A DNA stretch of 64,000 nt from Haliotis cracherodii (GCF_022045235.1 NW_027266264.1:67394001-67458000); one strand, 5' to 3'. Shown: positions 1 through 64,000, counted from the first letter of the stretch. The notes: generated by a model not told the origin, from the sequence alone. A program made the numbers and translations.

Positions 1-614
1 TCCTACAATATGATATAACATAAATATTCATTTAGATGACTTTCCAGCGCAAAACTAGATGAATTTATTCGTTCCTTTGTTGTATAATTGGTGAAATATG
101 AATACTTAACGTAAATCAGAATATGATATTTATTATTTATTATAGCTGACGTGATGTGATAGCATAATCAGTGTGCTTATGCTTAACAAGTGTTGTTAGT
201 TGCATCTATATTGCTAGTATTGTCAATCCCGAGTAGCTAAGGTGAAGACTCCTGCTGAAAACACCATACAGAAAGCAGGGATACTGTTAGTCGCGTGATC
301 CTCAGCTGGGTGGTCCAGCTCAGATTGCTTGTGGCTTAAAGCCCGTGTTTTAAGTGGCAGTTATTATCATTATTGTTAAACTTATATTTGATTAATACAT
401 ACATTTACATAAATATAAGTTGATACATTAATGATACGTATTATTTTAAATCAATAAATTGTTCTTTTAGCTATCCAGCTGAGAAGTATTTATTAGTAAC
501 ATTGCAAACTCATTCTAGTAAACAAGTCTACTATAGAATGTGTATTGCACGTATAGATTCCTCTCAAACTGTTTAAGGTTACGAGGACAAAGCTGCATTG
601 GCAGAGATAAATAC

Positions 615-3600
615 CCTTGTGCCTCTGTTAAACTTCCATTTAAAAGATGCAGCTGTCACCCAGTTAAACATCTTGTAGACAAAGTTTTGATAATCTTTGT
701 AGTCGTCGTTTGTCATAAATGCCTCCTTTACCATAGACCCAAAGCCGAAAAGGTGACGCTTGTGATCTATCTGTAGATAAAAGACATGGGATTCAATGTA
801 TTCTGAAACAAGAACAACCACTTAAAACAGTGAATGATGAAAACAGATGAAACCCGTACTTATTAGTTAATGGGAAATATAAAATTCATTTGTACGGATA
901 AATTGAATGTGTATGTCAAACCTTAATTTCAATATCAGCGGGGTTGAAAGATGGTGAATGGGTTACTCTGAAACACAGGACAGTGACATAAGAAAATGGA
1001 CAATGATACATTTCACACCATGACAAGGCACCTGCAAGTTATATAATTACTTATTTGTTTTGCTCATGAGTGAGTGATTTTTGTTCAACGTCACAGTAAG
1101 TTGTATTCCAACTATATCACGGCGACCTGTAAATAATCGAATCCTAATCAGTTCAATTAAGCGATAAAACCCTTTCAATAATCATAAGAAGTATCTGCTG
1201 AAATAAGAAATAAAAGCAGCGTCCCTTATTCGATTCTGACTATATCATAAGCATGTGTTCATATTTAACGATTTATGAATCACAATAAAAGAGTATTGAT
1301 ACCCGCTGTTTGCGGAAAAGGTGAACCTACCCGCCACAAACCACTGCCTGAAAACAACGACCAACATGATATGTCAGCTACGACACGGTGCCTGACCACC
1401 CGGTGCCTAAGTAAGTCAGATATGGGGCCTACTCTCACCGGGCATCTTCGCACTGTTTTTCGTACAACATTGGTTCTTTGATATAGTGTTGTTAAAAAGT
1501 GTTGCTTCCTTTATGTATCAATACTTTACTTGACGTCAATGATGTTTTTCCGAATCTTCTGAATCCTGGCATCTGCCTCGGCCTTCCAGTTAGGATCCTC
1601 ATCCACTTCCACCAGTGACGTGTCATCAATGAGGAAGTCTATGCCAGGAACTGGGCCTTGGAAATGTATGTAGGCCCTGCTCATATCTGTTGGTTGAGAT
1701 ATTTGTAAACGTACATTGCATGTGTGGCTTGTCAGTAACTCATTTATATTTCGTAATGATCACTACAATTGTTTGAGTGAGTGAGTGAGTGGGTATGGTT
1801 TTACGCCGCTGTATGCAATATTCCAGCAATATCACGGCGGGGGACGCCAGAAATGGGCTTCGAGAATCGAACCCGGGTCTTCGGCGTGACGAGCGAACGC
1901 CTTAACCACTAGTCTATCCGACCGCCAATTGTTTGAAGCAAAGCACTTAATGTTCAAGTAAAAAGTGACAGTTTTGTTGATAGTTTAGAACATGATGTGT
2001 TATACATTAGGGCAATTAGTTCAAGAAGTATAAAACTGAATTTCAAAATATAAACCCGCATATTCTTGCAGGCGCTATACACGTGTTGAATAAGGTGAAA
2101 AGCTGTGATCTGAAAGGATACAGGAATGGCAGAATCTCATGATTTGGGGTTGACTCACTTCTTAGAGGAGCGGTGAAATTTCCGTTCAAAGAAAACCATC
2201 CACTAGAAGACTTAACGTAAGGATGCTGACCAATGCCAGAGTAGTCGGTTTTGCCTGGAAGTAGAACAGATTTTAGACTTAGGCATTATCACATTAAGCT
2301 TACTTAAGTCCTACCGACCATATTGTGTGGCGACCCTATTGTGTTTCCTCCAAGTTGTTATCCCGTAACTCCAAATTCAATGTTATCTTTGAAAATATGT
2401 CAGCATTTCAGAGATTCATGTTTACCATGTGCTTTCATGGTATGTTTTTTGCAAATAGTGATCTTTTATCTAAACTGTTTTATAATTAAGTACTTTTAAT
2501 AGGCAATGGTGACAGTACAAATTCCTTTCGAAAATTCCTGTAGCTGCAGGTCCAGCCCTTGGTGTCTACATTCCACAACTTTTGAGGTACAATCCCGCAT
2601 GCTCTTTCTCCCAAGATATCAAAAGGCGTCATTCAATTCTTCCTCAGAAGTTGTTTGATAACATTTACAACATTCATAGTCTCGGGAAGGCTTGTAGGGA
2701 GACATTTCCAAATTTGACGCATCAGTGAAAAAAATAATGTCCGATGCTATTCCCTATTTTGACCATTTGTTACCGTGTTTTTTTCAGGGGAACAACTGAC
2801 TTCCCTTTGCATGTGTTTGTATCGGGTGGCACCGGTGGGACAGGATACGCTCACTTTTTCGCGCACAAAAGGTATCATAACAATTTCATAGTGATTCATA
2901 AACACATGCTCAAGATGTAGTCGGAGTCGTACAATCGACTATGAACAATGGGGGCACGGGTGGCCCAGTAGTATAAGGCGCCGCGATTCGCTGTGCAGTG
3001 GTGCGTCCCTTAGCACGTCAGAAACCTTTGATTGTAGGTTCGAACCCCGGTTCGCCCCGATTATGTTTCTAGGTTTGTCAGTACTATACCCGTTCCCATG
3101 GGTTTCTCCGGAGTGGTAAACGTCTGATACCTGCATCATACTTTCATAAGAAAGTAATGTCGAAAGCCACCACCTTCAACAGAGTCAGAATTTGAGATAT
3201 CTACAATGGGTATTGAATGTCACCATCAAAAGGCCGTTGGTGATATTAACAAATAACTCATCTGGAAGGTGTCATCCAAATTGACTGAGAAAGCTGCGAG
3301 GTACATGTATAAGAAAGATCCTTGTAGGCCAGCGAGATCGATATGTATAAATTAAGAACCGAGCAACATGTTTGGGAATAGTTTTAACAGTTATCAATTA
3401 ATTATCACCATGGTGTATTCTGTGCTAGTGGTGATCAAAGCAAGGCGCAAGCGCAATACGAGTTTGACTGTTGACTGTATTTGTTTTACGAGTGTACACA
3501 CCATCATCCGACCAGGTATATGCAATGTTCATCTTCATGGTCTGGAACATGGCCCCGGGGTGGTCGTTCAACTGCTTGATACTGGTCCTGTAGGCGTAGC

Positions 3601-5047
3601 GACCACCAGGCTTCAGGGGAATAACCTGGCCCGGACCTGCATCCCAAGTCTTTCTAAGAAAATAGCAGAATGAAAAATATTGAAATAATCTGACACTTCA
3701 TTATGATCTCATATTTCAACACCTGAAACAATAACATTTATAGGTAATATAGAAAAGCACTCGGGTAAGGATCGCATAAGGGTCATAGTTATATAGATAT
3801 ACATGTACGGTTCCACTTTTGATGGGGATAATCAGACATGTCATATATTTAAATGTACACATGATATATGAGAAAATTTTGTGTTAGGAAATATCTCTAT
3901 CAGAGGTGGAGAAGTATATTTCGATATTAAATCAACTAAACTGCTGAATAGGCAATAGTGATAGTAATCTTGTATAAATTGTGATACAGTGGTTCATGGT
4001 TGACATTCATGTGGATGGATTAGTTACATATGAATCTGGTCAAATTCATAACATAGATCAATCCATATATACAATGCAATAGAAAAGAAACGCAAAAGTA
4101 GTGAAAACACCACTTGTTGGCCTATGAATACATCGGGTTTTCATTTGCGTGCCAAATGAATAGCGAAAACATGCCACCACTAACTGAAGCCAACGCAACA
4201 ACGCCATCGGCCGACTGCAAACAGGAGAATTATCTTCAGCTGTAGCCAGCATTTTCCACGTCGCACCAATCGCCATTACAAGAGTGTGGAACCGTTGTCA
4301 GACACACAGGACAACACGTCACCATCCCAGATCAGGTAGACCACGTATCACTGCTAGAGCACAGGACAGATTCATACGTCTGCGTCACTTACTTGAAAGA
4401 ACCACCACGGCCAACTATAGAACTATGGTTTGCGTAGGATATTAGCGACAGTCCCAGGACTCAGGTAGTTAAATTTGTAGATTTATCACTGAGTGAGAAA
4501 GTATTCAGTTCGAGGTGTCATTTTGACGGACCTTTATCGTCGGCTGCGACGTCAATGGTGTCAAGGTCATAGAGTCAGTTAGTTTTAGACTCTGACGGTG
4601 GCCATACAAGATGACCTTCATCTTGAACATCTACTGTTTCATGTTTGCCATATGGAACCTGGGTCAATGACAATGATGTGTGCCAATTTAGGACAATCGA
4701 TTACCATCCAGCATCTGTTGATTACTTATAAAACATATAAAATTTACAGCTGAAAGCAGTTTGACATTATGAGGTCACTGTCAAACGTGAAGCACATTTC
4801 AGGTGTGATGTCGCTGATTGCTAAAAGCGGCATAAACCCATACACACTGATCTACCTACCTGCCAGTAACTTTCAGGGCACGGCTGCCCCCATGGACGTC
4901 GTCTGTGATTATGTCGAGTTTGATTCCAGATCCTCCCCAATTGTCAGAGAGGTCTAGACTCTCAAATCCTGGGTTTTTCAATAACTCGAGTGCAAACACC
5001 GATTTTATTACTACTATCAGCAGAACAAGGTAGTCACGGGGACTCAT
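615..5047 (-). CDS. GH10 endo-xylanase-like protein with N-terminal CBM4/22, paralogue A (5' part; continues off the left edge)
   Basis: GT-AG exons with consistent phase: 4860-5047, 3502-3653, 2159-2254, 1530-1686, 922-967, 615-770. Signal peptide MSPRDYLVLLIVVIKSVFA; CBM start ELLKNPGFES; FQGPVPGIDFLIDD; WKAEADARIQKIRK; GH10 start HLFGFGS...MFNWVTAASFKW. Exons 2-6 are the same sizes as in paralogue B (152/96/157/46/156 nt). Confidence 0.92.
1777..1925 (-). mobile_element. tRNA-derived SINE, family A
   Basis: tRNA-like head, core GATATTGCTGGAATATTGC, (ACTC)n tail, TSD caattgtttga. Confidence 0.85.
2949..3146 (+). mobile_element. SINE family D (3'-truncated)
   Basis: Matches the reverse complement of 41100-41302. 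Confidence 0.75.
4171..4570 (+). mobile_element. Degraded Tc1 transposase fragment in intron 1 of paralogue A
   Basis: MPPLTEA..NAIGRLQTG..., PRSGRPRIT, QDRFIRLRHL, with frameshifts. Confidence 0.7.
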
Positions 5048-5539
5048 AACTGTATATCACTGTCTACTGTGTGAAGAAGAATGTGCCTTCACTGGTGTGT
5101 TAATACAGATAAGGTTTTGATCTCGTTTTTGACATGTTGGACAGATCACCTGATTGTAGACAGCCGTTTTATAATGACACATTACACTAGATATATGGTG
5201 CGATCGTTGTAAACTATACAGGTGTTAGCATTACATGCAAAAATGGAATCGGGTAAATGATCGCATTTTCCCAATGCCACCAAACGTCTAACATACATGT
5301 ACCAGCACTGTTTTGTGGCTACATTGAATATACTTTGTACATGTCATGAATCATTTAGATATAAGCACACCTGGTAGCAAGTATACCGAAATATTTTACC
5401 TTTAGATTCAACATTCAACAAATAAATCGGAAGTGATTCTGATGCATTTGATTGTGTAACCATGCAGTATTTTAGCATTAATGTTTCCATAAACCGAAAT
5501 GAATTAGGCAGGCCCCACTAACGGACTGCTGTTTCGTAA

Positions 5540-6231
5540 ATGGCTCATACTAGAGCCTGCTCTTTCTTAGAAGATTCTAAAGAGCTTCATACGGCCTTTT
5601 CTCAAAGGTTGTGTAATCAGGGTAACAACTTTACTTTCAAGGCCTCAGTAAAGCTACCAAAAGGTTTTATGGTGAGACAGGTGTTTGACATTTCCAAATT
5701 TGACGCATCAGTGACAAAAAGGATATCCGACACTATTTCCTATTTTAATTGGGCCATATGTTCCTGTTTTTTCAGGTGAACAATTGACTTGCCTTAACAT
5801 GAGTTTGTGACGGGCGCCATAGGTGGGGAAGGATACGCTCCCCCTTTTCGCACCTGGTATCATGACTGTTTGATAGTGATTCATAGAGACATGCTTATGA
5901 TGTAGTCAGAGTCGATTTGCGATTCCGACTTAATCATAAGTATGTGTTTATGAATCACTATAAAAAATGATAATACAAGGTAAGCGTATCCTGCCCCACC
6001 GGTAGTGCCCGTCAGCAAGACATGCAATAAGAAGTAAATTGTACTTGTTCAACGGAAAACAAAGACGGGACCATATGGTACGAGTCAAAACAGGGAATTG
6101 CATTGGACAAAATTTGTGTCATTTATGAGTCAAATTTAGAAACACCCCACACATGTCTACCTTAAAACTGTTTGATAGCTTTAACACTGATCAACTAACT
6201 ATGGAGAAAGAGTTATATGACGCTCTTTGAA
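5540..6231. mobile_element. Two Penelope-like 3' fragments in tail-to-tail inverted arrangement
   Basis: 5540-~5915 is a plus-strand copy and ~5920-6231 a minus-strand copy of the same family. Confidence 0.65.
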
Positions 6232-6961
6232 CATATACATGTACACGCCTAAAAAGCGAAAAGGCTTCTGGAAATAAAGTAACGACTTAGTGTTGTCTGT
6301 CTCGCATCGAAGAACTTCCTTTCCGTCCATAACCTAACGGAACCAGAATGATTCTGTTCAACGCTGCAGCAAAATGAATGAAAGCAAAATGGAAATATGG
6401 TATTTACAACCAAGACAGGTTCTGTGTATAATATCAGGCAGTATATCAGGAACCTTGTTCGAGGAATGTATCCGTCAATATGCACATAAACAACCAATAT
6501 CCCATATATCAGCAGATGTACAAAGAAACTTGTTGGATGTCACGTGTCTTATATTTTAAAATATATTATATAGTTTTTTGGGATATTATAACTCGTATTC
6601 GATTCCTAGCTGATCATGTACGTTTCTGGGACATTAGGTTAGGGACGTAACGGAATGCTCGCTTCTGTTCTTTTACGTAGGAAAACCGATGAATCGTAGG
6701 CATTCACGCCCAGATTTGGACGAATTCCGTCTGCTTTAGTAAACCTACATATACAAACACTTACTTCTGATAAATCCACTGTGCAAGTTATTAATCAAAC
6801 AACGTATTTTCGGTTAGTCATTTGATCGATGTTTTTGGCAACTCATGTTTACAATCCAAGTTTGAATGCCAAAGGGGAACTACTGATTGCTGTATATCCT
6901 ATACATCCTCAGAGGCATGGGTGAACATTATAAAGTTTTTTGGCATTATACCTGTAACAAT

Positions 6962-7214
6962 ACCCATGAAGATTTGGGTCTTCAGCAACCCATGCTTGCC
7001 GTAAAAGGCGACTATGCTTGTCGTGAGAGTGAGTAATGGGATCAGTTGGCCAGGCTGGCTGACTTGTTTTGATGCATGTCATCATATCTCAATTGCGTAG
7101 AACGATGCCCATGATGTCCATCACTGGATTGTCTGGTCAACCCTCGATTATGGACAGGCCGCCGTCATATACCTGGAATATTGCTGAGTGCGGCGTCAAA
7201 CAACAAATACCAAC
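6962..7214 (+). mobile_element. SINE-like family B (Deu/Nin-like core, AACC tail)
   Basis: CCCATGCTTG...TTGTCGT-AGAG core; 3' CTGGAATATTGCTGAGTGCGGCGT. Confidence 0.75.
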
Positions 7215-7262
7215 CTGTAACAAAATCAACAGAACATCAAGTGGATGACAACAAATACACTA

Positions 7263-7797
7263 TCCCGAGCCAAGGGAGTGGTCTGACCATAAAGTCCAGG
7301 TTTCCACCCTTGCCGAACTAGGCTGTAATTATGGAGTTACTGTTTGGCTGGACTAACGAGTCTATAGATGCATAGTCCAATCAAAATCGCGTAACGAAAT
7401 CGACATCGTGTTCGTAAACTGTCGTGCAGATTTCGGTCGAATGCAGGATTTGCAAAGCATGTGTACCGACAGCTTATCGTCAACAGATATTTTCTAAATC
7501 TTTTCACGTTTTTACTCAAGGCGCTCACATGATCTGATGCCAGTTTTATTACAATATAGATCTTGATTATCGATCAGATCGTCTTCACTGGGCGACGCCA
7601 TTTTATTTGAAGCAAATAGAAGTGATATAAGAGGTGGAATCTCATTGGTAAATAGGAGTGGTAAATAGGAGGGGCATAGAAGAGACATAACTCGTAATAA
7701 CTACTGGTGGCGCTACGATCGAGACCAGAAATTCCAGCCTAGTTTGGCAAGGGTGGAAACTGGACTTATATGGTCAGTTAACTCCCTTGCCTCGAGA
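7263..7797. mobile_element. Non-autonomous DNA transposon with ~60-bp imperfect TIRs
   Basis: Left end cccgagccaagggagtggtctgaccat...tttccacccttgccgaactaggctg is mirrored by cagcctagtttggcaagggtggaaac...tggtcagttaactcccttgcctcgag. Confidence 0.75.
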
Positions 7798-8723
7798 AGA
7801 TGCGAATACACAGGTGTAGGGTGTTATTTGTCATGTTTTTAAATATTCATTGTTTATTCTTGCGTGGTGTTGCGAGGGTGGCTGAAACATTCTGAGCCCC
7901 ACCATGATGGACCACGTTGATGTATTGGATTACTATGATGAAATTCTGTAACATTAATCATGTTGCAACACTCTCTATATAAAATTGCCCAAGATGGCAG
8001 AGATATTGCCGATGCGATGTTAAATTATAAATGGGGCAGTAACATCAGGAGTTTATGAATTTAGATGAAGGACCCACAGAAAATTAAATTAATTATGTCA
8101 GTGTTAATATATTCTTACGTGGTGTTGCGAGGGTGACTGAATCAATCTGAGCCTAACTATGATGGACCGAGTCGGTGGAGTGAGCCGTTATTTATTTTTC
8201 AACAGGAACCCTGCTGATGTGCATTGCTAAATGGTCGTAGTTCGAGTGGACATTAATATTGTTATCGTTTGGTATGTATGAAATGATGTGTTTAGTAAAA
8301 CTGTATTCCACATGTATGTTGTCATAGTTTATTCAAAACATAGAGACCATTAGCCCAGGTTACATGTTTTAAGATGGTTGCATTTGATGATAGCACAATC
8401 ATATTAATTTCATAAAATGTACGTCGCAATGCTTGGTATTTATTACACATGAGTATATGTACGAAATGACAGTCTACAGAAGTTACATAAAGTTACATGT
8501 AAAGTTTCTAAAGATTATATCAAAAGACGAAATCCGTCAAAGTCTCCGTTTACAGATGTAAACATCAGATTGTGAAAAATAGTTATATTCTGACAAAAAC
8601 TATACAGCACCTTCTGATTCACACCATATTCAAGTAATTACCTCACTTAATATGTTTTTATTAATATTAGGGACAATATATTGCTTCATATAAAAAAATA
8701 AAGTGAGAAGATAAAAACGTGCG

Positions 8724-8729
8724 TTTATT
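8724..8729 (-). promoter_or_regulatory. Candidate polyadenylation signal (AATAAA) of paralogue B
   Basis: AATAAA on the minus strand ~50 nt after the stop codon. Confidence 0.5.
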
Positions 8730-8778
8730 GCTGCTTTCTTTAGTATGATTGAAACACAGGAATATGAAAGCACCGACT

Positions 8779-11700
8779 CTAACCGATGATAGCCCCACCA
8801 TGATCATCAAGTGAACAACACGTGGCCACGGCCAACACCCCTTGTTCGCCAGTAAACTTATCTTCACCATTCATGGCAATGCAGAATTCTCCTTTAGCTT
8901 GCGTGCCTAGAAAACAGATGAACAGACAGGGCTAGGATGTATGGAATACCTAAACATAACAGATTGGTCATGTTTAATTAGCAGTTGTATGAAGAAATAC
9001 TCATTCTGTGTTTTCAATGTGGAGCTATGTTATGTGTAGATGCAAACACAGAATGTGGAAGCAAACGCCATGTGTATGCTTCCAATGTTAAATCTAGTGC
9101 AATTAATTCTACAGGTACACTAACTATTCATTGAAAACATAGTATGATTTATATTTCCATTCTACCCGAACAAAATACAACGCCAAAGCCTTTGGTTGTT
9201 AGGATGATAGTGAGTGAAGTAGCATAGGTTGATACTAGTGTTTTGAGGAGGTTGCCGACTTGAAGGAATCGCAGCCATTTCAACGTTACTGTGTGCGATA
9301 GTGAAGCGTCAATTTCAGTTGTATCTCTGAAACTTGAAATATACTCTATAGGTTAACTTGCGCACTGCCATAATAACTTAAGCATTCGAGGAACTCGGCA
9401 TTTTGTAATACATATTTTCTGGCATCAAAGACGGAAGTAAAATCGACTGCTTCAATAAGAGATTATTGTAATTTGAAAACACTCGTTGACAATTCAGAAT
9501 CGAGGTTTATTTTAAAAGTCTTGGTCAAATAAAACGTACGTGTAGTTTTTCTTTAATGCATATGTTATTTTTCATAATAATGACATAGAAATTTGTGTTT
9601 CTGTACTTTCAGGATTTGATGCATATGTAAACCCGCGGTATCCAGGGCGGTGAATCTTCATGGCTTTATAAGGAGAATAAATGTGTATATAAATGCTTCT
9701 CACTAGGATGATTCATATGAGTAGCATGAACTATATTATATGATATCCAAGTTTCTAAAAGAAAACAAATACCTCCAATAAATGCGCCCGCTGACTTTCC
9801 AAAGTCCGCTCGGACGCTACAGCCAAACAGCACAGTTCCCGCATCACAGGCTACAGATGCCTTCTCTCCCTTCTGGAGACTGCTCGGTTTGGACACCAGC
9901 GTCTTACAGGACAGTTTGGGGGCAGTACAACAGGCAGCATAAGACCAGGTACCTTCATTTCAAGTTACATCTTTAGCTAGATTTCGCTATATTGTGGTTG
10001 GATACCAGTCTTGCATTGATGTCTACCATAAAACGTGAGTGCATTAAACCGGTCCCATTGAATAAAAATCATATTAATATCCTGATCATGCAATTTGAAA
10101 GGATGCTCGTAAAACACTTTCAGATATGTTCAGGGTTTTGTTTCTTAAATCAGACATTTCCGATAACATTGTTTCTTGACCTTTTAAAGGACATTAAAGT
10201 AACTTAAAATTTCAACGTTACAGTAACTGGTTCGATAATATCACACTGACCTACAGTAGTGCCTTCATTTGAGGCAACACATCCCTTTTGATTGTCCGAT
10301 GGGAAGGATCCTATCATCTCAGAGTCCCATGTCCAGGCCGTACAGCCTAAATGAGAGAGAGTTATCACATCAATGCTGTTATTAGATAATATACCATTGA
10401 CAATTTGTCACGAACTCATGGTGACCAGAAACATAGTTCGACTTATCCGGGGTTCGAAACATCCGATTCAACCTTATTTGACTCAGTTGGGTCCATGTGT
10501 ATCCTCGCCTTCTCCCGTCTCCCCACAACGAGTAAGGACGTCTAAATCAACATCACCTAATGATGCTAATACACGCCGTAGTTACAACAGATTAACGACA
10601 ATACTCATCATTCACACTTAATTCAGGGGGCGATTCAAATACGAATCTGTCAAACATTTTACACTGTGTAAGGGTATAACAGGTGTCAAGTACCTCATGT
10701 GTTTTGTAAGTTGTAAATGTTAGGTGGTCACAAGTGCACCATGAGAGCAGTGTTGTGTTATCTCTGCCATGATAAGATGTAATATGCAAATATAGTGCTG
10801 ACTGCTGTCAACTCACCTGTGGCAATTTCGGAGTTCAAACAAGTTGTTTCCACTCTCGCATCCACAGACTTGGCAGATGGTCCTGATCCCCTGTAGGTAC
10901 ACTTGATGTTCTTCGTCTTACAGCATCGTGCAACAGCCTGGAGACCTGGTTACGATTCGATATTTATGAAGAATTGGTCAGACAGGTTTTCTTCAAAACA
11001 TTCAGTCGCTTTAATTAAACAACCAAACCCTTCCTACTCATTTGCAGTATTATTTTATTTGCACAAAGTCTTGGAGTAATCATGATACTATTGTAAATAA
11101 AAGCGACAAACGCTAAACTTTTTCCATATTAATTATATTGATTTGTTAAATTAGCAGATGGCCCTGCACTTCTGTAGGTGCACTTTAATTACTTGGTCCT
11201 AGAATATCGGCAACAGCTAGAAGACCTGATATGTTGAGGTGGATTATAAGTCACGCAACTTAAATATATATCCACCTCTGGGTCGTTTCCAAACTTGTAC
11301 TTAGGATATTTAATGAAATTGACCATTTTATTGCCACAGGACAACAGCTACTCTGAATTAGACCTTCGCCCGCGGTTTTGAAAGCAAAGCTGTCTAAGGG
11401 GTAATTTCTACAATCGTCATGATGTCAAAGAGATTCCTAAGTATTTTTCGATTGTGTCTTTTTATTTTATTACAAGATAAATGCGAAAGATCTGAACAAA
11501 TTGAGTATCCATAATTTGTTTGAAAAGGGTATGGCATAAACTCATTCATAGTGCAGAGAAGTTGATTATATTGGTATTGCTTAAAGGAACTGTTCCTTTT
11601 CTTCATACCATCGATTCCTTTAAGTCAGCCCAATACATCAGTTGCTATCCGTATAACCATGTCAGAAAGAGTTCACAGGTATTAATTTAAATTAAAAAAA

Positions 11701-14700
11701 GGATTGTATTATAAGCATGCGTTTATGAAAAACGATCAAATAATGATGACACCCGGTGTTCGCGAAAAGATGAGCGTTTCCTGAACTACCGTTGGCACTC
11801 GTCACAAATACATGCAATTTCAATTAGAAAATAGCTTCGTTTTTAAAGCTTTACTGTGGTCTTGAATTGAACCCTGATCAAAGAACTTTTGAGCAAGTCA
11901 TGTGGCGTTCTTTGAATATCATGCTCACCTTCTTTTGATCGCCAACCATTTACCGCTTTACAAGCCACCCGACCATTTTTAACCTCAATTTCCTCGCCAT
12001 CACGATACCACTCTCCGTCCTGAAGAAAACCTGATATTATTCTTGAGAAGAAAATTGGTTAACTACAGTTTTCAATTTCACCTGTGTTGATGTTTGAATT
12101 ATCCAAATATCTATAACAACGAGTACACTACATGTAAACATGAAACACTTAGTAAAATATTCTTCTACCTTTTCCAGAACAGAGAACTGATATACATCAC
12201 GTCAACTGTCTGTGAAGAAACATATTGTGATTAAATATTTTGAGTTTCTTTTATATATTTTTTGGTTTACCCGCCGCAGGTCCTAAATTTTAGAAAACGA
12301 GGAAAACACATACAACACCAGTTTGAATTAGTTGCTCATTTTTATCATTTGAATGAAGAACAATATTGTTTTCAAAGAAACGTCTAAATACAAAAGTTGT
12401 TAATATAACTTGTCAATGCAAGAGAATAACCAGCCTATGATCTTCTGCTGAAACATATTCCACTTGGCGTGAAGGGAAAAGGGCTGTGGAAATTATATGA
12501 ATTGACCACTGACAATCAGTGATAACACCAGGTGTTCGCGAAAAGTGCAAGCCTCTCCTGCCCTAAGCTATCTGCAGAAAAGTCCTATTAATTATACTCA
12601 GACACACATACTAATAGTTTTATGAAGAAAATCTAAAAATATATAATAAGAATAAAGAGTTGATTTTGAAACAAACCAACCTTGAATTTTGTATATCACA
12701 CCGTACAAGCCAAACAGAAAGGCTGAATTTTATCTGGACTTAGAAGACCACCTTTGTGAAACTAAAGTGCAGGAAAAGGGGCTGGCAAACCAAGCATCAC
12801 ATTCAGAGAAAATATCGTCGGCATAATTAGAAAACAACAACATTCAATCCATCAATCGGACATATTTGGGGAGTTGGGTTTAATGCTGCTTGGATCAGTG
12901 GTTTAATTATATCAAGGCCTAAACTTATTGATGATAAGTACCTGATGATAACCTGAACAGCCGGTCATCACTTCATCACTCTCGCAGTAAGCATAAGTAG
13001 GCTTGTCATCGCCGACGTCAGACACTGCGGACCAGCGGGTGACGCACTGAATGTCGGTGTTATTAGCATCTGATGACATGTGACCAACAATATGCTGGTT
13101 GTTATGGGAGACTTGGATAGCATGTGTCACGTGCACGAATGGATCAATAGTTGTTGGGAGTGTCACTTGATCTGAAAAGTTAAGGAATAAATGTATTACT
13201 TTCGTTTGTTTGTGTTCTAACGACTAATTCATCAATAGTCCAGATATATGACAACAATCACCCCAAACATTTTTACTCCGTTTGGCATTAGTTTTGGATT
13301 TATGAAAGTAATTTCAAGAAAAAAATTCGGACTCTTGATGCCCGTCCTCTGGGGACTAAAGAAATTGAAATTGCACGAGCTTTAAAAAATGACGAAAATT
13401 TGCCTTGAATGAAAATAAGAGTTTATCCACCCCTTCACATAACATCTTCCTTAAAAGAAAATGTCCATGCATTATGTCACCAAAATAATTATATTGCAAT
13501 CATGACATATAGGACTTGTCAATACATTGTGAATTTATACACCCAAATGTTGCAATAGTCTCTTACGGCCATCGCCACTGATGTCCAGGTTGAGTGTGGC
13601 ATCTGCCTTCCCCAGGTGGAATTCCTGGTACATAACGGGCTTCCCCTTGTAGTTTACTACAATGTCATAGTCTCCCTGGAAGCCATTCACGGAGAAGGAC
13701 GATCCATCTGAGAGATTCTTAGCTACATGTGTTGACCACTCCTTCTGGACCAGATCAAAGTAACGTTGACCAGCAGCGTTCACCTGCAAGTATATACACC
13801 CTTATTTCAATGTGAATCTCCTTTCTGTCCAGTGTCAATTTTATGAGTGAGTGAGCTGGGTTTTACGCCGTTTTGTTATGAAGTATTTCAATAACGAAAT
13901 TATAATTTTGTTTTATAGATTTAAGTTGTGTTTAGATCGCTTTTGGAAATAGTCCAAGTTCGTTGGTCTTCCTTCCCCATGACGAGCGAACACGTTAACT
14001 GCTTGGCTTACCCGACAGCCGTTATGGTTTTCACTTGGTACAATGTGTGAGTCACCGGCTGCTTTGTTGTCTTATCTGCATTGGGTGGGTGGGGGGGGGG
14101 GGGGGGGGGGGGGGTGGGGGGGGGGGGGCGGTCGTTAGATACTTTATCAGTGTGTATCTTATTTATCCTTGGCTTTGCCCCTGTTTCATTGTTTGTATAA
14201 TGACATATTAATGTAAGCTAATTTTCTTAAGTTTGGTCAATCAAAAATTTCATTATATTTTAACACTATATTATAAGAACTCATAACTGTTCATTGGCAA
14301 TGGAGTGGTGGGGTAGCCTAGTGGTTAAAGCATTCGATCGTCACGTCGTAGGCCCGGGTTCAATTCCCCACATGGGTACAATGTGTGAAGGCAATTGTTC
14401 CCCGCGGTGATATTGCTGGAATAGAAGCGAGGTAAACCATACTCATTCAGTCATTAGCATCGTTAGAAAACGTTTACATAAAAATGTAAGAATGTGATTC
14501 GTGCCCTCTTAGTGTTTCAGTACCTGTCATCGGCTTACTATACCTTGTGGCTGCCATGGCGGTGGTCGTGGCAGGCATGACAAGTTTATAAACTTATAAA
14601 CTGCAAGTAGGTTAAGGTCATGGCATTATAAGTAACGCCACGGGATGTGCTGGAGCTCACGCCTCACGTAGTGTTTAGCCACGTAGGATGGACTAAATTT

Positions 14701-17700
14701 TGATATCTATTCCGAACCATTTGGTCATGATGTGTATATTTCGGCCCATTTGCTTATGATTTTGTAGTTGCTCCCTTGCGTCACGATGTGTACCCAGCTA
14801 AGTCTCAGTGTACTGTGTAATACTTCTTGTAGTGGTAAGTAACTATATGCCACTATATCTGATCTAATCTAATCTAGTTCATGCAATCGACCATTGTCTG
14901 TATTATGGGCCTACGGCCTTCTTACTGAATAAACTATCTGTCTGTATATCTAACCTAATATTTGCCTCAGTATCTAGACAATCAGTTATTGTAATAAAGT
15001 GCTATGCTCAGTTGTTATATTATTTAAGAATATCATAAAAGCTCTTGTTAATTAATCTTACAAAGAAGTTATATCCATTGATGAGTGCGGCGTAAGGGCT
15101 TTTCATTTGATGATCCCAGAAGCCCCAGAATATGACGCCTTCCACTGCTGGGTGACTGAAGTAGGTTCTGAGAGCCCAGTCGTACCAGTCCGCCCGGACA
15201 TTCTCGTCATGGTGCACCAGGTCCATCTCGGTGATCCACAGAGGCAGTCCAACAGATCCCAGGTTGTCCAAACGTCTCTGCAATATCATGTTGCCAACAT
15301 TTTTATACCAGTACTTCAACCGTCAACTACTATTTCTGCAGTAACATAAAGAGCAACATCAGGGCGATTGCTCAATCTCATTACTATGTACTGTTCTGTG
15401 TACATACAGCTTATGAAAGCATAAGCATTTCCTTTCAGTAGCGGTCATTGTGAAAGGTGGAAGTTATATTTACCATTGAACTGTTGAATGGGACTAACTA
15501 CTGACAATTAATTAAACATAAGGGAGGCAAGGCCTACTTTCAGAAGTGTTGGATCTGGAGGTGTGTAGTCTCTGAAGTGACTCTGGAGACCAAGGCCTCC
15601 CAGTCCAACATTAGCCTTTTTGAACTCTTTAGCCTGGGCAACGTAAGCCTGGAAATGAATATTACATATATAAGCAACAGCAAAATAAAACGTTAAATGC
15701 TTCAACTACAGATTGTTGGTCGGGCAATTTTGTTGAGAATGGCGATAGTTGGTATTGCACGACTATATGGAAGATACTGAATATTTGCGTAATGGTGTTG
15801 TGGTTATGGTGATTATTATGTGACATAAATCGCATAAATGATGTTCTGTGAACAGGCACATAGCAGGCCACCATCATAATGTGAAGTCTACGAAATGTAT
15901 TATCAACATACATCAGTGACGGCTCCCACGGCAACAACGTCGTAGTCATTGAGGAAGAGCTTGGGCACGGGATCAGCCTTGTGGACCATATCGTAGATCT
16001 TCTCCGAGTACAGTGCATCACCTGTTTTCTCTTCATATAACTGACCATGGAGAAGTTCGTTGTTCACGTCCCAGTGACCCAGTCTAACGCATAATTTAAG
16101 ACATATACTTTCAAATATATTGTTTGAATCTTCTATGTTTGTCCATTTATCAAATATGAATAAACATGTGAGTATAATTGGAATTGTGTGTTGATTGTAA
16201 ATTACCCTTTTACCATGACCATTCTAAACATGTACATGGCGATAGATACAGTTCACTTACTGTCCCTTTGTGATGCCGGTCATATATTTGACTCTCTCTG
16301 CAATGGCTGCTTTCAACATTGTCCCGTTTAAGGCTTCTACCCAACTGGGTGAGTTACCTGGAACTCCCCAGAACATGTTGTGTCCTCGAACTTTCATGCT
16401 GTAATATATGAACTGTTATAAATGTCCTAGACAAGTTATGTAATGCATTTGAATAATGGTGAAATAACAGTTTTAGTTGTAGTTTTGAATTCCGTTAAAT
16501 GCATCCAAAGTTAGTCCACATTGTAAGATACGTACCCACGTTGATTAAGCACCTTCACGGCATCTGTCGCAACTGTGTAGTCAGGTTTATCCTGGAAAGG
16601 ATGTTTGACAACAGTCATGTGTTTTTAGATATTTAGTCACATTGTGTTTTGCAATAATATTGTTTTTGTATGGTAGTTCTTCTTCGTGAAATTACTTTGC
16701 GTGTTGTAAAATCTATAATTGCAAAAGTTTCGATTTTCCTTGATGAACACATAAAATGAAGATATGAACAGTATATACCTTGGTACCTCTGTTGTACTTC
16801 CACTTGAAGGATCCTGCTGTCACCCAGTTGAACATAGTATAGACAAAGTTTTGATACTCTTTGTAGCCGTCGTTTATCATATATTCCTCATTTATTACTG
16901 ACCCAAATCCAAACAGATGTCTTTTGTGGTCAATCTGTAAATCAGAGAGGTTCTTAAAAAATGTCTTAAAGTACGTATGTCACCGGAGAAATTCATGGAC
17001 TCAGGAATGTACAACTGATTTTTTTCTTTTGTGGAATACAGTAAACTACGGTAAGGACGAACTCAAAAGAACCACTAATTTTAGTTCGTTGTAGACGTAG
17101 TTCGTTATATGCATACATACAGCATAACTACAGCAAATAGTCGGGACAAAAACGTAAGTTCGTTATATCCGTCAGTTCGTTATAAGCGTGTTCGTTATAA
17201 ACGTAGTTTACTGTATCTCATACGCTTACGACCATAACAGGAGTCTCATAGATACATACAAAGAAGCTGTATATTTATATTAAAAACATATGAAGTACAA
17301 GTGTATTCTGCAGGGATGTCATTTCCTTTATCCATCATGAACAGAATTATAATATCTAACCTTAACTTCAATATCAGCAGGGTTGAATGATGATGAATGT
17401 GTCACTCTGTAAAACACAATGATCCATATGTATTATAGACACATCATCGTTCATGGCACTAACGTGAAATAGAAGTTCTGAGAAAAATGTGTTATATTGA
17501 AGTGAGTATATATAGGTTTTCACGCACTGCGCCCATGTTGGGAATCGAACCCGAGTCATCGACGTGACGAGCGAAGGCTTTACCCACTAGGCTACCCGAC
17601 CGCCGTGTTATATTGTAACACACAGTATCAATTAAAGTCGTGTCTTAACATACACACCATGTCAAAAATACTAATAGGATGCTGGAACTTGATTAGTCGT

Positions 17701-20700
17701 TACGTTTTGGAAAAAAATATATAGAATTCATATTTTTCTAACAACTGTCACTTCGTGAAAACTCATCTTTTGCTTCAGGCCACTTGGTGAAATTTGGCCT
17801 ATTTATGTAACAGTATGTATATGATGTTTCTTGAGATTGTTGCAATTGTTTTACATTATACAGTTGTTCCGTTAAGAGAAGGAACCATTACTTGAGAACT
17901 GACATTTAAGTTTACCGTTTGGTAGAATTACCTTCAAAAGCCACATGACGTGCCTACATGAATAAGGCGTTTCTTCGTTATAATGCGTTATCAAGTAAAA
18001 TATACATTGAGTGAATAGGGTATGACAAAAGACCTATTACATGGATTATTACAAACGTACGCGTCCCGCCTGTTTCGTGTATGTCCGGAGCGAAACGTAG
18101 TACACATGTAATAATTCATAAGCAATAGACGATAGAAAGAAGGCAGCCCTACTGAACATTGATGTTATTTTTCCTAATCTTCTGTATTCTAGCATCTGCC
18201 TCGGCCTTCCAGCTCATGTCCTCGTCCACCGTCTGGAGAGAAGCGTCGTCAACGATGAAGTCGATTCCTGGATCTGGGCCTTGGAAGTACAGGTTGGCCT
18301 TGCTGGTGTCTGGTGGTGTATGTGTAAATATACATATTCATGTACATGTAAACATCAAAATGGAAAGCTTTATAAATGGTTAGATATGCATAAAGATTCA
18401 GAGTGACAAAACGCTCTCCACAAGTCTGTATGACAAAAAGGATGACTTCAACTTTTCATAGTCAACTTTCCTTCCTTGCCTTTGCTGTCTATATTTCACA
18501 ACTGTTTAGGTACAATCAAGCATGCTTTTTCTTCCAAGATTTCAAATAGCGTCATACAACTCTTGCTCGGAAGTTGTTTTTTTATCAAGGTGACAACATT
18601 CCAGGCCTCAGTAAAGCTTTTCAAATTATTTGTGGAGGACATTTCTAAATGTGACGCATAAGTGAGAGAAATTATGTCGATGCAATTCCCTATTTTGACT
18701 TGTACCATATGTTCCCGTGTTTATTCAGGTGAAAAATTGACTTGCCTTTGCATGTGGGTCAGGATACGCACACCTGGTATCATCACTGTTTGAAAGTGAT
18801 TCATAACTCATGCTCGTGATATAGTCGGATTCGTACAATGGACTCTGTTTTTGCAGAGATTTGTCGCTTATATTTATTTTTATAACAGTAACAGCACAAA
18901 ATTTAGTTCAACCCTTTTTTCAGAATGGACAGTTGTAGTACCTTGTCTTCCCAACATGAAATCAAATAGTGTGAACAACCCTGCACGGTTAAACCCACAA
19001 GGAGCATTTAGTTAAGCCTCTTCGCTAAAGTGAAACCATTCAACGTGTTAGATATTTCAAGTACCGTTTTAAGGAGTATATGTATATGCTAAAAAACGGC
19101 ACATCCCTTGAACTTACTGGATATAGAATGTTCTGTCATTGTAGATATGTTGACATTGAAGAGGGGGGTAAATTTATTCGATGACGCTTATTATTTGTCG
19201 ACATTTGCAGCCGACAACATTTTCAGTGATCTCATAAAATCTCATTATAGTTTGATAGCGATCAAAATACAATAAAAACCAATCAAGAATAGTTTGATTA
19301 ACCTGAAAATATGGAACTAGACACCAGATGATTCCGTCAGTTCAGGACATTATGTATAGTAACTAAATACATTATTGCAACCTCACCACCATACTGGCAC
19401 CTCAAGAACGACCTCACACAATTGTACGCCTGTAGGCATTCAAAGAGGACTCTTAGGCATGACGTGCTAATGTATAAACCAGTAGGCTACCCAACAGCCC
19501 CAACAAAGAATAATGAATGTCATTGTTGAATACTTGAATTGTCTGGGCTTACTTCTTAATGGAGCGGTGAAATCCCCGTCGAGGGTGAACCATCCATTGG
19601 CAGACTGAACAAATGGATGTTGAGCGATGTCGTAATAATCCGTTTTACCTGTGTATGATAAAAATCATCATTGGGCTAGGTATGTCTGTATCGTGTCTCA
19701 TAAAATTGTTAATATTTACTGAATACAAATCATGTTTTTCGTAAAAATTCGCGAAAATCTTGTGTTATCGCTGATTTTCACTGAACCATAAGATAATTGT
19801 CTTTCCTCATTCCGCCCGCCACCGCCCCTATTTGTTTACTCTTTTCCCCTACCTACCCTACATTTTGAAAAAAATCCGCAATCTATTTGAAACTAGAATA
19901 TTATTTTTGAAGTTTCTCAACCCACAGACCTGAATTTTAGGGCAAAACATTCGTAAACAAAAATAAGGAGAAAAAGTCATCAGGATGAGTGATCGCAGCT
20001 TTGGATCGAATCTCATGTCATGTCACGGCATGTCAGCTTGATGTGGGAGGTAACCCTAAGCCATGCAGATCTTAGACGTTTACTACTTTGGTGAAACCTG
20101 TGAGCACAGGTATAGTGCTGACGAACCCGGGAATATAATCAGGGCGAATCCGGCATTGGAGCCCAAGATGATATGTTTCAGGTATGCCCACGGGGAATCG
20201 ACACTGCACAGCTAATTGCGGGACCTTAGACAAATGAGACAATCGAGGTAAAATAGTGAGAACAGAGACAGTTATATCTTATTATAGTACACACCGTCAT
20301 CAGCCCATGTATATGCAATGGTGATCTTGATGGTCTGGAACAACGTCCCTGGGTGATCATTCAGCTGTTTAACACTGGAAGTATAGGCATAACGGCCACC
20401 AGGCTGTATGGGAACATCCTGCGCAGGGCCTTGGTAGGACTGTGTTCTGAAACGAATATTACTAATTTGCTATATGCTTCATATATGTGTTGATATCGAT
20501 GCTAAACAACGATCCCAGCAGGGATTTCTTGTATATGTATGATCTTGAAAACTATTATCACTAGTTCGTACATAACACGATTGTTTGGTTAACATTGCAG
20601 AACGTATGTACTATACTATACTGAACAGAACCACATCAACATACATTTACATCAAGCTGTGACCAGTTTAGGTAATTCCACTTCTAGAACAGCATGAAAC

Positions 20701-23354
20701 AACTGGTGTAGTTTTCTATCAATACAATATACCATCAGATTAATAAACTAATGAAACCAGCATCTATTAACTGATCATCTGTCCATATGTTTGTTAATGT
20801 AATGCTTATGCAGTGCCATGAAGGATCAGTTGAGAGTCCAGATCCTTTAAAAGCTTTACGTGGCTTTCGTTGGTATATTATACTTTTCATACATTATCTT
20901 TGTGTTTTAAAACAATACACTGGTTCAGAGCCTTCAACTTAAAAAAGAAAGTTTCATAATATTGATAAGGTGACATCAAACAATGATCACATTTCAGCGC
21001 AACTGATTTGATTATTGTTTTCTTTACAACCATTTTAAGGCGGAAATAGAAAAGGGTACCTTTTCACCTTTTTGTCTTTGCATGTTAACATTTCTTTATG
21101 TACAGGTATATGCATTTACACATCATGGGGAACCGATATCGGTTCAGATTAGGTTCTCAGCATACCATGCATAACGAAAAATAAATAAAGCAACAAAATC
21201 CTTTCCATTTCTAATAGAAATGCCTGCTTAAAGCAGAGTCGAAAGCACGATTCCGACTATATCATGAACATGTGTATATGAATCACTATCAAATAATGAT
21301 GATACCAGGTGTTCGCAAAGAGGTCGCCGTATCCTGCCCAACCGATGGCACCCGTCACAAACACATGCAAAGGCAAGTCAATTGTTAACCTGCATAAACA
21401 CGGGAACACATGGTCAACATAGTCAACATAGGTAATTGCATTGTACATCTTTTTTTGTCACTGATGCGTCAAATTTGGAAATGCGATCCACATGTCTACC
21501 ATAAAACGTTTTGAATGCTTTACTGAGGCCTTGAATGTTGTAACCTTGATCAAACAATTTCTGAGCAAGAGATGTATGACGCTCTTTGAAATCTTGGTAG
21601 AAAGAGCATGTTCGATTGTATCTCAAACGTTGTGCAATGTGAAAGCTGCAATGTGGAGCTGCTGGAATTTGGCTCGACATGAAGGGAACTTTTACTATTG
21701 GAAAGTTGAAGTCATCCCACTTGTCATACAGTCTTCTTGTGCAGTGTGTTTTGCATCTCTGAATGTTTATTCATAGATCTAGATATGAAACATAACGTCT
21801 CTCAATAAGCAGATTGACAAAACAATATATTTCACGAACTTGAAATTCTTACTGATGAATTTATATGGTAAGGGTTTTGTCGTTTTTATTGACTATAAAT
21901 ATCTATAATCTACGTAAAAATGGACGACCTAGTCCAAATGTCTCCACATTTATTCCACATATAATTTTTTCCATTCCAGATACTGAACCTTATGATAACA
22001 AAATCAAGACTATCTAGCCTTATCTATGACTATTGCCTTTCCCTAAGCTTTCAAAATCATATACATTACATATTTAACTATGATATATGTCATAAGACTT
22101 TTTAATGTAAATTATCAGCAACCAGTGATCATACAATGTATTGTGGTAATTTTGCTACACTCTGTCCGCTGTATATGTTGCGCTGTAATTGCGTAAATCA
22201 CTACAAGCAAATGTTGTGCAACACAATGTTTGTTTTGAAGGATAGGGTGGGATAGGGTCCGGATTCCCTATTTTGAAATGTTGAAGTTGCAGTGAACATT
22301 TAAATACTGGGATGAAAATTTTCAAACATGTTTAAATGTACGACAACGAGCTTTTCTTTCTTTCGCCCACTTGCAAGTTTTGGACAGCTAGCATGCTGAA
22401 CTATATAACAATGTTTGATAGGCATTACTTACAAGTTGACGGATGACAAAGTGGAGATAACTTATGGATAACAAGGTTTGGCGGTATAAGGATTTATACC
22501 AAAATGTCGCCTTTAAGTAAATAAAGAAGTTCTTTATCGATAAATTATCTCTACTTTTATAACAATGGCTAATATTAGTGAACTAAAAGAGAAAATCGGG
22601 TGCCCGTCCTTCACTTAAGATGCGTGTTTTACTCCATGACGGTAAGTCTTTATGTACATCTGCTATGAAAATCAGCTTAAAGAGTTGTTCCTTTTTCAAC
22701 CTCAAAACACAGCCTGTTTGACACATTTTAGTCTTAAATAATGAAGTCCTAAACATGAATGGCTGGAAATGAGCTAATTTTAGTTTCACAATGATTTGGA
22801 CATTTTTTCATCATTTCTGAACTAAAGCATATCCCGTGGATCAGTCAGGTTCCCTCTCCTGTCCCTTGTCCTTTCTCAACATGGAATGAAATTGTGTAAC
22901 CAACCCTGGTCGGGTAACCCACAAGGGACATTCAATGAAGCCTCACCCCCAAAGTATTCATATAGTTATCCCCTTCAGAGAAGAGTTCAAGGACTACTTG
23001 TAATTATTGTAGATATGGACATTAAAACAGGACATTTGGATCACTCTCAAATCGTATGGTTAGAACATGTATTATATCCCATTAATTTGATCTTTAATAC
23101 GTGTATGTATGTGATGAGATACACATATCATGTGACGTCCAGATAAAACAGATGACTTCTGTGGTAATTTACCTTCCAGATACTTTGACAGCATGAGTTC
23201 CTCCATGGACGTCATCAGTGATACTAACAAGGTTGAAGCCCCATCCTCCCCAGTTGCCCGACAGATCTGGACTCTCGAATCCTGGGTTTTTCAGCAGCTC
23301 GAGTCCAAATGCACTCTGGACAATAAGTAGAGCTAGGACACTGCCTCGAACCAT
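8779..23354 (-). CDS. Secreted CBM4/22 + GH10 xylanase-like protein with C-terminal PCSK9-like triple Cys-rich domain, paralogue B (complete, ~850 aa)
   Basis: 18 exons: 23173-23354, 20295-20446, 19553-19648, 18153-18309, 17361-17406, 16779-16934, 16536-16591, 16261-16398, 15912-16083, 15538-15648, 15062-15277, 13567-13783, 12942-13171, 11929-12019, 10817-10945, 10251-10346, 9773-9952, 8779-8906. Total 2553 nt, in frame, TAG stop. GH10 motifs: VRGHNMFW, WDVNNE (acid/base), LFLNDY, GLGLQSH, LWITEMD (nucleophile), IFWGFWD. Confidence 0.93.
14083..14130. repeat. Poly-G tract
   Basis: ~45 nt, almost pure G. A second tract lies at ~58535-58558. Confidence 0.9.
14302..14450 (+). mobile_element. 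tRNA-derived SINE, family A
   Basis: A/B-box head GGGTAGCCTAGTGGTTAAAGC...GGGTTCAATTCCC; imperfect TSD tcatt(g/a)gca. Confidence 0.8.
17039..17213. mobile_element. Tc1/pogo-type MITE
   Basis: TA flanks; TIR CAGTAAACTACG / CGTAGTTTACTG; internal TTCGTTAT repeats. Confidence 0.8.
17502..17605 (-). mobile_element. SINE family A (internally deleted)
   Basis: Head and tail present; TSD gtgttatattg. Confidence 0.75.
18390..18845 (+). mobile_element. Penelope-like retroelement 3' fragment
   Basis: YDKKDDFNF...VNFP remnant and the same 3' UTR. Confidence 0.6.
21236..21870 (-). mobile_element. Penelope-like retroelement 3' fragment
   Basis: Decayed translation LYDKWDDFNFPIV...RYNRTCSFYQDFKERH...KLFDQGY...AFKTFYGRH, resembling the RT C-terminal region of Penelope-like elements, plus a conserved 3' UTR. 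Related copies at ~2520-2935, 18390-18845 and 26330-26610. Confidence 0.65.
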
Positions 23355-24147
23355 GGCTGCAGCCCAACAAGTGTGACAAGCTGAACCTGCTTGAAACGAA
23401 TATGTACACCTTTCTTATCTTATCTTACACATTGGTCCCTTTACAAGAAATACTTTCATATGTCTAATCCGATAAACAGCAGTAGGGGTTCGAGTATCTA
23501 AGGTTGAAAATAGTCTTGTGAGATCTTTGTGTTTGTAAATGGATGATGCTCTATTTAAATGTATGGGCTATGAATTGTATTTTGGTATGGACAATGATAT
23601 TACATGTCATAATACTTCAACAACCAAGTTTATTTTTTAACCAAGAAAAGAAAAAAAATCATAAGGTATCTCTACAGGAATATACTGAACTGTGGATGTA
23701 AATTTCAAAAGGATTTTTTTAGCTCAGTGTATGACATGCACCATGGACAAACTGACATGCCTTATGTCATCACATATTTTCAGTCATCCATTCATATACT
23801 CTTCGTTTACGTCCAAGGTAAGATTTCGGTAGATAACCGAGATTGATTACTATCTTATATTTAAATGTCATTTGTACTGCAGTGCCTTGCAGGTTATCAT
23901 TTAGATTCAGTCTGGGAATTTCATAAATGTTTAATCCAGACAAGGCAACAAAAATAAAAGGCCAATCACAGAAAAGCCAACCAAATATACTGGTATATAG
24001 TCAAAATGACCCATGAACATTGAAGCTTAGTTGAGGGTTTGGAAGCCAAGGCTACCTACTGTTTGAATTGGGTTGATGGGTAAGAGAAAAGAGGGTGTTC
24101 TCGATAGCCAAAATATTGTCTGTTAACAACTATTCAACGGCAAAGCC

Positions 24148-24875
24148 ATGCCACGACCAAATGAAGCACAGAGGAACAACGTCTTCGAAAGAATAAAAAC
24201 AGATCAATCGCCAGGAGAATATTCACATGGCTACGTCTGTTGTGTTAAATGAGGAGACCACCATCCTCTACAACAGCAGCAATCCCAGAATTGCGAAGGC
24301 TATTTAACCAGGAAGTGAGGAACCGTGAGACGGGTCTCAAAACCAAGTGCCCTGTCTCAGGTGTTGTCTTCACACAGCAACGCCGTCAACAGCTTCGCCA
24401 ATGTATCAAGCACGCAGATTGTATAAAAATTATTGTATCACACTGCGGCCATATCTCTACGAGAGGTCGGAAGATTGGTCGGGGGCAGCGAAATAACATA
24501 GGTGGTATTACGACACACTAGTAAAACAAATCTTGAAGGAGAACATGTCACATTAACAGTACAACGCCCTTGTAAGAAAATCATCCAGCCGCACGTTGTT
24601 CACATTATGCACTGCGTAAGCGTAATCTTTCAACACCACAATGCAAGAAGCATACATCACGTGTAACAAGAGCAGTCCTGCGGCACCACAATGTACAGGG
24701 CCTCCCGTTGCATCGTAAATCGCCAGAGCTAATCCAGTTGAACACCTACATGTATAGGACGAGTGGGATCGCCGAGTACGACACAAATAATGAAACAGCA
24801 GCATATGTTCGAAATGCCGAGATGATTGACGTTCCCCAACGTGTGATGCATACTTATTTCGTGCATTAGCACGCT
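24148..24875 (+). mobile_element. Degraded Tc1 transposon remnant
   Basis: Starts MPRPNEAQRNN and retains fragments of Tc1-like coding sequence; heavily decayed. Confidence 0.55.
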
Positions 24876-24979
24876 AAGGACGGATACACGAGATCCGGAG
24901 TTTCCATGACTTTGATCTTTTTTCTTTTTAGGAACACTGGTAAAATCCTCCATCGTTTAACAAAAAAAGCAGCGTCAGT

Positions 24980-25220
24980 CTTGACTAATGTAATAGCTTA
25001 CTTAGCGGTATCAAAGACGAGCATGCAAAAACTTTGGCGTCTGCAAAACACTGCAGCTCATATTGCTTCTTGATCACCTAAGTCAGCTCATGTATCTCCA
25101 TTGCTGAACTCTCTGCACTGGCTTTGAATAGATGTAAGAGTGGATGTTAAACTCATGTTAATACAGCATCCGAAATATCTCTCATATAGGATTGAACTCA
25201 ACAGCCCATCCAGGTCAACA
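24980..25220 (+). mobile_element. L2/CR1-group LINE ORF2 remnant
   Basis: Decayed LD*CNSLLSGI...RLQNTAA...HVSPLLNSLHWL. Confidence 0.6.
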
Positions 25221-25769
25221 ACAACCGCTTGGTGTACCCACGTGGAAATTGAAAACGTTTTGTTTCTTGTCATGCAAGGAGCATTAAAATGGGACTCTCT
25301 TCCGAGGGAACTGTAATAACCAAAATAAGTTTATATTTAGAGAAACATTCGATATATCTTGCTTTGTTTGAGGATGGAGTATATTATTTTAGTTATACCA
25401 CGGCGTGGAAGTTTAACGTGAGGTCGTTATGAGGTCCTCATCCACGTCCGTGAAACCTAGGAGCATAGTTTGATGGGGACACGCCAAGTCTGTACAGCTT
25501 AGTACAGCTTTTCATTTCAGCTGCCACGCTGAACCAGAATCAGTATGTCAGTGCACACTTCTTATCAATTGGAGTTAAATATTCATACAGGGCACGTTTT
25601 GACACGTGACGAATTTATTATCTAGACGTGTTCACAATTAATTTACAAAGAAGAATTTTCGGTGAAATATGTTTGTGTGGCAGTGTTAGGCCTATCTTGT
25701 GACAGCTAATGGAATGGTAATGGTTGCTCAAAATGTGAACAGTGTCAATTATGACGTGACAAGCAAATA

Positions 25770-25895
25770 TACTGAACACAATTAGGTTGGGGATCAAGCA
25801 TTTTGGGGGAAAATTTTAAATGAATTGTGTTCTCAGTCTTAACTACAATAATATCTCTAAAAATATTCACGATCCCTCACTTATTTCGTTCAGTT
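25770..25895. mobile_element. Short MITE with Tc1-like TIRs
   Basis: tactgaacacaattaggttggggatc ... gatccctcacttatttcgttcagt. Ends resemble those of the Tc1 at 54639. Confidence 0.45.
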
Positions 25896-26816
25896 TACTT
25901 GGTGTTTGTCCGTGATATTGTGCAGTAGCCTTCGATGATCGATCTCAGGCAGGACTAATGTTGAAAATAGAGGGAGTATACTACTTACATTCACTTAGAT
26001 ACTTAGTTGTATCAAAGTAATGCACACATTTCGGCATTATAAATGTTAAGATCAACAATAAAAAAACGAAGCATTCTGTCATCGCATTCTGACAATATTA
26101 TCGCCGCAGTTCTTGCAAATGAGGGTAGAGTAGCCTCCCTTTGGCCAAGCGGACAGTCGCCGGAAATTTCCACCTCATTATTGTCAACCGAATAAACACT
26201 ATTTCGTAAATCCTGCTGCTCCAATATTGGTATTGTTTAACGATAAATGCTACACTACTTTTAAAAAGGCAGACCATCTGCAGGCTCGTGTAAAATCTTT
26301 CGCGATCCCATCAACAGTGTTCAATATTATGAAACGACAATTTTCCTTTGAATGCCAATGTCTTCAAATAGATTATATCCATAGCTTAGATATTCTAAAC
26401 AAGTACTTGGAAACAACTATTTTATCATATATTTCGACTTGTACAATATGTTCCTTATTTTTTGTTTTCAGCTGTCAACAATTGATTTGCCTTTGCATGC
26501 GTTTGTGACCGGTGGGGAAGGATAGGCTCACGCTTTCGCGAACACCTCGTATCATTATTATTGATGGTAATTCATAACCACAGGATCATGATATAGTAGG
26601 AATCCTACAGTATGATAACGGAAAGGGTTCTCTCCTCATAGTTACATTGGATTCACCTTCGTCTTCATGCATGAAATACACGCGGAAATAAGTCCGTATA
26701 TAGTAAATCACTGTTTGAATAGTTCCTTTGAAAAACGTCAAAAGCAGCTTCAAAATCCCTTTAAACTGAAGGTTCCATAGTCCATTAATAATTCCTCAGA
26801 TTCCATTCATACAGTA

Positions 26817-26975
26817 GTGAGTGAGTGATTATGGTTTAACGCTGCTTTTGGCAATATTCCAGCGATATCACGGCGGGGGACACCTGAAATGGGCTTCACA
26901 CATTGTACCCATGTCGGGAATCGAACCAGGGTCTTCGGCGTGACCACTTTAACCACTAGGCTACCCGACCGCCCC
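26817..26975 (-). mobile_element. SINE family A
   Basis: TSD attcatacagta. Confidence 0.85.
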
Positions 26976-28017
26976 TTATTCATACAGTAAATGCTCATAA
27001 CGCTGCAACTCAGTGTGCACTCAAAGTCCATTCTCATCCTCTTTCATTAAGGGCCGGGTCGGGCGGCTACATTGCTTGTCATGATTGCAGAGAAAAACAA
27101 GTTTCATTTACTCACTCGTTCAAATATTACACATGCAAGTAGGCAGATGGGACAGTCCCTTTACAATTCAAAATCCACCTCAAGTTTGCGCCACGTCGTA
27201 CGTCTAAAAACTAGGTACCTAACTACAACCTGTACTCTTGTTTGTTCGTTATTGTCATGGTTACAGTGAAGGAGTGAAAACAAGCTAATATTGGTATCCC
27301 AGACAATTTTTTCCTTTATTTGTCGAACAAATTTGAAAATCAATACATACAAACACGTTTACATATAAGTAAGAACGACGACGCATTCGTCCTATATTGT
27401 AATCTCGAAAGTTGATATATTCATTTCAATGTTAGGTATGAGTATATATGCATCTAATGGAACATGTATAATAATAGCATGTATCTTTAACAGCACAAAA
27501 CATCCCAGAGCGAAAGAGACCAACACAATAGTCAGGAAAATATCAGGAAATTGAAACAAATCAGAAACCGCTGATCCTGAGGAGGAAACTCTATGTGGGT
27601 AAACACTAAAACGCATGCTCTTGAATATAAAAAGCGGATTATATTCATCTAGTTGTCACCTCTTTCCGTGATGACTGCATAGTGTTGAGTGTGACTCATC
27701 ATTGTCTTTTGGGTATGGTTTTTTTAAAGTGTATCACAATATTTTACGACGGCCAGGCCCGTATTGCGATCCATATCACCATATATTTTGAATTCAGAAT
27801 CAATTTAGAACAACAGTTTATGAATTTAAGTTCGTAAATGGAACAAAACAAGATAATGGTACAACATAATGTTTATTCATTCAATAAATATGCACACGCC
27901 GGATTTAGTGTTTACTGACATACGAATATTGCCCTCTGAAATCATCCGATATATCGAGCATTTAAGGATGATATTGTGATAGGTATCGTGGAGGGAGTGA
28001 ACCTCAATATACCGATA

Positions 28018-28193
28018 GGGGCGGTCGGGTAGCCTAGTTGTTAAAGAGTTCGCAAGACACGCCGAAGACCCGGGTTCGATTCCCGACATGGGTACAATGT
28101 ATGAAGCCCATTTCTGGTGTCCTCCCGCCGTGATATTGCTGGAATATTGCTAAAAGCGGCGTAAAACCATTCTCACTCACTCACTCACTCACT
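28018..28193 (+). mobile_element. SINE family A
   Basis: Full length, (ACTC)n tail, TSD caatataccgata. Confidence 0.9.
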
Positions 28194-28619
28194 CAATATA
28201 CCGATAATACCGCACACCCTTATGGCCTACCGTGCCATGCTGCTGCGGGTTATTTGGAGTGACGACTTATTATTTGGTCTTTGCAAGGCATTTAGAAGTG
28301 ATTCACATAAGGAAGAGAATATATGGATATCAACTTCTTTATTATGAGGAACGCAACATTTCGGAGTATATGCTTACTCCTTCATCAGATGAATGAATGC
28401 CATAAGGCAGAGAGAATAAGGACAACAAATTAATAAAATAAAAAAGGTGGAAAATAACAAAGGGTAATCAGCGCTGATGGTATGGAAGCCAGTACTTAAG
28501 TTATCATAGATAAGTAATAGGTAAGGGACACTTGGCAAACGGGACGCCAGGGGTAATTAGCACTGATAGGTGAAAGAATGGACATAGCAACGGGCAAATT
28601 GCAGCCAGCTTGGTAATTA

Positions 28620-29262
28620 GTGGTGAGTGTGTCTGAGGGGTGTGTGTCAGTGTGGGTGAGATTGTGTGTATGTTGGTGAGTGAGTTTGTATGTATATGTG
28701 GCTGGGTGAGAGTATGAGCGTGTATGTTTGTTAGTGAGTGTGTATGTATGTGTGTGTGTGAGTGAGTGTGTGTGTATGTTTGTTGGTGAGTGTTTGTGTG
28801 TATGTTTATGGGTGAGTGTGTGTGTGTGTATGTTTGTGAGTGTGTGTGCATGTTTGTGAGTGTGTATGTAGGGGTGTCGGAGGGGTGTGTGTATGTTTTT
28901 GAGTGAGTTTGTTTGAATGTGTGTGGGTGAGTGTGTATGTATGTTTGTGGATGAGTGAGTGTGTGTATGTTTGTTAGTGAGAATGTGTGTGTGTATGTGT
29001 ATGTTTGCGAATGAGTGTGTGTATGTGTTTGTTTGNNNNNNNNNNNNNNNNNNNNNNNNNNNNNNNNNNNNNNNNNNNNNNNNNNNNNNNNNNNNNNNNN
29101 NNNNNNNNNNNNNNNNNNNNNNNNNNNNNNNNNNNNNNNNNNNNNNNNNNNNNNNNNNNNNNNNNNNNNNNNNNNNNNNNNNNNGTGTATGTTCGTGTGT
29201 GTGCACAGGCGTGTGTGTGTGTGTGTGTGTGTGTGCGTGTATGTTCGTGTGTGTGCGCAGGC

Positions 29263-29293
<31 letters not shown>

Positions 29294-29345
29294 CTTGTGT
29301 TCGTGTGTGTGCGCGGGCGTGTGTGTGTGTAGCATGCGCATGTGT
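28620..29345. repeat. TG-rich compound microsatellite spanning an assembly gap (N run ~29036-29184)
   Basis: (TG)n/(TGAG)n/(TATG)n mosaic; it accounts for the His/Thr- and Cys/Val-rich spurious ORFs. Confidence 0.95.
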
Positions 29346-29642
29346 TACATGAGGTGTCTCAATAGGCAAAGGACAGACATGGTCTTGATTTCATACCTGA
29401 AATCGAAATCAGTATTAACGTTAATTAAACAAAGTAAACCCAAATGTTTTTGTCATATGCGAATTCCACCGCGAGAACTGTGAGGAGAATTTATTATACA
29501 CAGGGAAATTAATTTCCTAAAGAAGCATTTGACCCACAAACACGAATTGTGAAAGCAGAATCTACATGTAATATGAGTCATATCATTCAGTCATGAACCA
29601 AGAGATCTTCATTTTGAAGCCAACAATAACGCATATAGGGAA

Positions 29643-32600
29643 TCAGCAGTTGACTTCTTCGTAGTCGGAACTACCTGAACAGTGCCGAACTTCTCGGCGA
29701 TTACCATCCCCCATTGTGACCCGGCTACAGGGCATCTCATATCCATCTGCGATGACTGAATAGTACGGTTCCTCCCAATCACACGGTTCCAGGTGTATTC
29801 CTGGTCGATAGTGAACCACTGGTTGATCAACAGGACTCAGATAACTTGCTTCGTTCTCATTACACGCGCAGGACGTCCTGAAAAAGTATGGATTACAAAC
29901 GAATATTATGTCTATTAAGTTAAACGTCAAAGGACAAACGTAGCTGCAACAATGCACGCCTCTATTACCCTATACGCCACGTGGACTAAAGTACACTACA
30001 CGTTGGTAGTGATGGGTTCATATTCTTGAATATGACACCGTTTGACTTTTTGTTCAGCTTGCTAAATATGCGCCGCTAATCCTAGGTGTGAACAAGACAA
30101 ATATGTATATTTAGGTACCTTCTGAAGAAAGAAATAGATCCAGAAACGATGACGATCGCGAAAATAGCACAAACAAATAGAAGTGCAGTAACATTCCAGC
30201 TGGAATGGACCTTTTCTGTAACAGAAAAAAAGAAGTAAAAAATCGCATTGTTGTTAAACAAACACAAGTCAATGTGACTGATACTGTTGTGGATGCTTGC
30301 CGTGCTTACATTACTTAGGTGCTGTTACAAGTCTCAACATGAACTTTAAGTTTAAGTCGGAATCGTACAATGAATAATGGTTTCTCATGATTATAAAAAT
30401 TCTTTAGTGTCTTTAAGTTTAAGAACTCTTCCACTTGATCCATTTTGACTATTTTCTGTCTAAATGAGACAATTAGTCGTGTCGGGGATTCAACTTAATA
30501 GCATTATATGTACATCTAAATCATGTTATGTTATAAAAGTCGTGAAGGGGTGGTAGATTTCCGTGATTCATACATGGGAATTTGATTTGAAACCAGTGCC
30601 GTCAGCCAATACGTTATCGGTAGTATGGGGTGTTTGTACCTGTGCACGAATCCCCTTTCCATCCGCTCCTACAGGACATGCAAACTCCGCCCTCCTTGTG
30701 ACATACTCTACAGTTACCAGGACACGGATGAGAGCAGTCATCCATGTACACTCCCTCCTCGCAACCCACTGTGCAGCTACCGTTCTTATCACACAGTGTC
30801 CCCAAACATCCCTGGCTGCAGTTCCTTACACACTCTGGGCCGTACAAACCCGGGTCACATTCAGTACACGCTCCTGTGGATCTGTTACACCTTTGACAGC
30901 CTCGAGGACACGAGTGTTCACAGTAGGAACCCCATCTTCCCTCCGAGCAATCAGTGATGCAAGTAATACTATCTGTATTCACATCTAACTTGTGACACAT
31001 TTGTTGAGGACAGTCTGCACTGCAATTGTTCTCACAATGTCTTCCAAATGTGTTAAGTGTGCATCCCTGCACACAGAGGGCACTTGTCTGCTCACATATT
31101 TCACCACGACATCCCGGAGAACACGTTGCATTACAATGAGCACCATAGTAGCCTGCTTCGCATCCATTGGTACAAACCCCTGTCAGTTTGTCACAGTCAC
31201 GTCTACAGTTCTGGCATCTACCGTCACAAAACAAACCAAAGTATTTATTTGTACACAGGCATGCACCATCGACATCACACTTGTTCTGTGAACACCCTTC
31301 ACTGCAAAACTGACGACAACGAGTCCCGTACCTGCCATTCCGGCAAGCGGTACACGTGCCGGTGTCCTGGTGACAAGCAGTGCAGTTCCTCTGTGGACAT
31401 TCATCAACGCATCTGTCTCCCATGTAGCCATCCAGACAGGGTGTGCAGGCTCCAGTAAGCACATGACAACGATTGTTTAAACAATGCTCTGAACATTTGT
31501 GGATACAAGTAGGGCCGTAATATCCGACTTTGCATCCTCCACTGCAGTTTCCACCGCTTTGATGACATTGATTGTTTTTACAATTCGTTGGACATCTTTT
31601 CAAACAATTCGGACCGTAGTACCCAACCTTGCATCCGCCCTTGCACCTTCCACCATGCTGATGACAGCGGTTGTGTTGACATCCATGGCTACAATGATCT
31701 CGGCAAAATCCACCAGAAAATCCTGCCTCGCACCCGGAGGAACACCTTCCGTCGCGATCGTTACATTTCCCAAGCAGACACGTGGCGCCACAGCTGTTCT
31801 CACACTGTTGCCCCCAAGTTTTCGACGCACAGGTGCGCACGCATTGGTTATCTTTGCATTGGATGTGCGCACATTTCTCACAGTAACACTGGCTGTCACG
31901 GACACATTGCTTATCACATCGTTCACCGTGAAGTCCATTCTCACACCTCTCTCGACGACATGCGTAGATGCACGTTTCAAGGCTCTCTGTAAGGTTAGGA
32001 TACTGGGTTAGGTGCTAATTACTGTATTTTGCAATTAAACTCATCCCGTAATCACATCAGTAAACAAATATTACCGTATTTCCTCCATTAGACGCCTAGA
32101 CGTATACTAATTTCGCGCAAGCCGGTGACCCTGCGTGTATCAGAGGCCCGGCGTCTATTCTGTTTTATGCTGGCTCAGTGACTCACTACCTTACCAAAGC
32201 CCAAATTATGCAGTCATCTAAAGGGTACATTTGCGGGAAATAGTCATTCATTTGTTAATCACCAGCATTTCACACCATTCGAGACCCGGCGTCTAATAGA
32301 GACCCGGCTTCTATTTTTTGGACAGAACATATGACCCTGCGTCTATTCGAGGCCGGCGTGTGTTGGAGGTTCGGCGTCTAATAGAGGAAGTAGGTATTTA
32401 ACGTCGTCACAAGAGGTGAATATGAAAGTGTGTCACTTAAGTTGTATGGAAGAATTATTGCTCAGTTTGTTCTATAAATCTACTCACATCACGTACAGTA
32501 CTTGCCAAAAGTAATGGATTTGGTTTGGTTTGTTGTTTAACTCCACACGCAGCAATATTCGAGCTACATGGTAGCGGTCTGTAAATAATCGAGTCTGGAC

Positions 32601-34768
32601 CAAACAATCCAGTGATTGACAACATGAGCATCGATCCACGCAATTGGGACCGATGACTTGAATCAACCAAGTCACCGAGCCTGACCACCCGATCCCGTTA
32701 GTCGCCTTTTACGACAAGCGTAGTCGCCTTTTACGGCAAGCGTGGATTGCTGAAGACCTATTCTACCCCGGATCTTCACGGGCCTCAAACGTAATGGAAA
32801 ATCTCATTAAATATAAATAGCAAAATCATTTATTGTTGTCGTTTGTGGTTTCTATATCCGCTATCAAATGCAAGGCTGTCTTTTCCAAAATGTCCAACAG
32901 TATCTCAAATTTCAGGAATCACCAACAGTTTCACTTTGTTATACGAACAACATTTCATCCAAGTTCAACTTTAGAAAAGTGTTGCAGAACGTAGTCTTGG
33001 CAGCTCGTGATGTAAATTCCGCTACAGGTGGCTGCCATGATACTGCTACCAACATGTTGGTCATAAAATCACAGGTGTCTTTCTCTGTTGTTGACAATAA
33101 CAACCTCAGTCAGTTATCGAAATATGGACCAAAATATTGTGAGCATCTTCAAACAAATCGGGATAACACTTTTAAGATCATTAGGCTTCCTGTCCAAGTA
33201 TATGAAAGAAATGGGTCAAAATAAAAGATGAACGTGTTGAATGTCTTTCAGGGTGCGTTCAGTCAGAGAGTGATAATAACCAACTGCAAAATAGGAAACA
33301 GAAGTGACCCAGGCAACTGCCATACACAGTCTGGTTGCCCTGCATTCACGTTTGTAGTGTCCCCTCCAGCATAGCCTCGAATAACATAACTATTATATGT
33401 AATCATCACTACATTATATGGTTTTAAATCAAAGAACTTGGTATAAATTACATATCAAATGATGCCACATATAAGGCTAGCATGTTTACTGAGGAATCCG
33501 ACTCGTGAAGATCCGGGGTAGAATAGGTCTTAAGCAACCCATGCTTGCCGTAAAAGGCGACTATGCTTGTCGTAAGAGGCGACTAACAGGATCGGGCGGT
33601 CAGGCTCGCTGACTTGGTTGAAGCATGTCATCGATCCCAATTGTCACTGATCACTGGATTGTCTAGTCCAGACTCGATTATTTACAGACCGCCGTCATAT
33701 AGCTGGAATATTGCTGAGTGCATCGTTAAACAACAAACCAACCAACCAGCTGAGGAAGCCATCTGCCAAAAAACACGCATCTCAAAGATTAACCATAATC
33801 CTTATTCAATTTGAATTCAGGAAGAACGTTCTATATATTCACAGAAAAAAGGTATTTGTGGAATTAATTGAACTTGAATTCTTTCAAACGTTTTGTACTC
33901 CACTATTCCACAAGGCTAACTTCAGTCCTTGATGCATGGGGCGTTTGTCATTGAATGTGTTAACGATATATATAGTTTCATCTCTATCTCAAAGATTCAG
34001 AACGAAAATGGAAGCAAATGTACGTGTCATCTTAAGTTTACTGAGAAAACTATATGTGAAATGAAGGACTTTCTCATTGATAACATGTAAGTGAAATGTG
34101 GCGATAAGACACTTAGGCGAGAATTAGGCATCTCCCTGCGCACCGTGCTCCCTTCTTGCTGACGAAGATGAATCGGAATTTCTGGTCGGATTGGCCAAAT
34201 CAAAACAATGGAATTTGGCAAAGAAGTTAAACTTCAGCTTCAGGTATATCAATGTTCGGATAGCATTTCACTGATTTACCCACCTGAACTTTAAATAAAT
34301 AATTAAAAAAAAACCATATCAATTAAACTAATTTAAAAAAGTTTAATTATGGAAGTTTCTTGGGTCTTTATAAGGCACAGTTATAAAGAAATGATACAGC
34401 GCGTGATGAAATAATGTATTGCATATTTTAAATCAGATAGAATAGTCAATTTCACTGATGAGGTGTCAGGTATCGGTTATAAAATGACATAGGTTTCGGA
34501 GAATGTCAACGTTAACCTTATGTTTGACGTGGTATCACGCTGTAGTAACAATCCTGCAATAATACCGCAGGGGAAATAAGAAAGGATCTTCACACACTAT
34601 ACGGAAACCACTCACGGGAACTAGTAATGCAGTACTCTCAATCGACTTCCTATGAAAACGTTACAAGTAAAAGGCTATTCCAATATCTTATAAACATATA
34701 TAGACGCCCTTACCATAAATGCAACAAGCAGCCAATGCCGTCACAATGCAGTAACACCTAAAAGCCAT
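29643..34768 (-). CDS. MEGF10/11/SCARF (CED-1)-like multiple EGF-like-repeat type I membrane protein (~577 aa)
   Basis: Exons: 34714-34768 (signal peptide MAFRCYCIVTALAACCIY, context acaacATGG, G|GTAAG donor); 30640-31986 (repeats of C..GxxGxxC...C...C....C....GxC); 30119-30215 (TM: ALLFVCAIFAIVIVSGSISFF-RR); 29643-29877 (tail with YLSP, YYSVI, YEMP, SDYEEV). Phases are consistent. Confidence 0.88.
32074..32394. mobile_element. pogo-like MITE in intron 1 of the MEGF-like gene
   Basis: TA flanks; TIR ccgtatttcctccattagacgcc / ggcgtctaatagaggaagtagg; internal GGCGTCTA repeats. Confidence 0.75.
32520..32783 (-). mobile_element. SINE-like family B
   Basis: Reverse-strand copy of 52251-52530. 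Confidence 0.8.
33501..33748 (+). mobile_element. SINE-like family B
   Basis: Contains TGCTTGTCGTAAGAGGCGACTAA; (AACC)n tail. Confidence 0.8.
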
Positions 34769-34818
34769 GTTGTCTCAATGACTGTCATCGATGGTTATGA
34801 AGCAGCTGGTTGAATCAT

Positions 34819-34896
34819 TTTCCGGTTGGCCAGCTATATATATTTTGAGTAATACTATCATAAGTGTACAACCGGGTAAAATGTTAATACTTCCGT
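34819..34896 (-). promoter_or_regulatory. Candidate core promoter of the MEGF-like gene (TATA-like element plus two ETS-like GGAA sites)
   Basis: TATATATAG ~65 nt upstream of the ATG, flanked by ACCGGAAA and ACGGAAGT on the minus strand. Motif match only. Confidence 0.3.
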
Positions 34897-35273
34897 AAGT
34901 TAAGTAGTAGTTTGCTAACAATATCAGAGATACGTTATTAATACAATATAACTATTATCATTTGTCCGCGGTGATGCTGAAGTTGTCAGTTCTTTTTACA
35001 GTTTATTTTTTGTATGACAGCATTGCTTTACAGTTAGCCAACTGTAGCAACGTAACTGATACATCATGTTCATTTTTTCGAGAAAGTGTTCTATATATCG
35101 GGAGCATAAACAAGATAAAACTCTTTGATATTCCTTAATTTTAAACCCTAGCTTTGCCAAACATATTTAAAATGTCTTGGAAGATTGCCAACTCGCTCAT
35201 GATCGTGACCTTTGTAGAACAATAACGGAATTGGAAATAAACAATGTGCATATAAATCATTTCATAAAAAATG

Positions 35274-35339
35274 AGGTGAAGTGAGATGGGGTTTAACGTC
35301 GCGTCCAAGATTATTGCACTTATATAACGACGTGCGTGT

Positions 35340-35374
<35 letters not shown>

Positions 35375-35610
35375 GATTTATGGTGCTAGCTCACTGAGAT
35401 ACCATGCCGCAGTTTATCATGAATACCCCACTCAGTCACAGTATACTGACTCCGAGCCGACCAGTCCTTGTTTTAGCCCCTTAATGCCCAGTGCCAGACA
35501 GGGTAACAACAAGTACCATCTTTTAACGTCTTTAGGTATGACGCGGCCGGGGATCGAACCCCGGACCTCTCTCCGGGCGGACGCTCTAACACTAGACCAC
35601 GGAGGCGGTC
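35274..35610 (-). mobile_element. V-SINE-like element (family C) with internal (CA)n
   Basis: tRNA head GACCGCCTCCGTGGTCTAGTG...GGTTCGATCCC followed by a V-domain-like TCATACC-AAAGAC...ATGGTAC...CTGGC-CT-GGCATTAAG. Confidence 0.78.
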
Positions 35611-36237
35611 TCATATAAAAGTGATACGGGTATGAACATAATTTTACGGCAGGCACCAACTGTCAAGAGCCATAGTCTCCAGATCCTACTTCTTGGTGGT
35701 TCACATCCGCATAAAAACTTCACCTGAAATCGAGTGATTTCGATATGATGCCGCTCTGTCCACTGTGTCAGCTTAATGTTGAGGAAAGCCCTGAGATGAA
35801 GGTCTTAGACATTTACTACTTTGTGAAAACCACATGCACGGGTATAGCGCTGTCAAAACAAGTGCGAAAGAGGGGTTCGAACACTTGATCATTGCATCCT
35901 GTCGCGACTTTCTAACTGGGCACTGGATGGCCATATGTGTATGGGCAGTGCGTTGATTAGTGGCCACACACATCGTGTGTGTTTAATCAGGCCTACCTAT
36001 GAAAACCAGTAGAGAGCAACCAAATTAAATATAGTCCACAGTTTGGTTGCTCTCTGCTGAATATCATTTGTAGGTCTGTTAGTACCATGATTGAAAACAC
36101 AAAACTGAACTCACCATGAACATCTATTATTTTTATTTTACATGTATAATTGCATGATTTGTGTACATAAAAGTGCTTTCAGATTTACAGTTGGGCCTCT
36201 ACATCTAGGTCCAAGTTGGATGAATGGATTCAAGATC

Positions 36238-39200
36238 CTACAGATGTGTCTGGAAACAGAAAAGTCTACATTTCTCATATTTAGCCCATCCTCAATTTAA
36301 CTTGGTAGAGAATGTACAAAACATTATTCAAATAGTTCATCATAAGCATGTGATATAAATGCTTCCAAATGGTAACTTGATTCTCAACGGATCGCACATA
36401 TCCAGAAATAGGATGACAGCCTGAACAAATAAACATATTTACCTTGTAATAGTCAAATGTACACATGTTCTTTGGATCGCCACAAGGAAATATGTCAAAA
36501 CTATATATATCTTCAGTCCGTTTTCTTTCCAAAATGGAAAGCATTCACACAAACTACTTCCGCCTATCGTTACATGAAGGCTCGGTTGAAATGAAGAACA
36601 GTGCATTTCATTTAATCTTGTGTCCGTTTTATCAGCAGAAGTAAATAGGTATTTAAAGAAGGGTGAGCTTGAACATATTTGGCAATACATAGCTTTGTTT
36701 GCCTGCTAGCTCACAGTTTATTTCAATCTACTCAGAAACAACCCAGGACAAGGAGAAATGACATTACCAAATTACTATGACCTTGTTGTTAAAATTCAAT
36801 ATGATTAAAAGGGAGGTAACCCTATATTTACTATGGTCTGTGTCAGGTTCAGTTCTTGCACCACTACTTTTCGCTTCTCACACGTATGCGCTACTGCATA
36901 CCGACTTCCGTCTTTGTTGATGATAGCATAACGTGAATACTAATTACACAACACAACTACGCATCGAAACTACTCGTGGTTTTATCCAATTATATCATAT
37001 ACACTGCCCGACAGGAGAGTTGATAGACAAAAGACAGACAACTACAGTCACCTCTTACAGTGTCATAGCATAAGGGAAACTGAAAGAAAGACGACATAAA
37101 CGTTAAGAAAATAGAAAATATCTCCTCACTTTGCAACAGTGATACTATACGTGTTTGAACCCCATATTCCAGTTATATGTGTGATATACCCACTAAGTAA
37201 CTATCAACAACAACCATACCACACCGTTGGTGATATAGTAAGCACTGACCGCTACAATGTCAAGCCCCAGGTTTAGGCTCATGTCCGAGTATGCACGATA
37301 TGCACTGTAGGCTCCAGTTGTATATTCATACAGCGCCTCGAACAGGAAGGCATACTGCTCCTGGAATTAAACACCGACACGCTTGATAATATTGAGTATA
37401 AATATAGAGAAAATAATTTGAAAAATTAAATAGGGTTTATACTTCATGCCCTGAAACTCATGTACATCCAGATCGAGACATCGTAATTTGGGCCTTGTGT
37501 AGAACGCAATTTTCACTGCTGATCACTTGTACAAAACAATAGTCTGGAGACGGACAGATTTGGGTTTTGTAAACTTGTGTCAAATGTGATAGGACTACCC
37601 AAGTGCAATCACCCTTTGTGTGAATGAGTGAGGTTTTACGCCGCTTTCAGCAATATTTCAGCCATATCACGACGGGGGACACCAGAAATAGGCTTCACAC
37701 GTTGTACCCATGATGGGAATCGAACCCGAGCCTTCGACGTGACGAGCGAACGCTTTAACTACTGGGCTACCCCACAGTCCCGCCCCGGTTCAGTGTAAAT
37801 GAGGCTGTCAACTTTTAGTATGGGGGATTCGGGTGTCTATTTAGAGGGTATTAGGAACTCAGGGGTGTGGTACGCAGGACGCAAATAAAATCGTATTTGA
37901 TATTCAGATTTAACATTGGAGGCCGGAATAATTTCTTTTGTATATTTTATTTTTTCAGTAATTTAACTTCAAATCGCACCTTTTCTCAATGCTTTAAGGA
38001 TTCGCGTTAAGCTGTATTCGGGATTCAAGTCTGGGCAGTGAGACTCACAGTCAACAATTAGATGGTATTCGGTATTCTGGGGAGGAGAGAGTCGGCACCC
38101 ATTTTTAATCACAAAATCCCGTTCTGTCAGTTCAGCGTAATGGCACCCACCTCGGTCTGGACCATCTCCATCCGCTGTTCTCGTAGGTGAGACACGCAGC
38201 CGAAAACATCCACAATATCGTCAGCCTTTGCCTGGGACAGGAGGTAGTGCAGAGCAATGAATGTTCCAGTTCGGCCGATTCCAGCACTGAAATGAGCAAT
38301 AATGTGTAATTACATCAATATTAGTAAACATTAAAAACTCAACGCCCTTGATTCAAACAGCACAGTGAAAGAAGAAACTACCTGCAGTGGACGATGACTG
38401 GTCCGTGTACAGCTGACGCATCTCGGAGCACCGCTGACCGGAAGTCGAGAAATGACGTCACATCACGTGGGGAATCACAGTCAGGCCAGGCGGTGAAGTG
38501 GTATTGGTATATTTCCCTCTTCGCCTCTCCAGACTTGAACATAGGAACATGTTAGTGGCAATGTATCGCAATATTTGCGTCAAGAAAGTAGTTTCTAGTT
38601 ACTCAATCGTCCACTCTAGCTCACTGACACATAAACATGAGAGTGGAAGAAGTGTGTGTGTGTCTCTCTGTGTGTGTGTGTCTGTGATTAAGTTACATAA
38701 TACTGTACACCAGAAACTAATTTATTTGACGTCATGTACATAAGAGGACGAGCTCAATGTATCCTGTTGTATCGAGAGCATGACACGTTTTCACTTTCCT
38801 TCACGTAGGTCTTAAATGTGCCCCGCTTTCATTGGTGATTTATGAATATAGGTTATATTTTTACCTTGGCGATATTGAACGTCCTCTTTACATAACTGTC
38901 GCTGACTTCTTCAAGCACAAACTCCACCATGATGTCATCAAATGTTTTGTTTTCATTGAATTCGCCTGGCCAATACTTGACACACTTCATCTGAAAATAA
39001 CCATGGTTTGCGTCAATGTCTCAATAATCTGTGCAAATTGCTGTGATACATTCACGTTCTTATATCGGTGATATGGGTGCCTCATTCGTTTTCGTCGCCG
39101 CAATTCGCTGGGCAAAGTTGTTATCCTTAGGTGTGCGCAGAAACATCTGAAACCTGTATTGATTCAGGCGTATCAACCCACATTAAGATTACACTGCTTG

Positions 39201-42200
39201 ATATAATTGAACAACTGTTCAAGGTGGCGTTAGCCCCACTTCCCTAATCTTAATATTTCAGCCCGACTTTTGACAGAAGTTATTCTTATCAAAAAGTTAA
39301 ACAATCATAAAAGCACCGGAAAATATTCCATGGCAATCAGTTTGAGATTTAGTGTGCACCAATTTAACGATAACAAAATGGTAACAGGAAGACAACAAGG
39401 AATTTGGATTGTAATGATTCTGCAATTAAGTTTTATTGAGTAGAAGTGACAGGAAACAGTGGCTATAAAATTAAATACGAACACTATTTAGTCAGGACGG
39501 GAATGATATTAATGAAGTTATTCTAATTATTGAATCATTGATCACCACGTCTATGACAGTCCTGAAGGCGGATTACCTGGACGAACTTAGCCTGGCTGAC
39601 GATGTGTATCTGTACACATGAAATGTTTGAAATAAATCAATAGAAGTTCGTAACACAACCTTTCCGTCTTCGATGATGTTCGTAAGCATGACAATCTGTC
39701 GAGCATGGGTCTCCCATACCATCCTCCAGAAGTCTGGCACCACACGCAGAAACGGCCCTTAAAAACATGAGTGAGTATGGTTTTACGCCTTTTTTAGCAA
39801 TAATCCAGCAATATCACGGTGGGGGACACCAGAAATGGGCTTTTCACACATTGTACCCATGTCGGGAATCGAACCCGGGTCTTCGGCGTGACCAACGAAC
39901 ACTTTAACCACGGGGCTACCCGACCGCCCCTTTAAGAAACATGAAGTTTATCTGATTAGTTCATAACGGAAATGGGCTGACTGAAATATTTGTGATGGAA
40001 GAATAAAAAAAAGGCTTGAAGTGACAGCAAAACGAGAATGGCAGGTCGCGTAAATAATAAAATCTCAAGTAGAGATAATTTCCGTGTTTCTGATAGCTCA
40101 CCTTGCGCGGCTATGAACTGTTGCAGGCTGCCGACACCCTGGTGAGAAATAGAACGTTATCAATATTAACGGTGCATGTATGTGAATACACTGAAACCCG
40201 TTATACCAGACATCACCGTTTCTACTGTAAGCGTTCGGGTGACCACATGTCCGAATACGTTATAAGAGGAAAGTAGTAATATCACTTTCATCATAATTAT
40301 ATAGATTGCCCCAATGATAGTGAAGTGGGCGGGCATTCTGGATAAACGAGGTGTCTCTGTATGTACTATTCTCGGTTCTCGTACCTAGACTGCCGGGCAG
40401 AAAGTGTACACTAATGTTTGATGGTGGCTTTAAGAAGAACCCCCCAAAAAGACATCAATAATCGATGGGGATGTATTTCATACGGGTATCATAGTTGTGC
40501 TTTTAGGCGTCATGCTTGCAGTGTTTCGGCGACTGTTTTGGTAACGTTTGTAATATTTTGCTCAAATCCAGTTTTCAAGTGTATACTTTCTTTGGCCCGG
40601 AGGTTTAGTTAGGTTAGGTTCATTTACACACTTAAACGCAATCTGATGTAACGATTAATGTGAATATCTATCGCATACAGTCGTACTATGAATTCATACA
40701 CATTTGGGAATGTATGTCAAATATTGTTTCAAGTACTTACCCATATGAAATTTGTGGCATTTGTGATGGTAACTATGTTGTCTCAAACAATACTTTGCAT
40801 CACAAAACTATATTTTTTTTTCCTTTCATACACGTTAACGTGGATTTTTAAATCAAATTGAAGTTACGTTGTACGGTGAGTAAGTGGTTAGTGGTGTACC
40901 GCCACCAGTACAGTGTGTCTTGTGTCAAATCAATCAATGTGTGAGTGGAAAGTCCAAAACATGAATATGATGTTTTACCAGCATAACCATGGTGAAACTG
41001 GAATGTATACAATCAGCGGAGTGAGTGAGTGAGTGAGTTGGATTTAACGCCGCTTTTAACAGTAATAGTGATATAACAGTTATATCACGGCGTGTCAGCT
41101 TAATGTTGGAGGAAAGCCCGAAGTGATGCAGGTCTCAGACGTTTACCACTTCGGTGAAACCCACGAGCACGGATATGGCGCTGACAAACCTAGAAACATA
41201 ATTGGGGCGAACCGGGATTCGAACCCACAATCATAGATTTCTATGACGCAACTCTGCACAGCGACTCGCGGCGCCTTAGACGACTGGGCCACCCGTGCCC
41301 CCACAATCAGCGGAGAATGTCATCTTAGGGACACTTTCCTTAACAACCTGTGACGTTTAAGAATATGGTGCTACCTGCGCCCCGTATGTTCAATGACGCA
41401 ATAAACAACGAACATACCTGTATATAATTAGCATTGATGTATCCACTGGAAACATTCTCGGCGACCACCTTTAACACAACTCGACTGCTATCATCTGAAT
41501 GTGTAGTGAAGATACAAAGAAAATTAATAATAATTTATTTCATAGTGAGATTTACAGAAATGGGTTTCACCGATTATATACCGATAAATATTTGCTCATA
41601 ATCTCAAACAGGCTCCATTATTTACAGACCGACGTCAAATAGCTGGAATATTGCTGACAAACAAACTATACGATTGTTACCTACATGAACAAACGTCTTT
41701 GCTGACAAGCGTGATTAAATGTTATTTTTGATGAACACAACCAGTGAGTGGTTTGGGATAAATGCCGTTTTGAAAATTATTTCTGTAATATCACGGCGTA
41801 TCAGCTTAATGGGGCAGGACAGTCCGAAGGGATGCATGTATTAGAAGTTTACTGTGCGCTCAAAATAAAAACTCATATTCAGGATGAATCTGGGATTCGA
41901 AATCCTATCGGACGTAACTTTGTTATCACATGGGCATCAATTGGGCCACTCTCAAAATAATATCAAATTTTACTCGGGGATATACCGATATATCGTCTCT
42001 GAATGAATGGCTATTGTTCTCCCTGTCCACACTAAGATATACGGATTATCTCCCCTGAGTTAATTGACATTGTATGTCAGGCGACATTGTATGGCTCGCG
42101 ATGAATTGACAAGGAACATGTAACTCGCACCTTTTCGTTGGCCTTTTGTGCCAGGGCTACAGCTGCCGGTCGGAGGCTACTTACACGGTAGAACATCCCG

Positions 42201-45200
42201 GTATCTGTTCTTGCAGATGTTATCACTCTTCTGCGCCTCACTGCACAGCGTGTAGTCTGCTCTGGGTAGATCCTTCAAACAAGTTGATAATTAATCAAAC
42301 ATTTAGATAATATTTCTGGCTAAAACATATACAACGTCAATGGCAGAAAACATAGTGTTGATTTTCCTACGAAACCTAGTTCCTTTGGGGTAAAAGACAA
42401 AACAGCGGTGAAAACAACACGAATGGAACACTGAAGGTCAGTGATCACACCAAGTGGTTCTCCAGAGTTTCAATAACCAACAACTTATATAATACCCAAT
42501 TGTTTGGTCATTGTCAGTTGCGTGACGTCATCCACCTAGAAATATTTCAAGCATTACCTACTTTCGATTATCTGTGAATTTTGTTTGTGATAATGTAAAG
42601 CCGACTGATACAATACCGCTTAATGGGAGATACTGTTCTGAAGAATCAAGCCAACGGCCATGCGAGGTAACAACAAGAACCATTTTTAACATCATTTGGT
42701 ATGACGGAGCCGAGGATCAAACCACCGGCCCTTATCTCTCCGGGCAGACGCTCTATCCATTAGACCACGGAGGCGGTCTACCTTGAGTCATAATATACGG
42801 AGATGGGATATATCGGATGTATTGTGTATCGGAAGACTTTTATGGGTGAAGATGTTTTACAGACTACTGCGGTTCAAAAAAGAAAAAATATGTAATGTTA
42901 TAAAGTTACATTTTTACATGCATCACATTTTCTAATCGCTTGTATAGCAAATGCCTTCACATCGTAGTATGTATATTTAACATGACACTTACTGCAAACT
43001 GCTTGAACAGACACTTGGTACTGAGGAGGAGCTGTAGACATCGCCTCATGTCCGTCTCGTGGGTCTCTGTAGCTGACTCTCTATGGGGATGGCCGTCATA
43101 CACTGTGTCGTCGACAGCATCAGTGCCGAGGCGTTTGTCGTCACTGACGCCGCTGGTACTTGGACTCGGGTTGTTATTGACTGCTTGGAGTTCTGAAATA
43201 AACAACTGATGCATTTAGTGTGAATTTTGTAGTGAGAGCGTTGTTGCACTACCTTGCACTATGGTACGAAACCGCACCCATCCACCGGTACTTCCCAGGT
43301 GTGATAATTTGAAGTTCAGTTAATTAAAATTGAATGGACATAATGAACAGTCACGCATACTAAGAATTTGCTCAATACCTAATCATATGACAAGATTGAA
43401 TCTGGTTCCTACACAATGTCAAATAAAACGAACATCCAAATTGAATATCGACGACATTAAATTACATCAGGTGCAAAGTGAGTATAGACCTTTCCACATC
43501 AATTGTATCGTTGTTTATCATCCAAAACTGGCTCCCACAGGAGATATCGCTTGGGTAAGATCAAGCGATATCTATACTGTAGATATTGCTGCAATAAAAT
43601 TGCATCACAATGCTTTGCAGACCATTGTGACGTCATTGGTTACCATGACGTCACAATCAAATGACATCACTAATGGCTCTGCTACTGAAGCTGTTAGCAG
43701 TACTTTTTACACTTAAGACACTGCTTATTACTTTCTGCAAACTGAAAAAGTTGGATGAATGATTTTGGATGATAAATAAAATCTCACCCTCGTGTCTTTT
43801 GATATCAAATATATCAACACTCGTTGATAAAAGTGGAAAAAAATCCTCGGCAAGCCTCGGAGTTTTCCCACTTTTATCAACTCGTGTTGATTTATTTGAT
43901 ATCAAAAGACACTCAGGTGAGATTCTCTATTTATACTATCCAACAAATGTAGCAGATAGTGGGAATCATCCAGACATATCTTGTGATCTATATGATATGA
44001 TCAAATCTGTTGGGGAGTAGGCGATCAGATTCTGGGTTGTAATGGTTAATGTGATCAGATGGTGGCACACAAGGTCGTTAAAGAGGTGTGTGTGTGTGTG
44101 TGTCGAAATTTGTATTTTGCAGCCAACGTCACTGATATCGGGTGAAACCACCTCTGTTGGCCAGACATGCACGAATTCTTCGAGGCATGCTTCTGATGAG
44201 TCGACCAATGTCAGCTGGACTCATGTTAACATGGATGTGTAGCTGTTGGAGGAATTGGGTCACAATCCTCACAAGATGAGCACGTGCATTATCATCTTGA
44301 AACATGAAACGTTGCCCAACACGCTTTGCAAGAGTGGTGCAACGATGTTGACCCGATAGTGTTGTACTGTGACTCTACCATGGACGGTATTGAACGCAGT
44401 TCAGCCAGTCATTGTGATACCACCACATACCATTATGGACCCGCCCCCAAAACGATCATGATGTACGACGTTAACGCCCATAAAAGGTTCATTAGAATCG
44501 ATTCCTTCGGTCGTTGAAGTAGGTAGTGCTGACGTCGCCTACACCGCTGACGCTCACAATCTGCTGTTGACAAATTGAGAAACATGTAGCGTTTGGGCAA
44601 CAATATTCTGACGTGTGCCCACCTCCAACATGCCTATGGCACGTACGCGTTCAGAACGTTGCAGACATCGCATGATCAATGATGTTGTTTCCTTAATGAT
44701 TAAATGTGTTGAATAAAGTGTCTTTGGGCGTTTAGTTCCAAGAAACCAGTATGCGTCTGCTTACAACCGAGTCTGAGTGACAATTGTAAATCAGGCATAA
44801 CACCCTTTGCACGTACTGTCCTGGGTGACATGCTTCATGACTGTCACAATGTTGTGTTTTTGAGATTGCCTTCTTCGGAAATGTTCTTGCCACATAAATC
44901 GCTTACTTTCATTTCCAGACATTTGAGTATTTTCACCTCAAACAAAATATCCCCTGCGTGTTTGCATAGTATATTATATTCATAAACCTTTATAAAACCA
45001 AATACCATACCGTTTACCACTTCTAAACATAAACTTTGGCTGTTTTGATTTCCTCTGGATAGGCAGCTCATTGAACCCTCACGAGAAATCGGTGTTACCC
45101 TGGAATTGCACAAGGAAATGATATTTCATTGAGAACATGTGAGTAGTTACGGGTGTACGAATGGTGAGTATGGGAAGCAGACTTGGAAGCGTGGATCTCA

Positions 45201-45859
45201 GAGTAAGAAGAGATTAGAGCAGCCAGGTTTGGCAGTCGGACAGTTTCTCAACGGGAAACGTAAACAAGACATATTTATGAAAGGCCAGAAAAGAGTCTTA
45301 ATGTGCCTTGCACAACGAACACCCGGTGTGATCACTGATTTTTAGTGATCCATTCAAAAATTTCATCACTATTTTGCCTTTATGGAATCTCTTTCGGCAG
45401 ATAATCGGGACAGTTTATTTCCTGATTTTGACATTTTGAATTTACTGGTGTTATCGTCGGTACATATACAGTGATCACAAAAGGTAAATGTTTCCACAAG
45501 CAGTTTTCAATTTGTTACAGGGAAGTTTCTGTACACACCAATAACAAGTGCAACTCACCGACCAGAGTTCGCGTATGCACTGACACGGCGACTGTTTCCG
45601 CCCAGGCGCCACCCGTGACTGAATTGGTACAAAAACATTGAGTTAGGGTTTCGTTGCCACACACGAATGACTTTGTATAAACATTAACCTGCCTGTAATT
45701 GTATAACATCAGTAACGACAGCATGCACGGATACATGTCATACATATGTGCCTGTTTGTGTTTGTTATGTGTGTTTATGTATGTGTATTAGGTGCGTGTA
45801 AGCGCGCGTGCGCGGATATGTGTGTGCGTGTGTGTGTGTGTTTGTGCGTGCGTGCGTGC

Positions 45860-45894
<35 letters not shown>

Positions 45895-46681
45895 AGCGGG
45901 CGTGTGTGTGTGATTTCAAATAAATAATTGTCACATTAAAGAGGGACAAGACTCGAGTCAATATGTAGCCTCAGTAACCAGGTCATTCAAACACACTTTA
46001 CCTGTTTTTATAATTGCCCTAATTACAACGAAACATTATCTTAATTTCACACGAGGCACTAACAGTAATGTTTTGACCTATTGTGAAGCGTTGCCCCGCT
46101 TTAATGTACTTTCTCAGTATACAGACTAACGCGGGACTTACCGGCGTGTGCAGTAGATGCACGTGAACACTTCGATCACAAATATCACCACAAGCAAGCC
46201 ACTTGATACACATATGACAGATGGGAAGGCTTTACCTAATGAAATGAAACGTACATAGGAAGAAGTGAAGGTTACATTTATTGTTGAATCAAATTATACT
46301 TTATGCGTTATAATAAGTTATATATAACGAGATTTTAAATGATTGTTCAAGTTATCAAATGACAAGTTTTAATTGACTGACACACTTTGAAACGCAATGT
46401 TCACGTTTAACTATAAATGTATGCGATATTCGGCAATGATGATGATGATGGTGATGATTATGATGATGATGATGATGATGTTGGAGATTTAACGAGCGCT
46501 TCCGGGATATCGATTTCTCACTCGGTATTCGGCAATGTTGTTTCAGTTATAGCCTATTAAATATCAATGAAACGTGTCTCAACAGGCAGTTATTTATGTA
46601 TTAACACTTGGAGTCACTGTGTTCTAATGCTAAGGATTAATATGACAGAAACTAATCAATACCAGTACACTTACAGTCCAT
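36238..46681 (-). CDS. Membrane-anchored classical protein tyrosine phosphatase, single catalytic domain (~397 aa)
   Basis: Exons: 46675-46697 (ATG at 46681), 46142-46235 (TM), 45563(or 45559)-45618, 42993-43192, 42185-42272 (KNRY), 41418-41494 (YINANY), 40102-40138 (IAAQG), 39660-39757 (DFWRMVWE), 38865-38990 (KCVKYWP), 38382-38533 (WPD...VHCS), 38151-38286 (AGIGRTG...MVQT), 37250-37360 (EQY), 36238-36249 (THL*). The catalytic core is certain; the 5' start and last micro-exon are less so. A probable upstream exon ends at 48202. Confidence 0.88.
37624..37785 (-). mobile_element. SINE family A
   Basis: Full-length match to the other copies. Confidence 0.8.
39771..39930 (-). mobile_element. 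SINE family A, adjacent to a PTP splice acceptor
   Basis: Full length; near-TSD ttaa(g)aaacatga. Confidence 0.85.
40189..40359. mobile_element. Degenerate Tigger/pogo-like MITE
   Basis: TA flanks; imperfect TIR cactgaaacccgttataccaga / tctggataaacgaggtgtctctg. Confidence 0.5.
41022..41302 (-). mobile_element. tRNA-derived SINE, family D
   Basis: 13-bp TSD acaatcagcggag; (ACTC)n tail. Related copies at 2949-3146 (+), ~20030-20230, ~35764-35975 and ~49600-49830. Confidence 0.8.
43773..43933. repeat. ~160-bp near-perfect palindrome (foldback MITE)
   Basis: Arms atctcacc...gtgtcttttgatatcaaat...ttgataaaagtgg are inverted around a central ggcaagcc. Confidence 0.85.
44130..44680 (-). mobile_element. 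Degraded Tc1 transposase remnant in a PTP intron
   Basis: ERVRAIGMLEVG at the N-terminus; FQDDNARAH; LIRSMPRRIRACLANRGGFTRY at the C-terminus. Confidence 0.75.
46436..46481. repeat. (GAT)n microsatellite
   Basis: Direct reading. (TG)n and (TGCG)n tracts also occur at ~45820-45910 and ~48460-48525. Confidence 0.9.
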
Positions 46682-47433
46682 ACTTGTGCTGTTATCCCTG
46701 AAAGGCGAAAGAGAAGGTACTTCCTTAAAAAATAATCAAGAATACACATCCAGTTAGTTAATTGCATTACAAGTCCGTTATTTCCTCAACAGCGAGGCAT
46801 TATGACATCTGAAAAACCTTGTTGAACCCATATACACTATTGATACCACAGAGGTATTCCCCCTTTATCAACACTGCATCTTATACGATTAATTACTATT
46901 TTCAGTAAAAGGCTCAATATATATTAAAGGACTAACCATGACCTCTCATGCCGTCAATCTAGAGCCATTAAGCCATGCTTGATCCACGAAACAAATATAG
47001 ACTTATTTCATTTTCTTATACAAATCCAGTTGATATTAGTGTTGTAAGGTTATTGTCACACATAAACTCTATCGTGTATGAAAATAAAACGTGTCTGAGA
47101 AATAGCAGTTATTAAACAGATGTAGACACGGATAAATATGGGGGATGCAGTGGATTCAGGTGCCGGTGCATGCTCACTGTTCAGTTTCACAGTCGTTTCC
47201 TGAATGCCTTTAGCATCAGCCGTTCAAGCAACTACATACATGTGTGTCAGAGCTTATGGTTTTCTTAATGTTTTGTTTAGTGAATGTCGATTGAATCTTT
47301 TTTTGTGAATAATCCCAGACCATAAAAGATATGGTATAATAACTTTTGAACGTCAGTTCGTATTACTTCATCTACACAAGAAATAATTTTTTACTTCATA
47401 TCACGAATGCCGTAATTATCAATCATTTAACTA

Positions 47434-47496
47434 GTGAAGGTGAGATTGGGTTTAACGTCGCGTCCAAGATTATTGCACTTATATAGCGACGTGCAT

Positions 47497-47541
<45 letters not shown>

Positions 47542-47798
47542 TGTATTAGCCCGGACTGATGCCGATTTATAGTGCTAGCTCACTGAGATACCTTGCCGCA
47601 GTTTAACATGCATATCTCACTCAGACACAGTATACTGACTCCGAGCCGACCAGTCCTTGTTTTATCCCCTTAATGCCGAGCGCCAGGGTAACAACAAGTA
47701 CCATCTTTTAAAGGTCTTTTGGTATGACGCGGCCGGGGATCGAACCCCGGACCTTCCGCTCTCCGGACGGACGCTCTACTAGACCACGGATGCGGTCC
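47434..47798 (-). mobile_element. V-SINE-like element (family C)
   Basis: TSD aatcatttaacta. Confidence 0.82.
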
Positions 47799-49350
47799 AA
47801 TCATTTAACTACTTATAACTACACAGCTGCACGTTTTCCTGTTTATTAATGATCCATATGTTTTAAAAATATTTCTCGGAACAACCTTTTTGACATTTTA
47901 TTTCATGGAAGTACATGTGGTTAACATAATACAGTTCATCACTCAACTGACCTAACTGGTTAGACTCCCTGACACAAACTTCAGCCAATAACAACGTATG
48001 CATAAAAGATGTAATCATATTAATAGCAGGGGTAAACGGTTCTGACCGTATAAGGAGAATTCAGTTTCAAATTCCCACGTGTGAAAATAAGATTACTTCA
48101 GATTTGATATTGTCAGTTATGTTAGTGAAATAGACTTTTTATCTGATGAAACATTCTCTTGCAACGATGTAGGTAAATGATCACTAGAAATGCGAACTTA
48201 CCCCGTGTGGTCAGGCCTGCAATGTTTAGTAGTTGAACCGTTATGTATGGTGCACGTCCTTGTTTTACATCGATACTGATACCGCTTGTACGTCACACAC
48301 TACAACCTTCTATTTCCTGTCCTACTTGTCACTGACATCAATAATATTCATATGAAGTAAATCTAAACAAAGTTTCAAATCCATCAGCATGGTAGTGATC
48401 ACTGTGAAACCATGCTGCTCGGGAAGGGATAATTGAATTAAGAATATGGACTCCATTTTGTGTGTGTGCGTGCGTGCATGTGTGTGCGTGTGTGCGTGCG
48501 TGCGTGCGTGCGTGCGTGCGTGGCCGTGCGTGAAGCAGTGACCGAAAAATGGGTTTGTCAGAAAAAAAGGCCCACGTCGCAGGATGTTGAATACCCGATG
48601 GTATTTTATTGTGTAATGTGTAATGTCCTCACGTGTGGAAGTCCTTGCTTATTTTATAAAGTCAACATCATCCGTATCCAGTCAACCCGCATGGGATTGT
48701 AACAGGCCCACAACACTCTATTTGTTGTCGTAAGAGGTGACTCACTAGGATCAAATTATCAGGCTCGTTGACTTATTTACGTGTCATCGTACCCTGACTA
48801 CGTGGGACGTTGCTCATAATATCAACCACCGGTTTGTCTGGCACACATTCGATTATTTATAGGTCGATATGATACAGCTGGAATATTGCAGACAGCGGTG
48901 GAAAGAAACGACAAAGAAACAAAATTTGATACTGAATTGTTGGTAAGTTAGAGATACGAGAAATGGTATTTTAATTCAACAAAATCAAAAGCGAAATCAT
49001 GTGATGAATATCTCGCCATCTCGTTAATGGGATTTGGGTGACATACATGTTCTTGTACAGACATAATTTTGTTAACAAACCAAGTCATATAACATTATGA
49101 AATATTTCCGCCACTTCATATCATGCAAAACGCTAAGGTGTTAATAAAGACGTGCTTGTTGTTTCGAAGATAAATGACCCAGCGAAACTTAATCAGAGGC
49201 GATCAATTTTGGTGTACTTTGAAGTTACCTCAACAGCAGTTCGATATTTTGTCGATCAGAGATACCGATAGTCGATATAAGGTTCAGTGAATGAGTGTAT
49301 TAAATGAGTATTTAAGTGATATCACAGCGAATCAGTGAAATGTGTGATGA

Positions 49351-49526
49351 GTGAGTGAGTGAGTGAGTGAGTGAGTGAGTGTTTACGCCGCTTTTAGCAA
49401 TATTCCAGCAATATCACGGCGGGGGACACCAGAAATGGGCTTCACACAGTTTACCCATGTCGGGAATCGAACCCGGGTCTTCGGCGTGACGAGCAAACGC
49501 TTAAACCACTAGGCTACCCGGCGCCC
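49351..49526 (-). mobile_element. SINE family A
   Basis: TSD aaatgtgtgatga. Confidence 0.88.
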
Positions 49527-50558
49527 AAATGTGTGATGAAAACCCGAGTGTGTGGATTAACGTTAACACGATTTCCAAGAATACAGTGAACGGTTGAGTT
49601 GGTTTTAGCGCCGATTTAAGAGGATTTCACGTTATATCGCAGCGTGTCAGCTTGACAAGCGGAACTCCAGGGGTGAAGCAGGTATAAGGGGTGTTATCTG
49701 CTTTGGGGAAACCAACCGCAAGAGCATGGTGCTGACAAACGTGGGAACAATCAGTGCGAATGCCCCGATGATGGACGCCTAAAGGACAAAACTAAGTTCT
49801 GCGACTTAGATGACTGGGCCACCGTGGTCCCCAGATAAAACCCGCAGAGACGGAAGTTGTGTACATGAATGCCGTGAACATGGGAACAATCGGAGCGAAT
49901 CTAATCTTCGAACCCACAACATAGCGGATCCTGCCGCAACTAAGGGACGCGATTCTGCAAAAGCGACAATGTGTTCTGAATATGGCTTTTAATCCTTGTT
50001 ATTGCTGACCTAGCCACATATAAATAACCTGTTACTTTGAACAAGCTGCATCCGAAACATTCAGATCGACTTCTTATGAAAATGTTTATCTATTTTTATC
50101 ATTATAGCCTATCACGATAAGCGTATTAATTCATGTATCCCTAATACGTCGTTTCAATATAAACGACTCAACAAAGAGATGTTTAGAACTTATGAGAGAC
50201 TCACTGGATTACCACGTAAATGAGAAACAAAGAGGGAGATAGTAAGACAGTAATTTATTTACTTATAAGAAGCGTACTGAACTATAAGTATGATTCTGAC
50301 ACATTGAAACATAAGCAAACGATGAAGGCAAAGACAAATCCTGCCAAAAGGACATAATTTTGCTTTACGTTTGTTTAAGATAAATCATTTTTACCAGGTG
50401 AAAATGCTTAATTTGTCAATTATGAGATAAAAGCCTGGGCCCACAAAAGCATAATTTATCGGAAATCTCCAGGCTTAGTGAAACCAATACAATTGTTGGC
50501 CCCCAAGTGTGAATACAATACTTACACATAAATACCATGATCCTTCCACTGTCTGTTC

Positions 50559-50724
50559 GGGGCGGTCGGGTAGCCTAGCTAGTGGTTAAAGCGTTCGCTT
50601 GACACGCCGAAGACCCGGGTTCGATTCCCGACATGGGTACAATGTGTGAAGCCCATTTCTGGTGTCCTCCGCCGTGATATTGCTGGAATATTGCTAAAAG
50701 CGGCGTAAAACCATACTCACTCAC
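50559..50724 (+). mobile_element. SINE family A, antisense in the probable 3'UTR of the GTPase-like gene
   Basis: Full-length copy lying between the stop codon (50930) and a candidate AATAAA (~50254). Confidence 0.85.
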
Positions 50725-50929
50725 TTATATATACTGACATTAATAATCCCATTTCCCTTTCAAGTACAATTTACATAGTTAAACAGTGTTCACAAATAAT
50801 TTAATTTACTTTCGAAACACTGAATGGCCAATTGTATATTGACCAGTGCCAGTTGTATACAATATGCTTTTACAACACTGATATTCCAATATTTCTTCCT
50901 AAAATAATGAAATCATTTTGTACATTTAA

Positions 50930-51526
50930 TCAATGTTTGGATGTCCCACCAGCCTTCGCAGCTTTCATCGAGGGGTCGTTCTTGTTGACTCTCCTCATTG
51001 TATGTTCCAGGACTCTGTTGATGTCGGAGCTATCCCTTGCTGATACCTCATAGTGGCCATGCTCCCATTCACAACTGATGGACAGATCCCTGTAGACCCG
51101 CACAGTCTTGTCCGTATCTTGCGCTATGTCAGTCTTGTTGGCCACAAATATGATAGGGATGCTGTCTCCCTTCTGTTTTATGATCTGTTCCCTGACTGCC
51201 GTGACAGACTTGAAGGAGTCCTCACAGACAAGGGAATACACCAGAAGGTAGGCGTCACAAGAAGGCAATCGTTGGATGAATGGAAAATGTCGTTTCACTG
51301 CTGTGTGTATAATTTCAACATTGAGGTCTCTACCTCTGATTCCTAAATCATCATCACGTTCACCTTTCCTTGTCTTCTTGCTTCTAATTTCCGACCACTT
51401 CCCCTGTAAGCCATCCATTAGCGTCTTCTTCCCCACTCCCTGATAACCCATGACGACCATTTTCAGGGAGCTTTTTTCTGGGCGTCGTGGCTCTTCCTTG
51501 AGAATTCTTTCTGTTTCAGGGTCCAT
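50930..51526 (-). CDS. Intronless Ras-superfamily small GTPase-like protein (Di-Ras/RASD/Rhes-like), degenerate motifs, 198 aa
   Basis: First in-frame ATG at 51526. G1 GYQGVGKKT, G3 position HTAV, DAYLLVYS, SF, G4 VANKTD, G5 EVSAR. TATAAA at ~51712-51717; AATAAA at ~50254-50259. Confidence 0.85.
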   Translation of the reverse strand: MDPETERILKEEPRRPEKSSLKMVVMGYQGVGKKTLMDGLQGKWSEIRSKKTRKGERDDDLGIRGRDLNVEIIHTAVKRHFPFIQRLPSCDAYLLVYSLVCEDSFKSVTAVREQIIKQKGDSIPIIFVANKTDIAQDTDKTVRVYRDLSISCEWEHGHYEVSARDSSDINRVLEHTMRRVNKNDPSMKAAKAGGTSKH

Positions 51527-52250
51527 ATCAGGATGGTCACATACACGAATGGAGAAAAGTTGTGTTCTCGTGGAGGCAGCCGTTATCAATGTGAGGAGTG
51601 ATCTGATAATGAAATATGTTGTGTTGAACCTGTGAGACGTACATTGAACAACCACTCCTGTTCCATAGCAACAGCAACGTTTGGTGTGATCAATAGGGAA
51701 AACGTGTTATATTTATAAGATTTTGTTCTCGTTTTAGCTGTGTGTAGACTTAGAAAAGAATAAAAAGTGCAACCATTTAAGATAAATTTTATTCCTTACG
51801 CCATTTTCGTTTTCCAAATATAATAGTATATCAAGGGACGTTAGTATTCGTGAGTAGTACTTTACATTAAAACTCTATGTTCTTTCCATTGTATATAGCT
51901 TGAAGTAGGAATATATACATAACAATGGTTCAATTGGCAACAAGGATGCATGTTCAATTTATTGTCTTTAATTATAATTGCTGCATTTCACTTGACTTGC
52001 ATGAAACTGAATCAAACATTCAACAGTTCCCGGTAAACAAGCATCATGTTTTACTTCTACGGTTTTATGGTCACTAGGTCACTACGATTTGGAACTTACC
52101 CCAATAAACTTATTCTGACACCCTCCACACATTACATGATTGAATTTTATTTTCTTACGCATTATGTTCAGTCCAGACTCCCTTATTTTCTTTCACAACT
52201 ACAGGATCTAAAGATACGTACATGTGTACAGGCACTTTCTTTAAGACGGT

Positions 52251-52530
52251 ACCCGTGAAGATTCCGGGTTAGAATAGGTCTTCAGCAGCCCATGCTTGCC
52301 GTAAAAGGTGACTCTGCTTGTCGTAAAAGGCGACTAACGGAATCGGGTGGTCAGGCTCGCTCACTTGGTTGATGCATGTCATCGATCCCAATTGCGTGGA
52401 TCGATGCTCATGATATTAATCACTGGATTGTCTGGTCCAGACTCGATTATTTACAGACCGCCGTCATATAGCTGGAATATTGCTGAGTGCGGCGTTAAAC
52501 AACAAACCAACCAACCAACCAACCAACCAA
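52251..52530 (+). mobile_element. SINE-like family B
   Basis: Longest copy; (AACC)n tail. Confidence 0.82.
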
Positions 52531-54301
52531 TCAATCAATTTGAAAACGAAAAATATTAATGTCTTAATGGTCCTTCAGTAATTTGAAAAAACTTACATAG
52601 CAAAGCCACATGTTTCTTGGTTAAGATTTAAACATTACATGGTCATGACAGCCATGCGTGTTCCATATTTACATGTTCTGACAGCGGTTGCAATTGGTCC
52701 TTGTGGAATGCAGAATGCCCCCAAAATTCTGTGTCGGAATTCCGTTTTGTGATTTCAGCACTTTTACTTGGACTTTTAGATACTTTCTATGAACATTATG
52801 ACCATAATCATACTTGTCTCTCGGGAATTGACTTAATATATCTAGGACAATTGATATTCGCAACAAAATCGCCATTATATTTTTCACTTTACTTGGCCTT
52901 TAACAGTCCGGTGAATGTACGGTGTACAGCTGTGATCAACAACTGAAACTGTGTCACACCGTCCACGCACAAGCGACTACATCTACTTCCTCCTGATTTA
53001 ATATCGATGACGACTTCTTCAATACAATAATATTTCAGTTGATCACCCATACTACCTTTTCATTAAATATTCACCGTGGGAATTGAGGGTGAGAGCGTTG
53101 CGATGTTTTGTGTCAAAGCAGAATACATATTTTTTTTCAAGACCTATAAAGGTTTTTTTCTGCACAGATAAGTCAAACATCGTGTTTTACCCTAAGCGCA
53201 TTTTTTCAAGTTTACTTCAAGCGACAAGTTACTTTCTTTTGTAATCTTCTTTTCTTTATTTTTTGGAACGAATTTATTTTAACACTCGAAATGATACCAG
53301 AAAATAGTCACCCCCTAAATCCTCTCTTTAGGCTTAAAATCTCCTGCTGTCAGTGGGAAACACTTCCACTTGCCTCAGTGCCCGGTTTCACTTCAATTCA
53401 ATTGTGAGTGTCATTAAAGTACACTCAGAGCGTTCCTACGTACCCCTACATTCTTCCAGTTTAACCAATCGCCCTTTTAATATTTTTATGCTGGGACGTC
53501 ACAACCATGACCGCCTAGAGGGAAGAAAACATCTTGAAACACATTCAACTTACTATATATATATATATATATGTGTATACATTTAATCTCTGAAATGACA
53601 ATATTTCAAGATTTATATTTGTAAAAAAAATAATTCATAAATAAAATGAAGGAGCTTAGAGAATCTGGATATTTGTGTTTGGGGGTCTTCTTGACAGACT
53701 GTGTTAATACAAAAACAAAATACACCAATACGATGTAATGGAGAAGTCATGAGAATCTGTTGATTCCACTTCTCCGACTTAAATCATGCCTCGGTTGACA
53801 TACAATTTCTCTATAAGTTTGCCTTATGACCTATAAATGCTTCAGGTTTACTTCTTCCAAACACACGTTCAAAATGTTCAGTGATTTCATTTCAAACCAG
53901 GAAATGAAAACCCTTCTTTTTAGGTCCTTGTTCACGTCATGTAAAACGAAACGCATTGCAATTGACCTCTGATAGTTACAGGCCGGGTTAAACGAGGTGT
54001 CATTAAGCGTAATTGTCATCATCACTGATACGTTCATGCAAACACAATTAATGTCGGTGTTGTGTACTTCTCTTCGTATGCTCGTACCCTATATTGGGAA
54101 ATATTGCTTCAAATTACATTTCAGTTATTTGCGAGTCCTTGGTTTTGTTGTGAAGACAGGATTATATATTTTATCATCAACGTGATATGGCAGAAATTAT
54201 CATGCACTGAGTCATCCAATGAATTAATGCGTAAAACGTATCGCTGGTTTCAATTATTCTTCAGTTGCGTTGATAATTGTACACTGTTTCCATATGCCTA
54301 A

Positions 54302-54472
54302 GGGGCGGTCGGGTAGCCCAGTGGTTAAAGCGTTAGCTCAGCACGCCGAAGACCCGGGTTCGATCCCCGACATGGGTACAATGTGTGAAGCCCATTTCTG
54401 GTGTCCCCCGCCGTGATATTGCTGAAATATTGCTAAAAGCGGTGTAAAACCTCACTCACTCACTCACTCACT
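54302..54472 (+). mobile_element. SINE family A
   Basis: TSD ccatatgccta. Confidence 0.88.
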
Positions 54473-54638
54473 CCATATGCCTACACGTACACATACACAT
54501 GTAATTTCAAATTAAACGTTTGGTATCGGATGAAATTATATCGTGAATTCACGATATTTCTCACATTCTATATTTTCACATAACTGTCGCGATAAAGACC
54601 AATCAGAATGCAACTTAGTAACTTGTAAATAACATATA

Positions 54639-56117
54639 TACTGAACAACAAAAGTTCCTGTGACATTGAATAAGATTTAATACAAAGTTTTGTTTTTTAC
54701 CAAATCTGAAAAAAATTCGGTAAGCAACAGATAAAAGACTCCTGTAAGTGTTCAAATGGTTTAATTTGCAATACTGACTTCAGAAAATGCGTAATTTCAT
54801 AAAAAAAACACATTAACATGCCAAAATGTCAATTTACAAATCAATAGCGTGTGTGTCCACCTCTGGTTGCGATGCAAGCAACACATCTTTGTCTCATGGA
54901 ATGGACCAGGCGTCGCACAAAGTCCTGTGGGATATCTGTCCATATCTGCTGGAGCATGTTTCGAAGTTCCCGGAGTGTCTGTGGAACACGTGGTTGACGT
55001 CGAAGGAGCCGATCCATCTCATCCCACATGTGATCGATTTGTGAGAGATCAGGGGAGCGACCCGGTCAGGGGATGACATTCACGTTGTTTTGTTGAAGAG
55101 ATTCCTGAACAAGTCGAGCAATATGAGACCGGGCGTTGTCATGTTGAAAGGTAATGCCTGGGCCATGACGACGCACAAACGGTAGAACAACAGGGCCGAT
55201 GATCTCGTCGCGGTAGCGCTGTCCATTGAGGTTTCTCTCTACCACTATCAAACGGGTCCTTTGTCTTGCTGTAATCCGACCCCATACCATAACGCTGCCG
55301 CCCCCAAACCGATCTTCTTCCATGACACAATGATTGACGTAACGTTCACCTCGACGTCGGTACACTCGAATCCGCCCATCGCTGTGGCTGAGGTGAAAAC
55401 GAGACTCGTCAGTGAAAAGAACGTGTCCCCACTGTATGACCGTCCTGCGTAGACGCTGTCTGCACGACTGTAGACGTGCTTGACGGTGGTTTCCTGTCAA
55501 AATGGGACGTCTGGCGGGTCTTCTGGCGACAATCCCTGCACATCTGAGGCGACGACGTACGGTCTGTGAAGATATTCATCGTGGATGCGTCTTGCAGTCA
55601 CTGTTGCTGGCTGGAATCAATTTCGTAGGTGTGTTGTTCGAATCCAGTTGTTTTGTCGATTATTGGTTACACGTGGCCTGCCACTCCGAGGATGGTCTCT
55701 GACTGCATTTGTCTGTTGCCAACGTTGCCATAAACACCAAATGGTGTTTCTGTGGACGTTAAATTGTCTTTCAACATCACGTTGACTCGACCCTGCTTCA
55801 AGCGTACCAATGGCTCGCAGACGCTCATTTTCTGACAGGCGTGGCATTTCGTAATGTTGAATAATTGCGTAATTTTGTTGCTTTTCTGAGTGGTTGTTGT
55901 CAGCACGAATCTAAATAATGCATATTGAATACCGTTAATGCACATGTTTTATACCCATTCTTGGGTAGTAAAATGCATGGGGCTTGCATGCTGTTCTGTA
56001 GCAGTTGCGTTTTTGTGACTTGATTCCATACATGTACTACAATATCGAAAACCATCCTTTACTTGTTTGAAAAATACACTAAAATATTGGTGTCACTGGA
56101 ACTTTTGTTTTTGAGTA
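54639..56117 (-). mobile_element. Near full-length Tc1-family DNA transposon, transposase inactivated
   Basis: ~27-bp TIRs (TACTGAACAACAAAAGTTCCTGTGACA and its inverse) with TA flanks. Transposase 54841-55847: MPRLSENERLRAIG..., VLFTDESRF, FQHDNARSH, SPDLSQIDHMWDEM, RGGHTRY. Two in-frame TGA and one frameshift. Confidence 0.93.
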
Positions 56118-57494
56118 TATATACATTACGCATTATAAATAGTCTCACGCACAAAAATAGCATTATTGATAACAAGACATTAAGTAAAGCATAATTACTT
56201 TGTTGTATCATACATTATATACATTGATGATTTATTCCTAATCATAGGCAACAAACACTCGCTGTCATAACTTATAGTTTTACAATGGTTTTAAGTGTTT
56301 TGTTTTACCAAGCAGCCTATACTTGTCTTCGGGGATCGGGTGTTCAGGCTCGGTGACTTGTTTTTTTTGTAGCGTGAACGTTGTTCAAAACATCGTTGAA
56401 ACTGTCTTGTCTAGTCTTGATTACCAAAGGTCGCCATGGTACAGCTAGGATATTGTTCAGTGCTCTGGTAAATAACAAATATAAAAATGTAAATGCAAGA
56501 GAAAAAACAGCCGAAACAGATTCCATTTGGCGTAAAGGGCAAAAGGGCTGTGAAAATTATATGAATGGATCACTGAAAATCAAGGATGACACCAGGTGTT
56601 CACGAAAATGATAACAAACAAGAAATATTTGTATGATCAAGAAAACTTTTATAAATAATTCTCTAATGGTATTCATTTATGTACAGCCTATGAAATGCAT
56701 CGTTTATATCCGCCTGGACCTCCTGCTCTACTGGAGCTACACCCTTTGTTTGTCGGGTATGTGTCACTTAAATGCTGACTCAAAAATACTTCCTTGTTTC
56801 CTAGTCTGGATGACAGCTTGTCAGATGTATTTGTGTTAGATATTCAAATCAGTCAGATGTAAGGTTTTCTGTATTTAAGCACACCATTAAACTTATTGAC
56901 GTTTTGCTATTATATCTGCACCTGCATCCCTATATTGTTTTCACCACTGATGGTATTAGTGAATATACTCAAGACAAAGGTAACTGTGATCATGTATTGA
57001 TAACTGAACATTGTTAATCATTCTGGAGATGGTAACTGTATATATCTTTATAGATTTGTTAATAGTTTTTCTGTGTACAAAACAAACGCTTATCAAGACA
57101 TACCAGGGACGCTGAGGTAGAAAAAAGAGTTACAACTCAAATGATCTTTCGCTCACAACGGCTGTATTCTTATGAAGAACTAAAGTATCCATACGTTTCA
57201 CCAGACGGAATTTAAAGGTTTCAAGGTTAATTTTATTAATTTTATTAATCTATACTACGAACATTTGGTTCATGCAACAATCCACGACCATCGGATCCTG
57301 GCATGACCAAGGGACGCCACTCTGTACATGATAACATGATTAATAATGTTACATGAACATGTGTGTTTAGAAAAACTTAAACTTAGTCATTAAATGACTG
57401 TGTGACAGGGAGGTACTTCACACAAGAATGCGTGAAGATGTCACGCATATAGTTTGGATAGAAACAAAAAACTGTTAATAAACCGAAGCTGCAA

Positions 57495-57834
57495 GAGGTG
57501 AGGTGAGGTGAAATGGGGTTTAACCTCGCGTCCAAGATTATTGCACTTATATAGCGACGTGCATGTACGTATGTTTGTGTGTGTGTGGCTGTTTGTACTA
57601 GTCCGGACTGATGCCGATTTATGGTGCTAGCTCACTGAGATACCTTGCCGCAGTTTAACATGCATATCTCACTCAGACACAGTACACTGACTCCGAGCCT
57701 ACCAGTCCTTGTTTTAGCCCCTTAATGCCGAGCGCCAGACAGGGTAACAACAAGTACAATCTTTTAACGTCTTTTTGTATGACGCGGCCCGGGATCGAAC
57801 CCCGGACCTTCCGCTCTCCGGGCGGACGCTCTAC
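57495..57834 (-). mobile_element. V-SINE-like element (family C), slightly truncated at the 5' end
   Basis: Matches 47434-47798. Confidence 0.78.
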
Positions 57835-57839
57835 CAGTG

Positions 57840-58310
57840 ATGTCAAGGCTGTAATAACACGTGAAGTAGACGATACCGGTTAACGTGTAACCGATGGGCG
57901 GGGTCTTGTCGGGGTGGTTGTAGGTGACGCTATTCAGGAAGTACCTGTAATAATACAGATAACAAACGCTGCAGCTGTACCGATGGTGATGACTGCAGAT
58001 ATAGCAAGGGTTACTATGGCAACAACTGCTATGTCACCTGTTGTGACAGTTTGTGTGAAGATGACGGCATGTATCCAAGTGGATGTATTCCTGGATGGTG
58101 TGGTGGCAGGTGTGTTAACCCGTAGTCACGCTGTCTCAATAGTTAGTGCGATATGAAGAACGGGACATGTATAACTTGGCAGTGTGAATGGTTTCCATGG
58201 TGACTGGTGTTAACATATGTGTGGCACAAACTGTAACGACGGTATGTGTAACCAAATCACTGGGGAATGTGATAGAAGATGTGTGTCGGGATGGTATGAT
58301 CAAAGTTTGA
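57840..58310 (+). pseudogene. Decayed EGF-like-repeat (MEGF-type) exon
   Basis: Translates as GCNNT*SRRYRLTCNRWAGSCRGGCR*RYSGSTC...KGYYGNNC...GCIPGWCGGRC...CNQITGEC. Several in-frame stops, one frameshift, and a SINE abutting the 5' side. Confidence 0.75.
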
Positions 58311-59229
58311 TCAGAATATGCTAATTTGAGAGAGATTTGTCTTTAAACAGATTTGGGCGGTTATCAATCATAATCTAGATGGCACTAAAAACAGATATGA
58401 GCAATCGTGAGTTTTCACATGTATACATACATAGTATTCCCCGTGCCCAGACACGCCCAGATACGGCGAACCTTAAATGTACCCTCAATGGCAGACTTGA
58501 TGGAGTCAGCGGGGTGTGTGTGTGTGGGGGAGAGGGGGGGGGGGGGGGGGGGGGGGGATAGGATGACATGCATGCCTGACCATTCGATCCCGTTTGTCGC
58601 CTCTCACGACAGTCACAGTCACCTATGGGTTGTTGTAGACCAATTCCAACCTGGATCCCAGCAATGTACATTAATTATTTGTATTATCATATTCAAACTA
58701 ATTGTCACATTAATCCGTCAAATGAAGCGTACAGGTTGTCACACGGGTGGCATCCGCTACTCGCACCATTTGCATAAAAGGTACTCCTGACATGTTAACA
58801 AGCCAGACAACCAGACAACCAGACACTCAATTATAAAGAGTTAAACCATGCGTCATCAGGGTGTAGCTGTAAACGTGTTGTAGAAGGAAGGAGAAAGAGA
58901 AAGAGATAGAGTTGGGGGTAGGAACGCGGAAATCGAAAGTGTGATTCATTCAGGTGACTGCTGTGTCAGTAGTGAGGTGGTATGGAGTGTATTATTACTG
59001 TTTTGTATTCTTTGGGTGGGGGGTGAACAGGGAAATCGAATTTCCAAATTTCTCACATTTGTTCCCTATTGTTCTTGTTTTTTTATATCCATATGTATTT
59101 GGTAATTCTTAACTTATTTATAAGCGTAATATATTCATGATATTCGTTGATATCTTTTATATATGTCAACAACATAGTTTTTTAAGTTTGCAGAATCTAT
59201 CAAAATCAGATAGCTTCGTAACACTTCAC

Positions 59230-59800
59230 TGACATTGTTGAGCAGGCTGCTACACGGGCTACAAAACAGCTGAGGGTCAGTGTGCATCATGTGCCCACCC
59301 GCTGATATTGCTTTCCCAGCCTGATGACTCATACAACAGTTCATGTGCGGAAGAGTGTTCAGACGGCAAGTGGGGGCATGGTTGTAATAATACCTGCAGC
59401 ATTGGGTGCACGTCTACGTGTGGCATGTGGACTGGGGCATTTCATGGTGGATGTAGACTCTGCTACAGGGGCGGTACATGTAATCTGAGGTATACAAAGT
59501 ATATCTGTGCTCAACCTGGTGTTTGTGAGTGTAAAGAGGGGTATTAAGGTATAGCCTGTCACTCCCGTTGTCGAGGTGATGACTATAACGACGGAAGTGT
59601 ATGTACAAGGGCATGTAAAGAAGGCTGGGAGGGAATACAGTGTAAATATCTGGAATCGTCCGCCACACTGTGTCAGGTGTGATAGAGCTGCTGCTAGATG
59701 TCTGGAGCAGCAGGTGTTCCTCCAAGCGCAGAAGCTATGACAGAACAGGATGATGTCTTACCTGTCCAGAAGGCTGGGAGGGGGACAACTGTCATTTCTC
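59230..59800 (+). pseudogene. Decayed paralogue of the EGF-repeat exon at 63715+
   Basis: DSYNSSCAEECSDGKWGHGCNNTCSIGCTSTCGMWTG...GGC aligns with DSYNSSCLEECPDGKWGLDCNTNCGIGCTSACRRWTG...GGC at ~63790. In-frame TAA at 59545-59547 and further lesions. Confidence 0.75.
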
Positions 59801-61173
59801 AGCTCACTTGACAGAACGTGCAGTACATTAATCTCACGGTTCACATACTTCCCATCAATGATCACATCCTAATCTGTTCAAGAGGTTCAAAACCGATTTT
59901 CAACATGGTCACTGCAGCCATATTGAAAAATCTATTTGCCCATTAAGCGAACCATTTATACAGTTCCACGTGTCTACTAGTGGCGATTAACATATATTTT
60001 TCGGGTTTTATTATGCGATATTATAAACATTGACCTGGATTCGACCCTTGTACTTCAACTATACTGAAAACTAAAACTTATCATTGCCATTATTCAGCAA
60101 TTTTACTTCAAAATGTCTTGGAATTTGGTACTTGTATAGGTAGTAGTAGGGCCCAACACAAATGTTGCGTTCTTTTTGCGATATATATAAAGGTTTAATC
60201 TATATTTGACCTTTGCACTTTGACCATGCTCTCTCACTGTAAACATCATCTCCATAGAAAGTACTGAATCAAAGCTGAAGCTGAAACTTTACATATCTGT
60301 TAACACTAATGACGACACCAGGTTCAAATCCGATTTTCAATATCGCCTCAGCGGTGGCTATACGGAACAAGCATGTTATGTGCTTTATAAACAATCATAA
60401 TGAAATTTTTAACATTTGTAGTTGGTAGTGGGGCTCAGAATATACTCTCCACAAAAAGTAGGATTCATGAAATATTAATGACTTCCGGAGATAGAACGGC
60501 CTCGGAACCAAAACCTAACGCCCCAACACACCCGAATTAGGCAATATGTTCAAGGTTTCTCGGTTTGTGATGTTCAGTTTTCTGCAGACTGCAGACTCAA
60601 AGTGTTGATAATCGGCCCCGCACACGACACTCGAGGTCAACAACCCAAGTCAACGATCGAAAAATCAAGAAATAGAACCCATACAGCCAGTACAATCGCT
60701 GTGCACCTGTCAGATGTAATATGGGGCGGGATCAAACGATGGGCAGAACACCACTGCATATTTATCTATTTCTTATCCATCTTAACCTTTCAGGTTGTCC
60801 ATCGTAAATTTTTTTGAAAGCCTTTACAAGGCCTTCAATGCGTTTAATCAAGAGTCGCATTTTGTAGTCTTCGTAGAAAGAGCCAAGGCATATGATTATG
60901 TTTTTAGGTTTGTCAGTGACATACTGTCCTCGTGATAACTTCTTAGACCCTGCATCATCTCGGGATTCCTCCCAAATCAAGCTGACAAACTCACTCATTC
61001 ACGCAATCAATCATTTTAGGGACCTCTGTTCGTTGAATTATGCTGTATTTAATATCTAGTTGACCAGAATGAATGCAAGCTCATCAAATAAATAGTACTA
61101 CTTTGCGCTTCTCAAACATGTAATTTCTTTGTTAGTTTTATCTTGTTCATACGTATTGTTGTATTCAGGTCTA

Positions 61174-61333
61174 GGGGCGGCCGGGTAGCCAAGTGGTTAA
61201 AGCGTTCACTCGTCACACCGAAGACCAATTATGTGTCGTACACGTACAACGTGTGAAGCCCAATTCTGGTGTCCCACGCTGTGAAAATTGCTGGAATATT
61301 GCTAAAAGCGGTGTAAAACCAAACTCACTCACT
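61174..61333 (+). mobile_element. SINE family A (diverged)
   Basis: Head, core and ACTC tail recognisable. Confidence 0.75.
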
Positions 61334-62723
61334 TACTGTTCAGGTGAAATCTACAAGCTTATTTGTACCAGGTGAAATAACTGAAAACACCTCACCAAGA
61401 GCTTCAAAATCAATTCATCAGTAATTCGTAGTTATTCTTATTTAGTAGGTTAATCTCTAAGCAGTCAGTCACGCGCACGCTATTAATCGTTTAGATTAAC
61501 AAACGGCTAAATTATCTAGTCCTTCTAAAAAATCTATCTTTTTAATGATTGTATTTGTTTGATTTTTGTTTTGTTGCTTTTGTTAATAATTGTATTGGTG
61601 CCAAAATCAATCAATTTGTGTGGATTCGTAAGCTAATTATTTTTTAATATGAAGACACTTAGACAAAAACTAAATACAAATGTTGTATCTAACAGTATTG
61701 TACGTTAATCGTTTTGTTTTGAATGCACTAGAACATACATATGGCGTGGGATATTGTTCATAATGTCATCCACTGGTTCATAAGTCTGTTAAGAATCGAT
61801 AAGTTGCAAGCCGCTGTGATGTAGCTGGAATGTCGCTGACTGGGCCGTAAAAGACCAGACAAACAAACAAAATGTTCATATTTGTGATCCTAACACAAAC
61901 GCAAAAGATGCGAAGTAAAAAAATCCAAGGTTCCGTTGAGTAATGTTGACGAGTCCTTCGTTGGTAAATTTTTGACATTTCGCGAGACACCTGTTTAACT
62001 GGAATGCGAGCATTCACGTGAGTACACACAAGTGAAAGTAGAAATGTTTCCTAACGCTCGCAAGCTTGAATATTTCACTGAGATCTGACCACAACTGTCC
62101 ATGTTGCCCTTGTCAAATACCTCAGACTAAATTCAACTTATTCCCTCTACGTATCGGTGTTTCAGTTTGATATGAACTATCTCTTCTTTCTGAACAACCT
62201 AGACTGAATTACACACACAAACAATCCGTCGGAAAGAGTCTCGACACCAACTGTGATCCCTTTTATGTGTTACATTAGACTGAGGTAATATTATCAATTG
62301 TTAGAAAAACATAAAGAAAAATTGTAAAGAAAATGTAAAGAAAAGCAAACAGTTAATGTGTTATAGCTTCTAATACTGCAGTAGGAAACTTATGGATAGT
62401 ATGGACCCCGACTGTTTATACAGACCTTTAACATGCGAGATGTATTCTTTTGATATTGTTTATTACGAAGCATTGACGATCCATCAAGTTGTATGGCGAT
62501 AAAAAGTTTGGGTAAACCCATCATATTTCCGGGTACAGAGGTGGTTCTATTGTCGAATCTAAGTGAACAGGGACAAAGAATTATGAATCATCCTGACGGC
62601 TGTGTTGCAGTGTGATGTACACACCATGAGGGAAGGCTGTTTCTAAACCAACATAATCACAGTCACGACTTAATTCACAAGAGAGGCAGAGAGGCAACTT
62701 GTGATTTCAAAAGGAGAAGAAAC

Positions 62724-64000
62724 ATGGAGGTAATGTATAGTTAAGTTTATAACATCATCTAATGAATATTAATTATCTGAATGCAAAAAATAACAATTGG
62801 AACGGACAATTTTCAATCAAACCGTAGCATGTCAGTTAGACTAACATATAATCCCTGAAATAAATATACGCGACAAAAATATTATAATAAAAAGGAGAAA
62901 GAAGTTCATTGCACGCGTTTATGAATCGTTGTCAAATATAGTGATGATACCAGGTCATTGCGAAAGGGTAAGCGTATCGTTATTTCCTGTACTGTTTCTC
63001 TGTTCCAGACACGGCTGCTTGCATATTGCTGGATTGTCGTCATTGCAACATTCAGAGCAGGATCTGGTACGTCTGCATTTTATCGTATCCAGGTCACTTG
63101 TTTATGACTTCTACCCACCCTGATGTACACATATATAGCAATTAATTAGAATCATTGATACCGCATAAGTTAAAACTTAATCAAGGGCCATAATTTGACA
63201 TTGACGGCGGCGTTATTGTAAACGAGAGAATGTTCCACAAAAATGTAACCCAGGACACCTCTGGTGATATAGTTGATACAGATGATATTTCTTTGTAACA
63301 GTACATGTGTACAACACACAAGTACCTTCTTATATATTGCCTTTGGCTAGAATCTTGTGTGGACACATTGGGGGATTTCTGCAAGGGAGCGGATTGTTCA
63401 CAACACGGAATTGATGTCACCTGTGCGAAGACGTGTGCCACTTGCCGAGAAGAAGGTTTGTCATAGAACTATGATTCCTTTATCTGTTTCTCGTTCCTTA
63501 AGTTAACCTTAACTTTGGTTAACATGCACAACTTAACCAAATGTTATGTATACAGGGTACACAGTTCGGATAAGATCTTGATTGCTGTTGTTGTTTCTTA
63601 TTTCTATATATGTTAACTTCTAAACACAATATATTGATGATATTCGTTGATATACAATATCTGCACAAAACAGAGTTTAATAAGTATTCAATGCAAATTA
63701 CATTACCTATGCAGATTGTGCAAAAGGTTACTACAGGACAGCTGAGAGAATCTGTGAATCCTGTGCCACACCGCCGCTATCACATCGTACTGACTCATAC
63801 AACAGTTCCTGTCTGGAAGAGTGTCCCGATGGCAAGTGGGGACTTGACTGTAATACAAACTGCGGCATTGGCTGTACGTCTGCTTGTCGCAGGTGGACTG
63901 GTTCATGCCATGGTGGATGTAAACGCTGCTACTTGGGTGCTACATGTAATCAAATACATGTCATGTGTATCTGTGACCAAACCGCCGGGAAATGTATGTG
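62724..64000 (+). CDS. Secretory-pathway protein: signal peptide + ShKT domain + EGF-like repeats (5' part; continues off the right edge)
   Basis: Exons: 62724-62729 (ATG GAG|GT), 63009-63066 (TRLLAYCWIVVIATFRAGS), 63351-63455 (CVDTLGDFCKGADCSQHGIDVTCAKTCATC, ShKT pattern), 63715->64000 (open frame of EGF-like repeats). Phases are consistent. Confidence 0.8.

Follow-up and report, generated by a model that had tools for sequence, protein, structure and literature searches.

The black abalone, Haliotis cracherodii, has a gene that encodes a secreted GH10 glycosidase and whose last six exons form a homologue of the PCSK9 C-terminal domain. The fusion of CBM-GH10 with this PCSK9-type tail is real, expressed, and old in molluscs, and we regard the tail's domain identity and the fusion, taken jointly, as very nearly certain. 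From the N terminus, the protein consists of a signal peptide, a CBM_4_9-type sandwich, a GH10 barrel, a small beta-sandwich extension, a His-rich linker of about 40 residues with six His (aa 563-603), and a PCSK9-type domain of about 240 residues.

Gene structure and transcripts

The gene lies on the minus strand of the window, the 64,000-nucleotide stretch of DNA that was analysed (GCF_022045235.1 NW_027266264.1:67394001-67458000). Its coding span (8779-23354) comprises 18 exons, with the ATG at 23354 and the stop codon at 8781-8779, and the 850-aa product is letter for letter XP_071098715.1 (P0245), an "uncharacterized protein" of H. cracherodii in RefSeq. All exon translations are found exact and contiguous within this database protein, whose record stood for the spliced product in all searches, and the exon map and XP_071098715.1 agree with the initial annotation, which had given 18 exons and 850 aa. 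Exons 1-4 (18153-23354: exon 1, 23354-23173; exon 2, 20446-20295; exon 3, 19648-19553; exon 4, 18309-18153) encode the signal peptide, which the hydrophobic N terminus suggests is aa 1-17, and CBM_4_9, as assigned by Pfam and predicted structure. Exons 4-11 (15062-18309: exon 5, 17406-17361; exon 6, 16934-16779; exon 7, 16591-16536; exon 8, 16398-16261; exon 9, 16083-15912; exon 10, 15648-15538; exon 11, 15277-15062) encode the GH10 (beta/alpha)8 barrel, recognized by Pfam, fold, and invariant Glu residues, and exon 12 (13567-13783) encodes aa 495-566, a beta-sandwich that extends the GH10 core at its C-terminal end.

The note's region is the 3' third of the gene and holds the tail, which consists of three modules (M1-M3). 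Exon 13 (12942-13171) encodes the linker (13171-13062) and then the first half of M1, which starts at about 13061; exon 14 (11929-12019) the middle of M1; exon 15 (10817-10945) the CC pair that ends M1 and the start of M2; exon 16 (10251-10346) the middle of M2; exon 17 (9773-9952) the M2 end with its CC and the first two thirds of M3; and exon 18 (8779-8906) the M3 end, an 11-residue tail, and the stop codon. A 3' untranslated region spans at least 8300-8778, and spliced contigs continue through and beyond it. The limits of exons 13-18 are in each case the sole GT..AG solution that reproduces the protein. Exon translations and junctions place the six coding pieces on the minus strand where the initial annotation had put them; of the extent that it proposed (8779-13046), the low end stands, but 13046 is the first Cys codon and exon 13 starts at 13171.

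Junctions were read from contigs of four public runs with four organism labels, which were judged RNA-like from an exon depth of hundreds to thousands and introns near zero. Every predicted junction from exon 11 to exon 18 is present in spliced contigs of the four runs, including those across exons 12-18 that had been singled out as a check (13567 to 13171, 12942 to 12019, 11929 to 10945, 10817 to 10346, 10251 to 9952, and 9773 to 8906), and one contig connects exon 12 with the final exon of the GH10 part. Therefore, the tail and the GH10 part belong to one transcript, and the claim of a tail in frame and co-transcribed with CBM-GH10 holds by contig junctions and XP_071098715.1 alike. One may argue that exons 13-18 come from a neighbouring gene, or are an unexpressed relic misjoined to the GH10 gene, as chimeric gene models are a general risk and, in a minor contig junction, 13567 is joined to 10946, which omits exons 13-14 and would shift the frame. 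However, contigs of the four runs join exons 11-12-13 and 13-18 in frame across GT..AG limits, the CBM-GH10-PCSK9_C architecture is predicted independently in more than 15 species, and the tail is under purifying selection. Such an annotation artefact has next to no chance of being the explanation and is refuted for practical purposes.

Homology of the tail to the PCSK9 domain

Pfam, phmmer, and predicted fold concur that the tail is truly homologous to the C-terminal domain of PCSK9, as first proposed from module motifs. On XP_071098715.1, Pfam PCSK9_C1 scores 74.1 bits (cut-off 31.3; residues 604-684 and a second stretch) and PCSK9_C3 37.0 bits (cut-off 26.7; residues 759-839). PCSK9_C2, also expected at the outset, is not matched by P0245 at E <= 0.1, and in a tandem paralogue (P0248) it reaches 17.7 bits, below its cut-off of 26.1; the middle module is matched instead by an exon-17 profile and by whole-domain alignments. 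With phmmer, the match to solved human PCSK9 spans all of its C-terminal domain (E 1e-19; 606-840 of the abalone protein against 454-680). Sequence identity to PCSK9 across the domain is about 29-30%. The exon-17-only profile, built from paralogues within the abalone genome, finds PCSK9 in the PDB in three stretches (E 2.4e-20) and, among 1.8 billion sequences, also retrieves I9+S8+C1+C2+C3 proteins. Single-exon Pfam matches to PCSK9_C are sub-threshold but collinear (E 1e-3 to 4e-2; exon 13 to PCSK9_C1 4-41, exon 14 to PCSK9_C1 47-69, exon 17 to PCSK9_C3 2-47); they are not decisive alone and are superseded by the database protein.

All 18 Cys of the 850-aa protein sit in the tail, six in each of the three modules, and the gaps between successive Cys (19/8/24/17/0 in M1, 19/8/20/16/0 in M2, and 19/8/23/20/0 in M3) bear out the three six-Cys modules of the initial annotation. 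This spacing fits the published PCSK9 module motif, C-X17-19-C-X8-9-C-X18-25-C-X11-23-CC (PMC9113161), in all three modules. Moreover, none of the 18 Cys varies among 36 homologues, all of them align with the Cys of a PCSK9 protein, and each module is presumably locked by three disulfides. On the other hand, residues 604-842 contain a single His, compared with 14 in the human PCSK9 domain, nine of them in M2 (PMC9113161); the tail is thus Cys-rich, not His-rich, a difference that argues against transferring the pH-dependent behaviour of PCSK9 to it.

An AlphaFold2 model of the protein (pLDDT 90, pTM 0.83; tail pLDDT 81-95) predicts three six-stranded sandwiches in pseudo-threefold packing, the same mutual arrangement as that of the three tandem modules of PCSK9. 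As anticipated, the tail model superposes on the PCSK9 domain, with Z 27.6 and rmsd 2.0 Å over 216 of 222 residues for 7anq_A in a wide VIA search, and Z 27.0 for 4k8r_B. The 50 matches listed by Foldseek for the full model against the PDB are all GH10 or derived barrels, and an ESM Atlas search with the tail returned only its own mollusc cluster and sub-0.9 bacterial rows. The pTM of the model may mean that the domains are packed, not tethered, and linker residues 593-599 are modelled as a short ordered strand; a complex prediction of core (18-562) and tail (604-842), run without an alignment, scored 0.00, a value that speaks neither for nor against docking. The overall plan of the two proteins is also alike: both are secreted, have a hydrolase fold, and carry the domain at the C terminus after a hinge or linker; in PCSK9 it is preceded by an I9 prodomain and S8 subtilase, in the abalone by CBM_4_9-GH10.

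The tail had also been called resistin-like, for which we find no sequence support, since Pfam Resistin has no match at E <= 0.1 in P0245, P0246, or P0248. Structurally, each PCSK9 module has been likened to a resistin protomer, and the set of three to the resistin trimer (PMC9113161, citing Hampton 2007). The likeness thus rests on a published comparison for PCSK9 modules and not on the abalone tail, and the resistin/RELM head is a trimer of chains, whereas the tail holds three modules in one chain.

The enzyme and the distribution of the tail

Pfam assigns aa 19-157 to CBM_4_9 (E 1.9e-19, 70.8 bits, cut-off 25.9), for which carbohydrate binding is a prediction, and aa 220-479 to Glyco_hydro_10 (E 6.9e-37, 127.8 bits, cut-off 22.1). 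Glu337 in WDVNNE and Glu439 in ITEMD are both invariant across 36 homologues. From established GH10 knowledge, we take Glu337 (NE motif, strand 4) to be the acid/base and Glu439 (TE.D motif, strand 7) the nucleophile. The closest solved relative of the catalytic part is Bacillus sp. XynA (PDB 7d88/7d89; E 1.8e-71, 34% identity), and the AlphaFold2 model (175-557) superposes on 7d88_A with Z 46.0 and rmsd 2.1 Å over 361 residues. The likeness spans residues 172-562 and takes in both the N-terminal helix and the beta-sandwich extension at the C terminus; this extension, encoded by exon 12, is common to Bacillus XynA (PDB 7d88) and is no separate new domain. XynA, which acts on xylan and cellulosic substrates (PMC6408826), is bacterial and has neither CBM_4_9 nor the PCSK9-type tail. 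Tail-less molluscan GH10s of about 570 aa share the N-terminal CBM_4_9 + GH10 layout but stop after the GH10 extension, and they form separate clades on the GH10 tree. The characterized multifunctional GH10 "EGX" cellulase-xylanases of Ampullaria crossean/Pomacea, known here from publications, are counted as tail-less.

In a GH10-only tree, a single starred clade (99) that stands apart from the tail-less GH10s of about 570 aa contains 37 of the 39 tail-bearing GH10s, which come from gastropods, bivalves, and a chiton. Nine of the 46 rows in this clade have no tail; truncated gene models may account for some of them, and any real losses would mean that the tail is dispensable. Within the abalone genome, the 5' part of the tandem paralogue (P0248 = XP_071098840.1, 850 aa, same architecture) lies at 1-5047 of the window on the minus strand, and the tail exons of this paralogue (C1:67386093-67389463) are found shortly before the window begins. 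Compared with the paralogue, the tail has a dN/dS of 0.18 and the GH10 exons have one of 0.12. This low dN/dS, together with the single clade of tail-bearing GH10s, indicates that the tail is functional and not decaying.

A survey of public protein sets, which had been suggested for GH10+PCSK9_C, finds the CBM-GH10-PCSK9_C architecture in a brachiopod as well as in gastropods, bivalves, and a chiton. To the databases the fusion is not new: RefSeq/UniRef already contain the abalone protein and dozens of orthologues with precomputed PF18459/PF18463. In literature covering PCSK9_C outside vertebrates, PF18459/PF18463, and mollusc GH10 architecture, we found no description of the fusion and, in line with the initial annotation, no characterized CBM-GH10-PCSK9C protein.

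The view that the domain is known on a subtilisin-like convertase also proved too narrow. A profile search places PCSK9_C with Sushi+PAN, with Kringle, with lectin/Kringle/F5-8C/CUB, on hemichordate subtilases, and in stand-alone secreted proteins; it either stands alone or invariably forms the C terminus of diverse extracellular proteins (S8, GH10, Sushi/PAN, Kringle, lectin/CUB). Abalone PAN+Sushi+PCSK9_C and hemichordate Kringle+PCSK9_C proteins and stand-alone hemichordate "PCSK9-like" proteins of 220-317 aa, all of secreted type, have the three-module domain without a glycosidase. Most stand-alone proteins share 33-38% identity with the abalone tail over its whole length (E down to 1e-37). 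As far as searches show, all these proteins are known from automatic annotation only. In the abalone genome, none of 13 Peptidase_S8 exon matches, an exon-level count and thus a lower bound, lies within about 500 kb of PCSK9_C.

This distribution bears on whether the tail has a purely structural role, in which a nine-disulfide domain would protect the enzyme from gut proteases or pack on the catalytic core, with no external ligand. The confinement of all Cys to the tail, the pTM of the multi-domain model, and the ordered linker strand favour this reading, but stand-alone secreted versions and unrelated extracellular architectures are hard to explain by the stabilization of one enzyme, and the same genomes retain GH10 paralogues that have no tail. 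We consider a purely structural role improbable.

Possible role and significance

Our best explanation overall, held with slightly more confidence than doubt, is a digestive GH10 with the tail as a binding or targeting module. The PCSK9 domain is a partner-binding module (PMC9113161) and molluscan GH10s are hepatopancreas enzymes with a reported digestive role (PMC7560691, PMC5322654), both of which support a binding role, as does the constant C-terminal position of PCSK9_C on varied extracellular proteins or its occurrence alone. The enzyme, acting by the retaining mechanism of GH10, would cleave beta-1,4-xylan or similar beta-glycans in algal cell walls, and the tail, a putative protease-resistant non-catalytic module on a linker, would hold it on a partner. 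As a first guess, this partner would be a glycan or glycoprotein at the surface of food particles or the gut lining, in which case the tail would be functionally equivalent to a CBM. That the tail is a binding or targeting module is probable, but that its ligand is specifically carbohydrate is doubtful. To our knowledge, the known ligands of the PCSK9 domain are proteins rather than glycans, which weakens the explanation, as do the N-terminal CBM_4_9 already present, the members of the tail-bearing clade without a tail, and the hint of packed domains from the pTM.

Molluscan digestion is partly intracellular, and the tail might instead be a receptor-docking or trafficking tag that binds a digestive-gland surface protein and brings enzyme and substrate into the endo-lysosomal system, or the enzyme into secretory granules. 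Consistent with this, lysosomal routing by PCSK9 requires the homologous domain, which binds to CAP1, annexin A2, and MHC-I (PMC9113161), the PCSK9 arrangement appears to be kept in all three modelled modules, and a hemichordate secreted subtilase also carries PCSK9_C behind it. However, identity to PCSK9 is about 29%, and with the vertebrate histidines missing an acid-triggered switch is unlikely to be conserved and the tail is unlikely to be a pH sensor. We therefore judge a trafficking tag unlikely, although less so than a purely structural role.

The CHRD has been called unique to PCSK9 in a paper on PCSK family evolution (PMC8553125), and the decisive partner of this Cys/His-rich domain is still debated (PMC9113161). 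A bolder reading, to which we give little credence, is that the CHRD is an ancient mobile bilaterian extracellular module that ancestrally docked secreted hydrolases of the digestive-gland/liver lineage on a conserved surface or matrix partner, with GH10 in molluscs and brachiopods and subtilase in deuterostomes. If so, abalone GH10 fusions would allow a search for this partner, the "protein X" class of CHRD ligands that has long been sought, in a histidine-free, non-LDLR system. A glycan-binding tail would represent a new CBM family from animals; a protein-binding one would make the enzyme an unusual example of a digestive glycosidase that is targeted. The claim made here is modest, in that the architecture is already visible in public databases by automatic annotation, and a description or an experiment would be new. 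If it were shown that the three-module domain is a shuffled module that works without its histidines, and that on a glycosidase it has been under purifying selection since before the chiton/bivalve/gastropod split, this would be a useful comparative handle for PCSK9 biology.

Gene structure and the GH10 enzyme

The gene on the minus strand of the window encodes a product already present in the databases as XP_071098715.1 (P0245), 850 aa and named 'uncharacterized protein [Haliotis cracherodii]'. It was reached with a profile built from exon 17 and paralogous exons (A1), which, searched against 1.8 billion representatives, returned a full-length match and from there a 90% identity cluster containing this record. 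Since every translation of exons 12-18 is found exactly and contiguously in P0245, it is the window gene's own product, and the record served wherever an analysis called for a contiguous protein.

When P0245 was threaded onto the DNA, every one of the 17 introns could be placed at GT..AG ends in only one way, which reproduced the 18 exons counted in the initial annotation: 23354-23173, 20446-20295, 19648-19553, 18309-18153, 17406-17361, 16934-16779, 16591-16536, 16398-16261, 16083-15912, 15648-15538, 15277-15062 (exon 11, the last of the GH10 core), 13783-13567 (exon 12), 13171-12942 (exon 13, first linker and then tail), 12019-11929, 10945-10817, 10346-10251, 9952-9773 (exon 17) and 8906-8779 (exon 18), all on the minus strand. 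On this strand, the cysteine pattern noticed earlier is carried by six open pieces from 13223 to 8782, each flanked by AG and GT. Of the span first proposed, 8779-13046, the left limit stands, but 13046 is merely the first cysteine codon, and exon 13 starts 125 bases upstream of it.

The N-terminal part of P0245 carries the Pfam domains CBM_4_9 (residues 19-157, E 1.9e-19) and Glyco_hydro_10 (residues 220-479, E 6.9e-37), and the GH10 exons match the Pfam profile collinearly. Both predicted catalytic residues, Glu337 (WDVNNE) and Glu439 (ITEMD), are invariant in homologues. Among solved enzymes, Bacillus XynA (7d88; E 1.8e-71, Z 46.0) is the closest; it acts on xylan and cellulosic substrates (PMC6408826). 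This match spans residues 172-562, exon 12 included; therefore, exon 12 is part of the C-terminal extension of XynA's GH10 subfamily and no new domain. Upstream of the gene, a 466-codon open frame dense in EGF/laminin-type cysteine repeats occupies 30617-32014 (minus), with a CA/TG-type microsatellite and an N run (29036-29184) in between.

The PCSK9-type tail and its transcription

The tail encoded by exons 13-18 is beyond doubt homologous to the C-terminal domain of PCSK9. Two Pfam models match above their cut-offs, PCSK9_C1 at residues 604-684 (E 1.1e-20, 74.1 bits, cut-off 31.3) and PCSK9_C3 at residues 759-839 (E 4.1e-9, 37.0 bits, cut-off 26.7), and a phmmer search of all PDB sequences aligned residues 606-840 of P0245 with 454-680 of human PCSK9, the whole C-terminal domain, at E 1e-19. 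Among the PDB sequences, even the 59-column exon-17 profile alone finds PCSK9 (E 2.4e-20), in three stretches, one for each module, and among the 1.8 billion representatives it also retrieves proteins composed of Inhibitor_I9, Peptidase_S8 and PCSK9_C1/C2/C3; to one of these the tail is 29% identical over 246 columns (BLASTP, E 2e-21), cysteine aligning with cysteine. All 18 cysteines of P0245 fall in the tail, are invariant across 36 homologues, and are spaced in agreement with the published PCSK9 module motif (PMC9113161). An AlphaFold2 model, computed from an alignment of 36 sequences, has a mean pLDDT of 90 and a pTM of 0.83, and its tail (pLDDT 81-95) is all beta. In a structural search of 48,161 PDB representatives, independent of Foldseek, model residues 604-842 superimposed on the complete PCSK9 C-terminal domain 7anq_A (Z 27.6, rmsd 2.0 Å, 216 of 222 residues) and the tail on 4k8r_B (Z 27.0), both ranking just below the GH10 enzymes and above every other barrel. 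The PCSK9-type identity claimed by the initial annotation is thereby borne out in profile and in predicted structure. Its 'resistin-like' label finds no support at sequence level, as Pfam Resistin has no match in P0245 at E <= 0.1. The tail also differs from the vertebrate domain: the Pfam PCSK9_C2 model misses its middle module, and it holds a single histidine, compared with 14 in human PCSK9 (PMC9113161). The linker ahead of it (residues 563-603; 13062-13171 plus the end of exon 12) is His-rich (6 of 41 residues), partly conserved, and modelled with a short confident beta-strand at 593-599; the histidines absent from the tail occur immediately ahead of it, in this linker.

Small public sequencing runs contain 12-21% of the words of 8700-14000, roughly the exon share. 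Contigs from four runs with four organism labels were placed on 8300-14000 at 90% likeness, and their depth reaches hundreds to thousands in exons and is near zero in introns. Because the contigs are spliced at high depth, the four runs are very likely RNA. The joints 13171|13567, 12018|12941, 10943|11927, 10345|10816, 9950|10249 and 8905|9772 are present in all four and, after cut offsets, coincide exactly with the predicted splice sites (CT..AC on the plus strand, that is, GT..AG on the minus). A single 609-base contig covers exons 15 to 18, another covers exons 14 to 13, and a 763-base contig covers exons 13 and 12 and extends into the apparent end of exon 11. Hence, spliced contigs link exons 11-12-13 and 13-18 at the predicted sites, placing the tail in one transcript with the GH10 part, as had been proposed.

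A minor contig junction at 10946/13567 (minus) skips exons 13-14 by linking exon 12 to the base just before exon 15; in three runs its depths are 230 vs 4089, 94 vs 2087 and 8 vs 122. Its acceptor would be non-canonical, and the frameshift would lead to a stop after nine codons, with a predicted tail-less product of ~576 aa. Because placement used 90% likeness, this junction could come from a paralogue instead. Within intron 13, contig depth is high over 12311-12692 in all four runs, and many contig ends there trail off into unlike sequence; the segment looks like an expressed interspersed repeat and does not belong to the gene. In addition, two runs have contigs with 20 extra bases relative to the assembly at 8465 (3' UTR), and contigs of differing organism labels show many single-base differences.

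Paralogues, spread and age of the fusion

At several places in the abalone genome, GH10 exon matches are followed a few kilobases downstream by PCSK9_C exon matches. A tandem paralogue on the minus strand (XP_071098840.1, 850 aa, CBM_4_9-GH10-PCSK9_C) begins at window position 5047 and exits past the window start (1-5047 plus C1:67384001-67394000, where C1 is the window's contig); its tail is ~78% identical in exon 17. At the sequence level, the tail is under purifying selection, with a dN/dS between these two genes of 0.18 in the tail and 0.12 in the GH10 exons. Also on this chromosome, at a distance of 47 Mb, lies a recent duplicate (XP_071099144.1, 867 aa; C1:20396001-20406000), with tail exons 98% identical in exon 17 and a dS of 0.08. 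A cluster at C1:59.07-59.13 Mb holds at least four paralogues on both strands (stretches L001, L002, L007, L008 and, at the cluster edge with tail exons only, L010), and exon matches mark one more on contig C67 at 61.34 Mb (L003). In the cluster and C67 paralogues, the exon-17 equivalent alone exceeds the PCSK9_C3 cut-off (37-41 bits vs 26.7), and their third modules are nearer to vertebrate PCSK9 than that of the window gene. GH10 loci on contigs C19, C27 and C45 have no neighbouring PCSK9_C match, no Peptidase_S8 match in the abalone genome lies close to any PCSK9_C match, and none of 14 control genomes gave a PCSK9_C match. Three-module PCSK9_C exons also occur with no nearby GH10 exon, in L006 (C1:87.89 Mb), L009 (C1:70.48 Mb) and L010/L011 (C1:59.07 and 58.27 Mb); L009 has a Sushi-like exon upstream, like an H. 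rufescens PAN+Sushi+PCSK9_C protein.

Sequence databases already contain the fusion, which is widespread in public annotation under names like 'endo-1,4-beta-xylanase 3-like'; a description of it was not found in the literature searched. Precomputed domains place CBM_4_9, GH10, PCSK9_C1 and PCSK9_C3 together in proteins of gastropods (Haliotis asinina, H. rufescens, H. rubra, Aplysia, Biomphalaria, Bulinus, Lymnaea, Bradybaena, Pomacea, Babylonia, Patella, Elysia), bivalves (Mactra, Mya), a chiton (Liolophura) and a brachiopod (Lingula), and a second GH10 class of ~570 aa lacks the tail. When only the GH10 columns were used for a quick maximum-likelihood tree, one starred clade (99) took in 37 of 39 tail-bearing proteins together with nine tail-less rows, and the ~570-aa class formed two other clades. 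The product of the recent duplicate groups with the H. rufescens orthologue, and Lingula and one chiton protein lie outside the main tail-bearing clade on long branches. Because the search was short and the root was set by long-branched bacterial outgroups, the tree is only suggestive of a single old fusion, with tail-less members due to subsequent loss or to truncated gene models.

Beyond GH10, profile matches show the three-module domain in several other settings. In abalone it follows PAN and Sushi repeats; in hemichordates it comes after a subtilase and, in one case, after Kringles; other architectures put it after C-type lectin, Kringle, F5/8C and CUB domains. It also stands alone in secreted proteins of 220-350 aa, most of them 33-38% identical to the abalone tail over its full length. 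A subtilisin-like convertase is thus only one of its carriers and, given these architectures, the statement that it is unique to PCSK9 (PMC8553125) fails at the database level. A 626-aa protein (P0003/P0155) consisting of repeated PCSK9_C modules only turns up both in a metagenome contig from JGI and in an MMETSP transcriptome of marine microbial eukaryotes, and may be a contaminant.

Proposed function

The gene joins these domains in one architecture, is expressed as a single spliced message, and has a conserved product. From family knowledge, the enzyme would be secreted and would cleave beta-1,4-xylan or related glycans by the retaining mechanism in the digestive tract; GH10 enzymes of molluscs are known from the hepatopancreas (PMC7560691, PMC5322654). 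The tail is probably a stable non-catalytic binding module carried on a linker. With the histidines missing, it is unlikely to have kept an acid switch. Its placement on a glycosidase, after a linker, speaks for a carbohydrate ligand, and homology to PCSK9, by analogy, would favour a protein partner, perhaps in trafficking.
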